Of a stretch of DNA of 64,000 nucleotides, positions 1-64,000 are shown one piece after another; within the stretch, counting starts at the first letter, position 1; every line of letters begins with the position of its first letter. The position numbers were made by a program, and so were the translations under genes. The notes beneath the pieces were generated by a model. That model had not been told where the DNA came from. It was given only the letters and a program-made list of their open reading frames with translations, and searched no databases. The DNA is from Arenicellales bacterium (lineage in GTDB: Bacteria > Pseudomonadota > Gammaproteobacteria > Arenicellales > Poriferihabitantaceae): positions 334,781 through 398,780 of the forward strand of contig OY734803.1 in the NCBI GenBank assembly GCA_963457535.1, written 5' to 3'.

Positions 1-1
1 G

Positions 2-1261
2 TATCTGCCGATGGCCTGGGTCGGCGACAACATCTTTTCCTACGGGCAGGCCTACGCGGCCGGGTTTTGCATCAATTGCCCGGAGAACGAATCCACGGTC
101 GCGATGGACCTGCGCGAAATCGGGCCGACCTATTACTTCGCGCCGCCGCGCGTGTTTGAAAACCTGCTGACTGGCGTGATGATCCGCATGGAAGACGCCG
201 GGCGCGTCAAGCGCGCGATGTTTTCCCATTTTATGAAAGTCGCGCGCGAATACGGCGCCGACATCATGCGCGGCGCGCCGATACCGCTGTTTGCGCGGCT
301 GCGCTACCGCCTCGGCGCGCTGCTGGTTTACGCGCCGCTGAAAAACACCATGGGTTTCAGCCGCATTCGCGTCGCCTACACCGCCGGCGAGGCCATCGGG
401 CCGGAAATTTTTAATTTCTACCGCGCGCTCGGCATCAACATCAAGCAGTTATACGGGCAGACCGAGGGCGCGGTGTTCATCACCATGCAGCCCGACGGCG
501 AAGTGCATGCCGACACGGTCGGTCCGCCGGCGCCGGGCGTGGATGTGCGCGTTGACGACGACGGCGAGGTGCAGTACCGCAGCCCCGGCGTGTTTTTGCA
601 TTACCACAAAGACGAGGCGGCGACGCGCGGGGCGAAAACCGGGGACGGCTGGGTGCGCACCGGCGACGCCGGCTACTTTGACCGGCGCGGCCACCTGAAA
701 ATCATAGATCGCGTCCGCGATGTCGGCAAACTCAACGACGGCACGCTGTTCGCGCCGAAGTATTTGGAGAACAAATTGAAATTCTTCCCGCACATTCGCG
801 AAGCGGTGACTTTCGGCGACGGGCGCGATCATGTCGCCGCGTTCATCAACATAGACCCGGACGCGGTCGGCAACTGGGCCGAGCGCAACGGCATCGCCTA
901 CGCCAGTTACCAGGAACTCGCCGCGCACGCGGAAACCTACCGCATGGTCGGCAAAAGCATAGAGCAGGTCAACCGCGATCTGGCCGCCGATGAAAAACTG
1001 CATGCCTCGCAAATCACGCGGTTTTTGATTTTGCACAAGGAACTGGACGCCGACGACGGCGAAATCACGCGCACGCGCAAGGTGCGCCGCTCCACCATCT
1101 TTGACAAATACGGCGAACTGGTGGACGCGCTGTATTCCGGCGCGGAAAACCGCCGCGTCAGCACCGAGGTGACTTTTGAAGACGGCCGCCGCGGGGTGAT
1201 TGAGGCCGATTTGCAAATCCGCACGCTGCGGCCGCATGCGCCGCGCGAGCAGGCAGCATAA
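2..1261 (+). CDS. AMP-dependent acyl-CoA synthetase/ligase, C-terminal part (5' end lies outside the window)
   Basis: ORF 11..1261 is open to the window edge. It carries adenylate-forming ligase motifs: YGQTEG, WVRTGDAGYFDRRGHLKIIDR and GEITRTRKVRR. It heads a Liv-like ABC cluster. Confidence 0.8.
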   Translation, partial: YLPMAWVGDNIFSYGQAYAAGFCINCPENESTVAMDLREIGPTYYFAPPRVFENLLTGVMIRMEDAGRVKRAMFSHFMKVAREYGADIMRGAPIPLFARLRYRLGALLVYAPLKNTMGFSRIRVAYTAGEAIGPEIFNFYRALGINIKQLYGQTEGAVFITMQPDGEVHADTVGPPAPGVDVRVDDDGEVQYRSPGVFLHYHKDEAATRGAKTGDGWVRTGDAGYFDRRGHLKIIDRVRDVGKLNDGTLFAPKYLENKLKFFPHIREAVTFGDGRDHVAAFINIDPDAVGNWAERNGIAYASYQELAAHAETYRMVGKSIEQVNRDLAADEKLHASQITRFLILHKELDADDGEITRTRKVRRSTIFDKYGELVDALYSGAENRRVSTEVTFEDGRRGVIEADLQIRTLRPHAPREQAA

Positions 1262-1275
1262 AAATTTTCGCCGCG

Positions 1276-2070
1276 ATGAACGCCTTCCCCGACTCGTCCG
1301 CCCCGCTGCTGGAAGCGAAAAACATCTCGCTGTCTTTCGGCGGCGTGTCCGCGCTGACCGGGGTGGATTGCGACATTCGCGAAGGCGAAATTCGCGCGAT
1401 CATCGGGCCGAACGGCGCCGGCAAATCTTCCATGCTGAATGTGATCAACGGTTTTTACCACCCGCAAAAAGGCGAGGTGTGGTTTCGCGGCGAGAAGCGC
1501 GGAAAGTTAAAGCCGTTTCAAATCGCGCGGCAGGGCATCGCGCGGACCTTTCAAAACATCGCGCTGTTCAAGGGCATGAGCACGCTGGACAACATCATGA
1601 CCGGGCGCATCACGCGCATGCGCGCCGGGCTGCTGTGGCAGGCGCTGTGGCACGGCCCGGCGCTGCGCGAGGAACTGGAGCACCGCGAAGCGGCCGAGCG
1701 CATCATTGATTTTCTGGAAATCCAGTCCATCCGCAAAACCCCGGTCGGGCGGCTGCCCTACGGCCTGCAAAAGCGCGTGGAACTCGGGCGCGCGCTCGCC
1801 GCCGAATCCAAACTGCTGCTGCTGGACGAGCCGATGGCCGGCATGAACCTGGAGGAAAAAGAGGACATGTGCAGATTCATTCTGGACGCCGGCGCGCAAT
1901 TCGGCGCGACCATCGCGCTGATTGAACATGACATGGGCGTGGTCATGGACCTCGCCGACCGCGTGATGGTGCTGGACTACGGACGAAAAATCGCGGACGG
2001 CGCGCCGGACGAGATTCGCAACGACCAACTGGTCATAGACGCCTACCTCGGCGCGGCCGTGCAGGAATGA
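1276..2070 (+). CDS. Branched-chain amino acid (HAAT family) ABC transporter ATP-binding protein, LivG-like
   Basis: Walker A is GPNGAGKSS and Walker B is LLLLDEPMAGMN. The LivG-type C-terminal tail is present. Its stop overlaps the next gene's start. Confidence 0.9.
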   Translation: MNAFPDSSAPLLEAKNISLSFGGVSALTGVDCDIREGEIRAIIGPNGAGKSSMLNVINGFYHPQKGEVWFRGEKRGKLKPFQIARQGIARTFQNIALFKGMSTLDNIMTGRITRMRAGLLWQALWHGPALREELEHREAAERIIDFLEIQSIRKTPVGRLPYGLQKRVELGRALAAESKLLLLDEPMAGMNLEEKEDMCRFILDAGAQFGATIALIEHDMGVVMDLADRVMVLDYGRKIADGAPDEIRNDQLVIDAYLGAAVQE

Positions 2071-3068
2071 GCCCGGGCGTTCTCAACACCATTGAAGTCG
2101 TGCTGAACGGCCTGATGAGCGGCGTGCTGTATTCGCTGGTCGCGCTCGGCTTCGTGCTGATCTTCAAGGCCTCCGGAATTTTCAATTACGCGCAGGGCGT
2201 GATGGCGCTTTTCGCCGCGCTCACGCTGGTCGGCTTTCAGACCGGGCAGGTGCCGTTCGCGCATTTGCTGAACGCGGTGTTCGGCACCGACTACCACCAC
2301 TGGTCAAGCGGCATGCACCACGCCGCGGCAATCGCGCTGACGCTGCTGGTGATGGTCGGCTTCGCGTTTTTGGTGGAGAAACTGGTGCTGCGGCATCTGG
2401 TCAACCAAGCGCCGATCATTTTGTTCATGGCGACCATCGGCCTGGCCTTTTTCATGGAGGGCGTCGGCGATTTGATGTGGGGCCCCGACCTGAAGGCGCT
2501 GGACATCGGCCTGCCGTCGGGCGGCTCGCTGTGGTGGGAGGAAGTGACGCGCGCGTGGGCCGCGCCGGGCGCCGAGTATTACGGCATGTATATTGACGTG
2601 CTGGATGTCTGGGCGACCGTCATCGCGCTCGCGCTGGTCGCCGCGCTGACCGTGTTCTCGCAATACACGCGCACCGGCCGCGCATTGCGCGCGGTCGCCG
2701 ACGACCACCAGGCAGCGCTTTCCGTCGGCATTTCGCTGCGCGCGATTTGGGTCATCGTCTGGTCGATCGCCGGCATGGTCGCGCTGGTCGCCGGCATTAT
2801 GTGGGGCGCGAAATCGGGCGTGCAATTTTCGCTTTCGCTGATCGCATTGAAGGCGCTGCCGGTGCTGATCCTCGGCGGCTTCACCTCCATTCCCGGCGCC
2901 ATCATCGGCGGCCTCATCATCGGCGTCGGCGAAAAATTGTTTGAATACACCATCGGCCCGATGATCGGCGGCGCCACCGAAAACTGGTTCGCCTATGTGC
3001 TCGCGCTGTTCTTTTTGATGTTCCGTCCGCAGGGCCTGTTCGGTGATAAAATCATCGAGCGGGTTTGA
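2067..3068 (+). CDS. HAAT-family ABC transporter permease, LivH-like
   Basis: 333 aa polytopic hydrophobic protein with the LivH-like C-terminal motif GGFTSIPGAIIGGLIIG. It overlaps the upstream ATPase gene by 4 nt. Confidence 0.9.
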   Translation: MSPGVLNTIEVVLNGLMSGVLYSLVALGFVLIFKASGIFNYAQGVMALFAALTLVGFQTGQVPFAHLLNAVFGTDYHHWSSGMHHAAAIALTLLVMVGFAFLVEKLVLRHLVNQAPIILFMATIGLAFFMEGVGDLMWGPDLKALDIGLPSGGSLWWEEVTRAWAAPGAEYYGMYIDVLDVWATVIALALVAALTVFSQYTRTGRALRAVADDHQAALSVGISLRAIWVIVWSIAGMVALVAGIMWGAKSGVQFSLSLIALKALPVLILGGFTSIPGAIIGGLIIGVGEKLFEYTIGPMIGGATENWFAYVLALFFLMFRPQGLFGDKIIERV

Positions 3069-4486
3069 TGAACATGAAGACCAACTCCCTTTATTACGGC
3101 GACTGCCTGGAAGTGATGAAGCCGTGGCCCGACAAGTCGGTGGATCTGATTTATTTGGACCCGCCGTTTAACAGCAAGGTGCATTACAACGTGCTGTTCG
3201 GCAGGGGCAGGCACGGGGAAACCAAAAATGATCTGGCGCAGATGACCGCGTTCTCCGATGTGTGGGAATGGGACATCGACGCCGAACAACGCGTCGCCAA
3301 CATCGAAAATGCCATTGCCCACCCGGCGCATGCGGCCATTTGCGCTTTCCGCATGCTGTATCCGCAAGGCAGCGGCCTGCTCTCGTACCTGTCCTACATG
3401 GCGGAACGCATCGCCGAAATGCGGCGCTTGCTGAAGCCGGGCGGCGGCATCTTCCTGCATTGCGACCCGACCGCCAGCCACTATCTGAAAATCATCATGG
3501 ATGCGGTGTTTGGCAGCCCGAATTTTCGGAATGAAATCATTTGGTGCTACACCGGGCCCGGCTCGCCCAAAATGCGCCAGTTCAACCGCAAACACGACAC
3601 TATTTTTTGGTACAGCGTCGGGAAAGAATGGACTTTCAATCCTGATTCCGTCCGCATGCCTCATGTCGGCGGCAAACCGCATGTCGGCGGTTTTGGGATG
3701 GACAAAGAACTGGCGGAAGAATACGGGCAAAAAGGAAAAGTGCCGGAGACTTGGTGGCAAATCGCCATTGCGCCGCGCAGCGCAAAAGAATACCTCGGCT
3801 ACCCGACGCAAAAACCGATCGCTCTGCTGCAGAGGATTATTGCGGCGGCGTCAAACCCGGGGGACATCGTGCTCGACCCGTTCTGCGGCTGCGGCACCAC
3901 CATAGACGCCTCCCACCGCCTGCGCCGCAATTGGATCGGCATTGACATCTCAAGTTACGCGATTGAGGTGATTCGCCGCGAGCGGATGAAAGACCTGGAG
4001 ATTCCGCTGGAAGGCATGCCGCGCGACCTGGAGGCGGCGCGCCATCTCGCCCAGGGCAAGCCGTTTGAATTTGAAAAATGGGCGATCACGCGCATTCCCG
4101 GTTTCGCCCCGAACACCGTGCAGCGCGGCGACAGCGGCATCGACGGGCGCGCGCTGATTTACGGCCTGCCGAAAGCGGACGCGCTTTGCATCGCGCAAGT
4201 CAAAGGCGGCAAACCCGGCATAGACGCGCTGCGCGCATTCGCCGGCGTCATCGACGCCAACAGCGCGGCGGTCGGCGTATTCATCACATTAAATGAGTGG
4301 GACACGCCCGAAGTGAAAAAATGCATCGCCGGCGCCGGCACGCTGAAAGTCGGCGCCGCTTCCTACAACCGTTTGGTGATGTATTCCATCGAGCGCCACC
4401 TGCGCGGCGACAGCGCGCCCCTGCCCCCCCTCGCGCACCCGCGCACCGGGCTCCCCTTTCAGGCCGAATTGCGCGCCTCCGGATAG
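3068..4486 (+). CDS. Beta-class DNA methyltransferase (DPPF ... FCGCGTT motif order) fused to a C-terminal Mrr/PD-(D/E)xK-like nuclease domain
   Basis: Motif IV (LIYLDPPFNS) is near the N-terminus and motif I (VLDPFCGCGTTIDA) is later in the protein. The C-terminal part has GDSGIDGRAL ... CIAQVKGGK, resembling the Mrr catalytic core. The ATG at 3068 overlaps the livH-like stop (TGATG), and the gene stops 4 nt before the livM-like ATG. Confidence 0.85.
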   Translation: MNMKTNSLYYGDCLEVMKPWPDKSVDLIYLDPPFNSKVHYNVLFGRGRHGETKNDLAQMTAFSDVWEWDIDAEQRVANIENAIAHPAHAAICAFRMLYPQGSGLLSYLSYMAERIAEMRRLLKPGGGIFLHCDPTASHYLKIIMDAVFGSPNFRNEIIWCYTGPGSPKMRQFNRKHDTIFWYSVGKEWTFNPDSVRMPHVGGKPHVGGFGMDKELAEEYGQKGKVPETWWQIAIAPRSAKEYLGYPTQKPIALLQRIIAAASNPGDIVLDPFCGCGTTIDASHRLRRNWIGIDISSYAIEVIRRERMKDLEIPLEGMPRDLEAARHLAQGKPFEFEKWAITRIPGFAPNTVQRGDSGIDGRALIYGLPKADALCIAQVKGGKPGIDALRAFAGVIDANSAAVGVFITLNEWDTPEVKKCIAGAGTLKVGAASYNRLVMYSIERHLRGDSAPLPPLAHPRTGLPFQAELRASG

Positions 4487-4490
4487 CCGC

Positions 4491-5567
4491 ATGTTCTACC
4501 GAGAAACCGGCAACTTCCACACCAGTTACGCCGCCGACCAGCAGACTTTTCCGCTGCGCTTTGACCGCTGGGCGGCCGGCGCGGCGGTCGCGGTCGCGCT
4601 TTTCGTGGTGCCGTTTGTCATCAACGACTACTGGGAAAAATCGGTGCTGGTGCCGTTCCTGGTGTGGTCGATGGCCGCGCTCGGGCTGAATATTTTGACC
4701 GGCTATTGCGGCCAGGTCAGCCTCGGCACCGGCGGTTTCATGGCGGTCGGCGCGTATGCCTGCTACAAACTGATGACCGCCTTCCCCGAGATGAACATGT
4801 TCGTGTGCGTGCTGCTCTCCGGCGGCGTCACCGCCGCGGTCGGCATGATCTTCGGCCTGCCCAGCCTCAAGATCAAAGGCTTCTACCTGGCCGTGGCGAC
4901 GCTCGCCGCGCAGTTTTTTCTGGTGTGGCTGTTCAACAAAGTGCCGTGGTTTTACAACTACTCCGCCTCCGGGCAAATCACCGCGCCGGCGCGCGCGGTT
5001 TTCGGCGTGGAAGTCACCGGCCCGGCCGCGCAGGCATGGGCCTCCTATCTTTTCTGCCTGCTGTTCGTCCTGCTGTTCGCGCTCATCGCGCGCAACCTGA
5101 CGCGCGGGCGCGTCGGCCGCTCGTGGATGGCGGTGCGCGACATGGACATCGCCGCGGAAATCATCGGCGTGCCGCCGCTCGCCGCCAAACTCTCGGCGTT
5201 CGCGGTCAGTTCGTTTTACATCGGCGTCGCCGGCGCGCTGTTTTTCGCGGTCTATCTCGGCGCGGTGGAACCGACCGAGGCGTTTGGCATTGACAAGTCG
5301 TTCCTGGTTTTGTTTATGATCATCATCGGCGGGCTCGGCTCCATCCTCGGCTCGTTCATCGGCGCGGCGTTTTTGACGCTGCTGCCGGTGCTGATGAAAA
5401 ATGTTATGGTGGGCATGCTCGGCTGGCCGCCCGACCTGGTCGCGCACATCATTCTGGTCATGATCGGAGCGCTGATCGTCTTTTTTCTGATAGTGGAGCC
5501 GCACGGCCTCGCGCAACTGTGGCGAATCGCGAAAGAAAAACTGCGGCTGTGGCCGTTCCCGCACTGA
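4491..5567 (+). CDS. HAAT-family ABC transporter permease, LivM-like
   Basis: 358 aa polytopic membrane protein with LNILTGYCGQVSLGTGGFMAVGAY, typical of LivM-type permeases. Confidence 0.9.
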   Translation: MFYRETGNFHTSYAADQQTFPLRFDRWAAGAAVAVALFVVPFVINDYWEKSVLVPFLVWSMAALGLNILTGYCGQVSLGTGGFMAVGAYACYKLMTAFPEMNMFVCVLLSGGVTAAVGMIFGLPSLKIKGFYLAVATLAAQFFLVWLFNKVPWFYNYSASGQITAPARAVFGVEVTGPAAQAWASYLFCLLFVLLFALIARNLTRGRVGRSWMAVRDMDIAAEIIGVPPLAAKLSAFAVSSFYIGVAGALFFAVYLGAVEPTEAFGIDKSFLVLFMIIIGGLGSILGSFIGAAFLTLLPVLMKNVMVGMLGWPPDLVAHIILVMIGALIVFFLIVEPHGLAQLWRIAKEKLRLWPFPH

Positions 5568-5639
5568 CAATTCCGTTCATGCATTCATGCGCGGCATTTT
5601 CCAAAATCATCCAGCAATCACCAAGCCCCGGAGGCAACC

Positions 5640-6944
5640 ATGAAACTTGCAACCCAACGCGTCACTCTGAGCGCCGCGATTCTCGCGCTGCTCGCCCCGC
5701 TGTTCGCCGCGCCGGCTTCGGCCGAACTGTTCTTTCCGGCGCTGAGTTACCGCACCGGCCCCTACGGGCCCAACGGCATTCCGTTCTTTGACGGCTACGC
5801 CGACTACTTCACGCTGCTGAACGAGCGCGACGGCGGCATCGGCGGAGTGCGCGTGCGCGCAACCGAATGCGAGACCGCCTACAACACCGAGCGGGGCGTG
5901 GAGTGCTACGAGTCCACCAAGGGGCAGGGCGCGCTGTTCTACCAGCCGATGTCCACCGGCATCACCTACCAGTTGATTCCGAAAGTGGCCGTGGACAAAA
6001 TCCCGCTGTTCACCATGGGTTACGGCCGCACTTCGGCGGCGAACGGGCGGGTCTTTCCGTGGGTGTTCAACTTCCCCGGCACTTACTGGGACGCCGCCTC
6101 CATTATCGTCAAGCACATCAAAGACGAGGAAGGCGGGAGTTTGCGCAACAAAAAAATCGCGCTGCTCTACCACAACTCCGCATACGGCAAGGAGCCGATT
6201 CGCACGCTGCAAACCCTCGCGGAAAAACACGGCTACGAACTGATGCTTCTCCCGGTGGATCATCCGGGGCAGGAGCAAAAATCGCAGTGGCTGCAGATTC
6301 GCCGCGAGCGCCCCGACTATGTGGTGATGTGGGGCTGGGGCGTGATGAACCAGGTCGCCATCAAGGAAGCCTCCAACATTCGCTTCCGGATGGACCGCTT
6401 CATCGGCGCGTGGTGGTCGGGGTCGGAGAACGACGTGCTTCCGTCAGGCGCCGGCGCGCACGGCTACAAAGCGGTCACCTTCCACGGCGTCGGCCGAAAC
6501 TTTCCGCTGTATGACGACCTGAAAAAATACGTGGTCGCGCGCGGCAAGGCGTCCGGCGACGGCAGCCACCTCGGCACGGTGCTCTACAACCGCGGCGTCT
6601 ACGCCGCCCTCCTCGCCTCCGAAGCCGCGGCCGCCGCGCAGCGCATTCACGGCACGCGCGACATCAACTCGGAGCAGATGCGCGACGGAATGGAGGCGCT
6701 GAAACTCACCCGCGCGCGCATGGCCGAACTCGGCATCCCCGACTTCGGCCCCGAAATCGCCGTCAGTTGCGCCAACCACGGCGCGCCCGGCCTCGGCGCC
6801 ATCCAGCAGTGGAACGCGCGCACCAAGTCGTGGAAACTGATCACCGGCTTCCGCGGCGCCGACCGCGCGGTGGTGGACCCGCTGATCGAGGAAGATTCGG
6901 CGGCCTACGCGGCCGAAAACTCCATCACGCCGCGCGACTGCTGA
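5640..6944 (+). CDS. Periplasmic substrate-binding protein of the Liv-like ABC system (type I periplasmic binding fold)
   Basis: N-terminal signal peptide MKLATQRVTLSAAILALLAPLFAAPASA. Its size (434 aa) and position inside the Liv-like operon fit this role. Confidence 0.85.
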   Translation: MKLATQRVTLSAAILALLAPLFAAPASAELFFPALSYRTGPYGPNGIPFFDGYADYFTLLNERDGGIGGVRVRATECETAYNTERGVECYESTKGQGALFYQPMSTGITYQLIPKVAVDKIPLFTMGYGRTSAANGRVFPWVFNFPGTYWDAASIIVKHIKDEEGGSLRNKKIALLYHNSAYGKEPIRTLQTLAEKHGYELMLLPVDHPGQEQKSQWLQIRRERPDYVVMWGWGVMNQVAIKEASNIRFRMDRFIGAWWSGSENDVLPSGAGAHGYKAVTFHGVGRNFPLYDDLKKYVVARGKASGDGSHLGTVLYNRGVYAALLASEAAAAAQRIHGTRDINSEQMRDGMEALKLTRARMAELGIPDFGPEIAVSCANHGAPGLGAIQQWNARTKSWKLITGFRGADRAVVDPLIEEDSAAYAAENSITPRDC

Positions 6945-7015
6945 GTTCGCGGCACAAAGGGGCGGGTATGCGCCTGCCCCTTTTCGCCCGGCGCGGCCAA
7001 CCGCAGACAACGACC

Positions 7016-7825
7016 ATGCCGCCCGGCGTCGCCTTGCGTGTCAAAAACATCGAGGTCATCTATGACCGCGTGATTCTGGTGCTGAAAGGCGTCTCGCTGG
7101 AAGTCGCCGAGGGCGGCATCGTCGCGCTGGTCGGCGCGAACGGCGCCGGCAAGACCACCACTATCAAGGCGATTTCCAACTTGCTCGGCACCGAGCGCGG
7201 CGAAGTCACCAAAGGCTCCATTGAATTTCGCGGCGAGCGCATAGAGCGGCTGAGTCCGGCCGAGTTGGTGCGCCGCGGCGTGGTGCAGGTGATGGAGGGG
7301 CGGCACTGCTTTGAGCATCTGAGCGTGGAGGAAAACCTGCTGACCGGCGCCTACGCGCGCAAACAAAACCGCGCCGAGATCGCGCGCGACCTGGAACTGG
7401 TCTATGAGTATTTTCCGCGCCTGCGCGAGCGGCGCAAAAGCCAGGCCGGCTACACCTCGGGCGGCGAACAGCAGATGATCGCGCTCGGCCGCGCGCTGAT
7501 GGCGCGCCCGAACATGATTTTGCTGGACGAGCCGTCCATGGGACTGGCGCCGCAATTGGTGCGCGAGATTTTTGAAATCGTCAAGGCGCTCAACCAGCGC
7601 GAAGGCGTCGCCTTTTTGCTCGCCGAACAAAACACCGCGATGGCGCTGCGCTACGCGACCTACGGTTATGTGCTGGAAAACGGCCGCGTGGTCATGGACG
7701 GAGACGCCGAGTCGCTGTCGGTGAATGAGGATGTGAAGGAGTTTTATCTCGGTGTCGGCGGCGAGGGCCGGCGGAGTTTTCGCCAAGTGAAGCAATACCG
7801 CCGGCGCAAACGCTGGCTTGCCTGA
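7016..7825 (+). CDS. HAAT-family ABC transporter ATP-binding protein, LivF-like
   Basis: Walker A is GANGAGKTT, the signature is YTSGGEQQM and Walker B is ILLDEPSMGL. The ORF track starts at 6767, but that extension overlaps the binding-protein gene. The ATG at 7016 (alternative 6968) fits better. Confidence 0.9.
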   Translation: MPPGVALRVKNIEVIYDRVILVLKGVSLEVAEGGIVALVGANGAGKTTTIKAISNLLGTERGEVTKGSIEFRGERIERLSPAELVRRGVVQVMEGRHCFEHLSVEENLLTGAYARKQNRAEIARDLELVYEYFPRLRERRKSQAGYTSGGEQQMIALGRALMARPNMILLDEPSMGLAPQLVREIFEIVKALNQREGVAFLLAEQNTAMALRYATYGYVLENGRVVMDGDAESLSVNEDVKEFYLGVGGEGRRSFRQVKQYRRRKRWLA

Positions 7826-7832
7826 GCCGCGC

Positions 7833-9113
7833 ATGCGCGAATTTTTCGACGAACTGGAAACGCGCGACGCGCAAACCCGCGACGCGCAAACGCTCGCCGC
7901 CATCGCCGCGCAGGTCGGCCACGCCGCCAAAAACGCGCCGGCCTACGCCGAGATTCTCGCCGGCGCCGACCCGCGCGCGCTGACTTCCGACCCGCGCGCG
8001 CTGACTTCCTTTGACGCGCTCGCCGAATTGCCGCTGACGCGCAAATCGGAAATCGCGCGGCTGCAGCGCGCGGCGCCGCCTTTCGGCGGGCTGAGCGCGC
8101 GCCGCCCCGGCGAACTGCAGTATCTGTTCGCCTCACCGGGACCCATTTACGAACCGGCGGCCGCGCGCGCCGATTACTGGCGCTTTGCGCGCGCGCTGTT
8201 CGCCGCCGGGTTTCGCGCCGGCGATGTCGCGCAGTGCTGCTTCTCCTACCACCTGACGCCGGCCGGCGCGATGGGCGATTCCGGCTGCCGCGCGCTCGGC
8301 TGCGCGGTCATTCCGGCCGGCACCGGCCAGAGCGAACAGCAGGCGCAAACCATGGCCGACCTGAAAGCCGACGGCTACATCGGCACGCCGTCCTTCCTTC
8401 GCATCATTTTGGAAAAGGCCGATGAGACCGGCGCCGATGTGTCGGCCCTTCGCAAGGCGCTGCTCTCGGGTGAAGCGCTGCCGCCGGCGCTGCGCGGCGA
8501 ATTCGCCGCGCGCGGCATCGGCGCGCTGCAATGCTACGCCACCGCCGACCTCGGATTGATCGCCTATGAATCACGCGCCGACGACGGGCTCATCATAGAT
8601 GAAGGCGTGCATGTGGAAATCGTATCGCCGGACGGCGCGCCGCTGCCCGACTTTGAAACCGGCGAAGTCGTGGTCACCACTTTGAATCCCGACTACCCGC
8701 TGATTCGTTTCGCCACCGGCGATTTGTCCGCGTTCATGCCCGGACAAAGCGAATGCGGCCGCACCAACCGCCGCCTGCGCGGCTGGCTCGGGCGCGCCGA
8801 CCAGACCGCCAAGGTGCGCGGCATGTTCATCCACCCGTCGCAAATCACGCGAGTGCTGCAACGCCGCCCCGAAATCGCGCGCGCGCGGCTGGTCATAGAC
8901 TGGCACGAACAGCGCGACCGAATGACCCTGCACTGCGAGCCCAAACCCGACGCGCGCGCCGACGACGCGCTTGCCGCCGCCGTCGCCACGAGCATCCGCG
9001 AAATATGCAAAGTGCGCGGCGAAGTTCAATGGACAAAGCGCGGCGCGCTCGCCGATGATGGCAAGGTGATTGATGACATTCGTGATTACCGGAATGAGCA
9101 GACGGGGAAATAA
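7833..9113 (+). CDS. Phenylacetate-CoA ligase-like (PaaK / F390-synthetase family) adenylate-forming enzyme
   Basis: The N-terminus (FDELETR ... LPLTRKSEI) and the core (YIGTPSFL, LSGEALP, RGMFIHP) resemble PaaK-family ligases that accompany Liv-like ABC clusters. The ATG at 7833 lies just after the LivF-like stop. Confidence 0.75.
   Translation: MREFFDELETRDAQTRDAQTLAAIAAQVGHAAKNAPAYAEILAGADPRALTSDPRALTSFDALAELPLTRKSEIARLQRAAPPFGGLSARRPGELQYLFASPGPIYEPAAARADYWRFARALFAAGFRAGDVAQCCFSYHLTPAGAMGDSGCRALGCAVIPAGTGQSEQQAQTMADLKADGYIGTPSFLRIILEKADETGADVSALRKALLSGEALPPALRGEFAARGIGALQCYATADLGLIAYESRADDGLIIDEGVHVEIVSPDGAPLPDFETGEVVVTTLNPDYPLIRFATGDLSAFMPGQSECGRTNRRLRGWLGRADQTAKVRGMFIHPSQITRVLQRRPEIARARLVIDWHEQRDRMTLHCEPKPDARADDALAAAVATSIREICKVRGEVQWTKRGALADDGKVIDDIRDYRNEQTGK
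7860..7889 (+). repeat. In-frame 15-bp tandem duplication (2 copies, 14/15 identical) encoding TRDAQ-TRDAQ
   Basis: Read directly: acgcgcgacgcgcaa / acccgcgacgcgcaa. Confidence 0.9.
7968..8009 (+). repeat. In-frame perfect 21-bp tandem duplication encoding DPRALTS-DPRALTS
   Basis: Read directly: gacccgcgcgcgctgacttcc occurs twice back to back. Confidence 0.95.
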
Positions 9114-10248
9114 CGAGCGCGGAGGGATTGACGGCCTGTTGCATGGGCTTAAGGTGCTCGACCTGTCGCAGTTCATTCCGGGGCCTTACGCCACCCGGCT
9201 GCTGTGCGACCAAGGCGCCGAAGTAATCAAAGTCGAGCCGCCGCAGGGCGACCCGATGCGCCGCCTGTTTTACGACGGGGAAGACGCAATGTCGCCGGTG
9301 TATTGCGCGCTCAACCGCGGCAAGCGCATTTTGTGCATCGACTTAAAAAGCGCGCGCGGCAGGGATATGCTGCTCGAACTCGCGCGCGGCGCCGATGTGC
9401 TGCTGGAATCCTTTCGCCCCGGAGTGATGCGGCGGCTCGGCCTGGACTGGCCGGCGCTGCAGTCCGTCAACCGCGCGCTGGTCTATTGCTCATTGTCCGG
9501 CTACGGCCAGCACGGCTGTTACCGTGAAGTCGCCGGCCACGACATCAATTACTGCGCCGCCGCCGGTTTATACAGTTCGGCGCGGCCGCCATCCAAACCG
9601 GCGTTCGCTTTTCCTCCGCTCGCCGACCACACCGGCGCGATGCTTGCCACTTCCACCATATTGTCGGCCTTGTATGCGCGCGCGCGCGACGGCAACGGGC
9701 GGTTTCTTGATGTCAGCATTTATGAATCGGCGCTGGCGCTTCGCTACATCGGCAATTTGCGCGCGGCCGGCGCCGGCATTCACCACGCGGACTTTCTCGG
9801 CGGCGACGCGGCCTGCTACAACATCTATGCCACCGCCGACGCCCGCTTCATCACCCTCGGCGCGGTCGAGGAAAAATTTTGGCGCGCGTTCTGCGCGGCA
9901 ATGCGCGAGCCAAACTGGGCCTCTCGCCAATACGAAGAGATTCCGCAACACGCGCTGATTGCCGAAGTGCAGGCCCGCTTCGGCGCTGAGCCGCTGGCGC
10001 ATTGGGAGGCGCTGTTGCCGGCCGCGAATTGCTGTTACCAATCGGTGCCGCTCGACCACGAGGTGCTGCGCCATCCGCAGACGCGCGACCGCGGCTTGGA
10101 ATGCGGCAATGACATCCGGTATCCTGCATGGATTGACGGTCAGCCGCCGGCCGCGCCGATTGTGCTGCGGCACATAGACGCCGGCGCCGCGCCCGGCTGG
10201 CTGAGTTCCCAAACAACCGGCACTTCACAATGCCCCACGAAACCATAG
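9094..10248 (+). CDS. Family III CoA-transferase (CaiB/BaiF / alpha-methylacyl-CoA racemase family)
   Basis: LHGLKVLDLSQFIPGPYATRLLCDQGAEVIKVEPP and the later GHDINY motif are typical of this family. The start is taken at the ATG at 9094, which overlaps the previous gene by 20 nt. Confidence 0.85.
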   Translation: MSRRGNNERGGIDGLLHGLKVLDLSQFIPGPYATRLLCDQGAEVIKVEPPQGDPMRRLFYDGEDAMSPVYCALNRGKRILCIDLKSARGRDMLLELARGADVLLESFRPGVMRRLGLDWPALQSVNRALVYCSLSGYGQHGCYREVAGHDINYCAAAGLYSSARPPSKPAFAFPPLADHTGAMLATSTILSALYARARDGNGRFLDVSIYESALALRYIGNLRAAGAGIHHADFLGGDAACYNIYATADARFITLGAVEEKFWRAFCAAMREPNWASRQYEEIPQHALIAEVQARFGAEPLAHWEALLPAANCCYQSVPLDHEVLRHPQTRDRGLECGNDIRYPAWIDGQPPAAPIVLRHIDAGAAPGWLSSQTTGTSQCPTKP

Positions 10249-11015
10249 ACCTGCAAATTGACGAACGCGGCGTCGCTTATCTGCACATGGCGCGCGCGGA
10301 AAAGCACAATGCGCTCAGCGCGCGCATGCTGGATGAGTTGACCGATGCGGCATGCGATTTGGACGGGCGCGCGGAAGTGCGCGCGGTGGTGCTGGGCGGG
10401 CGCGGCGCGAGTTTTTGCGCGGGCGCGGATTTGGGGTGGATGCGCGGCAACCTGGCGCGCGGGCGCGAGGAGCGCATCGCGGAAAGCCGCAGGTTCAGCA
10501 AATTGCTGCGCGCTTTTGACGGCATTTCCAAACTTCTGGTCGCGCGCGTTCACGGGCCCGCGTATGCGGGCGGCGCCGGGCTGGTCGCGGTTTGCGACAT
10601 CGCCATCGGCGCGCGCGAGGCGCGCTTCAGCCTGACCGAGACGCGGCTCGGACTCGCGCCGGCCAACATCGCGCCGGCAATCATCGCGCGCATCGGCGCG
10701 CATAACGCGCGGCGGTGCATGTTGAACGCGCATTTTTTCAACGGCGACGAAGCGGCCGCGCTCGGGTTGCTGGACAAAGCCGTTCCGTCGAATGAGTTGG
10801 ACGCCGCGGTGGAAAGCGAAATCGCCGAGTTGCTGCAATGCGCGCCGGGTGCGGTCGCGACCAGCAAGCAATTAATTAAGCGCGTCGCGGCAAACCAGGC
10901 CGATGAAGACGCCTGCGCAGAATTGCTCGCCGAAATCTGGGAGCGCGAGGAAGCGAAGGAAGGGATCGCCGCGTTTTTTGAAAAACGCCCGGCGAAGTGG
11001 ATGCGGGGGAAGTGA
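10230..11015 (+). CDS. Enoyl-CoA hydratase/isomerase (crotonase) family protein
   Basis: RAVVLGGRGASFCAGADLGWM and GPAYAGGAGLVAVCDIAIG are crotonase oxyanion-hole regions. Confidence 0.9.
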   Translation: MPHETIDLQIDERGVAYLHMARAEKHNALSARMLDELTDAACDLDGRAEVRAVVLGGRGASFCAGADLGWMRGNLARGREERIAESRRFSKLLRAFDGISKLLVARVHGPAYAGGAGLVAVCDIAIGAREARFSLTETRLGLAPANIAPAIIARIGAHNARRCMLNAHFFNGDEAAALGLLDKAVPSNELDAAVESEIAELLQCAPGAVATSKQLIKRVAANQADEDACAELLAEIWEREEAKEGIAAFFEKRPAKWMRGK

Positions 11016-11181
11016 GGCGGGGGACGCGCGGCGCGCGGACAAAAAAATGGCTGACGCCATCGGGGAGATGACGACAGCCTTGCACTACCCCCCAGTGCTA
11101 AAACTGCCAATATTTTGGCGGGCCGGTTTTTCGGCCGGTGGCGCGCAAAACAAGCATCGCGCGACAGGGAGTATTATACGA

Positions 11182-11244
11182 AAAAATCGCCGGGAAAACC
11201 GCCGAAAGAAAAAATAATTTAACTTTTTTTCGGCGGCGATTTTT
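11182..11244. terminator. Imperfect extended palindrome between convergent genes; candidate bidirectional terminator
   Basis: The left arm is aaaaatcg..ccgccgaaa and the right arm is tttcggcgg cgattttt, around an AT-rich loop. A/T runs flank both sides. It lies between a plus-strand gene end (11015) and a minus-strand gene end (11328). Confidence 0.4.
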
Positions 11245-11327
11245 GCCTGAAAAAACCGAAAATTCCGGCAGTTACGCCCGATTCTGCAAACTCCCATCAG
11301 AAACAGCCGGATTCCGGCGGAGGCCGC

Positions 11328-13787
11328 TCAGGCGCGCGGCCGCTCGTTTTGCGGGTCCCAGACCGCCTCCTCCAAGACGGTGATGGAGCGCTCCGCGCCG
11401 AGCAATTCCACGGAAAATCCGCCGGCATTTTTGCCGTCGCCGAGCAGCGCGGCGTCCACATAGGCGAATCCGAGGCTTTTGCCGGTGTAATGCCCGAGCG
11501 CGCCGGAGGTGGTCACGCCGACCGCGCGTCCGCCGTGAAACACCGGCTCGCCGCCGGCGACATCGCAGTCGCCGCTTTCGGCTTCAAAATAGATCAACTT
11601 TTGCGCGCCGTCCGAATTTCGGCCGCGCGACTCCAGCGCCGCTTTTTTGCCGGTGAAATCCGCCTTGTCTTCGGCGAAGAACCGTTCAATGCCGGCGTCA
11701 AAAGGCGTGATTTCATTGGTCAGTTCCGCGCCCCAGCCTTTATAGGCTTTTTCCATGCGCAGCGAGTTGAGCGCATACGCGCCGAAGTTGGCGATGCCAT
11801 GCGCGCCGCCGGCCGACCACACCGCGTCATACACCTCCTGCAACTTCTCCATCGGGCAGTGCAGTTCCCAGCCCAACTCGCCGGCATAGTTGACGCGCAA
11901 TGCGCGCAATTGCGCGCCGGCGATTTCAATTTCGCGCGCGCGCAGCCACGGATGCGCGGCGTTGCTTAAGTCGGCTTTGGTCACTTCGGCCAGCGTCGCG
12001 CGCGACCGCGGGCCCGCGACCACCAGAACGCCGTAATCGCCGGTCACATTTTCAACCGCCGCGTCTTCGCCCGGCTTCACGCCGTAACGCAAGATGTCAA
12101 AGTCGCGGTCTTCGCAGAGCGCGCCGGAGAGGATGTAGTAATGCCCGTCGCGCAGCCGCGTCACCGTGGATTCGCCGATGATGCGCCCCTGCTCCGACAA
12201 ATAGTGCGTCAGCACGATGCCGCCGTCGCGCGCCGGCATGCGGTTTGCGCTGATGCGGTTCAGCAGCGTTTCGGCGCCGCCGCCGCGCACTTCGTATTTG
12301 GCGAAGCCGGACAAATCAATCACGCCGACGCGCTCGCGCACCGCGCGGCATTCTTCGGCAACCACATCCATGATGTTGTTGTGGCGAAAGCCGGGCTGCT
12401 CTTCGCGGCCGTCCGGCGAAAACCACTTCGGCCGCTCCCAGCCGTTGGCTTCGGTGTACACCGCGCCCTGCTCGGCGAGGCGCGCATACAGCGGCGTAAC
12501 CCGCGCTTTGCGCGAGGCCGGGCGCTCTTCGCCGGGCAAATGCAGCGCGTACATGTGCTCGTAGTCCTGGTGCGATTTCGCCTTGGTGTAAGCGCCGGGC
12601 GCGTAATCGCCGAAGCGGCGCGGATCCACGCCGGCCATGTTGATTTCGGAATCGCCGTGCACCATCCACTGCGCCAGGTATTTTCCCGAGCCGGCGCCGG
12701 CCGCGATGCCGATGGAGGCGCCGTTGCAGTGCCAGTAATTGCGCAGACCGGCCGCCGGACCCAGCAGCGGGTTCGCGTCCGGCGTGTGCGGAATCGCGCC
12801 GCACACCGCGCGGCGAATGCCGAGGTTGGCCCACTCCGGTTTGCGCTCCATCACGCGCTCTATGTAGGGCGCGAGATGATCAAAGTCCGCTTCAAACAAT
12901 TCGTTCTGCGATTCCCATTCGGGCCAGCCGCCGCGCTCGCTCCAGCATTCCTGCGAGTTCGCGGTTTCGTAAATTCCGATCAGCGCGGATTTTTGCTCCT
13001 GCCGAAAATACGAGGATGCATACGGGTCGCGCATCACCGGCATCTCGCCGTCGCGCGCGGCGAATTCCGGCGCCGGCTCGGTGACGACATAGGTGTGTTT
13101 CATGTTGGTGATCGGGATGTCGGTGCCGGCCATGCGGCTGACCTCGCGCGCATAACAGCCGGCCGCGTTGACCACCATTTCGCAGACCACCGCGCCATGC
13201 TCGGTCTGCACTTCCCATTCGCCGGACGGGCGCATTTTTATGCCGGTAACGCGCGTGTGCGGAACGGCGCGCGCGCCGAGTTGTTTCGCGCCGGCGGCCA
13301 TCGCGTTGCACACGCCGGCCGGATCAACATGCCCGTCGTCGGTGGTCCACGCGCCGGCGAGCACGCCGTCGGTGACCACGCCCGGGCAGAGTTGCGCGAT
13401 TTTCGCCGGGTCTATGATTTCGCAGCCGAAACCGATCAGTTTGCCGACCGCGGCGACGCGGTGAAACCACTCCACCTCGGCCGGCTTCAGCGCAAAGCGA
13501 ATCGCGCCGCAGCCGTGCCAACTGACATATTGCCCGGTCAATTTTTCCAGTTGCGGATAGAGGCGCACGCCGTAGTTGTGGATTTTCGCCATGTTGTAAT
13601 CGGCGATAAAACTCGGGCAAAGCCCGGCCGCGTGCCAGGTGGAGCCGGAAGTCAGTTCGCCTTTTTCCAGCAACAGGCAGTCCTTCCAGCCTTCCAGCGC
13701 GAGGTGATAGAGCAGCCCGGCGCCCATGACGCCGCCGCCGACTATGACGACGCGGGCTTGGGTGGGGAGGGTTTTGCTGTCGGTCAT
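11328..13787 (-). CDS. Dimethylglycine/sarcosine dehydrogenase-like protein (FAD oxidoreductase fused to a GcvT aminomethyltransferase/folate-binding domain)
   Basis: 819 aa. The N-terminal dinucleotide fold is VVIVGGGVMGAGLLYHLA. The C-terminal half has GcvT-like segments (VGVIDLSGFAKYEVRG, NYAGELGWELH). Confidence 0.9.
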   Translation of the reverse strand: MTDSKTLPTQARVVIVGGGVMGAGLLYHLALEGWKDCLLLEKGELTSGSTWHAAGLCPSFIADYNMAKIHNYGVRLYPQLEKLTGQYVSWHGCGAIRFALKPAEVEWFHRVAAVGKLIGFGCEIIDPAKIAQLCPGVVTDGVLAGAWTTDDGHVDPAGVCNAMAAGAKQLGARAVPHTRVTGIKMRPSGEWEVQTEHGAVVCEMVVNAAGCYAREVSRMAGTDIPITNMKHTYVVTEPAPEFAARDGEMPVMRDPYASSYFRQEQKSALIGIYETANSQECWSERGGWPEWESQNELFEADFDHLAPYIERVMERKPEWANLGIRRAVCGAIPHTPDANPLLGPAAGLRNYWHCNGASIGIAAGAGSGKYLAQWMVHGDSEINMAGVDPRRFGDYAPGAYTKAKSHQDYEHMYALHLPGEERPASRKARVTPLYARLAEQGAVYTEANGWERPKWFSPDGREEQPGFRHNNIMDVVAEECRAVRERVGVIDLSGFAKYEVRGGGAETLLNRISANRMPARDGGIVLTHYLSEQGRIIGESTVTRLRDGHYYILSGALCEDRDFDILRYGVKPGEDAAVENVTGDYGVLVVAGPRSRATLAEVTKADLSNAAHPWLRAREIEIAGAQLRALRVNYAGELGWELHCPMEKLQEVYDAVWSAGGAHGIANFGAYALNSLRMEKAYKGWGAELTNEITPFDAGIERFFAEDKADFTGKKAALESRGRNSDGAQKLIYFEAESGDCDVAGGEPVFHGGRAVGVTTSGALGHYTGKSLGFAYVDAALLGDGKNAGGFSVELLGAERSITVLEEAVWDPQNERPRA

Positions 13788-13805
13788 ATAGACTTGGAGG
13801 ATAAC

Positions 13806-14171
13806 TTAAATCTTTGCGAACGCAAACAGCGCCTCGATTTGTTTCAGTGCCTCGGCACATTCAGCACATCGATTGTCGATGGAACCCGGAGCTTTTGTCC
13901 TTACACACTGCTGCTCATACTCATCCCATGCATTGTTAAAGGATTTTCGTTTGCGCCGCGGTACATAAGGCTCAAACTGTATTTTTGCCATTTTGTGTTG
14001 TTCGATTGCCTTTTCAGTCAGAATACGAAAAACATCTTCCTTGCCGGCTTGCAGGGCAAGGATCTGCTTTACAAATGCAGCTCGAAATTTTTCGGCCGCA
14101 GACGCGCGACGTTGCTCTTTCGCACCGACTCGGCCAACCACAAACTCAAGAATGGTATTAAAAATGCTCAT
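13806..14171 (-). CDS. Hypothetical protein (121 aa) in an AT-richer cassette
   Basis: This is the only long ORF in the segment. It is co-directional with its neighbours and ends 16 nt upstream of the dehydrogenase ATG. It has a basic PRRKRKS patch and C-x13-C-x2-C. I recognise no family. Confidence 0.55.
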   Translation of the reverse strand: MSIFNTILEFVVGRVGAKEQRRASAAEKFRAAFVKQILALQAGKEDVFRILTEKAIEQHKMAKIQFEPYVPRRKRKSFNNAWDEYEQQCVRTKAPGSIDNRCAECAEALKQIEALFAFAKI

Positions 14172-14266
14172 ACTTAGTTTTCACCAAAGTAATTGCCGCA
14201 CAAAAATTCTACTTGCAAAATTAAATCTATGCACGATACCAATAAAAACTTCGCGGCCACCCTTCC

Positions 14267-14290
14267 GCTACTTATTTCTCTATAAGTAGC
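14267..14290. promoter_or_regulatory. Perfect 9-bp inverted repeat (gctacttat-N6-ataagtagc) spanning the stop codon of the 188-aa ORF
   Basis: Read directly. It could form an RNA hairpin between the two cassette genes. Function unknown. Confidence 0.3.
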
Positions 14291-14838
14291 AGGGTATGAA
14301 CCGCACAGTACGGACAACAGGAGTAAACCCCATCATCGCGCCTTACCAAACGCTTGACAGAGCATACACATTCAATGTAGTTCTCGCAACCCATCGGGGC
14401 TTTAACTATCACAAATCCACGACGCCAATTATGACGCCAAGATGAATCCATTGCAGAAGAGATCCAGAGCGGAGTCTTTTTCTCTTCTGCACGCCACTTA
14501 TCCACAAGTTGCTTCGCATAGGCGCCATACTCTTCCCAGCTCATGACTGGTTCTTCTACTTTGACCAACGCATTGTTCCCGCACAGCGGGCACATCGAAT
14601 ACACTCCCTCCCAATAGCGGACCAACCGCCTTTCACTGTGGTCGCACACATCGAAAGTAAAGCGAGCTGCTTGTTGACCGCGCGCAGTATTCCATTCCAT
14701 TGAGTATCCCAACGGAATGCCGAAAAAACGCTCGCGATGCTTTTTTTCCACGCGCACAGCGTAAACAGAGTAGTCATGGTAGCTCATGACATGAGAGCAT
14801 TCTGGCTGGCCTGCATTTGCCGATTTGCGAGAATTCAT
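14272..14838 (-). CDS. Hypothetical Cys-rich protein (188 aa) with an internally duplicated zinc-ribbon-like module
   Basis: The ATG at 14838 overlaps the MttB-like stop (ATGA); an alternative start is at 14787. Two related segments are present: FDVCDHSERRLVRYWEGVYSMCPLCGNNALV and IECVCSVKRLVRRDDGVYSCCPYCAVHTLL. The DNA is AT-richer than its surroundings. Confidence 0.6.
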   Translation of the reverse strand: MNSRKSANAGQPECSHVMSYHDYSVYAVRVEKKHRERFFGIPLGYSMEWNTARGQQAARFTFDVCDHSERRLVRYWEGVYSMCPLCGNNALVKVEEPVMSWEEYGAYAKQLVDKWRAEEKKTPLWISSAMDSSWRHNWRRGFVIVKAPMGCENYIECVCSVKRLVRRDDGVYSCCPYCAVHTLLLIEK

Positions 14839-16403
14839 TTCGCCATCATACTCCCCCGAGGCAGCAAAATCTCAAACTCCCCCCGAATCTCCGCGTCCAG
14901 TTTCTCCCCGATATGCGCCGGGAAATGCGTCGCCAAAATCTCCCGCGTTTTTTCGCGCGCGGCGGTGTTGACCTGGTGCGCGCCGTTTTCGCGCCATTCA
15001 TCCGGGGTCAGGCGGTCGCCGACCAGCGGGTAGACATAGTCGCGCTGCATGCGCGACAGCGTGTCGTCGTGGCCGAGGAAGTGCTCGGGGCCGCCGATGC
15101 ACACTTCGGAAATGGTTTTGACCGCGAGCGACTGGTCGTCTATTTCAATGCCGCGCACGCTGCGGTTGATCGCGCCGAGCAGGTCGTTGTCCAGAAGCGC
15201 GCCCTCAAAACTAAAGCCGAGCAAACTCGCCTGCATGCCGGCCGCCTCATACACCAGGTTCGCGCCGCTGTGGCCGGCGAGCGCGAGCGTGTAGCCCTTC
15301 TCGTAGCCGGATTGCGCGTCGGGGATTTTGGAATCGGCCATGCCGGCGGCGATGCCGGTCGGCAGGTCGTAATACCGCCCCATCTGCCCGCAGGCGGCCA
15401 TCAGCACCGCCTGCTCGCCGCTGCCGCCGCTCATCGCGCCGGTGCGCAGGTCGGAGACGAAAGGCCAGGGGGCGAAGATCGCCGGGTGGCCGGGGCGCAG
15501 CAAGTTCACATAGGCGAGTCCGCCGAGCACTTCGGCGACTTCCTGCGCGACCGCGCCGGCCAGCGATGCCGGGCTGGTCGCGCCGGCCTGGCCCGCGGCC
15601 AGCAATAAAATCGGCATGCCGCCGTGCACGCAGGTTTCCATCACGCGGCAGGCGTCCTCGGCGAAACGCATCGGCGGCACCACGAAGCAGCACGAGACGC
15701 TGGCGAACGGACGCGCGCGCCATTTGCTTTCGCCGCCGGCGACGCGGTGCAGCATGCGCAGGCCCTCTTCGGCGTGCTGCGGGTCGACATAACTTACGCC
15801 GCAGTGCTTGCGCGTGCCGCTGATGGAAGCGTAGGTGGTGTGCAGGTCCATCGCGCGCGGGCTTTCAATGTCGCGCGCGACCATGCAGCGCTGGAAGAAG
15901 TGAATGTGTTCCAGGCAGTCCACCAGGCGCGCGGCGTCGTAAAGGTCCTGCAGGGTGGATTCGCGGTAGGCGCCCTTGCCGGGGAGGTTGTCATGCGTTT
16001 TCCATTCATCCACGACATGCACGGCCGCGCCGGCCGTGCCGAAATAGACCTTGTTGCCGGACAGATGCATGTCGTGCCGCGGGTCCTGCGCGAACAGCGT
16101 GATGTCGCGCGCCGCGCGCTCCAGCGTCTCGGCGATCATCGCGCGCGGCAGCCGCAGCCGGCCGTCGCGGAAGGTCGCGCCGGCCGCGGTGAACAATTCC
16201 ACGCAGGAGGGAATCGCGCGCGCGAAACCGACATGTTCAAGGATGTCGCGCGCGGCTTCGTCTATGCGGCGGATGTCGTCGTAGCCGAGCGGCAGGTAGC
16301 GCCCGCCGCTTTCGCCGGGGCGCACCGGCTTGCTGTCTTCGGCCAGCGGCGCGGCGCGCAACGCCTTGCGCGCCTCGCGGCCGCCGGCCCGCCGGGCCTT
16401 CAT
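14835..16403 (-). CDS. MttB-superfamily methyltransferase (non-pyrrolysine type; glycine-betaine/quaternary-amine methyltransferase-like)
   Basis: About 520 aa. The characteristic N-terminus is RRAGGREARKALRAAP, and the protein has length and similarity typical of trimethylamine methyltransferase family proteins. There is no internal TAG. The start is taken at 16403 (alternative 16451). Confidence 0.8.
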   Translation of the reverse strand: MKARRAGGREARKALRAAPLAEDSKPVRPGESGGRYLPLGYDDIRRIDEAARDILEHVGFARAIPSCVELFTAAGATFRDGRLRLPRAMIAETLERAARDITLFAQDPRHDMHLSGNKVYFGTAGAAVHVVDEWKTHDNLPGKGAYRESTLQDLYDAARLVDCLEHIHFFQRCMVARDIESPRAMDLHTTYASISGTRKHCGVSYVDPQHAEEGLRMLHRVAGGESKWRARPFASVSCCFVVPPMRFAEDACRVMETCVHGGMPILLLAAGQAGATSPASLAGAVAQEVAEVLGGLAYVNLLRPGHPAIFAPWPFVSDLRTGAMSGGSGEQAVLMAACGQMGRYYDLPTGIAAGMADSKIPDAQSGYEKGYTLALAGHSGANLVYEAAGMQASLLGFSFEGALLDNDLLGAINRSVRGIEIDDQSLAVKTISEVCIGGPEHFLGHDDTLSRMQRDYVYPLVGDRLTPDEWRENGAHQVNTAAREKTREILATHFPAHIGEKLDAEIRGEFEILLPRGSMMAK

Positions 16404-16534
16404 ATGCGGATGTTGGTGCGGGGTTGGTGCATCGCGCAATGATAGCGGCATCGGCGCGCGCCGGCAAGCGGCGGTTGCGCTATACTCCGCCCCCCTTTGG
16501 GCGGCCCCTTTTGGCGCGCCCGCATCCCACGCAA

Positions 16535-17809
16535 ATGCCCGAGATCAATTTCCCCATCGCCGTCGTCCTGCTGCTGCTCGGCGGCGGCATCGGTTTTTTC
16601 ATCGCCCGCCGCGCCGGCCCGGCGCCGGGCGAACTGCAGCGCGCGCGCGAGGATGTGGTGCGCGCCGAGACCAATCTGCAAAACCTGCAGACGCAATTTG
16701 ACCGCGAAAAATCCCGGCTGGAGGAAATCCGCTCGTCCATGGAAAACACCTTCAAGGCGATGGCCGGCGACATCGCGGCGAGCAACACGCGCGTGTTTCT
16801 GGAGCAGGCCACCGAAAAATTCCGGGCGCTCGCCGAAACCTCGGAGAAACAACTGGACGGCAAGCGGGAATTGATCGACAAAACGCTGCGCGGCATGAGC
16901 GAGCATTTGGATTCGCTTCGCCGGCAGTCGGTGGAATTGAAAACCAGCATAGACCAGGGGCGCGACGCCACCAATTCGCTCAGCGCGCACACCGCGCACT
17001 TGCGTGAGATTTTGTCGTCGTCGCAAAAACGCGGGCAATGGGGCGAGCGCATGGTCACCGACATTTTGCAGGTGATCGGCCTGCTGGAAGGAAAAAACTA
17101 CACCCGCCAATCCGCGGTGGAATCGGGCAGGCGCCCGGACTTCACTTTCATTTTGCCGCGCGGGAAAAAACTGAACATGGATGTGAAGTTTCCGCTGGAC
17201 AATTACGAGCGCTACATCGCCGCCGCCGAAAGCGAAGACCGCGGCGCGGGCGAGCAGGCGAAACTCGCGTTCATGCGCGATGTCAAAAACCACATCAGCA
17301 GCGTCAGCGGCCGCGAATACATCAACCCGGCCGAAGGCACGCTGGATTATGTGATGCTGTTCATCCCGAACGAATCCATCTACGGCTTCATCAACAGCGA
17401 AGACAGCAAGTTGGTGGATTTCGCGCTGTCCAAGCGCGTGCTGCTGTGCTCGCCGCTGACGCTGTATGCGGTGTTGTCGCTGATTCACCAGGCGACGCGC
17501 AACTTCATCATGAACGAGCGCGCCTCGGAAGTGATGGACCTGGTCGCGCAGTTTCGCGCGCAATGGGAAAAATACTCGGAACAGATGGACAAACTCGGCC
17601 GCCGCATAGAGGGCCTGAGCGGCGACTACCGCGAACTGGTCAACACCCGCGCGCGCGCGCTGCAGCGGCCGCTGGACAAAATTGAAAACGCCGCGCTCGC
17701 GCAGGAGGACATCGCGGAAGATGCGATTGCCCGGGATGATATTGCCGGGGGCGAAAGCGCGCCCGCGGCCGTGCCGGAATTGCTGCCGCGGCGCGGCGGG
17801 GAGATTTAA
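16535..17809 (+). CDS. rmuC: DNA recombination protein RmuC
   Basis: N-terminal TM segment, long coiled-coil and a C-terminal nuclease-like region (RPDFTFILPRGKKLNMDVKFPL ... DYVMLFIPNESIY) typical of RmuC. The ATG at 16535 avoids overlap with the divergent gene. Confidence 0.85.
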   Translation: MPEINFPIAVVLLLLGGGIGFFIARRAGPAPGELQRAREDVVRAETNLQNLQTQFDREKSRLEEIRSSMENTFKAMAGDIAASNTRVFLEQATEKFRALAETSEKQLDGKRELIDKTLRGMSEHLDSLRRQSVELKTSIDQGRDATNSLSAHTAHLREILSSSQKRGQWGERMVTDILQVIGLLEGKNYTRQSAVESGRRPDFTFILPRGKKLNMDVKFPLDNYERYIAAAESEDRGAGEQAKLAFMRDVKNHISSVSGREYINPAEGTLDYVMLFIPNESIYGFINSEDSKLVDFALSKRVLLCSPLTLYAVLSLIHQATRNFIMNERASEVMDLVAQFRAQWEKYSEQMDKLGRRIEGLSGDYRELVNTRARALQRPLDKIENAALAQEDIAEDAIARDDIAGGESAPAAVPELLPRRGGEI

Positions 17810-17923
17810 CGCGCCCCCCGTTTTTCCTCCACCCCGCTTCCCCCACATTTTTATGCGCATTGGGTATCATGCGCGGTCGCGATACCCGACTCTTTCTCCA
17901 CCCACCACAAAAGGCACCCGTAA

Positions 17924-18415
17924 ATGAAAACTCCGACGACTTTTCAAAAATCCCGCCGCGCCGCATTTGCCGCGGCGCTTTTCATGCTGTTGCCGCTCGC
18001 TTCGGTCAACCTCGGCGGCGTCGCGCTGGCGAAGAAAGACCCGGTCTACACCGGCAAGTTCAGCAGCGCGGCCGCGGGCGGCTACGATGTGACCGCCTAC
18101 TTCAGCGAGTCGCGCCCGGTCAAAGGCAAATCCAAATTCACCGCCAAATACCGCGGCGCGAAATGGTCGTTTGCCAGCAAGGAAAACATGGAGAAATTCC
18201 TCGCCGACCCGGAAAAATACGCGCCGCAATACGGCGGCTACTGCGCCTGGGCGGTCGCGCAGGGCAAAACCGCGAGCGGCGACCCGCTGCTGTGGACGGT
18301 GCACGGCGGCAAGTTGTATTTGAACTACAACAAAAAAATCAACGACCGCTGGTCGCGCGACAAAGACGCGCTGATTGCCAAAGGCGACAAAAACTGGCCG
18401 GAGGTGCTGAACTAA
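17924..18415 (+). CDS. Secreted YHS-domain-like protein
   Basis: Signal peptide, then GGYDVTAYF ... AKWSFASKENMEKFLADPEKYAPQYGGYCAWAV, as in YHS-domain periplasmic proteins. Confidence 0.6.
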   Translation: MKTPTTFQKSRRAAFAAALFMLLPLASVNLGGVALAKKDPVYTGKFSSAAAGGYDVTAYFSESRPVKGKSKFTAKYRGAKWSFASKENMEKFLADPEKYAPQYGGYCAWAVAQGKTASGDPLLWTVHGGKLYLNYNKKINDRWSRDKDALIAKGDKNWPEVLN

Positions 18416-18443
18416 TCCGCCCTTCCCCGCCGCGCGCGCCGTC

Positions 18444-18917
18444 ATGTCCGCGCCGCAGCCGCTGATCCGCAGCGCAGTTGCGGCGGACGCGCCCGCGCTC
18501 GCCGAGTTCAACCGCGCGATGGCGCGCGAGACCGAAGAGCGCGAGTTAAATCCGCAGGCGGTGGCGCGCGGCGTGCGCGCGGTTTTTGACGACCCGTCGC
18601 GCGGCTTTTATTTGGTCGCGGAAATCGGCGGCGAATTGGCCGCGGCGCTGATGGTGACCACCGAGTGGAGCGACTGGCGCAACGGCGCGTTCTGGTGGAT
18701 CCAAAGCGTCTATGTCGCGCCGCAATGGCGGCGGCGCGGCCTCTACCGCATGCTGCACCGTCATCTGCGGGAAATGGCCGCGCGCGACCAAACCGCATGC
18801 GGTTTGCGCCTGTATGTGGAGCGCGAAAACCACGCCGCGCAAAAGACCTACGCGTCGCTCGGCATGGAGGAAACACGGTATAAAATGTTTGAACAGCCGC
18901 TGCCGGCCGGCGGCTGA
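18444..18917 (+). CDS. GNAT family N-acetyltransferase
   Basis: 157 aa. The acetyl-CoA binding region is VYVAPQWRRRGLYRMLHRHL. Confidence 0.8.
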   Translation: MSAPQPLIRSAVAADAPALAEFNRAMARETEERELNPQAVARGVRAVFDDPSRGFYLVAEIGGELAAALMVTTEWSDWRNGAFWWIQSVYVAPQWRRRGLYRMLHRHLREMAARDQTACGLRLYVERENHAAQKTYASLGMEETRYKMFEQPLPAGG

Positions 18918-18939
18918 CCCGAAAACCAAGCCAACGAGA

Positions 18940-20607
18940 ATGCAAAAATACTACGACAACATGCCGCCGCAGCGCGGCCTCAACTATGTGCCGCTGTCGC
19001 CGCTGTCTTTTTTGCGGCGCGCCGCCGACACGTACCCGGAGCATCCGTCGGTGGTCTACGGGGAGCGGCGCTATACCTGGCGCGAGACCGCCGAGCGCTG
19101 CCGCAAACTGCGCGCCGCGTTGCGCGCGCTCGGCGTCGCCAAGGGCGACACGGTGTCGCTGCTCGCCGCGAACACGCCGGAATTGATAGAGGCGCATTAC
19201 GGCGTGCCGCAAAGCGGCGGCGTGTTGAACGCGATCAACACGCGGCTGGACGCGGACACCATCGCCTACATTCTTGAACACGGCGACTGCCGCGTGCTGA
19301 TCACCGACTCGCAGTTTTCGCAGGTCGCGGCGCGCGCGCTGTCGCAACTCGCAAAAAAACCGCGGATCATAGACATCGTGGACGCGCAGGCGCCGCCCGC
19401 GGAAGGCGGCGGCGAGCCGCTCGGCGAAATGACCTATGAAGAATTGCTCGCAAGCGCGCCCGAACCCGCCGATGACGATAATGACGACGACGGCCTGCCC
19501 GAATCCGAATGGGACGCGCTCGCGCTCAACTACACCTCCGGCACCGGCGGCCGCCCGAAAGGCGTGGTCTACCACCACCGCGGCGCGTATTTAATGTGCA
19601 TGGGAACGGTCGCCGCCTGGCAAATCCCGAAACACCCGCGATACCTCTACACCGTGCCGATGTTCCACTGCAACGGCTGGGGGCATGTGTGGACCATGAC
19701 GCTGATGGGCGGCACATTGTTCTGCAACCGCGCGGTGCGCGCCGATGTGATTTTTGACGCGCTCGCGCGCGACCGCATCACCCACTTCGGCGGCGCGCCG
19801 GTCATTCTGGCGATGCTCGCCGACGCGCCGCGCGAGGCGCAAAAAAAACCGGAGCGCACCGTGCAGGTCATGACGGCCGGCGCGCCGCCGCCGAGCAAGG
19901 TGCTGGAGAAGGTGGAAAAACTCGGCCTCAATGTGACGCATGTATACGGCCTGACCGAGACCTACGGACATGTCATGTATTGCGACTGGCAGAGCCGCTG
20001 GGATGAGTTTGAAATCGGCAAGCGCGCCGAACACAAGGCGCGCCAGGGCGTGCGCCTGCCGATGATGGAGGCGGCGCGCGTGCACGCGCCCGAAAGCGGC
20101 GCGCCGGTGCCGGCCGACGGGGAAACCCTCGGCGAAATCGTGCTGCGCGGCAACACCACGATGAAAGGTTATTACAAAAACCCGGACGCGACCGCCGAGG
20201 CGTTCGGCGGCGGCTGGTTTCACAGCGGCGACCTCGCGGTGGTGCATGCCGACGGCTACATTGAAGTCAAAGACCGCCTGAAAGACGTGATCATTTCCGG
20301 CGGCGAAAACATCTCTTCCATAGAAGTGGAATCGGTGCTCTACAAGCACCCGAAAGTCGCCGCGGCCGCGGTGGTGGCAAAACCCGATGAAAAGTGGGGC
20401 GAGACGCCGTGCGCATTTATTGAACTGCAGGACGGGCAGCGCGCCGAAGCGGCCGAGATCATCCAATTCTGCCGCGAGCATTTGAGCGGTTTCAAATCGC
20501 CGAAGCATGTCGTCTTCGGGCAACTCCCGAAGACTTCCACGGGTAAAATACAGAAGTTCAAACTGCGCGAACTGGCGCGCAAGGACGCGCCGGCAACGGC
20601 GTCATAA
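18940..20607 (+). CDS. Acyl-CoA synthetase (AMP-binding, medium-chain type)
   Basis: Motifs LNYTSGTGGRPKGV, YGLTET, WFHSGDLAVVHADGYIEVKDRLKD and a C-terminal GKIQKFKLR. The ORF track start at 18712 overlaps the GNAT gene, so the ATG at 18940 (MQKYYDN) is preferred. Confidence 0.9.
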   Translation: MQKYYDNMPPQRGLNYVPLSPLSFLRRAADTYPEHPSVVYGERRYTWRETAERCRKLRAALRALGVAKGDTVSLLAANTPELIEAHYGVPQSGGVLNAINTRLDADTIAYILEHGDCRVLITDSQFSQVAARALSQLAKKPRIIDIVDAQAPPAEGGGEPLGEMTYEELLASAPEPADDDNDDDGLPESEWDALALNYTSGTGGRPKGVVYHHRGAYLMCMGTVAAWQIPKHPRYLYTVPMFHCNGWGHVWTMTLMGGTLFCNRAVRADVIFDALARDRITHFGGAPVILAMLADAPREAQKKPERTVQVMTAGAPPPSKVLEKVEKLGLNVTHVYGLTETYGHVMYCDWQSRWDEFEIGKRAEHKARQGVRLPMMEAARVHAPESGAPVPADGETLGEIVLRGNTTMKGYYKNPDATAEAFGGGWFHSGDLAVVHADGYIEVKDRLKDVIISGGENISSIEVESVLYKHPKVAAAAVVAKPDEKWGETPCAFIELQDGQRAEAAEIIQFCREHLSGFKSPKHVVFGQLPKTSTGKIQKFKLRELARKDAPATAS

Positions 20608-20661
20608 TTTCGGCGGCGCGCGCGCCGCTTTCCTCCAACCACTCCACCCACTCCTTACCAC

Positions 20662-21975
<1,314 letters not shown>

Positions 21976-22049
21976 CTTGCAGCACGCCCTCCCCTGAAAC
22001 CGCCGCGGCATGAAAATTAATTTCCGCGGCATTTCGCAAGTTCTTCCGG

Positions 22050-22736
22050 ATGGGACGCAACCCAATCCTAAAAACTCTCGCCGCTTTTTTCGCCACCGTC
22101 GCCATCGCCGTCATCGCGCCGGTCGGCGCATGGTTTGCGCTGACTGCGCTTTCCATGGAAATTCCGGCGGGAAATTACTCACATGTTTTTCCGGTGGAAA
22201 ACTCCTTTTTAAACTCCCGCAACGAAATCCGCGTGGCGCCGCAGCCCGGCGCGGGAATCATCGTGCGCGACCGCATGACCATTTACAACCTGCAGCCGGC
22301 GCTTAACGACATGCTGCGCGACATGGATTTTCCCGAGGAGGTGGCGGACCCGCGCATAGATTCGGTCTCGTTTGCGCCGCCCGACACGGTGCGCGCGCGC
22401 GCCCGCGCCTCGGTGCAGTCGTGGCCGCTGTCGGCCGAGGTGGAGGCGCGCATCAGCGCGCGGCTGTCGCGCATAAATGAATACACGGTCGGCCTGCCGC
22501 TGAAAGTGGATGTCAAAGTCCGCCATCCGATGCTGCGCTTTTTGGAGGGCGCGCTGCAGGAGGAAGTGGACGCGGAGGATCTTTCCATGGAATTTGATTT
22601 GCGCGAGGAAACCGGCATTCGCACCTTGCGCCTGCGCGAATTGCGGCTGGAAAAATCGGAAGGCGCCACGCACACGCTGACGTTGGCGTTTCACGCCGAA
22701 CTCGCCGACTTTTTGCGCTGGCTTTTTGAGGAGTAG
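22050..22736 (+). CDS. Hypothetical membrane-anchored protein
   Basis: 228 aa with one N-terminal hydrophobic segment. I recognise no family. Coding is inferred from ORF length and position. Confidence 0.5.
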   Translation: MGRNPILKTLAAFFATVAIAVIAPVGAWFALTALSMEIPAGNYSHVFPVENSFLNSRNEIRVAPQPGAGIIVRDRMTIYNLQPALNDMLRDMDFPEEVADPRIDSVSFAPPDTVRARARASVQSWPLSAEVEARISARLSRINEYTVGLPLKVDVKVRHPMLRFLEGALQEEVDAEDLSMEFDLREETGIRTLRLRELRLEKSEGATHTLTLAFHAELADFLRWLFEE

Positions 22737-22743
22737 CGGAGCG

Positions 22744-23520
22744 ATGAACGAAATACAAACCGTTTTTGCGCAGCATCCGCCGCACGAGCCGCTTGAGAAA
22801 ATCGGCGCGCGCGGGCGCATCGGCCTGGTCGCGCTCGGCACCGATGTCAACAGCGAAACCGATTTGCGGCGGATGCTTCCGGACGGCGTGGAAATTTTCA
22901 CCAACCGCGTCTCCAACCAAAACCCGGTCACCGCGGAAAACCTGCGCGCGATGGCGCCCGACATCACGCGCGCCGCCGCCGGAATTTTGCCGGGCGATTC
23001 GCTGGACCTGCTGATCTACGCATGCACTTCCGGAACCGCGGTCATCGGTGAGCGGGAAGTGTTTCGGCTGCTGCGCGCGGCGCGCCCCGAATGGGGCGAG
23101 TTGCCGTGCACCACGCCGGTCAGCGCCGCGCTCGCCGCGCTGGCGCGCCTCGGCGCCAAACGAATTTCGCTGCTGACCCCCTACACCGAACCGGTCAACC
23201 GTGAACTCGCCGCGTTCTTCCACGCGCGCGGCGTCGCGCCCCTCAATGTCTACGGCTTCGGCATCGCCGGCGACGACGAAATGAGCGGCGTCACCCGCGC
23301 CTCCATCGTCCGCGCCGCGCGCGCCGCCTGCCGCGAAGACGCCGACTTGCTGTTCATCTCCTGCACCGCGCTGCGCGCCGCGCAGGCCGTGGAGGAAATT
23401 GAGACCGACATCGGCAAACCGGTGGTCACCAGCAATCAGGCGATGGTCTGGCACGCGCTGCAGTTGCTGCGCTCGCCGCCGGCGCCGCGCGCCGGGTTCG
23501 GCAAATTGTTTTCCGCGTGA
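22744..23520 (+). CDS. Asp/Glu racemase-superfamily protein, maleate isomerase / arylmalonate decarboxylase-like
   Basis: The two catalytic-Cys contexts LLIYACTSGTAV and LLFISCTALRA match this family. Confidence 0.7.
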   Translation: MNEIQTVFAQHPPHEPLEKIGARGRIGLVALGTDVNSETDLRRMLPDGVEIFTNRVSNQNPVTAENLRAMAPDITRAAAGILPGDSLDLLIYACTSGTAVIGEREVFRLLRAARPEWGELPCTTPVSAALAALARLGAKRISLLTPYTEPVNRELAAFFHARGVAPLNVYGFGIAGDDEMSGVTRASIVRAARAACREDADLLFISCTALRAAQAVEEIETDIGKPVVTSNQAMVWHALQLLRSPPAPRAGFGKLFSA

Positions 23521-23544
23521 AGCGGCTCCCGCTTCACGCCAAAT

Positions 23545-25209
23545 TCAAAACAACCCTTCCACCTCGCCGCGCTCGTTCAGGCGAATGCTGTTCGCGGCCG
23601 GCACGCGCGGCAGGCCCGGCATGGTCATGATATCGCCGCAGACCACCACGACAAAACCGGCGCCGGCCGAAAGCCGCACTTCGCGCAGCGGCAGCGTGTG
23701 TCCGCTCGGCGCGCCTTTCGCCTCCGGGTCGGTGGAAAAACTGTATTGCGTCTTGGCGATGCACACCGGCAGATTGCCGAAGCCGCCCTCCTGCAGTTCG
23801 CGAATTTGTCCGCGGGTTTTTTGCCCGGCGGTGATGCCGTCGGCGCGGTAGATTTTGGTCGCGAGCGTTTCAATTTTCTCCCACAGCGGCATGTCATCCG
23901 GGTAGGTGGTGCGGAACTTTCCGCCCGTGTCGGCCAGCGCTGCCGCTTCGCGCGCCAGGTCAGCCGCGCCTTCGCCGCCGCGCGCCCAGTGCTCGGCGTC
24001 CACCGCGGTGACGCCGCGCGCCGCACAGGCCTCGCGCACCGCGGCCATCTCGGCGTCGCTGTCCGCGCTGAAACGGTTGACCGCGACCACCACCGGCAGC
24101 CCGAACGACTGCAGGTTTTCAATGTGGCGGTCCAGGTTGACGCAGCCGGCTTTGACCGCGGCCGCGTTTTCTTCGCCGAGTTTGTCGCGGCCGACGCCGC
24201 CATGCATTTTCAGCGCGCGCACCGTGGCCACCAGCACCGCCGCATCGGGCGCCAGTCCGGCGCTGCGGCATTTGATGTTGAAGAATTTCTCCGCGCCGAG
24301 GTCCGCGCCGAAGCCGGCCTCGGTGACCACATAGTCGGCGAGTTTCAGCGCGGCGCGCGTGGCGATGACCGAGTTGCAGCCGTGCGCGATGTTGGCGAAA
24401 GGCCCGCCGTGAATGAACGCCGGGTTGTGCTCCAGGGTCTGCACCAAGTTCGGCGCGAGCGCGTCCTTCAGCAGCACCGCCATCGGACCCGGCGCGTGCA
24501 GCGCCGAAGCGCGCACCGGCTCGCGCTCGCGCGTTCGCCCGACCACGATGCGCCCGAGGCGCTCCTCCAAATCGCGCGCGTCGCGCGCCAGGCAGAGGAT
24601 TGCCATCACCTCGGACGCGACTGTGATGTCAAAACCGTCCTCGCGCGGGTAGCCGTTCGCCGCGCCGCCGAGCGCGGCGGTGATGTGCCGCAGCGCGCGG
24701 TCGTTCATGTCTACCACGCGCCGCCAGTTGACGCGGCGCGTGTCCAGGCGCGCTTCGTTGCCCCAGTAGATGTGGTTGTCCAGCAGCGCGGCGAGCAGGC
24801 TGTGCGCGGAGGTGATCGCGTGAAAGTCGCCGGTGAAATGCAGGTTGATGTCCTCCATCGGAATGACCTGCGCATGTCCGCCGCCGGCCGCGCCGCCCTT
24901 CATGCCGAAGCAGGGGCCGAGCGACGGCTCGCGCAGGCACACCATGGCTTTCTTGCCGATGCGCGCCAGGCCGTCGGCGAGGCCGACCGAGGTTGTGGTC
25001 TTGCCCTCGCCGGCCGGAGTCGGCGTGATCGCGGTGACCAGTATGAGTTTTCCGTCGGGGCGGTCGCCGAGCGATTCAATAAACGGCAAACTCACTTTCG
25101 CCTTGGTCGCGCCGAACGGCATCAGCGCGTCGTTCGGGATGCCGAGTTTCCCGGCGATTTCGGCGGCCGGTTTAATCGGCGCGCGCCGGGCGATTTCTAT
25201 GTCGGACAT
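23545..25209 (-). CDS. fhs: Formate--tetrahydrofolate ligase
   Basis: 554 aa with [23 protein letters not shown] and strong overall Fhs-like sequence. Confidence 0.95.
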
Positions 25210-25265
25210 TGATGGTTTTCCTGTTGAAGTTGAAGGCGGTCATGCGCGCCGGCGGCCGCGCGGGG

Positions 25266-25583
25266 TTACTTCGCGTCCGCCGCCGAGCCGCCGAGACAGG
25301 GCGGAGAATCCGCGGCGCGCGCGCCGTCATCCCATTCGCGCGGCGTCATCGTGTGCAGCGCGAGCGCGTGCACCGCGCCGCGCAATTCCTCGCGCAAAAT
25401 TTCATTGACCATGCGGTGGCGCGCCAGCAGCGGCTCGCCGTCAAAGCGCGGCGACACCACCGTCACTTTGAAATGCGACTCCGAGCCGGGCGGCACATTG
25501 TGGCGGTGGCTCTCGTTTTCCACGCGCAAAAATTGCGGCTGCAGCGCGCGCAGTTTGTGTTCAATGGCGGATTGGATGGTCAT
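25266..25583 (-). CDS. BolA family protein
   Basis: 105 aa with [24 protein letters not shown]....L.RHRMV, typical of BolA. Confidence 0.85.
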
Positions 25584-25677
25584 GGCGAAAATTTGCGCCG
25601 GGTCAGGCGAAGCGGAATTATAGCGGCATTTTGCGCTTTATTCGGAAACCCGGCAATGTTGCGCGGCAACTCCGGCG

Positions 25678-26760
25678 TCAATCCACCGCCGCGCGCATCC
25701 ACTCGTGCAGCGCGGCGACCGGGGATTCGTCGTCTATGCCGCCGTCCGGATTGATGATCAGCGGGCCCGGCGCGAAGCCGCGGCTGCGCACGCCGCGCTG
25801 CACATTTTTCACCAGTTGCAAATCCTCGGCGAAAGTGCGGTCGCGGTCCAACGCTATTAACTTTTGCAGTTCCGCATCCACCGCGCCGTCGGGTGAAAAC
25901 CACAGGCGGCGCACCTCGGTTTCGTCCACGCCGAGCGGCCGCCAGCAATACGCGTTCAGCACGCCGCCCGGGTACACCTGAATCGCGGTTGCCGGCCACA
26001 AATAAAAACTGCCGTATTTTTTTCCGGACATCGGATACCACGCGTTTCCGCCGGCATTCGCGCGCGCGCGGTGGCGCAAACAGCGCCCGCCGCCGAAAGG
26101 CGCGATGGAATAACTCGCCGCGTCAATGACGCCGTCGGCGAAATCCGGATGCGCGGTCTTGCAGTGGTAGCACTCGTTGTAATTCTCCACCGCTATCAGC
26201 CAGTTGCACTCTTCATTCGCCGAAAACTCATGCGCCGGCAGCATGCTGTCAATATGCGGGCACAATTCCAGCAGCGCCTCGCGCACCCCCGGATAACATT
26301 CGCCCAGCGGTTTTGCATCGGCGTCCAAATTGACGAACACAAAACCGAGAAACTCTTCAACGCGCACGCGGTGCAGCGCGATGTTCTCCCGCGCAAACCC
26401 GGCGACCGCGTCCGAATGCGGCGCGGCGCGAAGTTTGCCGGCGCGGTCGTAACGCCACGCGTGGTAGGGGCAGATGATCGCGCGGCGATTGCCGCTGCCT
26501 TCCAGCAATTTGTGGCCGCGGTGGCGGCAGACATTGTAGAACGCGCCGATCGCGCCGTCGTCGCCGCGCATCACGAACAAGTCCTGGTCAAACAGCGTGA
26601 ACGCGACGAAATCGCCGGCATTGGCGACCTCGCCGGCGTGGCAGGCGTATTGCCAGGTGCGAAAGAAAATATTTTCGCGCGCGCGCACAAAAACCTGCGG
26701 GTCGGTGAAATAGCGCGCCGGCAGGCCGGTTATGGGCGCGGGCGCGGAAACGCCGTTCAT
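25678..26760 (-). CDS. Rieske [2Fe-2S] oxygenase alpha subunit (glycine-betaine/quaternary-amine demethylating oxygenase-like)
   Basis: The Rieske motif is CRHRGHKL ... CPYHAWRY and the mononuclear iron region is NYNECYHCKTAHPDF. The ATG at 26760 forms an ATGA overlap with the upstream gene. Confidence 0.85.
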   Translation of the reverse strand: MNGVSAPAPITGLPARYFTDPQVFVRARENIFFRTWQYACHAGEVANAGDFVAFTLFDQDLFVMRGDDGAIGAFYNVCRHRGHKLLEGSGNRRAIICPYHAWRYDRAGKLRAAPHSDAVAGFARENIALHRVRVEEFLGFVFVNLDADAKPLGECYPGVREALLELCPHIDSMLPAHEFSANEECNWLIAVENYNECYHCKTAHPDFADGVIDAASYSIAPFGGGRCLRHRARANAGGNAWYPMSGKKYGSFYLWPATAIQVYPGGVLNAYCWRPLGVDETEVRRLWFSPDGAVDAELQKLIALDRDRTFAEDLQLVKNVQRGVRSRGFAPGPLIINPDGGIDDESPVAALHEWMRAAVD

Positions 26761-28196
26761 TGTTTGCTCCGAGCGCGAATTTTCTCGCGCGGATCGACAT
26801 AAAGCATCTGCATGGGAAGTCCGCGTGAATCTTTCGTCTCGGAACCAAGCGAGCGATACGGGGTATCCCCATCGGCGCCGAGTTTCGCGGTCAGCGCGGC
26901 CGCCAGCACGTCGAGAATATTGCTGTTGGTCATGCTGATTTCCGAGTTGGCAACTACGCCCGGGCAAGAACGCGCATTTTCATAGACATGCTCTGCCTGC
27001 GGAAAATACTCCTGCAGTAGCTCGCGCCGCTTCTGCACACCTTCGCGTTGCTTTTTGCTGGTAAGTAGCTCATTGCCGTTGAGACCGCGGAAGCAAATTT
27101 CGGCGTGCGTCTCGCGGAACAGGCCGCGCGCATCCGGGTCTTCAAAAAGAAACTCGTCCAGTTCGATGATGTGTGGCGCCAGATCCCACGACTGATTCGG
27201 CAGCACTTTTTTGGTGACAGCATAACTGACATCCCGGCCAGCCTGCTTTTTTTCGTTTTTCCCGCCATCGGCCTCGCGATACGCCTCGACCGCGCGACGG
27301 CACGGAATGGGAAACACGCTATTACGACGGCAGCCGAGGAATTCGCGCGCCAGTATGTCGCATCGGCGCTTTTCTCGGCCGTCGGGCAACCCAATGGGGA
27401 CAGTGCACAGCGCGATTTTTGCATCGCGTCGGCGCAACTCTGCCACGGCATCCCGGATGGTGCTACTAGTGAAGCAGTCGTAGCCACAGCCCGCTTTCAA
27501 ACCGATGCACATCCAGCCGCCGCCGCAAGTACCCACACCCCAGTAAGGAAAGTGCTGCAACTTTTCCCGCACCGCGGCCACGGCTTTCTCCGACGAAGTT
27601 GCATCCACGCGCAGCAGCAAACCCTGTTTGAGATAGTAATCCGTGAGCGGCGCGGTTTTTTCCATGTAGGTTTCCAGGCGCTGCGTGATCGCCTCTTCGC
27701 TCTCGTCGGCGCGCTGCACCACCGCGCCGCCGCAGCGGTCGCAGACGCCCTCCACCCGCGGCGGCTTGCTGCGAATGTTGTAGATCGCCTGGCAGTCCGG
27801 GTTTTCGCAGGTGCGGCGCGTGGTCAGGCGCTCCAGAATGACTTCGCGCGGCGCGTCCAGATTGACCACCATGTCCAGCGCGATGCCGAGTTTTTGCAGC
27901 AGTTGCGCCAGCGCCTCGGCCTGCGGAATCGTCCGCGGAAAACCGTCCAGCAAAAAACCGGCGGCGCAGTCGGGGCGCTGCAGCCGCCCTTCCATCATTT
28001 CCATGATCAGTTCGTCCGGCACCAATTCGCCGCGCTGCATATAGCCGCGCGCGCGCGCGCCCAGTTCGCTGCCGGCCTCCACTTCGCCGCGCAGAATATC
28101 GCCGGTGGAAATCTGCACCGAGCCGTCCACTCCGGACAGGAGTTTGGCGATGGTGCCCTTGCCCGCCCCCGGCGCGCCCAGCAGTATCAGTTTCAT
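26757..28196 (-). CDS. adk: Adenylate kinase (zinc-lid type) fused to a C-terminal DUF429-like domain
   Basis: Residues 1-~215 form a complete Adk, with LLGAPGAGKGT, GFLLDGFPRT and the lid C-x2-C ... C-x2-C. The reading frame continues without a stop into GVGTCGGGW ... VPIGLPDG ... ETHAEICF, which resembles DUF429-family proteins. Confidence 0.75.
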   Translation of the reverse strand: MKLILLGAPGAGKGTIAKLLSGVDGSVQISTGDILRGEVEAGSELGARARGYMQRGELVPDELIMEMMEGRLQRPDCAAGFLLDGFPRTIPQAEALAQLLQKLGIALDMVVNLDAPREVILERLTTRRTCENPDCQAIYNIRSKPPRVEGVCDRCGGAVVQRADESEEAITQRLETYMEKTAPLTDYYLKQGLLLRVDATSSEKAVAAVREKLQHFPYWGVGTCGGGWMCIGLKAGCGYDCFTSSTIRDAVAELRRRDAKIALCTVPIGLPDGREKRRCDILAREFLGCRRNSVFPIPCRRAVEAYREADGGKNEKKQAGRDVSYAVTKKVLPNQSWDLAPHIIELDEFLFEDPDARGLFRETHAEICFRGLNGNELLTSKKQREGVQKRRELLQEYFPQAEHVYENARSCPGVVANSEISMTNSNILDVLAAALTAKLGADGDTPYRSLGSETKDSRGLPMQMLYVDPREKIRARSKQ

Positions 28197-28225
28197 CGCT
28201 CAGTAATTGCCGGCGGTGCCGCGAC

Positions 28226-29209
28226 TTATTGCGCCGCGTGCAGCCACGGCTTCCACACTGCCTCGTTCTCGGCGATCCAGCGCGCGGCGGCTTCTTCGTG
28301 CTTCATCTCTTCGACATCCACATACAAGGCCATCGTGCCGATCTGATGGGTGGTGAAACTGACGCGCGTCAGCGCCTTGTAGGCGGCCGGCCACTTCACC
28401 GGCATGCCGTGCCACGCGGCCTTTTTCAGATAGCCGCCGGCCGGGCTGCCGCAGTCGCGGATGGCATTCGGATTGACGCCCCAACTTGCTTTCTTGATGC
28501 ACTCGCCGGTGTATCCCGGAAACTCGATGAACGTGCCGCCGTAGAGCGCGTCGGTGAAGTTCGGCGTCCAGTTGAACAGCACGATCGGCTCGTTATTTTT
28601 CGCCGCGGCTTCCAGCTCGGCCCACAGCGCGGGCGCGCCGCCGACATTTTTCATCACAAAGTTCAACTCCAGCGCGTCGATCATCGGTGCGAAGTGGTCG
28701 TGCGCCCAGTCTGCCGGGCCGTCGACGAACACGCCCTTTCCGTCCGAATCCGGGCGCGCGAATTTTTCCGAGCATTCTTTCAGCGCTTTCCAGTCCGGCA
28801 GTCCCGGGCAGTGCTCCTCAACAAACGCCGGATACCACCACTCTTCGCGCGTCACCGCGGCGTGGTTGCCGGCGTCAAGAATGCCGCCTTTGTCGAGCGC
28901 CTTGTTGAACGAGGCCGCGAACGCGCCCTCCCATACTTCCACCTCAATGGTGGCGTCGCCGATGCGCACCGCCTCATAGACCGTCTGGCTGTCGGTTGAG
29001 GTGTATTCCACATTGCAGCCGATTTTCTCGAACAACTGCCCGACCACATGCGACATCACGATTTGGCTCGACCAGTTGTGCGTCGGGATGACGATCGGGT
29101 CTTCCGAGCCGCAGTCCTGCGCGCGCGCGGGCGCGCCGCCAAATGCAAATGCCGCGCATACCAGCGCGCATGCGGCGCCTTTCCAGCAATTTGGTTGGAT
29201 GAAGTTCAT
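28226..29209 (-). CDS. Glycine betaine/proline betaine-type periplasmic substrate-binding protein (ProX/OpuAC-like), copy 1
   Basis: Signal peptide, then QDCGSEDPIVIPTHNWSSQIVMSHVVGQLFEKIG. The start is taken at the ATG at 29209. Confidence 0.8.
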   Translation of the reverse strand: MNFIQPNCWKGAACALVCAAFAFGGAPARAQDCGSEDPIVIPTHNWSSQIVMSHVVGQLFEKIGCNVEYTSTDSQTVYEAVRIGDATIEVEVWEGAFAASFNKALDKGGILDAGNHAAVTREEWWYPAFVEEHCPGLPDWKALKECSEKFARPDSDGKGVFVDGPADWAHDHFAPMIDALELNFVMKNVGGAPALWAELEAAAKNNEPIVLFNWTPNFTDALYGGTFIEFPGYTGECIKKASWGVNPNAIRDCGSPAGGYLKKAAWHGMPVKWPAAYKALTRVSFTTHQIGTMALYVDVEEMKHEEAAARWIAENEAVWKPWLHAAQ

Positions 29210-29252
29210 TTGTTTCCCAGAGCGGGCATGGTAGCAAATCGGCGCGCGCACA

Positions 29253-30275
29253 TTACTCCGCCGGGGGCGCGGGCGGAGCGGGCGGCGCCGGGGGTTTGGG
29301 CATCCACGGCCGCCACACTTTCTCGTTGCGCGCGAGCCACCGCGCGGCGGCGCGCGGCGGGTCCATCGCATGCACATCCACCAGCGCGGCCATCACGCCG
29401 ATTTGGCGCGCGGTGAAACTGACGCGCCTCAGCATTCGGTAGGCGGCCGGCCATTTTTTCGGCATGCCGGCCCAGGCCGCTTTTTTCAGGCGGACGCCGG
29501 GCGGATTGCCGCAGTCGTGGGTGGCTTTCGGGTTGACGCCCCACTTTGCGTCGCGCCGGCATTTTGCGTGGAATGCCGGAAACTCGACGAACCTTCCGCG
29601 GTAGAGCGCGTCGGTGAAATTCGGCGACCAGTTAAACATGACGATCGGCGTTTTGTTTTTCACCGCGGTTTCCAATTCCTCCCACAGCGCGGCCGCGCCG
29701 CCGGTATGGACCGTGGTGAAATTCATTTCCAGCGCGTCAATGCGGCGGTAATCGTGCAGCCATTCGGGCGGGCCGTCTACAAACACGCCCTTGCCGCCCG
29801 AATCCGGGCGCGCAAAAATTTCCGAACACTTTTCCAGCGCCTTCCAATCCGGCAGACCCGGGCACAGCCGCGCGACATGCGCCGGATACCACCACTCCTC
29901 GCGCCCGACCGCGGCGTGTTCGCCGGCCTCCACGATGCCGCCTTTGGCGCGCGCCGCGGCAAATGCCGCGCCGGACAACCCCTGCCAAATCTCCACTTGA
30001 AGCGCCGCATCGCCGAGGCGCACCGCCTCATAGACCGCCTGGCTGTCCTCGGAAATGTAGCGGACATTGCAGCCGATTTTCTCGAACAACTGCCCGACCA
30101 CATGCGACATCACCGCCTGGCTCGCCCAAGTGTGCGTCGGAATGACGATCGGGTCGGCCGAACCGCAATCCTGCGCGCGCGCCGCCGGCGCCGGCAGCAT
30201 GCCCAGCGCGAGCAACAGCGCGCATGCGCCCGCTCGCAAACTTCCCAGCAACCGCAAAACGCCGCGCGGCGTCAT
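29253..30275 (-). CDS. ProX/OpuAC-like substrate-binding protein, copy 2 (tandem paralogue with a Pro-rich C-terminal tail)
   Basis: Collinear with copy 1 (QDCGSADPIVIPTHTWASQAVMSHVVGQLFEKIG ...). It ends in KPPAPPAPPAPPAE. The start is taken at 30275 (alternative 30323). The 523-aa track ORF is an upstream extension. Confidence 0.8.
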   Translation of the reverse strand: MTPRGVLRLLGSLRAGACALLLALGMLPAPAARAQDCGSADPIVIPTHTWASQAVMSHVVGQLFEKIGCNVRYISEDSQAVYEAVRLGDAALQVEIWQGLSGAAFAAARAKGGIVEAGEHAAVGREEWWYPAHVARLCPGLPDWKALEKCSEIFARPDSGGKGVFVDGPPEWLHDYRRIDALEMNFTTVHTGGAAALWEELETAVKNKTPIVMFNWSPNFTDALYRGRFVEFPAFHAKCRRDAKWGVNPKATHDCGNPPGVRLKKAAWAGMPKKWPAAYRMLRRVSFTARQIGVMAALVDVHAMDPPRAAARWLARNEKVWRPWMPKPPAPPAPPAPPAE

Positions 30276-30458
30276 TGCGGCGCGCGCAAAAATCCGCGGA
30301 GAAATGTGGTTAGCGCTTCGCATTGCGCCTTGGTCATTGCTTGGGGCTTTGTCCGGGGGAACACTTTGGGGGCGCCGCTTTGATGCCGCGCATGATACCC
30401 CATTCCCGCAACCGGCCGCGAAATCTGCGCTATCATCGGGCTCGCCCGCCTCCCAAAG

Positions 30459-31214
30459 ATGAAACCCGCCACCGACACCATTCGCGTTCTCATCCGCCGC
30501 GGCGACGCGCACAGCGGGCGAATCTGCGTCTATCGCGCGCCGCGCCGCGAAAACCAGACTGTGCTGGATGTGGTCACCTGGATCCAGCGCGAACTCGCGC
30601 CGGATCTGGCATACCGCTTTTCCTGCCGAGTTGGCATGTGCGGCACTTGCGCGATGATGGTCGGCGGCGCGCCGCGGTGGACTTGCCGCACGCATGTAAA
30701 AACCGTGCTGCGGCGCGGACAACTGGAATTGGCACCGTTGCGCTCGCTGCCGATTATCAAGGATTTGGCATGCGACATGTCGGAATTTTTCGCAAAGTGG
30801 CGGCGCGCCGAGGGGCGTTTTCATTCCAGCCCGGAGCGTTCCGGCCGCGCGCAGCCGCCGGTAAAAATTTTGCCGTCCACGCCGGCGCGGCGCGAAGCCG
30901 ACGCGGCGATCGAATGCATCAACTGCGCGGTCTGCTACTCGGCTTGCGATGTGGTCGCATGGAACCGCGATTACCTGGGCCCGGCCGCGCTAAACCGCGC
31001 ATGGTCGCTGCAAAACGACGCGCGCGACTCCGCGCATGCGCGCCGCCTGCGCGCGGTGTCGGCCGGCGGCGGCTGCCAGCATTGCCATTCGCAGCACTCC
31101 TGCGAGAGCTTTTGCCCGGTCGGCCTGAGTCCGGCGCGCTCCATCGCAGGCCTAAAACGCGCGCTCGCGCGCGGCGCGCTTGGGATACGGCCGCATTCGC
31201 CGCCGCACGCATGA
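30459..31214 (+). CDS. Succinate dehydrogenase/fumarate reductase iron-sulfur subunit
   Basis: 2Fe-2S motif CRVGMCGTCAMMVGG, and cluster motifs CINCAVCYSAC and CHSQHSCESFCP. Confidence 0.9.
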   Translation: MKPATDTIRVLIRRGDAHSGRICVYRAPRRENQTVLDVVTWIQRELAPDLAYRFSCRVGMCGTCAMMVGGAPRWTCRTHVKTVLRRGQLELAPLRSLPIIKDLACDMSEFFAKWRRAEGRFHSSPERSGRAQPPVKILPSTPARREADAAIECINCAVCYSACDVVAWNRDYLGPAALNRAWSLQNDARDSAHARRLRAVSAGGGCQHCHSQHSCESFCPVGLSPARSIAGLKRALARGALGIRPHSPPHA

Positions 31215-31546
31215 TGCTCTCACCGAAGTGGTTTCTCGCGCAGCGGCTGAGCGCATTGTTGCTCGCGCCGATGGTCATCGCACATTTGCTCGGCATCATC
31301 TACGCCGCGCAGGGCGGACTCGACGCCGCGGAAATTCTCGCGCGCACCCGCGGTAACTTTTTTCTCGCCGTATTTTATGAGTGCTTCGTCGTTGCGACTG
31401 CGCTGCATGCGTCCATCGGCCTGCGCGTGGTCGGCGCCGAATGGCTGCGGCTGCGCGGTCGCGCGCTCGACTGGCTCAGCGCGCTAAGCGCGTTTGCGCT
31501 GTTTGCGCTCGGCAGTTACGCGGTGTTTGCGGTCGCGGCCGGCTGA
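31211..31546 (+). CDS. Small membrane anchor subunit of the fumarate reductase/SDH-like complex
   Basis: 111 aa with three hydrophobic helices. ATGA overlap with the Fe-S subunit gene. Only the last third of track ORF 30323..31546 is credited. Confidence 0.6.
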   Translation: MMLSPKWFLAQRLSALLLAPMVIAHLLGIIYAAQGGLDAAEILARTRGNFFLAVFYECFVVATALHASIGLRVVGAEWLRLRGRALDWLSALSAFALFALGSYAVFAVAAG

Positions 31547-31893
31547 TGCACCCTCCGCAACATCCGCGCACGCGCGCGCTTTGGCTCGCCTTCCTGCTGC
31601 ACCGCGTCTCCGGAATTTTGCTGGCGCTGTTTTTGCCGCTGCACTTTTATTTGCTGGGGCTCGCGCTGCGCGACGCCGAAGCCCTTGACGGCTACCTCGC
31701 GCTCGCCGCGCACCCATTTTTGAAAATCGCCGAGTTCGGGCTGGTGTTTTTGCTGGCCGCGCATTTGTGCGGCGGCCTGCGCATCCTCGCCTTTGAGTTT
31801 TTGCCATGGCGCAACTGGCAAAAAGGGGCTGCCGCGGCCGCGCTTGCGCTCGCCTTTGCGTTTGCCTGCGGATTTTTGCTGCGCGCGTTTTGA
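31546..31893 (+). CDS. Second small membrane anchor subunit
   Basis: 115 aa with three hydrophobic helices. TGATG overlaps at both ends. Confidence 0.6.
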   Translation: MHPPQHPRTRALWLAFLLHRVSGILLALFLPLHFYLLGLALRDAEALDGYLALAAHPFLKIAEFGLVFLLAAHLCGGLRILAFEFLPWRNWQKGAAAAALALAFAFACGFLLRAF

Positions 31894-33632
31894 TGCGGCA
31901 CAGTGAAACCGACATTCTGATCATCGGCGGCGGCGGTGCCGGTTTGTTCGCCGCGCTGCATGCGCATGCGGCCAACCCGAAACTGCGCATCGCCCTTGCC
32001 GTTAAAGGCCTGCTCGGAAAATGCGGCTGCACGCGCATGGTGCAGGGCGGTTACAACGCCGCCCTCGGCGGCGGCGATTCAGTGGAACTGCATTTTCGCG
32101 ACACCATCGAAGGCGGCAAGTGGCTGCCGCATCAGGAACTCGCATGGCGGCTGTGCGAAACCGCGCCTCTGCGCGTCCGCCAGCTGGAAAATGAATACGG
32201 CTGCTTCTTCGACCGCAACCACGACGGCACACTGCACCAAAAGCCTTTCGCCGGCCAGCGCTTTGACCGTACCGTGCACAAAGGCGATCTGACCGGCATC
32301 GAAATCATGAACCGTCTGATGGAGCAGGCGCGCGAATTGCCGATGCAGATTTTCGAAGAGCATCGCGCACTCGCATTGCTGCCGGCGCGCGACGGCGGCC
32401 GGTTGTGCGGCGCATTGCTCGTGGACATGCGCGGCGGCGAAATGCATTGCGTCCGCGCCGCCGCGACATTGCTGGCGACCGGTGGCGGGCCGACGATGTA
32501 TCGCTACCACACCCCGTCCGGCGACAAATCTATGGATGGGCTGGCAATGGCGCTGCGCCTCGGACTGGGTTTGCGTGACATGGAGATGGTGCAGTTTCAC
32601 CCGACCGGGCTGCTGGCCGGCGCGGATACGCGCATGACCGGGACGGTGCTGGAAGAGGGCCTGCGCGGCGCCGGCGGGCACATTCTGAATGGCGACGGCC
32701 GCCGCTTTCTGCTCGACCATGATGCTGCCGGCGAGCGCGCCACGCGCGACATCGTCAGCCGTGCGATGTTCGCCGAAATGCGCGCCGGGCGTGCCGCGCC
32801 CAACGGCGGCGTCTGGCTGACCATGCGCCACCTCGGCGCGGATTCGGTGCGCCGCCAATTTCCAGGCATGGTGAAACGCTGCGCCGACTGCGGCTTCGAC
32901 CTCGCCGCCGGACAAGTCGAAGTCGCGCCAACCGCGCATTACTTCATGGGCGGAGTCGTAGTTGATGCCGGCGGCGCAAGCGAAATGCCGGGGCTTTTCG
33001 TCGCCGGCGAAGACACCGGCGGCGTGCATGGCGCAAACCGCCTCGGCGGAAACGGCGTCGCCAACTCGACCGTTTTCGGCGGCATTGCCGGCGAGAGCAT
33101 GGCGAAATATGTTGCATCCGAATTCGGCGCCGGCGGGTGCGCCGCGCCGCCGGCGCCGCAACCCGGCTTAGCCGAGGCCGAAGCGGAGCACGCGGCCGAA
33201 CCCTTTTCCCTGCCGCGCGGCAATGTGCATGCGTTGCGCGAGAAACTGCAGGAAACCATGTGGCGCGACGCCGGCGTGCTGCGCGACGCGCCGGGTTTGC
33301 GCAGCGCGATGGCGCAACTCGCGCAGCAAAAGGACGAATTGCGCCGTACGGGCGTCGGCGGCGGGCGCGCTTTCAACCCGGCCTGGCACGACTGGCTCAA
33401 CCTGCGAAGTTTGCTGGATGTTTCCGAGGCGATTGCGGCCGCCGCGCTCGCGCGTGAAAATTCGCGCGGCGCGCATTTCCGCGAAGATTTTCCCGGCGAC
33501 GGCGGACTGCGCAACTCGCATTTCACCGTCTGCCGCCAAACCGGACAAAATGAAAACAGCGTTGAGGTAACGCAGATCCCTGTGGCGTTTACAATACTGC
33601 AGCCACCCGATAATCCCGCACCGCCCGCATGA
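31893..33632 (+). CDS. Succinate dehydrogenase/fumarate reductase flavoprotein subunit-like protein
   Basis: DILIIGGGGAGLFAA FAD fold. HPTG and HYFMGG active-site regions. The C-terminal ESRGAHFREDFP motif is present. Confidence 0.9.
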   Translation: MRHSETDILIIGGGGAGLFAALHAHAANPKLRIALAVKGLLGKCGCTRMVQGGYNAALGGGDSVELHFRDTIEGGKWLPHQELAWRLCETAPLRVRQLENEYGCFFDRNHDGTLHQKPFAGQRFDRTVHKGDLTGIEIMNRLMEQARELPMQIFEEHRALALLPARDGGRLCGALLVDMRGGEMHCVRAAATLLATGGGPTMYRYHTPSGDKSMDGLAMALRLGLGLRDMEMVQFHPTGLLAGADTRMTGTVLEEGLRGAGGHILNGDGRRFLLDHDAAGERATRDIVSRAMFAEMRAGRAAPNGGVWLTMRHLGADSVRRQFPGMVKRCADCGFDLAAGQVEVAPTAHYFMGGVVVDAGGASEMPGLFVAGEDTGGVHGANRLGGNGVANSTVFGGIAGESMAKYVASEFGAGGCAAPPAPQPGLAEAEAEHAAEPFSLPRGNVHALREKLQETMWRDAGVLRDAPGLRSAMAQLAQQKDELRRTGVGGGRAFNPAWHDWLNLRSLLDVSEAIAAAALARENSRGAHFREDFPGDGGLRNSHFTVCRQTGQNENSVEVTQIPVAFTILQPPDNPAPPA

Positions 33633-34555
33633 TCGCCTACCGCACAATCGAGCAAGCGGCTTTCCAACTGATGGAAAAAGCCGCGATCGACATCCCCGAA
33701 GACTACCGCCGCGCGGTCGCCGCGATGAGCGAGCGCGAACAGGGGTTGTCGTGTTTCGTGCTGAAAACCATGCTGGACAACTATGCGGCCGCGAGCGCCG
33801 ACCGCCGGCCGATGTGCGCCGACACCGGACTGCCGCGGTATTATGTGAAGGCCGGCAACGATGCGCGCATAGAAGGTGGTTTTGTCGCGCTGGAAAAAGC
33901 GCTGCGCACGGCAACGGCGCGCGCCACCAAATCGATTCCATTGCGCCCGAACCGCGTGCATCCGCTGTGGCGCACCGACCCGAACAACAATGTCGGCATC
34001 AACGCGCCCGAAATCGACTGGAGTTTTGAACCGAACGCGGACTGGCTCGACCTGACCACCGTGCACAAAGGCGGGCTGTTCGGCAGCGACTACCGCATGC
34101 TGTTTCCCGGCGACGGCATCGACGGCATTAAGCGCTTCCTGCTGGACACGCTGGTCGCCTTCGGCAAGCGCGGCCTCGCCTGCCAGCCGGCCATTGTCGG
34201 CGTCGGCATCGGCGGTTCAAAGGATGCATGCATGATGCTCGGCAAACAGGCCGCCTGCCTGCGCCTGGTTGGCGACCGCCACCCCGACCCGAAGATCGCC
34301 AAATTGGAGGGCGAATTGATGGAACTCGGCAACCGCATCGGCATGGGCGCGATGGGTTTCGCCGGGCGTTCGATGGTCGCCGACTTGCACATTGAAGTCG
34401 GGCACACGCACACCGGCGGCATGCCGGTCAGCGTGCACACTTTTTGCCTGTCATCACGGCGCGCCACCGTGCGCATCGACGCCGGCGGCGCGCGGCATTT
34501 TCGCGACGACCCGAAGTGGTTTTCCGACTACAGCCGGCGCGAGACGGTGGAATGA
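33629..34555 (+). CDS. Class I (Fe-S) fumarate/tartrate hydro-lyase, alpha subunit
   Basis: PMCADTGLP and GIGGSKD segments typical of the FumA/TtdA N-terminal type. Overlaps both flanking genes by 4 nt. Confidence 0.85.
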   Translation: MIAYRTIEQAAFQLMEKAAIDIPEDYRRAVAAMSEREQGLSCFVLKTMLDNYAAASADRRPMCADTGLPRYYVKAGNDARIEGGFVALEKALRTATARATKSIPLRPNRVHPLWRTDPNNNVGINAPEIDWSFEPNADWLDLTTVHKGGLFGSDYRMLFPGDGIDGIKRFLLDTLVAFGKRGLACQPAIVGVGIGGSKDACMMLGKQAACLRLVGDRHPDPKIAKLEGELMELGNRIGMGAMGFAGRSMVADLHIEVGHTHTGGMPVSVHTFCLSSRRATVRIDAGGARHFRDDPKWFSDYSRRETVE

Positions 34556-35220
34556 GCGCGCCCGCGCAAACCCGCTTGAAATTGCCTGCGTCGCGTGACG
34601 ACTTGGCGCGGTTGCGCCTCGGAGATGCGGTCTATATCGACGGCGTCGTCTACACCGGCCGCGAAGGCGTCTACCGCCGCGTGCTCGAAGAAGGCGCGAA
34701 GTTGCCGCTGCCGCCGGAACAAACCGGTCGCGCCAATTTTCACTGCTCGCCGGCCGCGTCAGCCGGCGACGGTGGCGCATACAAAGTTGGAGGCGTAACC
34801 GCCACCGCCAGTTTTCGCTTTGCCAAATGGATGAAGGAATGGTTTGAAATTTCCGGCGCAAACCTGATCATCGGCAAAGGCGGAATGCGCGCGCGCGACT
34901 ACCGCGAACTGTTCGTGCCGGCCGGCGCAATTTATCTCACCACCGTCGGCTACGGCACCGGCGCGCTGCTCGGGCGTGGCATCCGCCGCGTGCGCGATGT
35001 CTTTTGGCTGGAGGAACTCGGCAACGCGCAGGCGATGTGGGTGTTTGAAGTGGAAAACTTCGGGCCTTTTTTGGTTGAGAGCGACCTCAGCGGAAACAGT
35101 TTGTTCGAGCGGGAAGGCGCGCGCATCAACGCAAATATCGAGTCGCTCTACCGCGGCTTAAAATCGCCCGCACTCGGTCGTTTCGGCGAGACCGGCGACC
35201 GCACCGATGAAGTGATTTAA
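34552..35220 (+). CDS. Class I fumarate/tartrate hydro-lyase, beta subunit
   Basis: GDAVYIDGVVYTGREGVY ... IIGKGGM is typical of the beta-type subunit. The ATG at 34552 forms an ATGA overlap. Confidence 0.85.
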   Translation: MSAPAQTRLKLPASRDDLARLRLGDAVYIDGVVYTGREGVYRRVLEEGAKLPLPPEQTGRANFHCSPAASAGDGGAYKVGGVTATASFRFAKWMKEWFEISGANLIIGKGGMRARDYRELFVPAGAIYLTTVGYGTGALLGRGIRRVRDVFWLEELGNAQAMWVFEVENFGPFLVESDLSGNSLFEREGARINANIESLYRGLKSPALGRFGETGDRTDEVI

Positions 35221-35284
35221 TTTTCATGCAGCCGCCGGCGCCAGCAATTCGGGGCCGGCATTCAATCAACAACCCGGAGACGAC

Positions 35285-35929
35285 ATGGAAATATTTGGAG
35301 AGTTTTTTCAACTCGAGAACCTTTTTAAACTCGGGCAGATCATTCTGGTCGACCTGGTGCTGGCCGGCGACAACGCCATCGTCATCGGACTGGTGGCGGC
35401 GCGGTTTTCGGTGGAGCACCGCCGCAAGGTGATTCTCTACGGCGTCGGCGCGGCCGTGTTGCTGCGCATTTTGTTTGCGGTGATCACCGTGCAATTGCTC
35501 GCGATCAAGGGGTTGCTTCTGGTCGGCGGCTTGCTGCTGCTGTGGATCTGCTGGAAGTTGTGGGTGGATTTGCGCAACCCGGCGCCGTCTCCCGCCCCCG
35601 CCGCCGCGAATTTGGACGCGGATAAAAAAGCGGCCGCAAACCCGCCGATGCTCGCGTCCATCATGCAAATCCTGATCGCCGATTTGTCCATGTCGCTGGA
35701 CAATGTGCTCGCCGTTGCCGCGGTCGCCGACGGGCATACCGGGCTTTTGATTCTCGGCCTGGCCATCGCGGTCGCGTTCATGACTTTCTCGGCCGCGCTC
35801 ATCGCCGGCATTCTGCAAAAACACCGCTGGGTCGGCTATGCGGGGCTGACGGTCATCGTTTATGTCGGCCTGCGCATGAGTATTGAAGGAGCAATTGAAG
35901 TGGCCGAGGTTTTGCCGCTGCTCTTTTAA
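35285..35929 (+). CDS. TerC family integral membrane protein
   Basis: The repeated motifs LAGDNAIVIGL and SLDNVLAVAAVA sit in a polytopic 214-aa protein. GGAG lies upstream of the ATG. Confidence 0.85.
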   Translation: MEIFGEFFQLENLFKLGQIILVDLVLAGDNAIVIGLVAARFSVEHRRKVILYGVGAAVLLRILFAVITVQLLAIKGLLLVGGLLLLWICWKLWVDLRNPAPSPAPAAANLDADKKAAANPPMLASIMQILIADLSMSLDNVLAVAAVADGHTGLLILGLAIAVAFMTFSAALIAGILQKHRWVGYAGLTVIVYVGLRMSIEGAIEVAEVLPLLF

Positions 35930-37125
35930 TGTCCGCGCGCTTCCAGCGCGGCGAGCGCCGGCAGAGTTTTGCCTTCCAAAAACTCCAGGAAGGCGCCGCC
36001 GCCGGTGGAGATGCAGGAGAGTTGCGCGCCGAGGCCGAAACGCTCGGCCGCGGCAAGGGTGTCGCCGCCGCCGGCCACCGAGAACGCGGAGGATGCGGCG
36101 ACGGCGCGGCCGAGGGATTCGGTGCCGGCCGCGAATGCCGGGAGTTCAAACATGCCGAGGGGGCCGTTCCAGACGACCGTGCCGGCCGATGCAATCAATT
36201 TTTGACAGCGGGCGATGGAGGCCGGGCCGATGTCCAGAATTATGTCGTCATCTGCGAGCGCGCCGAGCGATTTAACTTCGCCTTTGGCTTCGGGCGAAAT
36301 GTTTTTCGCGACTACGACATCTTCGGGCAGCGCCATCGTGCAGCCGCGCGCGCCGTTTTCGTTTTCATGCAATAACTCGCGCGCGACATCCAGCAAGGCC
36401 GGCTCGGTCAGGGAGTTGCCGACGGCATGACCGGCCGCTTTGAGCAGGGTATTTGCAATCCCGCCGCCGGGAATTAAACAATCGGCGCGCGACGCCAGCG
36501 ACTTGAGCGCGCTCAGCTTGGTCGACACTTTTGCGCCGCCTACGATGGCGACCAGCGGGCGGCGCGGCGCGTCCATGACTTTTGCCAGCGCGTCAATTTC
36601 CGCGAGCAACAGCGGGCCGGCGCAGGCCTCGCGCGCATGCAGCGCGACTCCGTGGGTGGAGGCCTGCTTGCGGTGCGCGGCGCCGAAGGCATCCATGACA
36701 AAGACGTCGCAAAGCGCGGCGTAACTTTTTGCCAGGTCCGGATCGTCGGCGCGTTCGCCGCGGTTGAAACGCACATTCTCCAGCACCACCACTTCGCCGT
36801 CAGCCGGCTGCGGCGGATGTTGCAGATAGTCATCGCACAACCGCACCTCGCGCCCCAACTTGTCGCCGAGATATTTCGCCATCGGCGCGAGCGACAGCGC
36901 CGGGTCGCGCCCGCCCTCGCGCGGGCGGCCGACATGCGACATCAGCATCACTTTGGCGCCGGCGTCCATCGCCAAACGCGCGCCGTCCAGCGCCGAGTCC
37001 AGCCGCTGCGTGGAAGTGATCACGACCCCGCCGGATTTTCCGGGCGCGGTCGGCGCGTTTAAGTCCTGGCGAATCAGCACGCGCTTGCCGCGCAGGCGGA
37101 GCGCGCTCATCGGGGTAATCGCCAT
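35926..37125 (-). CDS. pgk: Phosphoglycerate kinase
   Basis: MAITPMSALRLRGKRVLIRQDLNAP aligns with the Pgk N-terminus. The C-terminal region STGGGAFLEFLEGK is present. The start at 37125 is chosen by N-terminal alignment. Confidence 0.92.
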   Translation of the reverse strand: MAITPMSALRLRGKRVLIRQDLNAPTAPGKSGGVVITSTQRLDSALDGARLAMDAGAKVMLMSHVGRPREGGRDPALSLAPMAKYLGDKLGREVRLCDDYLQHPPQPADGEVVVLENVRFNRGERADDPDLAKSYAALCDVFVMDAFGAAHRKQASTHGVALHAREACAGPLLLAEIDALAKVMDAPRRPLVAIVGGAKVSTKLSALKSLASRADCLIPGGGIANTLLKAAGHAVGNSLTEPALLDVARELLHENENGARGCTMALPEDVVVAKNISPEAKGEVKSLGALADDDIILDIGPASIARCQKLIASAGTVVWNGPLGMFELPAFAAGTESLGRAVAASSAFSVAGGGDTLAAAERFGLGAQLSCISTGGGAFLEFLEGKTLPALAALEARGH

Positions 37126-37145
37126 AAAAAAGAGCGGAAGCGCGC

Positions 37146-38147
37146 TCAGCCGGCGTTCATCAACGCCAGCGTGGTGTCCAGCATTCGGTTGGAGAAGCCC
37201 CACTCGTTGTCATACCACGCGCACACTTTCACCAGCGTGCCGCCGCTGACGCGCGTCATGCCGGCGTCAATGCTCGCTGACAGCGGCGAGTGGTTGAAGT
37301 CCACCGACACCAGCGGCTCTTCGCTGTATGCCATGACCTTGCCGTCGCTGGCCGCTTTCAAAAGCGCGTTGACTTCCTCCACATCGGTGGCGCGCGCGGC
37401 GGTGAAAGTCAAATCCACCAGCGAGACATTGATGGTCGGCACGCGCACCGAAAAGCCGTCCAGTTTGCCGTCCAGTTCCGGCAGCACCAGGCCGACGGCG
37501 GCGGCCGCGCCGGTCTTGGTCGGGATCATGGAGGAAGTCGCCGAGCGCGCGCGGCGTAGGTCGCCGTGGTAGACATCGGTTAGCACCTGGTCATTGGTGT
37601 AGGCGTGAATGGTGTTCATCAGGCCGCTCTTTATGCCGAGGGAATCGTGCAGCGCCTTCGCCATCGGCGCCAGGCAGTTGGTGGTGCAGGACGCGTTGGA
37701 GATGATCGTGTGGTTCGCTTTCAGCGTGTCATGGTTCACGCCATAGACCACGGTGGCGTCCACATCGGCGCCGCCGGGCGCGGAGATGACCACCTTTTTC
37801 GCGCCGGCTTTGAGATGCGCGCCGGCCTTTTCGCGGCTTGCAAAAAAACCGGTGCTTTCAATGACCACATCCACGCCGAGTTCGCCCCACGGCAATGCGG
37901 CCGGGTCGCGCTCGGAGAAAACGCGAATGCGGTCGCCGTTGACGACAATCGCGTCTTCGGCGTGTTCCACGCTTCCGGGAAAGCGGCCGTGCGCGGTGTC
38001 GTAGCGCGTCAAGTGCGCATTGGTGCGCGCGTCTCCGAGATCGTTGATGGCGGCGATGCGAATTTCACCGCAGGCCGATTCATACTTGGCGCGCAGGATG
38101 TTGCGGCCGATGCGGCCGTATCCGTTGATGGCTACCGTGACTGTCAT
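37146..38147 (-). CDS. gap: Glyceraldehyde-3-phosphate dehydrogenase
   Basis: [10 protein letters not shown], and the active site [12 protein letters not shown]. Confidence 0.95.
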
Positions 38148-38210
38148 GGCGGACTCCCGTGGGACTGGTTGGATGAGTGAACGAAAAAATGCGGCGCAAA
38201 AATGTCGCGG

Positions 38211-40208
38211 CTACAGCAGCCGCCGCGCGCATTCCACCACATGCTCCGGCGTGATGTTGCAGTGCTTAAATACCTCGCCGCCCGGCGCCGACGCGCCGAA
38301 CTCGTCTATGCCGACCACCGCACCGCGCGCGCCGGCGTATTTCGCCCAGCCGGCGGTCGCGCCGGCTTCCACCACGACGCGCGCATGCGCGGCGGCCGGC
38401 AGCACCGACTCGCGGTAGTCGGCGCTTTGCGCTTCAAAGCGATCCACCGACGGCATGGACACCACGCGCACGCGCCGCTCTTTGAGTTGCGCCGCGGCCT
38501 CCACCGCGACCGCGACTTCCGAGCCGGTGGCGATCAATATGAGTTCCGGATTTTCCGATGAACTTTCGCAGTCGCGCAGCACATAGCCGCCTTTTTCTAT
38601 CGCGGCGAGTTGCGACTCGTCGCGCGGCTGGTGCGGCAGCGTCTGGCGCGAAAATGCCAGCGCAAAAGGCTGCTCGCGCGATTCCAGCGCGAGTTGCCAG
38701 GCGACCGCGGTTTCCACCGCGTCGCACGGCCGCCACACCGACATGCGCGGCACCAGCCGCAAACTCGCGAGGTGTTCTATTGGCTGGTGCGTCGGCCCGT
38801 CTTCGCCGAGCCCGATTGAGTCGTGCGTGAACACAAAAATGCCCGGAATTTTCATCAGCGCGGCCATGCGCAGCGCGTTGCGCGCGTAATCCGAGAACAT
38901 TAAAAAGGTCGCGCAAAACGGCTTGAGGCCGCGGTGCAGCGCGATGCCGTTGACCATCGCGGCCATCGCGAACTCGCGCACGCCGAAATAAATGCAGTTG
39001 CCGCCGGCGTCTTCGCGAATGTCGCGCGAGCCCGACCAAGTGGTCAGGTTGGATTCGGTCAGATCGGCCGAGCCGCCGGCCAGTTCCGGCAACAGCGGCG
39101 AAAAATATTCCAGCGCGTTTTGCGAGGCCTTGCGCGAGGCGATGTTTTGCGCCGCGGCGTCGGCCGCGCCGGCCGCGCCGCGCGCCTTGCTCTTCCAGTC
39201 TTTCGGCAACTTCCCTTCCATGCGGCGCGTGAATTCGGCGGCGAGTTCCGGATGCGCTTTTTTGTATGCGTCAAAACGCCGCGACCAGTCGCTCTCGGCC
39301 GCGGCGCCGGCATCGCGCGCGTCCCAGGCCGCGGAAATTTCGGCCGGAATTTCAAAAGGCGGATGCGGCCAGTTGAGTTGTTTGCGCGCCAGCGCGACCT
39401 CCTCCTCGCCGAGCGGCGCGCCGTGGCTGCCCGCGCTGCCGGCTTTGTTCGGCGCGCCGTAACCGATCTGCGTGCGGCAGCACAGCAAACTCGGGCGCGC
39501 ATCCTCGCGCGCCGCGCAAATCGCGCGCCCGACCGCATCGGCGTCGTGCCCGTCAACATCGGCGACCACATGCCAGCCATACGCGGCAAAACGCGCCGCG
39601 GTGTCGTCGCGAAACCAGCCGCCGACTTCGCCGTCAATGGAAATGTTGTTGTCGTCGTAAAACACGGTCAACTTCCCCAGTTGGAGCACGCCGGCGAGCG
39701 AGCAGGCCTCGTGCGAAATCCCCTCCATCATGCAGCCGTCCCCGGCGAAGACATAGGTGCGGTGGTCCACGATGCGATGTTCGCCGCGGTTGAACTGCGC
39801 GGCCAATGTGCGCTCGGCGAGCGCCATGCCGACCGCATTGGCGAGCCCCTGCCCGAGCGGCCCGGTAGTGGTTTCCACGCCCGGCGTGTCGCCGAATTCC
39901 GGATGCCCCGGCGTTTTGGAATGCAGTTGGCGAAACTGTCGCAGATCTTCCATGGACAAATCGTAGCCGGACAAATGCAGCAACGCATACAGCAGCATGG
40001 AGCCGTGCCCGTTGGACAGCACGAAGCGGTCGCGGTCGCACCAGTTCGGGTTGCGCGGATTATGTTTGAGGTGGTCGCTCCACAGCGCCTCGGCCATGTC
40101 GGCCATCCCCATCGGCGCCCCCGGATGCCCGCTACCGGCGCGCTGCACCGCGTCCATACTCAGCGCGCGAATCGCGTTGGCTTTTTGCCGCCGGTCCGCT
40201 TTGCTCAT
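38211..40208 (-). CDS. tkt: Transketolase
   Basis: [12 protein letters not shown], the [13 protein letters not shown] ThDP motif, and 665 aa length. Confidence 0.95.
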
Positions 40209-40365
40209 GAGGCGGTCATGGAGAGCGCCGAATCACCGCCAAATCCTGGCGCAAATCCTGTTTTGGGGGTCATTTGGCGGGCGGGTATTCGGGCGGGCCT
40301 GGGGGAGCGCGTATGATACTGCAAACGCGGGCGCAAACGGCGCGCCGCGCAAACGTTGCCCCTCC

Positions 40366-41214
40366 TCACAACGGCGAACCCTGCGGGGACGCGGTGTTGG
40401 CATGCACCCAGCGCTCCCAGCCGGGCAGCGCGGCGGCGTGGGCGCTGGCGACCACCGAGCGTTTGCGCAGGCGCGCGCAGTCCAGGGGCTTGCCGGACAG
40501 CGAGGTCGCGGCGCCGCCGGCTTCGGTCAGGATGCGCCAGCCGGCGGCGAAGTCCCATAACTTTTGCCCGCCGTGCAGATACAACTGCGCGCGGTCGGCG
40601 GCGAGCCAGCACCATTCCAATGCGGCCGCGCCGAGGTTGCGCTGCGAACGGTAGGGCGGCGAGCGCACCAAGCGCTCGGACAAATTTCCGACCAGATATT
40701 TGTGGTCGACCACGGCGATGCATTCGCCGAGCGGGCGCGGCGGCGGGCGGCGCAGGCGGCGGCGGTTGAGGTAGGCGCCGCGGCCGGCCTGCGCGCAAAA
40801 ACATTCGCGGCGCAGCGGGTCAAACACCACGCCGAGTTGCGCCGCGCCGTCGGCGACCAGCGCCAGCGAGACGCCGTAAAACGGAAAACCGCTGCTGAAA
40901 TTGGTGGTGCCGTCCAGCGGGTCCAACACCCAGTAACCGGCGCCGCTCTCGCACACCGCGCTCTGCTCGGCATGCGCCATCTCTTCGCCGATAAACCCGT
41001 AGCCGGGCCAGGCGCGGTGCAATTCCTCCAGCAGGCGCTCCTGAATGCGGCGGTCCAGGTCGGTGACCCAGCCGCCGTCGGGTTTGGTGTCGCGCGAAGT
41101 TTTCGCCGGGCGGTTTGCCGCGTGTTCTTCCAGCGCGACTCGTTTCACCAAATCGCCAAGCGCGAACAAATCGGGCGGCGCGTCGTGCGCCGCGGCCGGA
41201 GCAGCGGCGCTCAT
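40366..41214 (-). CDS. Inositol monophosphatase family protein (SuhB/CysQ-like phosphatase)
   Basis: FIGEE and WVLDPLDGTTNF motifs. The ATG at 41214 forms an ATGA overlap with the upstream CheA-like gene. Confidence 0.8.
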   Translation of the reverse strand: MSAAAPAAAHDAPPDLFALGDLVKRVALEEHAANRPAKTSRDTKPDGGWVTDLDRRIQERLLEELHRAWPGYGFIGEEMAHAEQSAVCESGAGYWVLDPLDGTTNFSSGFPFYGVSLALVADGAAQLGVVFDPLRRECFCAQAGRGAYLNRRRLRRPPPRPLGECIAVVDHKYLVGNLSERLVRSPPYRSQRNLGAAALEWCWLAADRAQLYLHGGQKLWDFAAGWRILTEAGGAATSLSGKPLDCARLRKRSVVASAHAAALPGWERWVHANTASPQGSPL

Positions 41215-43670
41215 TGCATCGCCGGCGGGCGAACCGCCGCGCCGGGGAAAATGCCCTGCGCGATGCGGCACAGGTCGGGGACGATGCCGATGCGCCGCTG
41301 CAACTGAACGCAGCCGAGCGCGTTGTCGGGCGGCTCGCGCGGGGTGACCGACGGCGCGTGTTCGGCGATTTCCAACAATGACGGCGCGCCGTCGCTGGCC
41401 AGCGCAAAAAAGGCGGTGGCGCGGTTGCCCTGCAGCGGGCGCAATACCACCGCGCGCGCGCCGCAGCCCAGCGGGCGCGACGGCGCGCCGACCGCGGCCG
41501 CGGCGTCTATCAGCGGGACTTGAAAGCCGCGCCAGTCAAAATTGCGCCGCACCAAATTGGGGCCGCCGGGCGCGGAGTCGCGGCGGAACAAGCCGCCATT
41601 CGCGGAATCCACCGGCATCGGTGTCTCGGAGAGATTGACGATGTCGGCGATCAGGTTGAGCGGAATCAGCACCGCGCCGAGCGAGGTTTCCAGCGCGAGC
41701 ACGCGCGACGGCGCGGCGTCGGCGCCGGGCTCGCGCGCGCCGAGCGGGAAGCGCGCCAACCCGTCGTCCTGCAGGCCGAGCGGGTCGGTGAACGCGGACG
41801 GGTCAAACACCGGCGCGATTTCCCCGCCCTTATGCGAAAGCGGCACGGCGACGCTTTGCAGGCCCTGAATGTCGGAGAGTTGGCCGCCGAGCGCGCGCTC
41901 CTCAATGTCCACGATGTCGTGCACCTGATCCACGGCGAACGCGGCGACGCGGTCGGTCATGCGCAGCAGCACCAGCGGGCGCAGTTGCGGCGGCGGGTTG
42001 GAATTTAATGCGCCGAGCGCGACCGCCAGATCAATCAGCGGAATGCGGCGCGCGTCGTCCAGGCGAATGCTCGCGCGCCCGTCGGCGGCGGTCTCGCAGT
42101 CAATCGGGCGCGCGCGCAGAATGCAGTCCACCTGCCGCATCGGCAGCGCGAGGCGGTAGCCGCCGGCGGTGACCATCAGCGCGCGCGGCGGCGCGGCCGC
42201 GCCCGGCAGCAGGCAATGCAGGCGCAGCCCGGCCTCGGGCGGCGGCGAGGTTTGCAGCGCCATCAAGCCGCCGAGTTCGCCGATGGATTGGTGCATCATT
42301 AATATGTCGTCCATGCCGGCCAGGTTGAACACCGCGGCCGCGCCGTTGCCGCCGGCGGCCGGCGCGCGCGGCGCGCGGTGGGTGCGCGCCAGAATTTGCA
42401 GCCAGTGCGCGGCGCGAATTTCCGAGGCGCGAGCGCACAGGCCGAGGGCGATGGCCGCGTCGGCGAAGCGGCGCGCGCCGGGGCCGCGGCCGTCGTCGGC
42501 GTAGTCCAGCAGCACTTCCCCGCCCTGCCGCGCGGCGCGCAAATGAATGCGCGCGAGCGCGGGTTTGCCGGCCGCGGAACGCGCGCCGGGCTCTTCAATG
42601 CGCTGCACGATGGAATTGTGAATCAGCCGCTCAAACGCCGGCAACAGGCGTTCAATCACGATGCGGTCAATTTCCACATCGCCGCCTTGCAGGGTGAATT
42701 CAACTTGCTTGCCGGCGCGCTCGGCGGTCTCGCGCGCGAGGTGCGGCAGGTGCTGCAGCGGCTCGGCGAAAGTTCCGGGAGGAGGCGCGGACGCGGATTG
42801 GGCGGCGTTGCCGGCATTACCGGGTTGGCGGCCGTTGCGGCGCGCTTCGTCGGAAAGCAACAGCGCGACCATGCTGTTCAGCGAGGCGATATGCCCGCGC
42901 GCGAGCGACGGCGCCAAGCCCAACTCGGCGGCGAGTCCGTCATGCGCTTCTTCCAGCAGGTTCAGCAGGCCGACATCGTTAATGTCGCGCGGCGCTTCCG
43001 ACTGCGCCAGCAAGCGCGCGATGCTGCCGGTGAGCGCGGCGATTTCGTCTTGGCCGGCCACGGTCGCGCCGCGCTGTAGCGCGCGGAATTCTTCGCACAG
43101 CGACTGCAGCAACGCCGCATCCACATTGCCGCCGCGCCAGCCTGCCAAACCGGCGTGAATGCTGGCGAGGCGCGGCTGGCATTCGGCGACGAAAGCCGGC
43201 GAATGCGCCTCGGCCGGCGGCGCCGGGGGCGGAGGCGGAGCAACTTCGGCGGGAGGCGCCGGAGCGGGTGGCGGCGGCGCAGCGACCGGTTGTGCGGTGG
43301 GTGGCGTGGTTGCAGGCGCAGGAGGTACGGGGGGCGCGGCGACGGGCGGCGGCGCGGGTGCGGTGGGAGGCGGAGCGGATGCGACCGACAGCGGCGGCGG
43401 CGCAGGCATCGGCGCCGGTGCAACTCCAATTGGTTGCGCGACGGGCGGCGCGATTCCCGCAGACGGCGCCGGCGCGGTTGCCGTCGGCGTATAGGCGACC
43501 GCCGAGGCCGGCGGACGCTGCGGGGGCTTGTGCGCGCCGCCGAGCGGCGCGCCGGCGTCGGCGTCAAAGTCGTCCACCACCGACTTGCGCGCGGCGAACG
43601 CCGACAACGCGCCGAAGGCGTTGCGCCAACTCGCAGACAGCGTGTCCAGGGCGTCGCGCCAGTGCATCAT
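41211..43670 (-). CDS. CheA-like protein: Pro-rich N-terminus, Hpt-like region without a histidine at the phospho-site, degenerate HATPase-like domain and two CheW-like domains
   Basis: 819 aa. The Hpt-like helix is LCEEFRALQRGATVAGQDEIAAL. The kinase-core-like region is EFTLQGGDVEIDRIVIERLLPAFERLIHNSIVQ ... LLDYADDGRGPG ... IGELGGLMALQTS. The CheW-like blocks are ALMVTAGGYRLALPMRQVD and VLALETSLGAVLIPLNLIADI. Confidence 0.7.
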   Translation of the reverse strand: MMHWRDALDTLSASWRNAFGALSAFAARKSVVDDFDADAGAPLGGAHKPPQRPPASAVAYTPTATAPAPSAGIAPPVAQPIGVAPAPMPAPPPLSVASAPPPTAPAPPPVAAPPVPPAPATTPPTAQPVAAPPPPAPAPPAEVAPPPPPAPPAEAHSPAFVAECQPRLASIHAGLAGWRGGNVDAALLQSLCEEFRALQRGATVAGQDEIAALTGSIARLLAQSEAPRDINDVGLLNLLEEAHDGLAAELGLAPSLARGHIASLNSMVALLLSDEARRNGRQPGNAGNAAQSASAPPPGTFAEPLQHLPHLARETAERAGKQVEFTLQGGDVEIDRIVIERLLPAFERLIHNSIVQRIEEPGARSAAGKPALARIHLRAARQGGEVLLDYADDGRGPGARRFADAAIALGLCARASEIRAAHWLQILARTHRAPRAPAAGGNGAAAVFNLAGMDDILMMHQSIGELGGLMALQTSPPPEAGLRLHCLLPGAAAPPRALMVTAGGYRLALPMRQVDCILRARPIDCETAADGRASIRLDDARRIPLIDLAVALGALNSNPPPQLRPLVLLRMTDRVAAFAVDQVHDIVDIEERALGGQLSDIQGLQSVAVPLSHKGGEIAPVFDPSAFTDPLGLQDDGLARFPLGAREPGADAAPSRVLALETSLGAVLIPLNLIADIVNLSETPMPVDSANGGLFRRDSAPGGPNLVRRNFDWRGFQVPLIDAAAAVGAPSRPLGCGARAVVLRPLQGNRATAFFALASDGAPSLLEIAEHAPSVTPREPPDNALGCVQLQRRIGIVPDLCRIAQGIFPGAAVRPPAMQ

Positions 43671-43733
43671 GATCGTATGCGTCGTCCGCGGTCGGTCATC
43701 GCTTTGCCGGCCGGCGCGGTCATCCCCCGGCCG

Positions 43734-44816
43734 TCAGCGCCGCAGCGCATGCATCTCCAAAAAGTCACGGCTGGCGCTTTCAATTTCGCCGAGCGCGCGC
43801 GCCGCGTCAATCGCGAGCGCGGCGCCGCCGGTGGCGTCGCCGGCGGTCGCCTCGGTCTCGGCCAGGGCCTGCTCGGCATCGCGTTTCATGCGCCGCGCGA
43901 GGTCGGCGATTTCGCCGATGACGCGCGCCGAATTGGCCGCCAGTCTTTGCGCGTCTTCGGCGGCGAGCGCCATGCCGCGCCCGGATTCGCCGGAGCGCGC
44001 GGCTTGCACCGCCGCGTTCAGCGCAAGAATGTCGGCCTGCTCGCCGACTTCCAGCAATTGCTCGCCGAGCGCGGTGATGCGCTGCGCGCTGTCTTCCAGT
44101 TGGTGCAGGCGCTCGGCGGTGGTGCGCAATTGTTTGGCGGCGTTGTCCAGGCCGGTGATGGTGTTGTGCACCGCGGCCGCGCCCTTTTGCGCGGAGACCT
44201 CGGCGGCGCGAAGGGCGTCATGCGAGGTCGCGCCGCCATAGCCATTGCCGCCGTTGCTGCGATTTCGCGCCGGGGCGGCGCGCGCCGGTTCGGGAATCGG
44301 CGCGGGAATGGGCTCCGGAATGGGCGCCGGCGCAGGGATGACGCGCTCCGGTTCTGGCGCGGGTTCGGGCGCGGGCACAGGTTCGGGGAGCGGCGGCGGC
44401 GAAATCGGCGCGGGTTCGGCGATGCTCGCTGGCTCGGGAACCGCCTCGGGTACGGGCGCGGGTTCGGGAATGCCGGCGTGTTCGGATTCGGTGGTGCTCT
44501 CGCGCGCGGGAATGCGCATGCGCCGACGCCGGCGGCGGCGCGCCAGGCCGATCCACAGCATCAAAATCACCAGCGCGCCCAGCCCGCCGAGCAGCCACGG
44601 CGTGTTGCGCTCCAGTTCGGCCCTGGCGACCTCTAGCAACAGCGCCCACAGCGATTCGGCTACGGTCAAATCGGCCGCGGCCGCGGCGATGCCCGGGAAA
44701 GCCAGCGCGCCGAACACGACGCTGGGACCGGCGCCGGGCCGCAATGCGCGTTTGCACATTAAGAAAGTGTGCAGCGCGACGCGCATGCCGGGCAGCCGGA
44801 TTGCAAGGCGCGTCAT
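43734..44816 (-). CDS. Short methyl-accepting-chemotaxis-protein-like transducer (two TM segments, PEP-repeat linker, about 165-aa signalling hairpin, no HAMP recognised)
   Basis: The hairpin-tip motif GEQADILALNAAVQAARSGESGRGMALAAEDAQRLA resembles the MCP consensus. The ATG at 44816 gives an ATGA overlap with the CheW-like gene. Confidence 0.7.
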   Translation of the reverse strand: MTRLAIRLPGMRVALHTFLMCKRALRPGAGPSVVFGALAFPGIAAAAADLTVAESLWALLLEVARAELERNTPWLLGGLGALVILMLWIGLARRRRRRRMRIPARESTTESEHAGIPEPAPVPEAVPEPASIAEPAPISPPPLPEPVPAPEPAPEPERVIPAPAPIPEPIPAPIPEPARAAPARNRSNGGNGYGGATSHDALRAAEVSAQKGAAAVHNTITGLDNAAKQLRTTAERLHQLEDSAQRITALGEQLLEVGEQADILALNAAVQAARSGESGRGMALAAEDAQRLAANSARVIGEIADLARRMKRDAEQALAETEATAGDATGGAALAIDAARALGEIESASRDFLEMHALRR

Positions 44817-45463
44817 TGTCCGACTCGCCGCCATTGTTCCGAGGACAACAGCGCGTCCATGTCCAGCACGCCCCAGCGCCGCGCGCCTTCGCGCAACGCC
44901 GCGCGCAAATACGGCGCGACGCTTTGCGCCGCCTCCTCGCGCGCGGCGGCCGGCAGGCCGCCTTCAAACACGCGCAGACTGACGCTTTTGTCCAGCAACA
45001 ACGCGCTGTAAAAATCCTGCTGCGGCGGCAGCAACAGCAGCCGCGCGCGCGACGCGTCGGTCGCGCCGAAGCCGAGGAAGTCGGCGAGGTCTATCACCGT
45101 GTAAATTTTTCCGTGCATGGCGGCGATGCCGCGCACCCAGCCGCGGCAGCGCGGCAGCGCGCACAACCGGTCGGCCGAGGCGATTTCCATGCCGTCTTGC
45201 AGCGGCAGCGCGAGGTGTTCGTCGGCCTGCCGAACGCCGCTTTCGTCCGCGCCGCGCCGCGCCAGCCGGAACGCGAATCCGTGCCAGTCGCCAGGGCCGC
45301 GCGCATGCGTGCGGCGTCCAAACGCCGCGTTTTCCAGGTGGCGCAACAAAACGCTTGCCGGCAGCGGCGCACCCGCGCCCGGTTCGGCCTGGCCGGCAGG
45401 ACCGCCCCGCGCGGCGGGAGCGGGCGGCGGGGCGCGAAATGCGGGGTCGGTGGGCTGGGGCAT
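44813..45463 (-). CDS. CheW-like coupling protein
   Basis: WVRGIAAMHGKIYTVIDLADFLG ... ARLLLLPP ... YSALLLDKSVSLRVF matches CheW/PilI-type domains. The start is taken at 45463 (MPQPTDP). The track ORF begins at 45577. Confidence 0.65.
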   Translation of the reverse strand: MPQPTDPAFRAPPPAPAARGGPAGQAEPGAGAPLPASVLLRHLENAAFGRRTHARGPGDWHGFAFRLARRGADESGVRQADEHLALPLQDGMEIASADRLCALPRCRGWVRGIAAMHGKIYTVIDLADFLGFGATDASRARLLLLPPQQDFYSALLLDKSVSLRVFEGGLPAAAREEAAQSVAPYLRAALREGARRWGVLDMDALLSSEQWRRVGQ

Positions 45464-45576
45464 TTTTTTCGCCGTTTGCGCGAAAATCACGAAAATAACG
45501 GATACTATACCGAATACCGCATGCAAACAAGGCATTGCAATCCCGGACACAATCTGCTTTAATCGTCCGTCCACCA

Positions 45577-45596
45577 AACGCTTATCAACGCTTATC
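45577..45596 (+). repeat. Perfect 10-bp direct tandem repeat (aacgcttatc x2) abutting the GGAGG of the peptide-binding-protein gene
   Basis: Read directly. GGAGG is at 45597-45601 and the ATG is at 45611. Confidence 0.9.
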
Positions 45597-45610
45597 GGAG
45601 GTATTTTTCC

Positions 45611-47311
45611 ATGTCATCAAAAGACGACCAATTTTCCCCCGGACGGGTTCACCCCGGGGTGCAAACCATGCAGGACCAGTTGTTGCGCGGCAAATGCTCG
45701 CGGCGCGAATTCCTGCGAACCGTGACCCTTCTCGGCCTGTCGGCGCCGGCCGCATACGGCCTTGCCGGACGGTTGCTCGGCGAAAAACTCGTGCCGCCGG
45801 CGGTGACGCCCGCGCATGCGCAGTCCGGCGGACTGCTGCGCTTCGGCATGTTCGTGCAGGAGATGACCGACCCGGCCACCTTTGACTGGGTGGAGCGCTC
45901 GGTGGTTGCGCGCCACATCGTGGAATACATGACGCTGACCGGGCCCGACAATGTCACCCGCCCGTATCTGGCCGAGCGCTGGCAGCCGTCGGACGACCTC
46001 AAAACCTGGCGCTTCTTCCTGCGCAAGGGCATCAAGTGGTCAAACGGAGACGACTTCAACGCCGACGACGTGGTGTTCAACTTCACCCGCTGGTGCGACC
46101 CGAAAACCGGCTCGTCCAACCTCGGCCTGTTCTCGGCGATGCTGGAAGACACCGGCCAAAACGACAGCGCCGGCAAGCCGATCAAGCGCATGACGCCGGG
46201 CGCGGTGCGCAAGGTCGACGACCACACCGTGGAAATCCGCCTGAACTCTCCGGTGCTTTCCATTCCGGAAAACCTCTACAACTACCCGACCGCGATCGTC
46301 CACCGCAACTTTGAGCGCGACGGCGGCGACCTCAGCAAAAACCCGGTCGGAACCGGCCCCTACATGCTCGACCTGTTCAAACTGGGCGAAGTGGCCGTGC
46401 TGAAGAAACGCCCGGAGCCGTATTGGGGCGGCGATGTTTCGCTCGACGAAATCCGCATCATCGACCTCGGGGCGGACGAAGGGGCGACCCTCGCCGCGCT
46501 CGCCTCCGGGCAGATCGACTCCATGTACGAGTTGAAACTGACCACGGTGGAAGCGGCAAAAAACATCCCGAATGTTTCCATCCAGCAGGTCGCCACCGCC
46601 AAGACCGGCGTCATCCGCATGAACCTCGCGCACAAGCCGTTTGACGACAAACGCGTGCGCCGCGCGATTCAAATGTGCTGCGACTCCGACCGCCAGCTGA
46701 AGATCGCGCACAAAGGCTTCGGCATCGTCGGCGAGCATGTGCATGTCGCCAGCATCCACCCGGAATACTTCAAACTGCCGAAGTTCAACCAGGACATCGA
46801 AGGCGCGAAGAAACTGCTGGCGAAAGCCGGCTATCCGAACGGCCTGTCGGTTTCATGCAATGTCGGCAACACCGATGGCACCTGGGAGCAGGACTCCATC
46901 GCGGTGCTGAAGCAGGACGCGGCGAAAGCCGGCATTGACATCTCCATCAACGTCATGCCGTCCGCGAAATACTGGGACGAATGGGCGACCGCGCCGTTCA
47001 GCCTGACCTCGTGGACGCACCGTCCGCTCGGCACCATGGTGCTGTCGCTGGCCTACCGCGCCGGCGTGCCGTGGAACGAGACCAGCTACAACAACCCGGC
47101 CTTTGACCGCGCGCTGACCGCCGCCGAAGGCGTGTTTGACGTCGAGAAACGCCGCGCCAAGATGGAAAAAGTCGAGCAGATCCTGCAGGACGACGCCATC
47201 ATGGTGCAGCCGTTCTTCCGCTCGGTGTTCGTCGCGGTCTCCAACCGAGTGCGGAACTTCTCGATTCACCCGACGCTGTATCACCGCTTCCACAACGTGC
47301 GCGTCGGCTGA
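45611..47311 (+). CDS. ABC transporter substrate-binding protein, family 5 (peptide/nickel/opine type) with a Tat-like signal
   Basis: [23 protein letters not shown] twin-arginine-like leader. 566 aa with family-5 fold motifs. A strong SD is present. Confidence 0.9.
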
Positions 47312-47357
47312 GTTCCCGGCCGCGCCGCCCCGCGCAATTTCGGCGGGGCATCGCGCG

Positions 47358-47384
47358 GCCGGCGGCGTCCCCGCCGGCATTTGC
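47358..47384 (+). terminator. GC-rich hairpin (gccggcgg-N5-ccgccggc) followed by ATTTG; candidate intra-operon attenuator after the binding-protein gene
   Basis: Read directly. The T-run is weak, so this is only a partial terminator at best. It lies in the 187-nt gap between the binding-protein and permease genes. Confidence 0.3.
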
Positions 47385-47498
47385 AGCGGTTCCGCGATTC
47401 CGGAGTTCCGGAATTTTGGAACCCGGGTTTTTGCATGAGCCGGCGGGCGGCGCGCGCTTCCGCCATCGGGCAACACCAACTCCGGAGAAAAAACAAGC

Positions 47499-48434
47499 AT
47501 GCTCACCCTGATACTCCGCCGCGTCGGCTTCATGCTGTTCACGATGCTGGTGGTGTCGCTGGTGCTGTTCCTGTTGCTGGACACCGAACTGGCCGGCGAC
47601 CCGGCGACGCGCGTGCTCGGGCAGTTCGCCTCCGAGCACCAAAAGGAATTGTGGCGCGAAGAGCACGGCTACAACCGCCCGGTCATGGTGCGCTACTTTG
47701 ACTGGGTCGGCAGTTTCGTCACCGGCGACCTCGGCATCTCCAACCGCTACCGCGCGCCGGTCGCCGAGGTGCTGTGGCCGCGGCTGTGGAACACCGCGAT
47801 TCTCGGCTTTTGGACTTTCGCCCTGATCATTCCGATTTCGCTGGTCTTCGGCATCCTCTCCGGCATGCGCGAAGGCTCGGTGCTGGACCGCAGTTTGTCG
47901 GTCACCGGCATCCTGACCACCTCGGTGCCGGAGTTTGCCAGCGCGGTGTTTTTCTCGTCGGTGTTCGTGTTCGGCCTGCAGTGGCTGCCCGGCACCAGCG
48001 GCATGACAGACGGGTTTGATCCGGTGCAGTTGATTTTGCCGGTGATGGTGCTGGTGGTCTATGACTTCGGCTATGTCGCGCGCATGACGCGCGCCTCCAT
48101 GGCCGAGGTGATGACCGCGCAATACATTCGCACCGCGGTGCTGAAAGGACTGGCCTACAAAACCGTCATCCTGCGCCACGCGCTGCGCAACGCGCTGATC
48201 GCGCCGTTCACCGTGATCATGCTGCAGATCAACTGGCTGCTTTCCGGCGTCATCGTGGTGGAGTTTTATTTCGCCTACAAAGGCTTCGGCGCGCTGTTGC
48301 TGGAGGCGTCGCTGAACAACGATGTCGCGCTGCTGGAGGCGTGCGCGATGATCGCGGTCGCGGTCGCGGTCGGCACGCAGACCCTCGCCGACATCGGCTA
48401 CACCATCCTCAACCCGCGCATCCGTTTCTCCTGA
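47499..48434 (+). CDS. Peptide-type ABC transporter permease (DppB/OppB-like)
   Basis: 311 aa polytopic protein with the N-terminal MLTLILRRVGFMLFTMLVVSLVLF typical of this family. Confidence 0.9.
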   Translation: MLTLILRRVGFMLFTMLVVSLVLFLLLDTELAGDPATRVLGQFASEHQKELWREEHGYNRPVMVRYFDWVGSFVTGDLGISNRYRAPVAEVLWPRLWNTAILGFWTFALIIPISLVFGILSGMREGSVLDRSLSVTGILTTSVPEFASAVFFSSVFVFGLQWLPGTSGMTDGFDPVQLILPVMVLVVYDFGYVARMTRASMAEVMTAQYIRTAVLKGLAYKTVILRHALRNALIAPFTVIMLQINWLLSGVIVVEFYFAYKGFGALLLEASLNNDVALLEACAMIAVAVAVGTQTLADIGYTILNPRIRFS

Positions 48435-49321
48435 TGGCGCTGCAGACCACCATCACCGGCGCCGAATACGGCGGCGCGCTGGTGCGCGCGCTCAAATCTT
48501 TCGCGCTGTTGCGCGAGAGTTGGATCGGCATGATCGGCGCGGCCATCATCATCTTCTGGTCGCTGGTCGCGCTGAGCGCGCCGTGGCTCGCGCCGCTGGA
48601 TCCGAACGCGGTGATACAGGCGTTCGCCAAGCCCGGCGCGGCCGGGCCCGACGGCGTGACTTTCTGGCTCGGCACCGACCACCTCGGGCGCGACATCCTC
48701 TCGCGGCTGATGTGGGGCTCGCGCACGGTGCTGTTCTACGCGCCGATCGCCACCGTGACCGCCTACACCGTCGGCATTTTGATGGGGCTGGCGGCCGGCT
48801 ACCGCGGCGGACTGGTGGACGACATCCTGTCGCGCATCTCCGACATCATTCTGTCCTTTCCGGTGCTGGTGCTTTACATCATCGTCATCGGCGCGGTCGG
48901 CGCCTCGGGCGTCAACATCATCATCGCCATCACTTTCGCCAGCGCGCCCGGCATCATGCGAATCGTGCGCGGGCTGGTGCTGGACCTGCGCAACCGCGAC
49001 TATGTCGCCGCGGCGCAAACCCGCGGCGATTCCGACTGGCGCATCATGCTGGTGGAAATTCTGCCCAACGCGCGCGGCCCGTTGATCGTGGACGCCTGCC
49101 TGCGGCTCGGGTATGTGATCATCACCATCGGCGTGCTCGGCTTCCTCGGCCTCGGGCTGCCGCCGCCGGACCCGGACTGGGGCGGCATGGTCAACGAGAC
49201 GCGGCAGATGGCGATCGTCTTTCCGCACATGACGCTGATGCCGTGCATCGCGATTTCCTCGCTCATTCTCGGCTTCAACTTGCTCGCCGACGGCCTGCGC
49301 GAAATCGCATTGCGCGACTGA
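48434..49321 (+). CDS. Peptide-type ABC transporter permease (DppC/OppC-like)
   Basis: GTDHLGRDILSRLMWG motif. TGATG overlap with the previous permease gene. Confidence 0.9.
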   Translation: MALQTTITGAEYGGALVRALKSFALLRESWIGMIGAAIIIFWSLVALSAPWLAPLDPNAVIQAFAKPGAAGPDGVTFWLGTDHLGRDILSRLMWGSRTVLFYAPIATVTAYTVGILMGLAAGYRGGLVDDILSRISDIILSFPVLVLYIIVIGAVGASGVNIIIAITFASAPGIMRIVRGLVLDLRNRDYVAAAQTRGDSDWRIMLVEILPNARGPLIVDACLRLGYVIITIGVLGFLGLGLPPPDPDWGGMVNETRQMAIVFPHMTLMPCIAISSLILGFNLLADGLREIALRD

Positions 49322-49354
49322 CGCCCTCCCCCGCACTCACGACCACCACCGGAC

Positions 49355-51493
49355 ATGAATATGAACAACTCGGCAAACGGCTCCGGCAACGGCGCAAACG
49401 CCGCGCCCATTTTGGAATGCAAAGACCTTTGCATTTCCTACTACACGCGCGCCGGCGAAATTCCGGCGGTGGTGGATTTCTCGCTGACCGTGCAGCCGGG
49501 CGAGACCATCGGCATCGTCGGCGAATCCGGCTGCGGCAAATCCACGGTGGCCATGGCGATCATGCAGTACATGGGGCACAACGGCGGCATCACCGGCGGC
49601 AGCATCAAGTTCAAGGGGCGCGACATGACCAAGATGAGCGAGGCCGAATTGCGCCAACTGCGCGGTTCGGAAATCGCGATGATCTACCAGGAGCCGTTCG
49701 CCTCGCTGAACCCGAGTCTGCGCGTCAGCACGCAACTGCTTGAGGTGCCGATGACGCACGAAAACATCACCCGCGCCGAAGCGCGCGAGCGCTGCATGCA
49801 GGTGCTGCGCGATGTGCGCCTGCCCGACCCGGCGCGCGTCATGAATTCCTACCCGCACCAACTTTCCGGCGGACAGCAGCAGCGCGTGGTCATCGCCATG
49901 GGGCTGCTGTCAAACCCGTCGTTGCTGCTGCTGGACGAGCCGACCACCGCGCTGGATGTGACCGTGGAAGCCGGCATCGTCAAACTCATCGCCGACATCA
50001 GCGCCAAATACGGCACCTCGCAAATCTACATCTCGCACAACCTCGGGCTGATTCTGGAAACCTGCGACCGCGTGTTCGTCATGTATTCGGGCGAGGTGGT
50101 GGAAGAGGGGCGGATCAAATCGCTGTTCACCTGGCCGCGCCACCCGTACACCCACGGGCTTTTCGCCTGCATTCCGCTGCCGACCGCCGACAAAAACGCG
50201 GCGCCGCTGCGCCCGATTCCCGGGCAGTTGCCGCTGCCGCACGAGCGCCCGGTCGGCTGCTATTACGCGCCGCGCTGCAACCACTTTAAGGAGGGGCTGT
50301 GCGACGCGCGGCATTTTCCGATGGAAAAAGTGGAGGGCGATGAGGGCGCGAATCATTTTGTGCGCTGCCTGCGCTGGCGCGAGATAGATCACCACCAGGA
50401 AGCGCCCGGCGGCGACCCGCGCGCCGCCGCCGAAATCGGCGACTGCTGCCTGGAAGTCACCGACATGCAGAAATACTACCCGGTCAAGGACAGCTCGCTC
50501 AAGGCGCTGTTCACCGGCAAGCGCATGCGAAATGTCAAAGCCAACGAGTCGCTCAACTTCCGCGCGCACGAGGGCGAGACCGTGGCCATCGTCGGCGAAT
50601 CCGGCTGCGGCAAATCCACTTTCGCCAAGGTGCTGATGGGCCTGGAGACCGGCACCGGCGGCGAGATTCGCCACGACGGCGTGGACATCGCCGAGATCGC
50701 GGTGCGCGACCGCTCCAACCGGCAAATCTCGTCGCTGCAGATGGTGTTCCAAAATCCGTTTGACACGCTCAACCCGAGCCACACCATCGGCGCGCAAATA
50801 GAGCGCGTGGTCAAAAAATTCGGCGTGGAAAAAAACAAGGCCGCGGTTCGCGAGCGCGTGATGAAACTGCTGGACACGGTGAAACTGCCGCGCGATTTTT
50901 ACTACCGCAAGCCGCGCCAACTCTCCGGCGGGCAAAAGCAGCGCATCGGCATCGCGCGCGCCTTCGCCGGCAATCCTTCCATGGTCATCGCCGACGAGCC
51001 GGTGTCGGCGCTGGATGTGTCGGTGGCCGCGGCGGTCACCGAACTGCTCACCGACATTCAGCGCGAGCACCGCACCACGCTGCTGTTCATCAGCCACGAC
51101 CTGAGCGTGGTGCGCTACCTCGCCGACCGCATCGTGGTCATGTATCTCGGGCAGATCATGGAGCGCGGCACCACCGAGCAAATTTTCAGCCCGCCCTACC
51201 ACCCGTACACCGAGGCGCTGCTGTCGGCGGTGCCGATCGCCGACCCGGAAGTGACCAAGCGCGAAATCGTGCTGGACGGAAACGTGCCGAGCGCGATGGA
51301 CCCGCCGAGCGGCTGCCCGTTCAGCACGCGCTGCCCGCGCAAGATCGGCGCGATCTGCGAAACCGAAAATCCGCCGGAGCGGCAGGCCTCCGAGCGGCAC
51401 TACATCAAGTGCCACATTGAACTGGACGAACTGCGCAAGGTGGAGGAAGTCATCCATGTGCCGAAAGAGGAGGAGCGGATTCGCGCGGAGTGA
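49355..51493 (+). CDS. Fused double ATP-binding protein of the peptide-type ABC transporter (DppD-DppF fusion)
   Basis: Two complete cassettes are present. The first is GESGCGKST ... LSGGQQQRV ... LLLLDEPTTALD. The second is GESGCGKST ... LSGGQKQRI ... VIADEPVSALD. Confidence 0.92.
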   Translation: MNMNNSANGSGNGANAAPILECKDLCISYYTRAGEIPAVVDFSLTVQPGETIGIVGESGCGKSTVAMAIMQYMGHNGGITGGSIKFKGRDMTKMSEAELRQLRGSEIAMIYQEPFASLNPSLRVSTQLLEVPMTHENITRAEARERCMQVLRDVRLPDPARVMNSYPHQLSGGQQQRVVIAMGLLSNPSLLLLDEPTTALDVTVEAGIVKLIADISAKYGTSQIYISHNLGLILETCDRVFVMYSGEVVEEGRIKSLFTWPRHPYTHGLFACIPLPTADKNAAPLRPIPGQLPLPHERPVGCYYAPRCNHFKEGLCDARHFPMEKVEGDEGANHFVRCLRWREIDHHQEAPGGDPRAAAEIGDCCLEVTDMQKYYPVKDSSLKALFTGKRMRNVKANESLNFRAHEGETVAIVGESGCGKSTFAKVLMGLETGTGGEIRHDGVDIAEIAVRDRSNRQISSLQMVFQNPFDTLNPSHTIGAQIERVVKKFGVEKNKAAVRERVMKLLDTVKLPRDFYYRKPRQLSGGQKQRIGIARAFAGNPSMVIADEPVSALDVSVAAAVTELLTDIQREHRTTLLFISHDLSVVRYLADRIVVMYLGQIMERGTTEQIFSPPYHPYTEALLSAVPIADPEVTKREIVLDGNVPSAMDPPSGCPFSTRCPRKIGAICETENPPERQASERHYIKCHIELDELRKVEEVIHVPKEEERIRAE

Positions 51494-51519
51494 CGCGGGG
51501 TTTTCCGCGGGCCTTTTTG
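51494..51519 (+). terminator. Candidate terminator: short GC hairpin (cgcgg-N6-ccgcg) then GGCCTTTTTG just after the ATPase stop codon
   Basis: Read directly. The stem is short. Confidence 0.35.
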
Positions 51520-51536
51520 CCGCCGCATTCGCCGCC

Positions 51537-51608
51537 AAAAAGCGCCGCGGAAAAACGCCGGTGAAAAGCGCCGCGGAAAAGTCGCCGTGAAAAAGTCCCG
51601 CGGAAAAT
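51537..51608 (+). repeat. Tandem array of A-tract + CCGCGG-core units (AAAAGCGCCGCGG / AAAAGTCCCGCGG type, about 13-nt subunit and about 26-nt period)
   Basis: CCGCGGAAAA occurs at 51545, 51571 and 51597. An inverted copy TTTTCCGCGG is at 51501-51510. Confidence 0.85.
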
Positions 51609-51718
51609 GACTTTTTTATGGCGATAAAATGATTTTCCCATGGCCGCCGCGGCCGGGCGCGTGAAATCGCGCGGTTTTGGCCGGGCGCGGAATTTCACGG
51701 GGATCGCCGGGCAAAGGC

Positions 51719-51746
51719 TTGACAGCGGCGCTTTTTTCGCTACAAT
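51719..51746 (+). promoter_or_regulatory. Near-consensus sigma-70-type promoter (TTGACA-16 nt-TACAAT) upstream of the amino-acid ABC operon
   Basis: Hexamers read directly at 51719-51724 and 51741-51746, about 90 nt upstream of the ATG at 51838. Confidence 0.5.
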
Positions 51747-51837
51747 CCCCCGCCCGCCATGCAGTTCGCGCGGTCCCTTTTTCAATCTGTTTCACACTGG
51801 CTACAAAACTTTTACATTCATTTAATTGGAGACAAAC

Positions 51838-52860
51838 ATGAAATTTCGCAACACTGCGGCGGCAGCCGCCGCGCTGATTTTTGGCGCAACCACCGCCGCG
51901 CACGCGGCAACCCTGGACGATGTCAAACGCAAAGGCGAAGTCGCCTGCGTCGTCAGCACCAGTTTGGCCGGCTTCGCCGCGCCGGACGCGAGCGGGCGCT
52001 ACACCGGCTTTGATGTCGACTTCTGCCGCGCGGTCGCGGCCGCGGTTCTGGGCGATCCGAACAAAGTGAAGTTTGTTCCGGCGACCACCAAAAACCGCTT
52101 CACCGTTTTGAACTCGGGCGAAGGCGACATTCTGTTTCGCAACACCACCGAGACCATGAGCCGCGACGCCGACCTCAAACTCTCCTTCCTGCCGGTGAAC
52201 TACTACGACGGGCAGGGCTTCCTGATTCGCAAATCGGCCGGCATTAAATCGGCGACCGAACTGGGCGGCGCGTCGGTTTGCATTCAGACCGGCACCACCA
52301 CCGAGTTGAACCTGGCCGACTTCATGCGCACCAACGGCATCAAATACGATCCCGTTCCGGTGGAAACCAACGAAGAAGCGCTGACCAACTACGAAGGCGG
52401 GCGCTGCGACGTGTACACCACCGACGCTTCCGGCATCGCCGCCACCCGCACCGGGCTGGACAATCCGTCGGCGCATGTCATCCTGCCGGAGATCATCTCC
52501 AAAGAGCCGCTCGCAGGCGCGGTTCGCCACGGCGACGACCAGTGGGCCGACATCGGCAAGTGGGTGGTCAACGCGCTGATCAACGCCGAGGAACTCGGCA
52601 TCACCCAGCGCAATGTCAAGTCCAAGGCGCGCAAGTCCGGCGACAATCCGAAGGTCAACCGCCTGCTCGGCACCGAGGGCGGCATGGGCGCGATGGTCGG
52701 GCTGGACGACAAATGGGCGGTGCGCGCGATCTCCGCGGTCGGCAACTATGGCGAGATTTTCGAGCGCCATATCGGCAAGAAAACCCCGCTCGGCCTGGAG
52801 CGCGGCCTGAACGCGCTGTGGAAAGACGGCGGCATTCTCTACGCCGCGCCGATCCGCTGA
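51838..52860 (+). CDS. General L-amino acid ABC transporter substrate-binding protein (AapJ/BztA-like)
   Basis: Signal peptide. GFDVDFCRAVAAAV and family-3 SBP features. GGAGA SD lies before the ATG at 51838. Confidence 0.9.
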   Translation: MKFRNTAAAAAALIFGATTAAHAATLDDVKRKGEVACVVSTSLAGFAAPDASGRYTGFDVDFCRAVAAAVLGDPNKVKFVPATTKNRFTVLNSGEGDILFRNTTETMSRDADLKLSFLPVNYYDGQGFLIRKSAGIKSATELGGASVCIQTGTTTELNLADFMRTNGIKYDPVPVETNEEALTNYEGGRCDVYTTDASGIAATRTGLDNPSAHVILPEIISKEPLAGAVRHGDDQWADIGKWVVNALINAEELGITQRNVKSKARKSGDNPKVNRLLGTEGGMGAMVGLDDKWAVRAISAVGNYGEIFERHIGKKTPLGLERGLNALWKDGGILYAAPIR

Positions 52861-53003
52861 GCGCAACTCCGCGCATGCCAAAGTGACGCCGGGGCGCATG
52901 CCCCGGCGCCGCAAAAAAACAAAACCCGCCGCCGGGCCCGAATAAAAATTCGGCGCCCGGCGGACATGCGCTTCAGCCGGCAAACCCCAAACGGAGCATA
53001 CAA

Positions 53004-54200
53004 ATGAGCGAAGCCGCCCACGCCGCCATGGCGCGCCGCAACCCGCTCTCGCGCCTGTGGAACGACAAGGAAGCGCGCCAGGTGATCATTCAGATCATCT
53101 CTTTCGTCCTGATCTTTGCGTTCTTCTTCATGATGGTGCGCAACGCCGTCATCAACCTGGAGGCGATCGGCAAGGACATCAGTTTGAAATTTCTGTGGCA
53201 GCCGTCCAGTTACGACATCAACCAGTCGCTGATTGAATACAGTTCGCGCTCCTCGCATTTCCGCGCGATGATCGTCGGCATTTTGAACACGCTGCTGGTC
53301 GCCGTGTTCGGCATCGCGCTCGCAACCATTCTCGGTTTTTTGCTCGGCATCAGCCGGCTGTCAAAAAACTGGATCATCAACAAGATGGCGTATGTGTACA
53401 TAGAATATGTGCGCAATGTGCCGGTGCTGCTGCACATCCTGCTGGTGCACGGCATGATCATCAACCTGCTGCCGCTGCCGCGCGCCTCGCTCACCATCGG
53501 CGACGGCGCCTTCCTGAACAACCGCGGCTTCTTCGTTCCCAAGCCGGATTTTGAGCCGCTGTTTTTGGCGGTGGCCGCGCTGTTCCTCGGCGGCGTCGCG
53601 TTCGCGTTTTGGTTTCGCAAATACGCGCGCATGGTGCAGGACCAAAGCGGCAAACACTACCCGGTGTTCTGGATCTGCCTGGCCGCGGTCGCCGGCGTTC
53701 CGCTGCTCGTGTATTTTGCACTGGGCGCGCCGATCACCTGGGAAATCCCGGAACTGCAGGGCTTCAACTACAAGGGCGGCATGGTGCTGCGCCCGGAATT
53801 CATCGCGCTGTGGCTGGCGCTTTCCATTTACACCGCGGCCTTCATCGGCGAAATCGTCCGCGCCGGCATCAGCGCGGTGGACTGGGGGCAGAACGAGGCC
53901 GCTTCGGCGCTCGGCATCACGCGCGGACGCACGCTGCATTTGGTGGTCATTCCGCAGGCGCTGCGCATCATCGTGCCGCCGCTGACCAGCCAGTATTTGA
54001 ACCTGACCAAAAACTCGTCGCTGGCCATCGCCATCGGCTACATGGACATCGTCGCCACCATCGGCGGCATCAGCCTCAACCAGACCGGGCGCGAGATGGA
54101 ATGCATGGCGCTCGTGCTCGCGCTGTATCTGGTGTTCTCGCTGCTGATCTCGGCGTTTATGAACTGGTACAACCGCCGCATCAAACTGGTGGAGCGATGA
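53004..54200 (+). CDS. Amino acid ABC transporter permease (AapQ/BztB-like)
   Basis: 398 aa polytopic protein with the EAA-type loop GQNEAASALGITRGRTLHLVVIPQALRIIVPPLTSQ. Confidence 0.9.
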   Translation: MSEAAHAAMARRNPLSRLWNDKEARQVIIQIISFVLIFAFFFMMVRNAVINLEAIGKDISLKFLWQPSSYDINQSLIEYSSRSSHFRAMIVGILNTLLVAVFGIALATILGFLLGISRLSKNWIINKMAYVYIEYVRNVPVLLHILLVHGMIINLLPLPRASLTIGDGAFLNNRGFFVPKPDFEPLFLAVAALFLGGVAFAFWFRKYARMVQDQSGKHYPVFWICLAAVAGVPLLVYFALGAPITWEIPELQGFNYKGGMVLRPEFIALWLALSIYTAAFIGEIVRAGISAVDWGQNEAASALGITRGRTLHLVVIPQALRIIVPPLTSQYLNLTKNSSLAIAIGYMDIVATIGGISLNQTGREMECMALVLALYLVFSLLISAFMNWYNRRIKLVER

Positions 54201-55306
54201 GCGCGCCGCAATACGCCCCCGGAAAACACCCCGACCTGCCGGCGCCGTCCACCCTGGCCGGGCCGCTCGCCTGGGTGCGCGCCAACCTGCTTTCGTCTCC
54301 GTCCAACATCGCGCTGACGCTGCTGTCGCTGTGGTTTCTGTGGTCGGTCATTCCGGACGCGCTCAATTGGTTTTTCTTTGACGCGGTCTATTCCGGCGAA
54401 AACCGCGCCGCCTGCCGCGCCGCCGGCGAAGGCGCGTGCTGGGCCTTCATCGGCGAGTATTTAAAACTCTTCACCTACGGTTTTTACCCGGAGGAATCGC
54501 GCTGGCGCGTCAACCTCGCGTTCGTGCTGATGTGGCTGGCGCTGGTGCCGATATTGTTTGACCGCGTGCCGCACCGCAAATACGGGCTGTATTACGCGGC
54601 CGCCTTCCCGTTCATCGCCGGCTGGCTGCTGGTCGGCGGGCTCGGCCTCGCGCCGGTTACCACCGACAAATTCGGCGGCATCATGCTCACGCTGGTGGTC
54701 GGCGTCACCGGCATCGCCTTCTCGCTGCCCATCGGCATTTTGCTCGCGCTCGGGCGCTCGTCCAAACTGACCATCATCCGCGTGTTCTGCGTCGGCTTCA
54801 TTGAATTCATCCGCGGCGTCCCGCTGATCACGCTGCTGTTCGTCGCCTCCACCATGCTGAGTTACTTCCTGCCGCCGGGAACCAACTTTGATTTGCTGCT
54901 GCGCGTGCTGATCATGGTCACGCTGTTCGCCTCCGGCTACATGGCCGAGGTCATCCGCGGCGGACTGCAGGCGATTCCGTCCGGGCAGACCGAGGCCGCC
55001 GACGCGCTCGGCCTGAAATACTGGCAGGCGATGCGCCTCATCGTGCTGCCGCAGGCGCTGAAAATTTCCATTCCGGGAATCGTCAACACCTTTATCGGCC
55101 TTTACAAGGACACCACGCTGGTCATCATCATCGGCCTCTACGACCCGCTCGGCATCGGCCGCGCCGCGCTCGCCAACACCAGTTGGATCGGCCTTTCCAC
55201 CGAGGTGTACATTTTCGTCGCCATCTTCTTCTTCGTCTCGTGCTTCGCGATGTCGCGCTATTCGCTGTATCTCGAAGACAAACTGGAAACCGGGCACAAA
55301 CGCTAA
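54197..55306 (+). CDS. Amino acid ABC transporter permease (AapM/BztC-like)
   Basis: [35 protein letters not shown] loop. ATGA overlap with the preceding permease gene. The track ORF start at 53609 is rejected. Confidence 0.9.
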
Positions 55307-55320
55307 CCGGAGGTCCGACC

Positions 55321-56082
55321 ATGCCTGAAACCGAAAAAACCCATGCCGAACTGGCGGTCAAAATTGAGGCCATGCACAAGTGGTACGGCCAGTTCCATGT
55401 CCTGAAGAACATCAACCTGCAGGTGCGCCGCGGCGAGCGCATCGTGATTTGCGGGCCTTCCGGCTCGGGCAAATCCACGATGATCCGCTGCATCAACCGC
55501 CTGGAGGAGCACCAGCAGGGCGACATCATCGTGGACGGGGTGGAACTGACCAACGACCTGAAAAACATTGAAACCATCCGCAAGGAAGTCGGCATGGTTT
55601 TTCAGCACTTCAATTTGTTCCCGCACCTGACCGTGCTGGAAAACTGCACGCTCGCGCCGATATGGGTGCGCAAATCGCCGAAGGCCGAAGCGGTCGCGAC
55701 CGCGATGGAATATTTGGAGCGCGTGCAGATTCCCGAGCAGGCGCACAAATTCCCCGGGCAACTCTCCGGCGGCCAGCAGCAGCGCGTCGCCATCGCGCGC
55801 AGTTTGTGCATGAACCCGCGCATCATGCTGTTTGACGAGCCGACCTCGGCGCTGGATCCGGAAATGATCAAGGAAGTGCTGGATGTGATGGTGGAACTCG
55901 CGCAGGAGGGCATGACCATGCTGTGCGTGACCCACGAAATGGGTTTCGCCAAAACCGTGGCCAACCGCGTGATTTTCATGGACGAAGGCGAAATCATTGA
56001 GGAAAACTCGCCCGACCAGTTCTTTGACCACCCGGAACACGAACGCACCAAGTTGTTTTTGAGCCAGATTCTCAGCCACTGA
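55321..56082 (+). CDS. Amino acid ABC transporter ATP-binding protein (AapP/BztD/GlnQ-like)
   Basis: [24 protein letters not shown] and [13 protein letters not shown]. Confidence 0.95.
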
Positions 56083-56180
56083 AAAAGTCCCGCGGAAATC
56101 AAAAAGTCCGGCGGAAACTGAAAATCGCCGCGGAAACTGAAAAGTCCCGCGGGAATTGAAAACTCGGGGGCCGGGAAATC
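56081..56180 (+). repeat. Five contiguous 19-22-nt tandem units, consensus about GAAAAGTCCCGCGGAAACT (A-tract + CCGCGG/CCCGCGGG core)
   Basis: Read directly: gaaaaagtcccgcggaaatc / aaaaagtccggcggaaactg / aaaatcgccgcggaaactg / aaaagtcccgcgggaattg / aaaactcgggggccgggaaatc. The array starts at the ATPase stop codon. Confidence 0.9.
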
Positions 56181-56200
56181 CCGCGCGCCCCCCGCCCCCC

Positions 56201-56229
56201 TTGACACGCCGGCGGCGGTGTGGAAAATT
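56201..56229 (+). promoter_or_regulatory. Candidate promoter: TTGACA at 56201 with a weak -10 (GAAAAT/AAAATT) 16-17 nt downstream, ahead of the FN3-repeat gene
   Basis: The -35 hexamer is exact. The -10 is poor. Confidence 0.3.
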
Positions 56230-56292
56230 AACGCGTCCGGCGGTTTTCCCCCCGCATTTGCAAAGACTTTTTGCACCAACAGAGGCTTTTTT

Positions 56293-57669
56293 ATGTCTGC
56301 GCATAAAAGCATCCGCTCCGCGGCCGCATTTTTATTGCTGATAGCGGCCGCGCCGGGCCTCGCGGCGACCCTCGGCGCGCCGAAAAATGTCAACACGGAA
56401 ACGGTGGACAACGGAATCAAAGTTTCCTGGACCGCGCCCGACGGCAGCCCGGCTTCCACCAGTTACACACTGCGCTGGGAACTCGCGACCGCGCGCAATC
56501 CGGACACCCGCAATGTCGGCGGCGTTACCACCTACACCCTCACCGGCCTGATCGCCGGCGCCACCTACACGGTGCAAGTGCGCGCCGAAGCGGCCGGAAG
56601 CGAAGCGAGCGCCTATGCGCCCGAGCACCCGATACCGCTGGAAGCGGGCGCGTCGCCGAGCCCGCCCGGCCCGCCGGAAAATGTGCGCGCAACCGCGGTC
56701 GCCGGCGGAATTCGCATGGAGTGGGACGCGCCGGCCGACGCGGCCTCTTTTCCGAACGGCATTTTGTATGAACTGCGCGCGCGCGAAGCCGCGGACACAT
56801 CGGCCACCTACGGCCATACGCGCAGCGCGCTGACCACCGCCACCATCCCCCGATTAAAGCCCGGCGTCGCCTATGCCGTGCAAGTCGCCGCGCTGTCCGA
56901 CTTCCACACCGCGCATGAAAAGCGCGGCGCGTTCGCGCCCGAGCCGGCGCTGACATTCACGCCCGAAATCTCCGGCGCGCCCGGCGCGCCGCGGAATCTG
57001 CGGGTGACTTCGGCCGAGGGCGAACTCACCGCGACCTGGGAAGCGCCCGAGATCGGCGCCGACGACCGGCTGACCGGATACCGCGTGCACTGGGAGCCGA
57101 CAAACCGGACGCTGCGAATCGCGACCGCGATCATCCGAAACCTGATCGGCCGGCGGGTCGACGCGTTCTTCGGCTCGGTCGAGGTCGGCGGCGACGCCAC
57201 CACCCACACCGTTTCCGGGCTGAAAAGCGACATCTCCTACAAACTGGAAATCACCGCGCTCAACGACTCCTTCCGAAGCGAATCCGCGTCGGCGACCGCG
57301 ACGCCGCTTCCGGGGAAACCGCGCAATGTTTCCGCCGCGGCCAAAGACGGCGCGCTGCATGTCTCATGGGACGCGCCGGACGACGGCCCCCCGACTCCCT
57401 CGGTGGCGCGGCCGGCGAACGGCGAATCTGCCTACACTTATTTGCTGTCGTGGAAGCCGGTGAACGGAAGCGCCACCGAAGTGGAGGTCGGCGCGCTGAC
57501 TTATTACGCCATCACCGGCCTGACCAACGGCGGCGCCTACGCGGTAAAAGTCGCCGCGCGAAACGCCGCCGGCGACGGCGCGTATTCGGACGAAGTCACG
57601 GCCACCCCCGACGTGCCCGACGTGCCGCGGAATCTGCGCGCGTCCTCGCCGAAATTCGCCGAACTTTGA
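56293..57669 (+). CDS. Secreted fibronectin-type-III repeat protein, N-terminal reading-frame segment (ends at a premature stop after a frame change)
   Basis: Signal peptide MSAHKSIRSAAAFLLLIAAAPGLAA. Then come repeated ~95-aa modules, each opening P(K/E/R)N(V/L)... and containing W.AP and Y.V.V.A. Confidence 0.8.
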   Translation: MSAHKSIRSAAAFLLLIAAAPGLAATLGAPKNVNTETVDNGIKVSWTAPDGSPASTSYTLRWELATARNPDTRNVGGVTTYTLTGLIAGATYTVQVRAEAAGSEASAYAPEHPIPLEAGASPSPPGPPENVRATAVAGGIRMEWDAPADAASFPNGILYELRAREAADTSATYGHTRSALTTATIPRLKPGVAYAVQVAALSDFHTAHEKRGAFAPEPALTFTPEISGAPGAPRNLRVTSAEGELTATWEAPEIGADDRLTGYRVHWEPTNRTLRIATAIIRNLIGRRVDAFFGSVEVGGDATTHTVSGLKSDISYKLEITALNDSFRSESASATATPLPGKPRNVSAAAKDGALHVSWDAPDDGPPTPSVARPANGESAYTYLLSWKPVNGSATEVEVGALTYYAITGLTNGGAYAVKVAARNAAGDGAYSDEVTATPDVPDVPRNLRASSPKFAEL

Positions 57670-59180
57670 TTGAATGGGATCCGCCCGAACGCGCCGGCGT
57701 GTATTCCTACGCGCTGCGCTGGAAGGTGGAAACCGCGCCGGTTCCGTTTGAGACGGGCGGAAGCGGCACCACCACTTACACCATCACCGACCTGCCGGTG
57801 GAACTCACCTACAAAGTGGAAGTCGCCGCGCACGACGCCGGCGGCGGCGGCCAAAGCGAATGGGCCGGCGTCACCGCCGTCCCGCTCGGCCTGGACCTGC
57901 GCCCGTTCACCCCCGGCAATGTGACGCTGACGCCGGGTCCGGGCGGCGACCAACTCACCGCCTCCTGGGAAATTCCCAAACCGGAAGGCGACATGCGCGA
58001 CTACAAAGTGGAGTTGCTCTGGGGGAAACCCGGGCCGCCGGAACTGCGCTATGTCGGCCCGTTTCTCTGGGGCCCGTGGCGCATGGCGCCCACTTACAAA
58101 GACCGGCCGAGTGTGGTGGAAATTGACGAACCCGACTCCTCCCCGCAGACCCACACTTTCACCGGGCTGGAAGCCGGCCGCTCCTACAGCGTGGAAATCA
58201 CCGCGCTGGCGGTGGAAGACGCCATTCCGCATCCGGTGCGCGGCGAGCCCGCGATCGCCTACATCACCATGCCCGATTCCAGCCCCGAAGACGGCGCGCC
58301 CGGCCTGCCGCGGCGGGTGGTGGTGCTCGCGCGCGACGGCGCGCTGGATGTGGAATGGCAAAAACCGGTGAACGGCGATGCCGGTTTCACTTATGAGGTG
58401 CACTGGAAAAAACACTTCCCGGCCGACGCGCCGGAAACCACTGCGCTGACCGAGGCCGGCGCGCTCGCCCACACCATCACCGGGCTGGACAACGGCGACC
58501 TGTATCTCGTCAAAGTCGCGGCGCTCAACGCCAACGGCAAGGGCGAATATTCGGACGAAAAATACGGCACTCCGCAGGGAACCCCGCCCGAACGGCCGGG
58601 CCCGCCGCGCAACATCCGCATCTCCACCGGCGACGACACGCTCACGGTGAAATGGGACAAGCCGTCCGGCGGCGTGCCGGTCGGCAGTTACAGCCTGCGC
58701 TGGCGGCCGGTCAATGTGACAAACGAAACCGAAGTCAGCACCCGCAACGACGCCACCCTCTTCCCGATTTCCGGCCTGCAGCCGGGCACCACTTATGAAG
58801 TGCAGGTCGCCGCGCGCAACGCCGCCGGCCCCGGCACCTATTCACCGGTGCGGCAGGCCGCCACCAAGCCGGTGTCGGCTTCCACCCTGGACATCAACGA
58901 AGACGGCGCGATCAACGCCGCCGACGGAATTTTGCTCTCGCGCTTTGCCCTCGGCGTGCGCGGCGCCGCGCTGGTCAAGGGCCAGGCGCATTTCCGCCAG
59001 GGCATCGTTGAAAAGAACCTCTACAAAATCGTCAAAATCGGCGCCGGCAATTACACCGTGCAAATAAAAGGAAGCGACGAAGACGCCCTCACCGTGGCGC
59101 GCATCCTGCTCGGAGATCCGGGACAGGACAAAACCCTCACCGCAAAAGTCCGCGAACTCGCGGCGCAGTTTAAGCGCTAA
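57666..59180 (+). CDS. FN3 repeat protein, C-terminal reading-frame segment (nominal TTG start; probably continuous with 56293..57669 through a 1-nt frame change)
   Basis: This frame continues the FN3 module that begins PRNLRA in the other frame (LIEWDPPERAGVYSYALRWK ...). Three further FN3 modules follow, and the C-terminus carries DINEDGAINAADGILLSRFALG (dockerin/EF-hand-like). Confidence 0.7.
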   Translation: MIEWDPPERAGVYSYALRWKVETAPVPFETGGSGTTTYTITDLPVELTYKVEVAAHDAGGGGQSEWAGVTAVPLGLDLRPFTPGNVTLTPGPGGDQLTASWEIPKPEGDMRDYKVELLWGKPGPPELRYVGPFLWGPWRMAPTYKDRPSVVEIDEPDSSPQTHTFTGLEAGRSYSVEITALAVEDAIPHPVRGEPAIAYITMPDSSPEDGAPGLPRRVVVLARDGALDVEWQKPVNGDAGFTYEVHWKKHFPADAPETTALTEAGALAHTITGLDNGDLYLVKVAALNANGKGEYSDEKYGTPQGTPPERPGPPRNIRISTGDDTLTVKWDKPSGGVPVGSYSLRWRPVNVTNETEVSTRNDATLFPISGLQPGTTYEVQVAARNAAGPGTYSPVRQAATKPVSASTLDINEDGAINAADGILLSRFALGVRGAALVKGQAHFRQGIVEKNLYKIVKIGAGNYTVQIKGSDEDALTVARILLGDPGQDKTLTAKVRELAAQFKR

Positions 59181-59800
59181 TCCAGCGTCGCCGCGCCGTA
59201 ATACTTCCACATCAGCAGCGCCACGCTGCTGCGGTGCGGTGACCAGCGTTCGGCGAGAGCGGCGGTTTGTTTTTCGCCGGGGCGCTCCGGCAGCGACAGA
59301 TACCGCCCGACCGCGACCTGCAGCGCCAAATCGCCGGCCGGGAAAATGTCGGCGCGGCCGAGCGCGAACATCGCGTAGATTTCCGCCGACCAGCGCCCGA
59401 TGCCGCGCACCCGCACCAACTCGGCGATTACGGCTTCGGATTCCATTTTGGCGAGCGCGTCCAAATCAATTTCGCGCGCGGCCACCATGTTTGCCAGGCC
59501 GCGCGCATAGCCGATTTTTTGCGCGGACAATCCGCAGGCGCGCAACTGCGCATCGCTGCGGTTTCGGATTTTGCGGTGGGTGACGCGCCCGCGGCAGGAC
59601 TTTTCCAACTTCCGCCAAATCGCTGCGGCCGCGCCGGTGGAAAGTTGCTGCGAGACGATGGTGCGCAGCAGCGTTTCAAACCCGGGCGGCCGCGCGCGCG
59701 GCGCCGGGCAGCCGAGCGCGTTCAGGAGTTTGCGCAGGCCCGGGTCCAGGCGCGCTGCGCTTTCCAGTTCGCGCCGGAGTTTTTTCGCGCTCTTAATCAT
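59177..59800 (-). CDS. DNA-3-methyladenine glycosylase II-like (HhH-GPD superfamily, AlkA-like)
   Basis: IVSQQLSTGAAAAIW and VRGIGRWSAEIYAMFALGRADIFPAGDLAL are the HhH-GPD motifs. Confidence 0.85.
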   Translation of the reverse strand: MIKSAKKLRRELESAARLDPGLRKLLNALGCPAPRARPPGFETLLRTIVSQQLSTGAAAAIWRKLEKSCRGRVTHRKIRNRSDAQLRACGLSAQKIGYARGLANMVAAREIDLDALAKMESEAVIAELVRVRGIGRWSAEIYAMFALGRADIFPAGDLALQVAVGRYLSLPERPGEKQTAALAERWSPHRSSVALLMWKYYGAATLD

Positions 59801-59841
59801 TTACAATTGCCGCCCCATTCGCTCAATCGTATCACCGCGCG

Positions 59842-60552
59842 ATGCGCGTTCTCATCATAGAAGACGACGACGCGACCGCCGCCTACATTCGCAAGGGGCT
59901 GCGCGAAGCCGGGCACGCCGCCGACACCGCCGCCGACGGCGAAGCGGGCCTGGCGCGCGCCGCCGGCGGAAACTACCAGGCGCTGGTCGTGGACCGCATG
60001 CTGCCGCGCTTGGACGGCCTGGCGCTGATAGCAAAACTGCGCGCGCGCGGCGACAACACCCCGGCGCTGATTCTCAGCGCGCTCGGCGAAGTCGGCGACC
60101 GCGTGGAGGGGCTGCGCGCCGGCGGCGACGACTATCTGGCAAAACCGTTCGCCTTCACCGAATTGCTGGCGCGCCTGGACGCGCTGGCGCGGCGCGCGCG
60201 GGACGGCGCGCAAATGGGCGCGGACGGCGGCGCGATATTGCGCGTCGGCGATTTGGAAATGGATTTGCCGCGCCGCGAAGTGCGGCGCGGCGGCGCGCGC
60301 ATCGCGCTGCAGCCGCGCGAGTTTCGGCTGCTGGAATACATGATGCGCCACAGCAACCAGGTGGTCACGCGCACCATGCTGCTGGAAAATGTCTGGGACT
60401 ACCGCTTTGACCCGCAGACCAATGTCATTGATGTGCACATCAGCCGCCTGCGCCGCAAAATCGACCGCGGCTTCGGCGCGCAATTGCTGAACACGGTGCG
60501 CGGCGCCGGCTACATTTTGCGCGAGCCGGAAAGCGGGCCGGACGCGCGGTGA
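59842..60552 (+). CDS. OmpR-family two-component response regulator
   Basis: Receiver domain (MRVLIIEDD ... LVVDRMLPRLDG ... DDYLAKPF) and a winged-helix C-terminus (REFRLLEYMMRH ... VRGAGYIL). Confidence 0.92.
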   Translation: MRVLIIEDDDATAAYIRKGLREAGHAADTAADGEAGLARAAGGNYQALVVDRMLPRLDGLALIAKLRARGDNTPALILSALGEVGDRVEGLRAGGDDYLAKPFAFTELLARLDALARRARDGAQMGADGGAILRVGDLEMDLPRREVRRGGARIALQPREFRLLEYMMRHSNQVVTRTMLLENVWDYRFDPQTNVIDVHISRLRRKIDRGFGAQLLNTVRGAGYILREPESGPDAR

Positions 60553-61961
60553 AGTTTCACAGTTACACCGCGCGGCTGGCGCTTTGGTACGCGCTGCTGT
60601 TCAGCGCATCCACGCTGCTCCTGTTTTATTTTTTCTACCTGTTCACCGCCTCGCACATGATTCAGCAGGCGGAGAAAACCATTCAGGCGGAAATTCGCGG
60701 ACTGGCCGAGCGCTACGACCGCAACGGGCTGCGCGGGCTGGTCGCGACCATAACAAACCGCGTCGGCCGCCAGCAGGCGCAGGCGAGCGGCAACGCGGTC
60801 TATTTGCTGACCACGCGCGCCTTTCGCCCGCTCGCCGGCAACTTGGACCGCTGGCCGGCGGCCGGCGAAAGCGCCGACGGCTGGATTGAATTTGACCTGG
60901 TCGCCGACCGCGAAAGCGGCGAGACGCATCTGGCGCGCGCGAAAGTTTTTCAACTGCAGCGCGGGCGCTACCGCCTGCTGGTCGGCCTGGACATTCACCA
61001 ACTGACCGAGGCCAAGCGGCGCATCGTGCAGGCGCTCGGCTGGGGGCTGGCGATTATGCTGCTGCTCGCGTTTCCCGGCGGGTTGATTCTCGGCCGGCGC
61101 AGCGCGCGCAAGATAGAGCGCATCAACCAGACCGCGCGCAGCATCATCTCCGGGGATTTGTCGCGGCGCGTGCCGCTGAGCAAACGCCAGGACGACTTTG
61201 ACCAGGTCGCGCACAACTTAAACCAAATGCTCGACCGCATTCAGCGGCTGATGGAGGACATCCGCCGCGTCTCCGACGGCGTCGCCCACGACCTGCGCAC
61301 GCCGCTGGCGCGCCTTCGCCAGCGGCTGGAGGAAGCGCGCGCGCGCGAGGCGCCGGACTCGGAATCGGCGCGCTCACTGGAGGGCGCGATCAAGGAGGCC
61401 GATTCGCTGCTGTCCACTTTTAACGCGCTGCTGCGAATCGCGCGCATTGAGGCGCGGCAAACCGCGCCCGGCGGCGAAGTGGATTTGCGCGCGCTGGTCG
61501 CGGATGTCGCGGAGTTCTACGAGCCGCTCGCCGAGGAAAAACAGCAGCGCATCGCCGCCGCGCCGGGACAAGACGGCGGCATCACCGTCCGCGGCGACCG
61601 CGACTTGCTGTTTCAGGCGCTCGCCAACATTCTGGAAAACGCGCTGCGCTACGCTCCGCGCGGCGGCGTCATAGAGATTTCCCTGCATCGGCACGGCGCG
61701 GACGCATGCATCGCCGTCGCCGACAACGGGCCCGGCATTCCCGAGGGCGAGCGCGAAAATGTGTTCCGCCGCTTTCACCGCCTGGACCAAAGCCGCGGCT
61801 CCGGCGGCAACGGGCTGGGCTTAAGTCTCGTCGCGGCGGTGGTGGCGATGCATGACGGCGAAATTGCACTGCAGTCCAATCATCCGGGACTGCGCGCGCT
61901 GATCACTTTGCCGCTCACGGGGCCGGCGGCGGCCCCGCAGAAAATGCCCGACGCGGCGTAA
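60549..61961 (+). CDS. Sensor histidine kinase (two TM segments, HAMP, HisKA, HATPase_c)
   Basis: H-box is SDGVAHDLRTPL, N-box is ILENALRYAP, G1 is DNGPGIP and G2 is GGNGLGLSLV. The GTG start overlaps the regulator's stop (GTGA). Confidence 0.9.
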   Translation: MKFHSYTARLALWYALLFSASTLLLFYFFYLFTASHMIQQAEKTIQAEIRGLAERYDRNGLRGLVATITNRVGRQQAQASGNAVYLLTTRAFRPLAGNLDRWPAAGESADGWIEFDLVADRESGETHLARAKVFQLQRGRYRLLVGLDIHQLTEAKRRIVQALGWGLAIMLLLAFPGGLILGRRSARKIERINQTARSIISGDLSRRVPLSKRQDDFDQVAHNLNQMLDRIQRLMEDIRRVSDGVAHDLRTPLARLRQRLEEARAREAPDSESARSLEGAIKEADSLLSTFNALLRIARIEARQTAPGGEVDLRALVADVAEFYEPLAEEKQQRIAAAPGQDGGITVRGDRDLLFQALANILENALRYAPRGGVIEISLHRHGADACIAVADNGPGIPEGERENVFRRFHRLDQSRGSGGNGLGLSLVAAVVAMHDGEIALQSNHPGLRALITLPLTGPAAAPQKMPDAA

Positions 61962-61987
61962 CCGCCGCGCCGGCGCAGAAGGCGAAC

Positions 61988-64000
61988 TCAGCCGCCCTCC
62001 ACCGCTTTCATGCTCAGCCGCACCCGCCCCTGCTTGTCCACTTCCAGCACCTTGACTTTGACCAGGTCGCCCTCGCTCAGCACATCGCTGACCTGGTTGA
62101 CCCGCTCGTTGGAGATTTGCGAGACATGGACCAGCCCGTCGCGGCCGGGCAGGATGTTGACGAATGCGCCGAAATCCATCAGCCGCACCACCTTGCCGTT
62201 GTAGATCGCGTTGACTTCCACATCGGCGGTGATTTGCTCGATGCGGCGAATCGCCTCCTGCGCGGCGGCGTTGTCGGTGGAGGCGATTTTGATGGTGCCG
62301 TCGTCGTCAATGTCAATGCTGGTGCCGGTCTCCTCGCACAGCGCGCGCACCACCGAGCCGCCCTTGCCGATGACATCGCGGATTTTTTCCGGGTTGATTT
62401 TGATGGTCAGGATGCGCGGCGCGTATTCGGACATCTCCTCGCGCGGCGCGGAAATTGCGCGCGCCATTTCGCCGAGAATGTGCAGCCGTCCATGTTTCGC
62501 CTGCTCCAGCGCCTGCTCCATGATTTCGCGCGTGATGCCGTCAATTTTGATGTCCATCTGCAGCGCGGTGATGCCGCTCTCGGTGCCTGCGACCTTGAAG
62601 TCCATGTCGCCGAGGTGGTCTTCGTCGCCGAGGATGTCGGTCAGCACCGCAAAACGCTCGCCGTCTTTGATCAGCCCCATCGCCACGCCGGCGACCGGCG
62701 CCGACACGCGCACGCCGGCGTCCATCAGCGCCAAACTCGCGCCGCACACCGTGGCCATGGAACTGGAGCCGTTTGACTCGGTGATTTCCGAGACCACGCG
62801 CACCGTGTAGGGGAACTCTTCCTGGCTCGGCAGCACCGCGCCGATCGCGCGTTTCGCCAGATTGCCGTGCCCGATTTCGCGGCGCTTCGGCGAGCCGACC
62901 CGCCCGCATTCGCCGACCGAATACGGCGGGAAGTTGTAGTGCAGCATGAACGGGTCGCGGTAGTCGCCCTGCAGCGCGTCCACGATTTGCGAGTCGCGCT
63001 CGGTGCCGAGCGTCACCACCACCAGCGCCTGCGTCTCGCCGCGCGTGAAGCAGGCCGAGCCGTGCGTGCGCGGCAGCAGCCCGGTCTCTATGTGAATCGG
63101 GCGCACGCTTTGCAAGTCGCGCCCGTCAATGCGCGGCTCGCCGCCGAGGATGCGCCCGCGCACGGTGTTCTTCTCAATGTTTTTGAGTTCGTCTTTGACC
63201 GTGTCGGCCGGCGCGTCGCCGTTGCCTTGCGCGCCGTCGGCCGGGCACAGCGCGGCGAGGGTGTTGCGGCGGATTTCGGCGAGGCCGGCGAGGCGCTCGG
63301 CTTTGTCGGTGATTTGGTACGCGGCTTCAATGCGCCCGCCGGCTTCGGCGGCGACGCGCTTCGCCAATTCGGCGTCGTGCTCGGGCGCCTGCCATTCGCG
63401 CCGCTCCTTGCCGACTTCGCGCCCGAGTTCGCGGATCGCGGCGATCGCCGCCTGGCTTTGCTCGTGCCCGAACATGACCGCGCCGAGCATCTGCTCCTCG
63501 CTCAGCACTTTCGCCTTGGATTCCACCATCAGCACCGCGCTCTCGGTGCCGGCGACCACCAAATCCAGCGAAGACGCGGCGAGTTGCGCCGAGTCCGGAT
63601 TCAGCACATAGTCGCCGCCGACCAGTCCGACCCGCGCCGCGCCGACCGGCCCGTTGAACGGAATGCCGGAAATTTCCAGCGCGGCCGAGGCGCCGAGGAG
63701 CGCCGGAATGTCGGGGTTGATGCGCGGATCTATGGACAGCACCGTGGCGATGATCTGCACCTCGTTCATGTAGCCCTTCGGAAACAGCGGGCGAATCGGG
63801 CGGTCGATCAGGCGGCAGGTCAGCACCGCGTTTTCCGACGGCCGGCCCTCGCGCTTAAAAAAACCGCCGGGAATTTTGCCGGCGGCATAGGTGCGCTCTT
63901 CGTATTCCACGGTGAGCGGGAAAAAGTCCAGGTGCCCCTTTTCGCGGCGGCCGACCACGCTGACCAGAACGATGGTGTCGCCCATGGACACCAATACCGC
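61988..64000 (-). CDS. pnp: Polyribonucleotide nucleotidyltransferase (PNPase), N-terminus outside the window
   Basis: Two RNase PH-like domains, a KH domain ([15 protein letters not shown]) and an S1 domain ([15 protein letters not shown]). The frame stays open to base 64000. Confidence 0.95.

Follow-up and report, generated by a model that had tools for sequence, protein, structure and literature searches.

The low-G+C insert and its flanking genes

The window, by which we mean the whole 64-kb stretch of DNA that was analysed, carries on its minus strand an insert of 1047 nt with 47% G+C (13788–14834), which occupies the interval from the stop codon of an mttB-like gene to the start codon of a dmgdh-like gene. 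The upstream flank (14835–16451, minus strand) encodes an MttB-superfamily methyltransferase without pyrrolysine (PF06253), whose score lies under the cut-off of the TMA-methyltransferase equivalog, and the downstream flank (11328–13787, minus strand) encodes a dimethylglycine/sarcosine-dehydrogenase-like protein with DAO, FAO_M, GCV_T and GCV_T_C domains. As the original prediction had it, the interval holds two co-directional open reading frames of 188 and 121 amino acids, which occupy it exactly: ORF1 (14272–14838, minus strand), the ATG of which overlaps the mttB-like stop codon in an ATGA (14835–14838), and ORF2 (13806–14171, minus strand). The AT-rich spacer between them (14172–14271, minus strand) is exactly 100 nt long and has 39% G+C. 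Between the stop codon of ORF2 and the ATG of the dmgdh-like gene there are 18 nt (13788–13805, minus strand; GTTATCCTCCAAGTCTAT) rather than the 16 nt counted originally, and this junction contains no Shine-Dalgarno-like sequence. The C-terminus of MttB and the N-terminus of DMGDH are at the same positions at the insert as in relatives that are free of it.

The local dip in G+C and the alien codon usage, for which a check had been proposed, are both borne out. The G+C content is 0.472 for the insert, 0.674 for mttB, 0.646 for dmgdh and 0.644 for the whole window; 200-nt windows give 0.415–0.53 across 13800–14900 and 0.58–0.75 on either side, and with 300-nt windows (mean 0.645, standard deviation 0.047) the insert is the sole extended region below 0.53 in the 64 kb. 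The GC3 values are 0.52 for ORF1 and 0.44 for ORF2 versus 0.85 and 0.80 for the flanking genes. The log-odds of the cassette for host codons are negative, yet frame 0 outscores frames 1 and 2.

The genes up to about 5 kb on each side (mttB, RmuC, YHS, dmgdh, enoyl-CoA hydratase, CoA-transferase, AMP-ligases) contain no integrase intI, and all neighbour genes examined have ordinary, non-mobile family assignments. No tRNA gene is found within 9–20 kb of the insert, direct or inverted repeats in its flanks do not rise above chance, the cassette ends have no detectable shared end motifs, and the left and right insert boundaries show no common motif across lineages. The absence of integrase, tRNA and flanking repeats, asserted from the beginning, therefore holds for the stretches just given.

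Signals for an expression of its own were also looked for. A sigma-70-like promoter was not found in 13500–15200 by a simple consensus match, the negative outcome of which is weak evidence, and the cassette contains no canonical terminator and no match to Rfam. Upstream of the first ATG of ORF1 there is a GGGGGAG at a distance of 12 nt, and upstream of the ATG of ORF2 a weak GGTGA at 9 nt. The perfect 9-bp inverted repeat that had been placed in the spacer (14267–14275 and 14282–14290) is indeed perfect but straddles the ORF1 stop codon; it forms the core of a hairpin (14265–14292, minus strand) with an 11-bp stem and a 6-nt loop, which covers the last codons of ORF1 together with its stop. 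For lack of a directly adjoining U-tract, the hairpin was rejected as a canonical intrinsic terminator.

The two cassette proteins

ORF1 is a genuine protein-coding gene. Its product (188 amino acids, pI 8.7) contains 10 cysteines and 7 tryptophans; in one public gene call it starts instead at M18 (14787), which yields 171 amino acids. Among 2000 shuffled versions of the insert, only 4 contained an open reading frame of at least 188 codons. In the protein a module of approximately 90 amino acids, which ends in C-x-[H/C]-x15-C-P-x-C, occurs twice in tandem: the internal repeat score is 79, versus 25.8 ± 4.7 for shuffled sequences (z = 11). In module 1 (14581–14646, minus strand) the putative zinc-binding knuckles are C65-x-H67 and C83-P-x-C86, within RLVRYWEGVYSMCPLC, and in module 2 (14305–14370, minus strand) C157-x-C159 and C175-P-x-C178, within RLVRRDDGVYSCCPYC. 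When the modules are aligned all four Cys/His ligand positions are conserved. The cores of the two modules agree in 13 of 26 residues, for 11 of which the codons differ, and their nucleotide identity is 50%. The conserved ligand pattern of the duplicated modules points to past selection at the protein level.

Each ORF1 module thus has the two knuckles with together four Cys/His ligands that are expected of a zinc ribbon, and ORF1 is predicted to be a zinc-ribbon-type protein that binds nucleic acid or protein. It should be noted that this fold is read from the sequence pattern, since the single-sequence AlphaFold2 model has a pLDDT of 33.6. The nearest profile matches are sub-threshold: the Lar-like restriction-alleviation family phrog_6422 (E = 0.038, 15.4 bits, residues 79–110 only), to which ORF1 has no significant match, and Zn-ribbon RNA-binding models (E = 0.059).

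The coding status of ORF2 is weaker than that of ORF1: an open reading frame of at least 121 codons arose in 71 of the 2000 insert shuffles (3.5%), and ORF2 was left out of one public gene call on the contig of a closely related strain (L089). Its product (121 amino acids, pI 9.5) has a basic patch, P-RRKRK-S (residues 71–77), and the cysteines C89 and C102-x2-C105. The model (pLDDT 73.5) is a small basic bundle of five helices, from which we regard ORF2 as a predicted small basic helical partner of ORF1. Fold comparisons retrieved only generic four-helix bundles (PsbQ, FAT domains, FliS, designed proteins) with E-values of at least 0.075 in the PDB and at least 0.22 in BFVD, and were uninformative.

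The original prediction had recognised no family for either protein, and the searches agree with it. Neither has a significant match in Pfam, NCBIfam or PHROGs, PADLOC-DB v2 gave no family at E ≤ 1, and PDB sequences no match with E < 0.87. A word-indexed search of 5.8 billion proteins returned the cassette's own proteins alone. An exhaustive phmmer search of 1.84 billion representatives with ORF1 returned, besides ORF1 itself, one further match (P0003), which was discarded as a repeat artefact: it is a 907-aa repetitive protein with six matches to a 26-residue Trp/Ser-rich stretch. Phages and plasmids contain no tblastn match to the cassette proteins, and in IMG/VR, JGI metagenomes and GTDB genomes no relatives of the cassette were found. 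Thus, in the collections searched ORF1 and ORF2 are orphans, and ORF1 is a new, internally duplicated, predicted zinc-ribbon-type protein without relatives among approximately 15 billion predicted proteins. Since there are no homologues, the pair is found nowhere else, phages and plasmids included; the co-occurrence that was to be looked for did not turn up.

The mttB/dmgdh junction in relatives and strains

The comparison covers relatives among the sponge-associated Arenicellales (Ca. Poriferihabitaceae). In 19 cases the two genes mttB and dmgdh either overlap or are separated by at most 46 nt, without the cassette, so that the orthologous operons, on which the original prediction wished to see a check, do lack the insert. 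Seven further relatives have gaps of 72–193 nt, which may be scars. In none of the 79 related mttB loci that were collected did tblastn detect the cassette.

The same junction is the site of other inserts. Those in L005, L012, L016, L083, L009 and L086 are 655–5452 nt long and co-oriented, and all have a G+C content below that of the host; for the window and for the five GTDB relatives whose mttB/dmgdh insert is compact, the orientation of the operon is shared by every sizeable cargo ORF. In all 10 relatives with the RmuC-mttB arrangement the junction is occupied or disrupted, and other relatives carry cargo of six or more different kinds at or just past the mttB stop codon. Part of this cargo is of the defence type, for example, a Type IIG restriction-modification system with HicB (L087), a Type II methyltransferase (L010), and a Fic protein (PDC-S04 and SoFic models) together with an NYN-domain protein (L007). 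Other cargo comprises a gene for a 195-aa membrane/coiled-coil protein, IS elements, a glycosyltransferase cluster, an EamA transporter and DUF6693. The 195-aa gene, which is frameshifted in L083 and truncated in L008, is found within two different operons, ccmB/ccmC being the second junction (L084, L085), and the insert of L083 additionally contains an orphan 5′ fragment of dmgdh, a recombination scar. None of the other junction cargo is related to the cassette; kinship of ORF1 or ORF2 with the 195-aa family was considered and rejected (hhalign probability 0.3–2%, no DNA remnant). To judge from these genome comparisons the mttB/dmgdh junction is a lineage-wide insertion hotspot in these sponge-associated Arenicellales.

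The cassette itself is, in the searches made, confined to one species-level population. It was compared with that of a 98%-identical strain represented by a long-read contig of 27 kb (L089), which derives from another sample and differs from the window at 51 positions in dmgdh (44 synonymous), at 17 in mttB and at one in the cassette, where 17.5 differences would be expected from the flanks (P(≤1) = 4.8e-7). This sole polymorphism lies in ORF2 and is non-synonymous. In four other contigs (L001 to L004) the cassette has no differences at all; L001 has 30, every one outside the cassette, and for L002 the initial 114 nt of dmgdh contain 6. Neither ORF is disrupted in any of five independent contigs. 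That the flanks of the 98%-identical strain have diverged by 1–2% and its cassette by 1 nt indicates that the cassette has spread recently. On the dmgdh side the strain differences start 45 nt from the cassette edge, which is closer than expected from simple homologous exchange, so that a different mechanism of insertion may have been at work. A search for an empty-site allele with the exact mttB 3′ end found nothing in GTDB genomes and JGI metagenomes, collections that do not contain this species, and no record was obtained when the exact protein sequences of MttB (two start variants) and DMGDH were looked up.

Interpretation and comparison with known systems

We consider it likely that the cassette is recently acquired, strain-variable foreign DNA in the mttB-like/dmgdh-like hotspot, transcribed by read-through, accessory to its host and most probably conflict-related. 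It would have arrived, and spread through the population, by recombination with the conserved genes on either side as anchors. Since the cassette has neither a promoter of its own nor a canonical terminator, its transcription probably is read-through from the operon promoter, that of mttB; ORF1 may be translationally coupled to mttB via the ATGA overlap, and expression of dmgdh would now depend on transcription crossing the insert. The original prediction of a foreign, hitch-hiking cargo is well supported in this first part, by the alien composition, the 19 cassette-free operons, the unrelated cargo at the junction, the near-invariance between strains and the lack of a detectable promoter. Its second part, the label toxin-antitoxin-like or defence-like, has no direct evidence behind it: PADLOC and Pfam are empty and the architecture is atypical of a toxin-antitoxin pair. 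That the pair is conflict-related (defence, addiction or counter-defence) is our best guess by analogy, because the label derives from the defence genes that relatives carry at the site and not from properties of ORF1 and ORF2.

More narrowly, the cassette could be a functional two-gene conflict module, i.e., a new toxin-antitoxin, abortive-infection, anti-phage or anti-restriction pair with ORF1 as nucleic-acid binder and ORF2 as effector or partner, which we regard as possible but tentative. The defence-type cargo in L087, L010 and L007, the co-encoding of two small basic proteins, the recent spread between strains and the sub-threshold likeness of ORF1 to the Lar-like and Zn-ribbon RNA-binding models all fit. 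However, neither protein has a significant PADLOC, Pfam or PHROGs match, the 100-nt spacer and the apparent lack of an own promoter are unusual in a type II toxin-antitoxin system, the pair co-occurs nowhere else, and the cargo of several relatives is not of the defence type.

Somewhat less probable, in our opinion, is that the cassette is neutral or decaying passenger DNA, a remnant of a larger mobile element or phage that sits at the only site tolerated by the operon and persists by drift and linkage. Its restriction to one population, the absence of own regulatory signals and the non-synonymous nature of its single polymorphism would agree with this, as would the turnover and pseudogenisation in relatives (the L083 frameshift, the L008 truncation and the 72–193-nt gaps). 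Yet both ORFs are intact in five contigs, the ligand pattern of the ORF1 modules has been kept, which indicates past selection on the protein, and near-identity within diverged flanks fits better with recent spread, possibly a gene-specific sweep.

We also entertain, as rather improbable, an unrecognised integrase-independent mechanism that would target stop-to-start junctions of conserved operons in these sponge symbionts and deliver small low-G+C cassettes precisely and co-directionally, with ORF1 and ORF2 as one such cassette and a new conflict system based on a tandem zinc-ribbon protein. It is kept open by the 45-nt edge, the recurrence of different cargo at the exact junction and the presence of the 195-aa gene in two operons.

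The second reading offered originally was that ORF1 and ORF2 are accessory factors of quaternary-amine demethylation, e.g., a zinc-dependent or corrinoid-related helper coupled to MttB. The ATGA overlap and the GGGGGAG are compatible with coupling, ORF1 is Cys-rich, and the operon has no gene for a corrinoid protein; the lack of an adjacent corrinoid partner, correctly observed, is however common to all related loci examined, with or without an insert. We think this reading very improbable. Not only do the 19 related operons lack the cassette, but others have unrelated genes in its place; its codon usage is alien, it postdates the divergence of the strains, no other mttB gene has homologues of it next to it, and the ATGA derives from the native end of mttB (compare GCGAAATAA in L005). 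In Pfam neither protein matches a B12-binding domain (PF02310/PF02607) or a RamA-type ferredoxin/ATPase domain, and neither shows a conserved co-occurrence with the methyltransferase. Given the unrelated inserts at the junction in other relatives, we take the cassette for a hitch-hiker that has no part in betaine demethylation. Finally, an assembly artefact in which a foreign read cluster was mis-joined into the operon is hardly credible, because the junctions are identical in the 64-kb window, the 27-kb L089 contig, a 4.8-kb MAG contig and three short public contigs of further assemblies, and strain polymorphism in the regions that flank a shared cassette accounts for the fact that the last three are just 1.2–1.3 kb long and end slightly inside the flanking genes.

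For annotation this means that ORF1 and ORF2 should not be taken for missing parts of the MttB or dimethylglycine-dehydrogenase pathway. A catabolic operon of a sponge symbiont tolerates, and repeatedly gains, foreign genes exactly between two cistrons, and its mttB/dmgdh junction acts as a miniature variable island in which restriction-modification and Fic-type genes are among the cargo. The cassette is also a natural example of a gene-sized tract of low diversity within polymorphic flanks, as expected of recent gene-specific spread in a symbiont population. If ORF1 and ORF2 are a defence or addiction module, then they belong to a new family.

How does the cassette compare with known systems? 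Type II toxin-antitoxin systems likewise consist of two small, adjacent, co-directional foreign genes in a variable region. Their genes overlap or are a few nucleotides apart and have an own autoregulated promoter, whereas here the spacer is 100 nt, and an own promoter or operator, a family match and a DNA-binding antitoxin domain were not found; neither the family similarity nor the tight linkage with an own promoter by which such systems are identified was seen. Phage morons and the free-standing genes found between conserved phage genes are also AT-richer genes set cleanly and in the same orientation between two conserved genes, and their function is often conflict-related. Classically, however, morons have a promoter and a terminator of their own, neither of which (for the terminator, in canonical form) was found in the cassette, the locus is a chromosomal catabolic operon rather than a prophage, and the cassette has no similarity to phage sequences.

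Integron cassettes are small, promoterless, co-oriented genes of unknown function that are transcribed from an upstream promoter and have an attC site, with intI, attI and Pc adjacent. The insert resembles them in its small co-oriented genes, in the lack of a detectable own promoter and in the variability of cargo at one site. It was nevertheless rejected as an integron cassette: an attC, an imperfect inverted repeat of roughly 60–140 nt that closes each cassette at its 3′ end, has no counterpart here, ORF2 is followed by no more than 18 nt, the one hairpin has a stem of just 11 bp at the ORF1 stop, and there is no intI within approximately 5 kb.

Among the small zinc-ribbon proteins, the Lar-like, the archaeal Zn-ribbon RNA-binding and the RNA polymerase subunit P families have, like ORF1, a CPxC knuckle after a second Cys/His pair. 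The sub-threshold matches to zinc-ribbon and treble-clef models span residues 61–110 of ORF1, with E-values of 0.04–0.5 that fall well short of the family cut-offs. In ORF1, in contrast to these proteins, the module occurs as a tandem duplicate and is set in a unit of approximately 90 amino acids that has no counterpart.

The closest likeness is to chromosomal integration hotspots and defence islands between conserved core genes, a concept reportedly set out by Oliveira, Touchon and Rocha in 2017. As in such hotspots and islets, one core-flanked interval, variable or empty, receives genome-specific accessory cargo of lower G+C content, the cargo turns over, composition and codon usage are alien and exchange is recent; also the restriction-modification, Fic, HicB and IS cargo is seen here likewise, and recombination in the flanks may move the cargo between strains. 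The differences are that no associated integrase, tRNA or repeat was found, and that the insert, with 1 kb, lies inside an operon in an interval that reaches exactly from one stop codon to the next start codon.

The cassette and its two proteins

The mttB-like gene (14835-16451, minus strand) encodes an MttB-superfamily methyltransferase (PF06253, E = 1.9e-113) that scores below the TMA-methyltransferase equivalog cut-off and is therefore regarded as a non-pyrrolysine 'MttB-like' enzyme. It is followed on the same strand by ORF1 (14272-14838, 188 aa), ORF2 (13806-14171, 121 aa) and the dmgdh-like gene (11328-13787) for an enzyme of the dimethylglycine/sarcosine-dehydrogenase type (DAO/FAO_M/GCV_T/GCV_T_C). 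Since RmuC and YHS-domain genes lie upstream of mttB in divergent orientation and an enoyl-CoA hydratase gene lies downstream of dmgdh in convergent orientation, the transcription unit would be mttB-ORF1-ORF2-dmgdh. From the mttB stop to the dmgdh start there are 1047 nt with a G+C content of 47.2%, compared with 67.4% for mttB, 64.6% for dmgdh and 64.4% for the window; they are the only extended low-G+C tract within the 64 kb. The original prediction had reported this dip correctly, as it had the absence of a tRNA and of a flanking repeat: no tRNA was found near the cassette and no repeat above chance in its flanks. Its structural details were generally right, except that ORF2 ends 18 nt and not 16 nt before the dmgdh ATG, and that the 9-bp inverted repeat does not lie in the spacer but straddles the ORF1 stop codon, where it forms an 11-bp hairpin without an adjacent U-tract. 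A second 819-aa ORF (41211-43670, minus strand), equal in length to the dmgdh-like gene and unrelated to it, carries a CheW-like domain and adjoins the gene for an MCP-signalling-domain protein, and is for this reason assigned to a chemotaxis locus.

ORF1 contains a tandem duplication: residues 20-96 align with residues 101-188 with a local score of 79 (shuffles 25.8 ± 4.7, z = 11). In the best-conserved core (RLVRYWEGVYSMCPLCGNNAL and RLVRRDDGVYSCCPYCAVHTL) 13 of 26 residues are identical between the two modules, yet 11 of these 13 are encoded by different codons and the nucleotide identity is only 50%. Such conservation in residues and not in codons is evidently the signature of long-term selection at the protein level. 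Shuffling the insert produced an ORF of at least 188 aa in only 4 of 2000 trials, and ORF1 is, or until very recently was, a real gene for a duplicated protein with conserved Cys/His positions. Common to both modules are C65/C157, H67/C159, C83/C175 and C86/C178, two C-x-[H/C]-x15-C-P-x-C units with a zinc-ribbon-like ligand pattern, with which sub-threshold matches to Zn-ribbon models agree. We infer a zinc-ribbon fold from both, tentatively because the single-sequence AlphaFold2 model is poor (pLDDT 33.6). ORF2, of a length reached in 71 of 2000 shuffles (at least 121 aa), has a coding-like codon-position G+C of 0.59/0.38/0.44. Its product is basic (pI 9.5) with an RRKRK patch and is predicted with moderate confidence to be a helical bundle (pLDDT 73.5), for which Foldseek retrieves generic helical bundles only.

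Neither protein has a match in Pfam, NCBIfam, PADLOC or PHROGs, in agreement with the original prediction, which recognised no family for either. From a collection of 5.8 billion proteins each recovers itself only. An exhaustive HMMER search with ORF1 of 1.84 billion representatives gave, beyond itself, a match that was rejected as a repeat artefact. Relatives were also absent from PDB sequences, phage and plasmid genomes, IMG/VR, JGI metagenomes and GTDB genomes. As far as sequence comparison can tell, the cassette encodes two proteins of new families.

The mttB-dmgdh junction in relatives

The relatives compared carry MttB homologues of 52-82% identity; their hosts are sponge-associated Gammaproteobacteria (Arenicellales, Ca. 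Poriferihabitaceae, Ca. Spongiihabitans) and more distant Alphaproteobacteria. Direct adjacency of mttB and dmgdh is common and presumably ancestral, because in 19 loci the two genes overlap or are separated by no more than 46 nt. ORF1 and ORF2 have no relative in any of 79 loci; the insert is thus lacking from the relatives' operons, a point that had been singled out for checking. Seven relatives (L018, L019, L024, L017, L047, L023 and L080) have non-coding gaps of 72-193 nt (for example, L018:7561-7786 and L019:4863-5029), the G+C content of which is 8-16 points below that of the locus in four (L018, L019, L024 and L047). These intermediate gaps may be leftovers of earlier insertions that were later deleted.

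Other lineages carry inserts at exactly the same junction, all below host G+C and all co-oriented: a gene for a 195-244-aa membrane-anchored coiled-coil protein (L005, L012, L016, L083 and L086), a 5.5-kb cluster for an FkbM methyltransferase and GT2, GT25 and GT-D glycosyltransferases (L009), a lipoprotein-like gene (L083), and two small ORFs with a DUF6693 protein (L086). Among relatives with the window-type RmuC-mttB arrangement not a single junction is empty. Three of this group have defence-type genes directly after mttB: a Type IIG restriction-modification enzyme with a HicB-like antitoxin (L087:5737-9499), a Type II DNA methyltransferase whose neighbours are an AIG2-like protein and an unassigned protein of 222 aa (L010:8656-11328), and an NYN-domain protein with an rve-type IS and a Fic protein of the PADLOC PDC-S04/SoFic type (L007:7698-11313). 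In the same group L010 also has an EamA transporter at the junction, L006 has IS elements and L043 a rearrangement. Because of these varied inserts the mttB 3' junction is evidently a recurrent insertion and turnover hotspot, of which the window's cassette is one lineage-specific occupant.

The ~195-aa family, which is unrelated to the cassette, has an N-terminal TM helix, a coiled coil and a conserved C-terminal domain, and no Pfam family. Members lie at L005:7686-8276, L012:7649-8383, L016:7676-8263, L086:5001-5621, L087:5001-5528, L084:5001-5711 and L085:5001-5627, with a frameshifted copy at L083:8739-9325 and a truncated one at L008:7665-7964. The family is clade-restricted: 20 members were found, and the annotated ones and every retrieved locus are from sponge-symbiont lineages. 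The genes are low in G+C, have their own extended -10-like motif (TGnTAnAAT) and are co-oriented inside two operons, mttB/dmgdh and, in two genomes, ccmB/ccmC. Such a gene looks like a single-gene intra-operon hitch-hiker. No remnant of it is left in the window.

Age and arrival of the cassette

The cassette recurs in identical context in at least four assemblies, on five public contigs besides the window's own. Among these contigs is L089, a 27-kb long-read contig with ~98% identity to the window, which differs from the window at 51 sites in dmgdh (44 synonymous), at 17 in mttB and at one in the cassette (A55V in ORF2), where 17.5 differences are expected from the flanks (P(≤1) = 4.8e-7). The contig L001 differs at 30 sites, none of them in the cassette, with ~10 expected at the same rate over the 1212 nt that include it, and L002 has no difference in the cassette and six within the first 114 nt of dmgdh. 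Because differences are near zero next to polymorphic flanks, the cassette is younger than the divergence of its carrier strains and has recently moved between, or swept through, them. A young cassette shared among diverged strains is also the reason why three short-read assemblies are broken here into 1.2-1.3-kb contigs ending just inside the flanking genes. L089 also lacks ~1.1 kb found in the window at 9094-10230, a CoA-transferase family III gene (9070-10248) between the genes for enoyl-CoA hydratase and an AMP-binding enzyme; this second strain-level difference in gene content has normal G+C.

In the comparison with L089 diversity is reduced for ~600 nt on the mttB side and resumes 45 nt from the edge on the dmgdh side. 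Polymorphism between strains is unusually high in the first 160 nt of dmgdh (observed at window 13629-13743), with 8 differences to L089 (~5%) and the six in 114 nt to L002, versus a gene average of 2%, which suggests a cluster of recombination breakpoints right at the cassette edge. Inside the L083 insert, between the lipoprotein-like gene and the promoter of the frameshifted 195-aa gene, there is an orphan dmgdh 5'-end fragment of ~75 nt (L083:8503-8578), closest to the window/L005-type allele (79-82% identity). It is a recombination scar, left when cargo moved along with flanking core sequence. There was no sign of an integrase or an attachment site, nor of an end motif common to the inserts. 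The most economical mechanism is that the cassette was exchanged via recombination through the conserved flanks, perhaps with one of the two joins illegitimate. The tight dmgdh-side breakpoint and the 195-aa gene between ccmB and ccmC hint at an integrase-free mechanism dedicated to inserting small cassettes at operon junctions, but such a mechanism is improbable.

Expression, possible role and known systems

Since scanning of the cassette revealed neither a promoter-like site nor a canonical terminator, it would depend on the mttB promoter and be transcribed by read-through. Translation of ORF1 may be coupled to that of mttB; the ATGA in which the two overlap derives from the native mttB end (cf. 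GCGAAATAA in the relative L005), and GGGGGAG is found 12 nt upstream of the ORF1 start. It should be noted that one public gene call starts ORF1 at M18. Expression of dmgdh would now run through the insert, and its 18-nt leader has no Shine-Dalgarno sequence.

By its sequence and context the insert is foreign, as one of the two original readings had anticipated. It is also orphan and recent, sits at a hotspot that holds unrelated low-G+C cargo in relatives, and does not belong to the conserved operon. With low confidence we assign it a conflict-related accessory role (defence, addiction or counter-defence), because defence genes occur at the same site in relatives and the cassette has spread recently; the proteins themselves do not demonstrate such a role. 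In that case ORF1 would bind nucleic acid or protein in a zinc-dependent manner, with ORF2 as its helical partner. That the cassette is inert passenger DNA is a serious rival to this conflict-related role. The other alternative proposed originally, accessory factors of the MttB/demethylation pathway, is essentially refuted by the absence of both proteins from the relatives' loci, their replacement by other cargo at the same junction, and a cassette younger than the divergence of its carriers.

The suggestion of a toxin-antitoxin-like or defence-like cargo holds as regards foreign origin. As for its kind, the cassette shows none of the diagnostic traits that were tested for type II toxin-antitoxin systems and known defence systems, nor those tested for integron cassettes and MttB corrinoid partners. 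In its behaviour the locus resembles a chromosomal integration hotspot or a mini defence islet, and only its position within an operon, between one stop codon and the next start codon, is unusual.

What the first reader, a model, noticed from the sequence alone, without database searches (positions are those of the whole stretch)
40366..45463. Stand-alone CheW-like / short MCP-like / histidine-less CheA-like / IMPase operon with no response regulator, CheB or CheR
SEEN: There are four co-directional minus-strand genes. Two of the junctions are ATGA start/stop overlaps (44813-44816 and 41211-41214). By motif, the products are a CheW-like protein, an MCP-like transducer, a CheA-like multidomain protein and an inositol-monophosphatase-family protein (WVLDPLDGTTNF). 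The flanks are unrelated: a divergent peptide ABC operon upstream and tkt-gap-pgk downstream. No receiver domain, CheB, CheR or CheZ-like gene accompanies the cluster. The only REC protein in the window (59842) is an OmpR-type regulator with its own kinase. All three chemosensory-like proteins carry long Pro/Ala-rich low-complexity stretches.

ESTABLISHED: Characterised chemosensory pathways (Che, Wsp, Pil-Chp, Frz) signal by His-to-Asp phosphotransfer from CheA to a receiver domain.

INFERENCE: This may be a scaffold-only or non-phosphorelay array. Its output may run through the translationally coupled IMPase-family phosphatase. I do not recognise this arrangement as a described system.
Basis: partly seen in the sequence, partly recalled or inferred. 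Interest (0 to 1): 0.72.

Follow-up and report, generated by a model that had tools for sequence, protein, structure and literature searches.

The report
Kinase-dead remnant of Pil-Chp operon
This gene cluster is a cut-down leftover of the well-known chemosensory system that steers type IV pili, found in a clade of sponge-symbiont bacteria: it can no longer pass phosphate signals, yet natural selection still keeps its scaffold proteins, and the neighbouring phosphatase gene is just a housekeeping neighbour.

Summary
Four co-directional minus-strand genes encode a CheW, a short MCP, a CheA-like protein and an IMPase. Both ATGA overlaps are there, and no receiver, CheB or CheR gene accompanies them.

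The cluster is a reduced descendant of the Pil-Chp (type IV pilus, Tfp-class) operon of Arenicellales, not a stand-alone invention. The window is most likely from the Ianthella basta symbiont 'Ca. Taurinisymbion ianthellae'.

Sister genomes carry, at the same locus (yqgE | … | IMPase-tkt-gap-pgk), one of three states:
- a complete operon pilG-pilH-pilI-pilJ-chpA-chpC;
- the reduced form seen here;
- no che genes at all.

The reduced ChpA keeps one Hpt module, with Arg at the phospho-His site. It has lost the P3 dimerisation domain, the F and G2 ATP-lid boxes and the receiver domain, and it is fused to the ChpC CheW-like protein. PilJ has lost its sensor, HAMP and adaptation regions. No PilG orthologue was seen in genomes with the reduced form.

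The genes are not pseudogenes. dN/dS is 0.14–0.33 overall and 0.03–0.1 in some domains, and every sampled member of the clade keeps the CheA-like gene.

The IMPase stays in place in all three states, so it is an independent neighbour and not the output. Most likely function (inferred): a phosphorylation-independent scaffold. Novelty: new variant of a known kind.

The parts
44813..45535 (-). PilI-type CheW adaptor. The CheW domain is residues 115-247 of the 254-aa ORF, behind a Pro/Ala-rich N-terminus. The start is either 45535 or 45463.
   Evidence: Pfam CheW 3.6e-12. It is 32% identical to the PilI of the complete operon in L005, E 1e-23. Against a 98%-identical strain it shows 0 nonsynonymous and 7 synonymous changes.
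43734..44834 (-). Truncated PilJ-type chemoreceptor. It has two hydrophobic segments with a loop of about 22 aa, a PEP-rich linker of about 85 aa, and a short signalling hairpin of about 78 and 82 residues per arm. There is no periplasmic PilJ domain, no HAMP and no adaptation region. The start is 44834 or 44816 (ATGA overlap with the CheW stop).
   Evidence: Pfam MCPsignal 8e-18. The alignment with the 738-aa PilJ of L005 shows the lost regions and a retained tip, 'NAAVQAARSGESGRG'. The C-terminal half has dN/dS 0.04.
43206..43670 (-). N-terminal extension of the CheA-like protein (residues 1-155), Pro/Ala-rich from about residue 45 on; the low-complexity part is probably disordered.
   Evidence: Read from the sequence. 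It is shared only with the closest relatives, P0001 and L011. dN/dS 0.17.
42816..43205 (-). Single Hpt-like five-helix module without the phospho-accepting His. Arg196 (codon 43083-43085) occupies the His position. The helix 'LLNLLEEAHDGL' is invariant.
   Evidence: Alignment to the last Hpt of the complete ChpA, 'REFHTLKGSAAATG', against the window's 'EEFRALQRGATVAG'. The AF2 model gives pLDDT about 90.
42186..42758 (-). Degenerate P4 (HATPase) domain. The fold is kept, the N-box Asn352 and the G1 box DDGRG are kept, and the F and G2 boxes are lost. No P3 dimerisation domain precedes it; only a disordered linker of about 28 aa does.
   Evidence: Residue-level alignment to E. coli CheA 8c5v/6s1k. 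Motif table. Foldseek matches P4 with TM up to 0.88. There is no Pfam HATPase_c hit. A block of about 190 columns holding P3 is missing relative to L005 ChpA.
41751..42185 (-). P5 (CheW-like) domain of the CheA-like protein.
   Evidence: Pfam CheW, residues 497-627. Foldseek hit 4jpb_A with TM 0.89. dN/dS 0.08.
41214..41750 (-). Second CheW-like domain. It is the orthologue of the separate ChpC gene of complete operons, fused in frame where the ChpA receiver domain used to be.
   Evidence: Pfam CheW 2.7e-5, 24.3 bits, when scanned alone. The L005 151-aa ORF downstream of chpA matches window 41705-41247, E 7e-14. dN/dS 0.03.
40366..41214 (-). IMPase/SuhB-family phosphatase. It is a co-oriented, overlapping neighbour (ATGA at 41214-41211), but an independent conserved gene at the head of the tkt-gap-pgk block, not part of the chemosensory remnant.
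   Evidence: Pfam Inositol_P 3.7e-48. The DPxDGT and WDxAAG motifs are present. The gene sits upstream of tkt wherever tkt lies within the fetched locus, with a restriction-modification island between the two in several loci; those loci include complete-operon genomes and a che-less genome. It is 57-85% identical across the order, against 30-40% for the Che proteins.

Best explanation
The cluster is what remains of a Pil-Chp (type IV pilus, Tfp-class) chemosensory operon after one round of reductive evolution. The reduction happened in the ancestor of a clade of sponge-symbiotic Arenicellales (Ca. Poriferihabitaceae / LS-SOB). The window most likely comes from 'Ca. Taurinisymbion ianthellae'.

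Shown:
- pilG and pilH were lost.
- PilJ lost its periplasmic sensor, its HAMP domain and the adaptation half of its bundle.
- ChpA was trimmed to one Hpt module, and the phospho-His was then replaced (Arg here).
- In this sub-lineage ChpA also lost P3, the F and G2 ATP-lid boxes and the C-terminal receiver domain. It became fused to the ChpC CheW-like protein.
- The IMPase is an unrelated housekeeping gene. It has always lain between the operon and tkt-gap-pgk and is merely co-transcribed or translationally coupled.
- The surviving proteins are under purifying selection, and the CheA-like gene is kept in every sampled member of the clade, so they still do something. Constraint is strongest on PilI, the PilJ tip, P5 and the ChpC domain in the window lineage, and on P4 and P5 in the L002 lineage.

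Inferred:
- The parts kept are those that build chemoreceptor lattices (receptor tip, CheW, P5, a second CheW domain), while everything needed for phosphotransfer is gone.
- The most likely role is therefore a phosphorylation-independent structural or protein-docking scaffold at the membrane. The tandem P5-ChpC domains may replace P3-mediated dimerisation for lattice connectivity.
For: Synteny series at one locus (yqgE/ruvX/pyrR/pyrB | ... | IMPase-tkt-gap-pgk):
- Complete pilG-pilH-pilI-pilJ-chpA-chpC in L005 and L016.
- Reduced CheW, short MCP and CheA-like gene in the window, L003, L004, L013, L014, L017 and L018.
- No MCP in L002, L008 and L010.
- No PilI in L006.
- No che genes at all in L015.

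Phylogeny and relatives:
- NJ trees of IMPase and gap put all reduced genomes in one clade; in the midpoint-rooted tkt tree the window and L006 fall outside the rest, so there the grouping holds only as an unrooted split. In all three trees the complete and che-less genomes form a separate group.
- An exhaustive HMM search of 1.84 billion representative proteins finds only about 15 clusters with the reduced architecture. The next best hits are 1,700-2,100-aa multi-Hpt ChpAs.

Motifs over 19 reduced proteins:
- The His site is R, Q, D, S, A or, in three cases, H.
- G2 is lost in all nine reduced genes aligned.
- P3 is absent in most.

Structure: the AF2 model and Foldseek confirm Hpt-like, P4 and P5 folds.

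Selection:
- The CheA-like gene has dN/dS 0.136 (binomial p = 8e-11) for the window against L007.
- It has dN/dS 0.24-0.33 (p < 1e-6) in the L002/L008/L010 trio.
- CheW shows 0 nonsynonymous and 7 synonymous changes; the P5 and ChpC domains have dN/dS 0.03-0.08.

PilG: the top 120 homologues (at least 59% identical) include chromosomes with complete operons, but none of the chromosomes with reduced clusters.
Against: - Different lineages have lost different partners: the MCP in L002, PilI in L006, and the receptor tip is degenerate in L003 and L004. This fits ongoing decay as well as it fits a fixed scaffold.
- Che proteins evolve much faster than the flanks (30-40% identity against 60-80%).
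- In the L002 lineage the Hpt* and ChpC domains are only weakly constrained (dN/dS 0.3-0.5; one pair has p = 0.13).
- No expression data were found.
- The scaffold role is inferred from which parts are kept and is not demonstrated.
- Type IV pilus genes and orphan CheY genes elsewhere in these genomes could not be searched.
- The PilG absence test sees only the 120 best hits.
Confidence: 0.7

Rival explanations
1. Non-functional relic. The genes are pseudogenes in slow decay on the way to the clean deletion seen in L015. Their open frames persist only because stop codons are rare at about 70% GC.
For: - Losses of the MCP, PilI, P3, the N-box Asn and the receptor tip are stepwise and lineage-specific.
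- One sister genome has lost the whole cluster.
- Long spurious ORFs are common in this GC-rich DNA.
- The Che proteins diverge fast compared with their neighbours.
Against: - dN/dS is far below 1 in recent comparisons, made long after the phosphorelay was lost (0.136, p = 8e-11; domain values 0.03-0.1).
- There are no frameshifts across about 19 diverged members.
- Every sampled member of the clade keeps the CheA-like gene.
Confidence: 0.17
2. The Che-like proteins form a non-phosphorelay sensor whose output is the translationally coupled IMPase-family phosphatase.
For: - The CheA-like gene and the IMPase gene are adjacent in every locus. They are separated by 10-50 nt or overlap, with ATGA in the window and overlaps in L014 and L018.
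- The CheA-like and IMPase genes are the only two genes of the block present in all reduced genomes.
Against: - The IMPase occupies the same place after a complete, phosphorelay-competent operon (L005, L016), and with no che genes in L015.
- Its orthologues are much more widespread than the reduced CheA-like gene.
- It evolves like the housekeeping flanks: dN/dS 0.11-0.15 and 57-85% identity.
- Catalytic motifs are ordinary, and its closest solved relatives are SuhB/IMPase.
Confidence: 0.07
3. The proteins still take part in phosphotransfer. Either another His or another kinase phosphorylates a partner in trans, or the P4 domain still binds nucleotide as a regulatory ligand, with an orphan receiver encoded elsewhere in the genome.
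For: - The window protein keeps the N-box Asn352 and the G1 box DDGRG.
- P4 is the most constrained domain in the L002 lineage, with dN/dS 0.04-0.10.
- Three family members still have His at the Hpt site.
- Split or complementing CheAs are known in Rhodobacter sphaeroides (own knowledge).
Against: - G2 and F boxes are lost in all reduced genes, and the Asn is lost in most.
- The His site carries five different substitutions.
- No pilG/pilH lies next to any reduced cluster, even the ones that keep His.
- No PilG orthologue was seen in those chromosomes.
Confidence: 0.06

Closest known systems
Pil-Chp chemosensory system of Pseudomonas aeruginosa and other Gammaproteobacteria (pilGHIJK-chpABC; Tfp class)
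   Same: - Direct descent. The cluster sits in the same genomic slot as complete pilG-pilH-pilI-pilJ-chpA-chpC operons in sister Arenicellales.
- PilI, the PilJ signalling hairpin, the ChpA Hpt/P4/P5 and ChpC are recognisable orthologues.
- Two CheW-like linkers (PilI and ChpC) accompany the kinase, as described for Pil-Chp (PMC12632253).
   Different: - No PilG or PilH.
- No PilJ sensor or HAMP domain.
- A single His-less Hpt instead of many Xpt domains.
- No P3, a degenerate ATP site, and no receiver domain.
- ChpC is fused to ChpA.
- PilK and ChpB are already absent from the complete operons of this order.
Canonical CheA (Hpt, dimerisation, HATPase_c and CheW core domains)
   Same: The P4 and P5 folds match solved CheA structures (6s1k, 1b3q, 2ch4). 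There is an Hpt-like helical bundle at the N-terminus.
   Different: The survey of 13,673 CheAs found all four core domains in every homologue, and two-CheW CheAs almost only in class F5 (PMC10782961). Here the phospho-His, P3 and the ATP-lid boxes are missing, and the second CheW domain arose by fusion with ChpC in a Tfp-class protein.
Non-phosphorylatable Xpt/Hpt modules within ChpA
   Same: - ChpA of P. aeruginosa carries Hpt-like domains without the conserved His. Their function is unknown, and a scaffold role has been suggested (PMC10782961, PMC12632253).
- A complete ChpA related to this family (P0364) already has Arg at the His site of the module next to P3.
   Different: In those proteins the His-less modules coexist with phosphorylatable ones and an active kinase. 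Here the His-less module is the only one left.
Bacterial pseudokinase or scaffold derivatives of histidine kinases (for example DivL of Caulobacter) and split CheAs of Rhodobacter sphaeroides (own knowledge)
   Same: These are histidine-kinase-derived proteins kept for roles that do not need their own His autophosphorylation.
   Different: They come from a different lineage and have a different architecture. They still work inside phosphorelays with identified partner kinases or receivers, whereas no partner is evident here.

Membership tests
Pil-Chp (Tfp-class) chemosensory system | Descent from, and synteny with, pilGHIJ-chpA-chpC operons | tested here: met
   The cluster occupies the same slot between yqgE-ruvX-pyrR-pyrB and IMPase-tkt-gap as the complete operons in L005 and L016. 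Orthology holds domain by domain. The nearest non-family hits are long multi-Hpt ChpAs.
Pil-Chp (Tfp-class) chemosensory system | CheY-like response regulators PilG and PilH | tested here: not met
   There are none in the cluster or the 64-kb window, and none next to any reduced cluster. No PilG orthologue from reduced-cluster chromosomes is among the 120 best hits. Whole genomes could not be scanned.
Pil-Chp (Tfp-class) chemosensory system | PilJ receptor with a periplasmic ligand-binding domain and a full-length cytoplasmic bundle | tested here: not met
   Only two TM segments, a linker and a hairpin of about 80 residues per arm remain. L005 PilJ has 738 aa and a 143-residue C-arm.
Pil-Chp (Tfp-class) chemosensory system | ChpA with multiple Hpt/Xpt domains, an active kinase core and a C-terminal receiver | tested here: not met
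   There is one His-less Hpt, no P3, degenerate F and G2 boxes, and no REC domain.
Pil-Chp (Tfp-class) chemosensory system | Control of a type IV pilus machinery encoded in the same genome | not testable with these tools
   No T4P gene lies in the window or the fetched loci. Whole-genome scans were not possible, and the papers on the I. basta symbionts do not mention pili.
CheA histidine kinase | Hpt domain with a phospho-accepting His | tested here: not met
   Arg196 aligns with the His of 'REFHTLKG'. No Pfam Hpt hit was found for the window protein.
CheA histidine kinase | P3 dimerisation domain (H-kinase_dim) | tested here: not met
   The block of about 190 columns that holds P3 in L005 ChpA is deleted. 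The distance from HDGL to G1 is 152 residues, against 375 in L005. The AF2 model shows only a disordered 28-aa linker.
CheA histidine kinase | Catalytic HATPase_c with N, G1, F and G2 boxes | tested here: not met
   The fold is retained (Foldseek TM up to 0.88), and the N-box Asn and G1 box are kept. H405 is replaced by R, the F box is lost, and GRGVGMD has become FNLAGMD. Pfam HATPase_c is not detected.
CheA histidine kinase | C-terminal CheW-like P5 domain | tested here: met
   Pfam CheW 1.9e-17 with two stretches. Foldseek hit 4jpb_A with TM 0.89.
Inositol monophosphatase family (Pfam PF00459) | Inositol_P domain with the metal-binding motifs DPxDGT and WDxAAG | tested here: met
   164.8 bits against a cut-off of 27. 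The motifs were read in the sequence. The closest solved structures are SuhB/IMPase at about 1e-31.
Specific IMPase subfamilies (SuhB, HisN, CysQ equivalogs of NCBIfam) | Score above the curated equivalog cut-off | tested here: not met
   HisN scores 107 against 275, SuhB 98.8 against 332, and CysQ 96.9 against 228.8. The substrate remains unassigned.

The most novel reading that the evidence does not exclude
A whole clade of sponge symbionts has converted a Pil-Chp signalling array into a phosphorylation-independent module: a mini-receptor, CheW, and a monomeric kinase-dead ChpA-ChpC fusion. Selection keeps this module for a new structural or docking role, for example polar organisation, envelope or host-contact functions, or ligand-controlled sequestration of a partner. 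It would be a natural 'pseudokinase' chemosensory core complex.
Probability: 0.4. Interest if true: 0.65.

Novelty: new variant of a known kind. Interest (0 to 1): 0.5.

Why it matters
Chemosensory arrays are assumed to exist in order to control a CheA kinase. The largest survey to date found the four core CheA domains in every homologue.

A clade-wide, selectively maintained derivative lacks the phospho-His, the dimerisation domain, the ATP lid and every receiver, yet keeps exactly the lattice-forming parts. That would be a natural experiment on what the array scaffold can do on its own. It also bears on the unexplained His-less Xpt modules of ChpA.

In addition, it gives a dated, stepwise picture of how a signalling operon is dismantled during adaptation to life inside a sponge: complete, then reduced, then gone, all at one locus.

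For annotation, it warns that 'CheA/CheW/MCP' calls in these symbionts do not imply chemotaxis or twitching control. It also shows that operonic coupling to the IMPase gene is historical, not functional.

Tried and rejected
- The promoter and terminator scan of 37000-46000 gave nothing above the shuffled expectation, so operon boundaries stay inferred from spacing.
- The metagenome-contig scan returned a single locus (L012), which is an ordinary complete Pil-Chp cluster.
- The supplementary tables of both I. basta symbiont papers were searched for pilus, chemotaxis and IMPase entries, with no occurrences.
- I considered that the MCP in the 98% strain L007 was frameshifted. It is a scaffold gap of Ns in the PEP repeat.
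- I considered that L011 lacked upstream che genes. The contig simply ends inside the Pro/Ala-rich N-terminus of the CheA-like gene.
- I looked for che relics in the 551-bp spacer of the che-less L015 and found none.
- I looked for a hidden PilI in L006 with a family HMM and found none.
- I rejected F-class or ACF-class origins, because synteny and the best hits point to Tfp-class ChpA.

Full report
**1. Observation**

The four minus-strand ORFs exist as described:
- a CheW-like gene at 44813..45577, with a likely start at 45535 or 45463;
- an MCP-like gene at 43734..44834;
- a CheA-like gene of 819 aa at 41211..43670;
- an IMPase gene at 40366..41214.

Pfam gives CheW 3.6e-12, MCPsignal 8e-18 and Inositol_P 3.7e-48. 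For the 819-aa protein it finds only two CheW-like stretches, with no Hpt, H-kinase_dim or HATPase_c. NCBIfam CheA models align to residues 307-623, far below their cut-offs.

Both ATGA stop/start overlaps were read in the sequence. The flanks are a divergent peptide ABC transporter and tkt-gap-pgk. The only receiver domain found in the window belongs to an OmpR-type regulator at 59842, next to its own kinase. All three Che-like proteins carry Pro/Ala- or Pro/Glu-rich stretches, which raise local GC to 0.70-0.72.

**2. Organism**

The IMPase is 99% identical to a protein named from 'Arenicellales bacterium IbO2'. Every related locus comes from sponge-metagenome MAGs of Arenicellales / Candidatus Poriferihabitaceae (PMC12859430).

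The dominant gammaproteobacterial symbiont of the sponge Ianthella basta, 'Ca. Taurinisymbion ianthellae', is an Arenicellales (LS-SOB family) MAG of 2.35 Mbp (PMC10356861). It is reported to encode and express fibronectin-III proteins (PMC10947273). The window contains FN3-repeat proteins at 56218-59180. The window is therefore most likely from this symbiont or a very close strain. L007, from an I. basta-type metagenome, is 98% identical over the cluster.

**3. Origin of the cluster**

Sequence searches show the CheA-like protein is rare. The word-indexed search found five close relatives, then a drop to ordinary CheAs at under 30% identity.

An exhaustive HMM search of 1.84 billion representative proteins found about 15 clusters that match end to end. 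These were followed directly by 1,700-2,100-aa multi-Hpt ChpA proteins that match only over P4-P5.

Genomic context settles the origin. In relatives, the divergent block pyrC-pyrB-pyrR-ruvX-yqgE lies on one side and IMPase-tkt-gap-pgk on the other. Between them there is one of three states:

(a) A complete Pil-Chp operon. L005 has pilG, pilH, pilI, a 738-aa pilJ, an 1,853-aa chpA (Hpt x3, HATPase_c, CheW, REC) and a 151-aa chpC-like gene. L016 has the same content, with ChpA split in two.

(b) The reduced form. CheW, a 360-390-aa MCP and a 590-860-aa CheA-like gene are found in the window, L003, L004, L013, L014, L017 and L018. The MCP is missing in L002, L008 and L010. PilI is missing in L006.

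(c) Nothing. L015 (Ca. Spongiihabitans) has a 551-bp spacer with no che relics.

In the window itself the pyr-yqgE side has been replaced by the peptide transporter.

NJ trees of IMPase and gap place all reduced genomes in one clade. In the midpoint-rooted tkt tree the window and L006 fall outside the rest, so there the grouping holds only as an unrooted split. In all three trees the complete (L005, L016) and empty (L015) genomes form a separate group. The simplest reading is one reduction event at the base of that clade, inherited since, plus an independent clean deletion in L015.

**4. Anatomy of the reduced proteins**

Alignment with the complete ChpAs and with E. coli CheA structures shows the following for the window protein:
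- A Pro/Ala-rich N-terminus (residues 1-155).
- One Hpt-like module in which Arg196 replaces the phospho-His ('REFHTLKGSAAATG' against 'EEFRALQRGATVAG').
- A disordered linker of about 28 residues where the P3 dimerisation domain (about 190 alignment columns in L005) used to be.
- A P4 domain that keeps the N-box Asn352 and the G1 box DDGRG. It has H405 replaced by R, no F box, and FNLAGMD in place of the G2 box GRGVGMD.
- A P5 CheW-like domain.
- In place of the receiver domain, a second CheW-like domain. This is the orthologue of the separate ChpC gene (Pfam CheW 2.7e-5 when scanned alone; L005 ChpC matches it at E 7e-14).

An AlphaFold2 model supports a five-helix Hpt-like bundle, P4 and P5 with pLDDT 80-95. 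Foldseek returns CheA core-unit structures (E 4e-25; P4 TM up to 0.88, P5 0.89).

Across 19 reduced family members the former His site is R (8), Q (3), D (3), H (3), S (1) or A (1). The N-box Asn is lost in most. G2 is lost in all nine reduced genes aligned. Four members still keep a P3-sized insert.

The three members that still have His sit in the same receiver-less context where their loci could be fetched. Loss of pilG/pilH and of the receiver therefore came first, and the phospho-site then drifted independently. The helix 'LLNLLEE[AV]HDGL' of the Hpt module is invariant in the aligned reduced and complete proteins.

The MCP keeps two hydrophobic segments with a loop of about 22 residues. 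It also keeps a PEP-rich linker and a hairpin of about 78 and 82 residues per arm with an intact tip ('NAAVQAARSGESGRG'). The periplasmic PilJ domain, HAMP and the distal half of the bundle are gone. The tip is degenerate in L003 and L004.

**5. Are they still genes?**

Nei-Gojobori estimates were made on close pairs, which diverged long after the reduction.

Window against L007:

| Gene or domain | Result |
|---|---|
| CheW | 0 nonsynonymous, 7 synonymous changes |
| MCP C-terminal half | omega 0.04 |
| CheA-like, whole | omega 0.136 (13.5 N, 36.5 S; binomial p = 8e-11) |
| P5 | omega 0.08 |
| ChpC domain | omega 0.03 |
| Hpt* | omega 0.22 |
| P4* | omega 0.27 |
| IMPase | omega 0.11 |
| Neighbouring transporter genes | omega at most 0.03 |

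In the MCP-less L002/L008/L010 trio:

| Gene or domain | omega |
|---|---|
| CheA-like, whole | 0.24-0.33 (p < 1e-6) |
| P4* | 0.04-0.10 |
| P5 | 0.08-0.29 |
| ChpC domain | 0.35-0.53 (relaxed) |
| Hpt* | 0.30-0.48 (relaxed) |

The proteins are therefore under purifying selection. It is weaker than on housekeeping neighbours, and its pattern depends on which partners remain. Counts per domain are small.

**6. Receivers**

The L005 REC gene is a PilG by its named homologues. Its 120 best relatives (at least 59% identical) include chromosomes that carry complete operons (2,900,423 bp and 4,414,935 bp, among others). They include none of the chromosomes or long contigs that carry reduced clusters (3,149,763; 2,601,700; 2,672,430; 2,001,770; 2,768,178 bp, and others). 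This is an indirect test that uses contig length as a fingerprint. It says nothing about other CheY-like genes.

**7. The IMPase**

It has the catalytic motifs and is closest to SuhB/IMPase structures, but it reaches no NCBIfam equivalog cut-off. It sits upstream of tkt wherever tkt lies within the fetched locus. Type I restriction-modification islands are often inserted between the two. Those loci include both complete-operon genomes and the che-less genome.

Its orthologues (54-85% identical) are found in many more Arenicellales genomes than the reduced CheA-like gene. It evolves like the flanks. The overlap with the upstream gene is therefore best read as inherited operon packing, not as a functional output link.

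**8. Mechanism and rivals**

Shown: descent from Pil-Chp, loss of every element needed for His-to-Asp transfer, retention under selection, and independence of the IMPase.

Inferred: what is kept is the set of lattice-forming contacts (receptor tip, CheW, P5 and a second CheW domain). The likeliest role is therefore a phosphorylation-independent scaffold or docking platform. The tandem P5-ChpC may substitute for the lost P3 dimer in linking units.

Rivals:
- Slow decay to deletion (0.17).
- Output through the IMPase (0.07).
- Residual or trans phosphotransfer, or nucleotide sensing by P4 (0.06).

Lineage-specific loss of the MCP or of PilI, and the degenerate tips in L003 and L004, are the main arguments for decay. 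The low omega values and clade-wide retention argue against it.

**9. Comparison with what is known**

The canonical Pil-Chp system comprises PilJ, the two CheW-like linkers PilI and ChpC, the multi-Xpt kinase ChpA with a receiver domain, and PilG/PilH (PMC12632253). The cluster works like none of the phosphorelay steps of that system, and it fails the membership tests for receivers, sensor domain and kinase. By descent, however, it clearly belongs to it.

A survey of 13,673 CheAs found Hpt, dimerisation, HATPase_c and CheW domains in all of them. It found two CheW domains almost only in class F5 (PMC10782961). This family breaks each of those rules.

His-less Xpt modules of unknown function exist inside complete ChpAs (PMC10782961). 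One complete relative (P0364) already has Arg at the His site of the module next to P3. The retained module may therefore always have had a non-phosphotransfer role.

I found no paper describing a kinase-dead ChpA lineage.

**10. Verdict**

This is a new variant of a known kind, of moderate interest. It is explained as reductive evolution in a symbiont, but the maintained, phosphorelay-less core is unusual and testable.

Limits:
- No whole-genome access for T4P or CheY genes.
- The trees are crude.
- The dN/dS method is simple and the counts are small.
- There are no expression data.

Noticed in passing
window 3065-4486 (+): An N6/N4 DNA methyltransferase ORF sits between two branched-chain amino-acid ABC permease genes (2067-3068 and 4491-5567). 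It looks like an orphan methylase inserted into a liv-type transporter operon.
   Followed up: no
window 11328-16451 and 23545-30824: A methylated-amine and one-carbon gene set:
- a DAO/FAO_M/GCV_T dehydrogenase (11328-13787);
- an MTTB-family methyltransferase (14835-16451);
- formate-THF ligase (23545-25209);
- a Rieske oxygenase (25678-26967);
- two OpuAC betaine-binding proteins (28226-30824).

This fits the osmolyte-based nutrition reported for the I. basta symbiont.
   Followed up: no
window 26757-28196 (-): Adenylate kinase is fused to a DUF429 domain in one 479-aa ORF.
   Followed up: no
window 56218-59180 (+): Two overlapping ORF calls each carry four fibronectin type III repeats. These are eukaryote-like proteins typical of sponge symbionts. 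The two calls may be one gene with a frame problem. FN3 proteins of the I. basta gammaproteobacterium are reported as expressed (PMC10947273).
   Followed up: partly
L002 13004-19646; L003 11000-14343; L013 9903-12832; L014 10207-13482; L018 12912-15684: Type I restriction-modification or related defence islands are inserted again and again in the short gap between the IMPase gene and tkt. The gap appears to be a recurrent integration hot spot in this clade.
   Followed up: no
window 43068-43094 vs L007 (P0001): Three of the 12 amino-acid differences between the window CheA-like protein and its 98% strain variant cluster in the former phospho-site loop (FRALQRGATVAG against FRALQHSATAAG). One of them creates a His three residues after the canonical site.
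   Followed up: partly
P0364 (1913-aa ChpA): A complete ChpA from a relative carries four near-identical copies of the same Hpt module. The copy next to P3 already has Arg at the His position. His-less modules next to the kinase core may therefore predate the reduction.
   Followed up: partly
window 44293-44375: Short 12-nt tandem units encode the P-E-P / A-P-I-P repeats of the MCP linker. The same stretch is an unresolved N gap in the L007 scaffold, which suggests length variation or assembly difficulty.
   Followed up: partly
window 54461-56304 (-): Two long minus-strand ORFs (278 and 333 aa) have no Pfam hit and overlap plus-strand ORFs. They are possibly spurious in this GC-rich DNA.
   Followed up: no

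Follow-up and report, generated by a model that had tools for sequence, protein, structure and literature searches.

A ChpA-derived putative pseudokinase fused to a ChpC-like CheW domain at a reduced Pil-Chp locus of an Arenicellales bacterium

We analyzed a stretch of 64,000 nucleotides from contig OY734803.1 of an Arenicellales bacterium (hereafter, the window), in which an open reading frame (ORF) of 819 aa had been predicted, from the letters alone, to encode a CheA-like pseudokinase. All the peptides quoted in the original prediction were found in this ORF, which is a genuine CheA homologue; its P4-P5 region matched CheA of T. maritima with an E value of 4e-45. The gene follows those of a PilI-like CheW protein and a PilJ-derived MCP-like protein, and its stop codon is overlapped by the ATG of an inositol-monophosphatase-family (IMPase) gene (ATGA). 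The features of the locus are listed in Table 1.

Table 1. Features of the locus, in positions of the window
Feature	Position	Strand	Basis
IMPase-family gene	40366..41214	-	Pfam Inositol_P, E=3.7e-48
ChpA-derived putative pseudokinase ORF (819 aa, P0001)	41211..43670	-	ORF and translation; CheA P4-P5 homology; clade inside ChpA-like proteins
Second CheW-like domain, residues 655-819; origin in a separate chpC-like gene downstream	41214..41708	-	Pfam CheW; alignment to L089 ORF
P5 (first CheW-like) domain, residues 493-640	41751..42194	-	Pfam CheW; aligned to CheA P5
P4-like (HATPase_c-fold) domain, residues 306-492, active site decayed	42195..42755	-	Foldseek; motif table
F box/ATP lid/G2 box remnant, residues 428-455, 'ARTHRAPRAP...FNLAGMDD'	42306..42389	-	Alignment with the E. 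coli and T. maritima CheA segment 'PGFST...SGRGVGMD'
Helical P1/Hpt-like domain, residues 158-275; orthologue of the last ChpA Hpt	42846..43199	-	E. coli CheA P1 profile match; collinear with L089 ChpA
Arg196 codon, position of the phospho-acceptor His	43083..43085	-	Alignments to E. coli His48 and L089 ChpA His
N-terminal extension: non-repetitive leader of 40 residues, then Pro/Ala-rich low-complexity region (residues 41-157)	43200..43670	-	
PilJ-derived MCP-like protein, 366 aa: hydrophobic segments, Pro/Glu/Ala-rich linker, signalling domain only	43734..44834	-	Pfam MCPsignal, E=8e-18
PilI-like CheW protein (longest ORF; likely start Met at 45463)	44813..45577	-	Pfam CheW, E=3.6e-12; syntenic with a CheW gene in all related loci

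In the 819-aa ORF, Pfam recognized only CheW, in two stretches. Neither Hpt nor HATPase_c matched it at E<1, and no Response_reg match was obtained, indicating that the protein is without a receiver domain. The CheA models of NCBIfam covered only residues 307-623, far under their cutoff. P5 was the clearest domain (Pfam CheW E=1.9e-17, best stretch 497-627) and aligned to the P5 domains of solved CheA structures. The second CheW-like block noticed in the original prediction was also recovered, as residues ~655-819 alone passed the Pfam CheW model (E=2.4e-5; score 24.4 bits, cutoff 23.5); a profile of this C-terminal domain searched against PDB sequences reached CheW at E ~0.3 only. P2 was missing, as was the P3 dimerization domain, whose absence had been suspected: H-kinase_dim (PF02895) gave no match in the protein, and just 30 residues link the P1-like domain to P4. 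An AF2 model of the 662-residue core, built from an alignment of 13 sequences, had a mean pLDDT of 53.5 and was usable for P1 and P4 only. In this model the P1-like domain consisted of helices (pLDDT 75-88), and the P4-like fold was predicted at pLDDT 75-90, with low values in the F box/lid/G2 remnant. Structure prediction had been proposed as a check, and for P4 it gave a Foldseek superposition on T. maritima CheA P4 with a TM score of 0.84 and an rmsd of 2.8.

The origin of the gene was traced by comparison with L089, a locus of a related Arenicellales MAG. L089 encodes two REC proteins, a CheW protein, an MCP with the PilJ N-terminus, an 1853-aa ChpA and a 151-aa CheW-like ORF, and this full Pil-Chp set lies directly upstream of IMPase-tkt-gap-pgk, the same place as the window locus. 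The L089 ChpA contains three Hpt domains, HATPase_c, CheW and REC, whereas the window protein has a single Hpt-like domain. The window protein maps to residues 1020-1137 of this ChpA and from residue 1391 onward, leaving residues 1138-1382 without a counterpart, and then to the 151-aa ORF (L089:12565-13020), with which its C-terminal domain aligns end to end; the Hpt-like domain is collinear with ChpA residues 1015-1137. The window chpA is thus composed of the last Hpt, P4 and P5 only, plus the fused downstream chpC-like gene. Likewise, the PilJ-like protein of the window matches just residues 495-671 of the 738-aa L089 PilJ.

The order pilI-pilJ-chpA(-chpC), with IMPase-tkt-gap-pgk downstream, is common to the window and the full loci of its relatives, and the order CheW-MCP-ChpA'-IMPase-tkt-gap-pgk was found in seven other reduced loci. 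Besides the genome of the window, MAGs with reduced loci include OY843749.1, OZ253546.1, OZ243042.1, CBDBBV01 and CBDFMY01. One related locus, L001, also shares the upstream genes pyrC'-pyrB-pyrR-ruvX-DUF179, the context found upstream of pilG in P. aeruginosa. In a pattern-based scan, close PilG homologues were detected in the relatives with full loci and none on the contigs with reduced loci. No receiver gene was present in any reduced locus or, in the window, within 15 kb; the only REC match in the window lies at 59839-60186, with 26-29% identity. Gene order and alignments indicate that the window locus is orthologous to pilG-pilH-pilI-pilJ-chpA-chpC and retains only pilI, pilJ without its periplasmic half, and a reduced chpA fused to a chpC-like gene. 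A reduced ChpA-ChpC fusion at an orthologous Pil-Chp locus goes beyond what had been read from the sequence earlier. The adjacency of the ChpA-derived gene and the IMPase gene is common to all related loci, including those with full Pil-Chp sets; IMPase as an output of the system was rejected as unsupported, since the tight adjacency is also seen downstream of complete Pil-Chp loci.

Among 1.8 billion representative proteins, the closest relatives outside the family were multi-Hpt ChpA-like proteins of 1700-2700 aa. In a P4-P5 tree with canonical CheA as the outgroup, all 18 truncated proteins placed formed one clade (SH-aLRT 100) nested in ChpA. When genome contigs were scanned with the single window protein, no relatives were found, and an alignment-based scan recovered them; a metagenome scan gave three loci only. 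All carriers of the family are uncultured organisms. Within a single clade of symbionts, a stepwise series runs from full Pil-Chp through truncated proteins with P3, truncated proteins without P3 and loci without the MCP to the N-terminus only. The pseudokinase gene was identical in sequence in three independent sponge sequencing runs. In the runs holding the stretch, depth was even from gene to gene and the reads appear to derive from DNA; they are therefore uninformative on expression.

We also examined whether the genes are maintained. ORFs were intact in all orthologues at dS ~1, and at least 18 clusters, more than 50% different in sequence and saturated in dS, had full-length intact ORFs. 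Over the whole core, the dN/dS ratio was 0.13-0.47, and no domain reached 0.6 (0.23-0.47 for the P4-like domain); in the same pairs, the neighbors tkt, gap and pgk gave 0.11-0.29. Constraint is relaxed, the ratio being about twice that of these housekeeping neighbors, and some members of the family may be in the process of being lost. A nonfunctional relic, that is, a decaying Pil-Chp system of a host-restricted symbiont that has no current role and has not yet acquired stop codons, would account for the raised dN/dS, for the drift of catalytic and acceptor residues described below, for the long branch leading to the window protein and P0007 (0.95), and for progressive, lineage-specific losses: the MCP is already gone from L001, nothing but the N-terminal Xpt domains of ChpA and P3 remains in L003, and the window clade carries low-complexity insertions. 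Against a relic, frames are intact at this divergence, dN/dS is well under 1 in every folded domain, and the translational coupling is preserved; in addition, an 11-residue motif, LLNLLEExHDG, and many positions of P5 and of the second CheW-like domain are invariant in the family. We consider a relic unlikely. By these measures, the genes are kept intact under purifying selection in a few sponge-symbiont bacteria.

In the kinase core, the two elements described as retained were both present, namely Asn352 of the N box and DDGRG of G1. The equivalent of E. coli His376 in the N box is Arg348, 'DHG' is replaced by 'VQR', the F box 'PGFST' is missing, and of the G2 box 'GRGVGMD', described earlier as degenerate, just 'AGMD' is left. 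The same losses extend over the family. None of the 20 tabulated truncated proteins contained an F or a G2 box, 13 had lost the Mg-binding Asn of the N box, and the three that kept the phospho-site His were all without this Asn; a complete set of catalytic motifs was found in none of the 20. In the full-length ChpA of L089 and in P0047, every box was present. At the level of sequence, the missing F and G2 boxes and the drift among the 20 truncated relatives back the earlier suggestion that the protein is catalytically inactive, and autophosphorylation and phosphotransfer by the window protein are very unlikely.

Some nucleotide binding may be possible, as Asn352 and the Asp and Gly of G1 are kept in the clade of the window protein. 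A P4-like domain that binds ATP or ADP without catalysis and so modulates the complex would fit the DDG of G1 as the best-preserved kinase motif family-wide, the Mg-binding Asn of this clade and a P4 fold that is predicted at pLDDT 75-90 and is under purifying selection. Against this, neither the lid nor the phosphate-clamping G2 box is left, conservation of the Asn does not extend across the family, and Pfam HATPase_c misses the domain at E<1; a nucleotide-sensing pseudokinase seems quite improbable.

The Hpt-like helix had been reported to contain no His, and indeed Arg196 sits at the phospho-acceptor position. A family profile matched E. coli CheA P1 weakly (E ~1e-3) but without gaps, pairing His48 with Arg196 and Lys51 with Gln199; the Gly of the H-x-x-K-G context is lost too. 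Consistently, when full-length L089 ChpA was used, Arg196 aligned with the His of 'REFHTLKGS'. The profile alignment of Hpt and HATPase_c catalytic columns that had been suggested as a check was thus run, and its outcome was as predicted. Two His residues had been named beforehand as possible acceptors. His172 ('SIHAGL') was rejected because it is unconserved. His243 ('EEAHDGL') and a further candidate, His260, are invariant across the truncated family and were also rejected, because ChpA Hpt domains with the canonical His conserve them just as well; both are read as structural. In the truncated clade, the phospho-site residue changed at least eight times on the tree (R/Q/S/D/A/H) and drifts freely. 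A working phosphorelay kinase that uses one of these other P1-like His residues, or an Hpt or receiver protein in trans, is most improbable: split, trans-phosphorylating CheA pairs are known (CheA3/CheA4 of R. sphaeroides), and the window protein and its nearest relatives do retain the N-box Asn and DDGRG, but the F box, lid and G2 box are absent throughout the truncated proteins, most of them have lost the Asn, P3 is missing, no receiver gene lies in any reduced locus or within 15 kb in the window, and the pattern-based scan detected no close PilG homologue on the contigs with reduced loci.

We conclude that the ORF is probably a reduced ChpA orthologue turned pseudokinase that would act as the scaffold of a reduced Pil-Chp core complex. 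The pseudokinase half of the earlier scaffold-or-inactive reading is supported by the motifs, and the scaffold role is inferred. The ancestral locus would have been tonB-pilG-pilH-pilI-pilJ-chpA-chpC followed by IMPase-tkt-gap-pgk, as in relatives, and reduction would have taken place within a single sponge-associated lineage (Arenicellales/Ca. Poriferihabitaceae). In this lineage, pilG and pilH would have been dropped from the locus, pilJ would have lost its periplasmic sensor half, and chpA would have been stripped to its last Hpt domain with loss of the receiver domain; P3 would have been lost additionally in the sub-lineage of the window. The shortened chpA would then have been fused in frame with the downstream chpC-like CheW gene. 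The remaining Hpt-like domain carries Arg at the acceptor position, and the kinase domain has kept its predicted fold, the Mg-binding Asn and G1, whereas its F and G2 boxes and the ATP lid are gone. The conservation pattern suggests that PilI', PilJ' and ChpA'-ChpC still assemble as a receptor-CheW-CheA-type core unit, with contacts possibly made by the MCP tip, which is conserved, by P5 and by two or three CheW-like modules. This complex may act as a noncatalytic scaffold or conformational sensor in which the strongly conserved Hpt-like domain serves, as in FimL, as a docking surface rather than a phospho-carrier. Because a ChpA derivative predicted to be catalytically dead is kept under selection, the core complex seems to be retained for a job other than phosphorylation. 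We tentatively suggest, as one possibility, that a chemosensory core was repurposed in sponge symbionts as a kinase-independent device, either a scaffold at the pole or membrane or a conformational sensor whose signal is partner binding at the His-less Hpt-like domain. If true, chemosensory systems would have a kind of output that has not been described for them.

Among known systems, the closest is the Tfp-class CheA of the P. aeruginosa Pil-Chp system. The locus is orthologous, with the order pilI-pilJ-chpA-chpC, the P4-P5 region nests in ChpA-like proteins, the Hpt-like domain lines up with the relative's last ChpA Hpt, and the C-terminal domain corresponds to a ChpC-like CheW protein. However, the window protein has one Xpt domain instead of eight or nine, with Arg replacing His, and lacks P3, the receiver domain and the F and G2 boxes; ChpC and the kinase remnant form one protein, pilG/pilH and pilK/chpB are absent from the locus, and PilJ is without its periplasmic domain. 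Compared with canonical CheA of E. coli and T. maritima, it shares P1-like, P4 and P5 folds and partners of the CheW and MCP signalling-domain types, but it lacks the phospho-His, P2 and P3, has a decayed ATP site and contains an extra CheW-like domain.

FimL, the paralogue of the ChpA N-terminus, has Gln at the acceptor sites (PMC3019171) and works as a scaffold or hub, not as a phospho-carrier (PMC12632253); four of the nine ChpA Xpt domains are likewise not phosphorylated (PMC12632253). Both cases are precedents for Hpt-like domains that serve in binding although they cannot be phosphorylated. The analogy with FimL drawn in the original prediction was apt and closer than thought, as the window protein is itself a ChpA derivative. 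Going by the published description, both are ChpA-derived and lack the acceptor His in Hpt-like domains, but FimL comes from the N-terminal Xpt region and is without P4, P5 and CheW-like domains, whereas the window protein consists of the last Hpt plus the kinase core and was hence not classed as FimL. DivL of Caulobacter, which was among the Foldseek matches of the predicted model, is a pseudo-histidine kinase whose acceptor His is absent and which is kept for noncatalytic partner sensing (PMC4211667). It resembles the window protein in having a histidine-kinase fold without the acceptor His, but is of the HisKA/DHp type with Tyr at the site, works outside chemosensory arrays and has a largely intact ATP-binding domain.

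A literature search for CheA pseudokinases or His-less CheA proteins returned no relevant paper. Chemosensory systems are understood as phosphorelays centered on CheA autophosphorylation. The proteins described here form a small natural family of the CheA class from which the acceptor His, the ATP lid and the dimerization domain have been lost. That the family nevertheless persists under purifying selection, alongside its CheW and a stub of the receptor, suggests that the core complex is of value even apart from kinase activity. The stepwise series offers a way to ask which contacts are needed to keep the core unit together, and to follow the decay or repurposing of motility-linked signalling as bacteria adapt to a host.

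The N-terminal extension is a further peculiarity of the window protein. Residues 45-165, noted before as almost entirely P/A/V, are 73% Pro/Ala/Val; going upstream from the core, the first in-frame start is Met88. Within the extension, the 99% relative L083 differs from the window by a 3-bp in-frame indel, seven synonymous changes and three nonsynonymous changes, and in the 68% relative L084 an open frame of at least 169 codons, just as rich in Pro/Ala, precedes the called start. Judged from these frames, the extension looks translated. It is missing in more distant family members, and low-complexity insertions have been added in the window clade.

All peptides quoted in the original prediction, which had described a CheA-like pseudokinase, were found in a single ORF of the window, here called ChpA'. 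Pfam detected CheW alone in its product, in two stretches, and neither Hpt nor HATPase_c was found by Pfam even at E<1; the NCBIfam CheA models matched residues 307-623 far below their cutoff. The family profile matched CheA P4-P5 structures from T. maritima and E. coli (E=4e-45), and its N-terminal helical domain gave a weak, ungapped match to E. coli CheA P1 (E about 1e-3), in which His48 and Lys51 were replaced by Arg196 and Gln199. When the window protein alone was aligned to E. coli CheA, Arg348 was found at the position of His376, 'VQR' in place of 'DHG', and 'RTHRA' in place of the F-box 'PGFST', and the G2 box 'GRGVGMD' was cut to 'AGMD'. Asn380 (as Asn352) and the G1 motif 'DDGxG' were retained. 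The compared E. coli residues matter for autokinase activity, as established by CheA mutagenesis and structures. In the AF2 model, the P1-like helical domain and the P4 core were confident and the rest was low (mean pLDDT 53.5); Foldseek superposed the model on T. maritima P4 with a TM of 0.84 and an rmsd of 2.8 Å. The C-terminal 165 residues alone exceeded the Pfam CheW threshold, as did 6/6 homologous segments tested, and no P3 dimerisation domain was recognised in the sequence. Because the library, profile, alignment, and fold results agree, the original prediction is confirmed in every point, namely the missing phospho-acceptor His, the retained N-box-like Asn and G1-like motif, the degenerate G2, the second CheW-like domain, and the absent P3, and its pseudokinase reading is supported by the loss of the acceptor His, ATP lid, and G2. 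At the sequence level, the window protein cannot be a canonical CheA, being without the acceptor His, dimerisation domain, ATP lid/G2, and receiver domain.

Features of the window and of related contigs
Feature	Sequence	Coordinates	Strand	Remark
ChpA' (ChpA-like ORF)	window	41211-43670	minus	single ORF, 819 codons
PilJ' (short MCP-like gene)	window	43734-44834	minus	precedes ChpA'; Pfam MCPsignal E=8e-18
PilI' (CheW-like gene)	window	44813-45577	minus	likely start 45463; precedes ChpA' on the same strand
IMPase ATG/ChpA' TGA overlap	window	41211-41214		ATGA
Receiver-domain match	window	59839-60186	plus	sole match to PilG/PilH in the window, 26-29% identity
Truncated ChpA	L001 (Arenicellales, OY843749.1)	9384-12013		directly after CheW gene, no MCP between
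932-aa ORF	L003 (Ca. Poriferihabitaceae, OZ243931.1)	5698-8496		between tonB and IMPase-tkt, at the equivalent position
MCP-like gene	L083 (99% twin contig)	4424-5552		match split in two (residues 1-144; residues 169-366)

The family of the window protein comprises a 99% twin (P0006), a 68% relative (P0007), and full-length relatives at 34-40% identity (P0009-P0015). In a profile search of 1.84 billion representative proteins, ~20 truncated relatives ranked first among the listed matches, followed by proteins of 1700-2700 aa with several matched stretches each, which is the architecture of ChpA. A scan of species-representative genomes yielded matching loci in just six MAGs, whose labels are Arenicellales or Candidatus Poriferihabitaceae, and the window DNA occurs in sponge metagenomes. 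Among these six loci, L089 is untruncated: its genes are, in order, TonB, two receiver genes (PilG, PilH), CheW (PilI), an MCP of 738 aa with the PilJ N-terminal domain, a ChpA of 1853 aa (Pfam Hpt in three stretches, HATPase_c, CheW, and a receiver domain), a stand-alone ORF of 151 aa, and IMPase-tkt-gap-pgk. The window protein maps to residues 1020-1137 (last Hpt) and 1391 to about 1710 (P4-P5) of this ChpA, its C-terminal domain aligns end to end with the 151-aa ORF, and the window MCP aligns with PilJ residues 495-671 only. These alignments indicate that the window protein is a ChpA-ChpC fusion remnant of the Pil-Chp system; in sponge symbionts, such remnants span the whole clade and are under selection. 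This origin is the new finding here; a CheA or ChpA family lacking both the His and the lid was not described in the literature searched, which includes few subscription journals.

The order CheW-MCP-ChpA'-IMPase-tkt-gap-pgk was also found in L002, L083, L087, L088, L090, and L091, and complete tonB-pilG-pilH-pilI-pilJ-chpA loci survive elsewhere in this family and in its neighbours (L095-L101). L001 has no MCP, and therefore the pseudokinase persists there without a cognate receptor in the locus; the genes 5' of it are pyrC'-pyrB-pyrR-ruvX-DUF179, the set upstream of pilG in P. aeruginosa. The L003 ORF contains the ChpA N-terminal Xpt region, the equivalent last Hpt, with Gln where the acceptor would be, and P3; P4 and P5 are absent from it, as are CheW and MCP genes beside it. 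L003 is thus a different route of reduction from that of the window, with a FimL-like outcome reached via another deletion. No response-regulator gene was found in any reduced locus, and close PilG homologues occurred only in relatives with full loci, although this pattern-based scan is suggestive rather than conclusive. The receiver match in the window, ~15 kb away, is probably an unrelated two-component regulator.

Directly 3' of ChpA' lies an IMPase-family (inositol-monophosphatase) gene whose ATG overlaps the ChpA' TGA. Although its longest ORF would begin with a GTG at 41271, this codon is unlikely to be the true start, given that the IMPase proteins of relatives are 282-286 aa. Transketolase, GAPDH, and phosphoglycerate kinase genes follow, and the chemosensory genes have a divergent oligopeptide ABC operon on their upstream side. 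The G+C content is 0.70-0.72 at 40000-46000 versus 0.60-0.67 in the rest of the window.

Three independent sponge sequencing runs matched the stretch without differences, which excludes an artefact of assembly. Nei-Gojobori dN/dS of the core (the protein without its N-terminal extension) was 0.13 against the twin, 0.32 against the 68% relative, and 0.30-0.43 among Poriferihabitaceae loci (dS about 0.8-1.1). By domain, the values were 0.25-0.39 (P1-like), 0.23-0.49 (P4-like; 0.65 in one pair with P4 partly deleted), 0.08-0.54 (P5), and 0.03-0.57 (second CheW-like domain), compared with 0.11-0.29 for the neighbouring tkt, gap, and pgk in the same pairs. Judged from these ratios, constraint on ChpA' is relaxed roughly two-fold, yet clearly present. 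The main alternative, that ChpA' is a silent relic, gains weight from the diverse states of reduction and the elevated dN/dS, but the ORF is intact in every orthologue over the long term and dN/dS is well under 1, and we consider it unlikely.

Loss of catalytic residues was counted in 20 truncated proteins. The Hpt-like domain is collinear with the ChpA Hpt reading 'REFHTLKGSAAATGF ... LLNLLEEVHDGLAAELGF', and the His position is occupied by Arg (nine proteins), His (three), Gln (three), Asp (two), Ser (two), or Ala (one). The Gly of 'KG', the F-box 'PGFST', and G2 'GRGVGMD' were lost in all 20. The Mg-binding Asn was substituted in 13/20, and Gly, Gly, or Asp stood there in the three His-keeping proteins. 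G1 'DDG' was mostly retained; that P4 binds nucleotide without catalysis in the window's sub-clade is a doubtful reading. By contrast, every kinase box was present in the L089 ChpA and in P0047. In a maximum-likelihood tree of P4-P5 with canonical CheA as the outgroup, all 18 truncated proteins included formed one clade (SH-aLRT 100) nested among ChpA-like proteins, with P0041, P0043, P0045, and P0046, which still have a P3-like coiled coil, inside it; the phospho-site residue required at least eight changes. The motif losses within this single clade indicate that absence of kinase function characterises the truncated clade as a whole and is no accident of the window's genome. WR, LLNLLEExHDG, and His260 are invariant in the family. 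ChpA Hpt domains that look functional have them just as well, so these residues are inherited structural or docking features and not the substitute acceptors that would have refuted the original prediction; a working kinase using a non-canonical acceptor is very improbable.

The retained parts (MCP signalling tip, PilI, P5, and ChpC-like module) coincide exactly with the components of the receptor-kinase-coupling lattice, and for this reason PilI', PilJ', and ChpA' probably still assemble into a core-unit-like complex. Any input to it would be membrane-borne or cytoplasmic because the truncated PilJ is without the periplasmic domain. The most conserved motif of the window protein lies in the Hpt-like domain, which may serve as a docking surface by analogy with FimL and the non-phosphorylated Xpt domains of ChpA, for which such a role has been proposed (PMC3019171, PMC12632253). 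The IMPase gene was considered as the output of the complex and rejected; it is translationally coupled to ChpA', but this linkage is uninformative because the gene equally adjoins complete Pil-Chp loci.

The predicted Pro/Ala-rich N-terminal region is present, confined to the window's sub-clade, and appears to be translated. Met88 is the closest in-frame start 5' of the core. In the extension, a 3-bp indel that preserves the frame and seven synonymous versus three non-synonymous changes separate the window from its twin. Upstream of its called start, the gene of the 68% relative has an in-phase open frame of 169 codons or more that is just as rich in Pro and Ala. Pro/Ala(/Glu)-rich low-complexity inserts occur in all three chemosensory-like proteins of the sub-clade, at the N-termini of ChpA' and PilI' and in the PilJ' linker 'PEPAPVPEAVPEP...'. 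The Pro/Glu-rich PilJ linker seems to differ in length or frame among strains. For the MCP-like gene of L083, the gene caller's product is just 183 aa.
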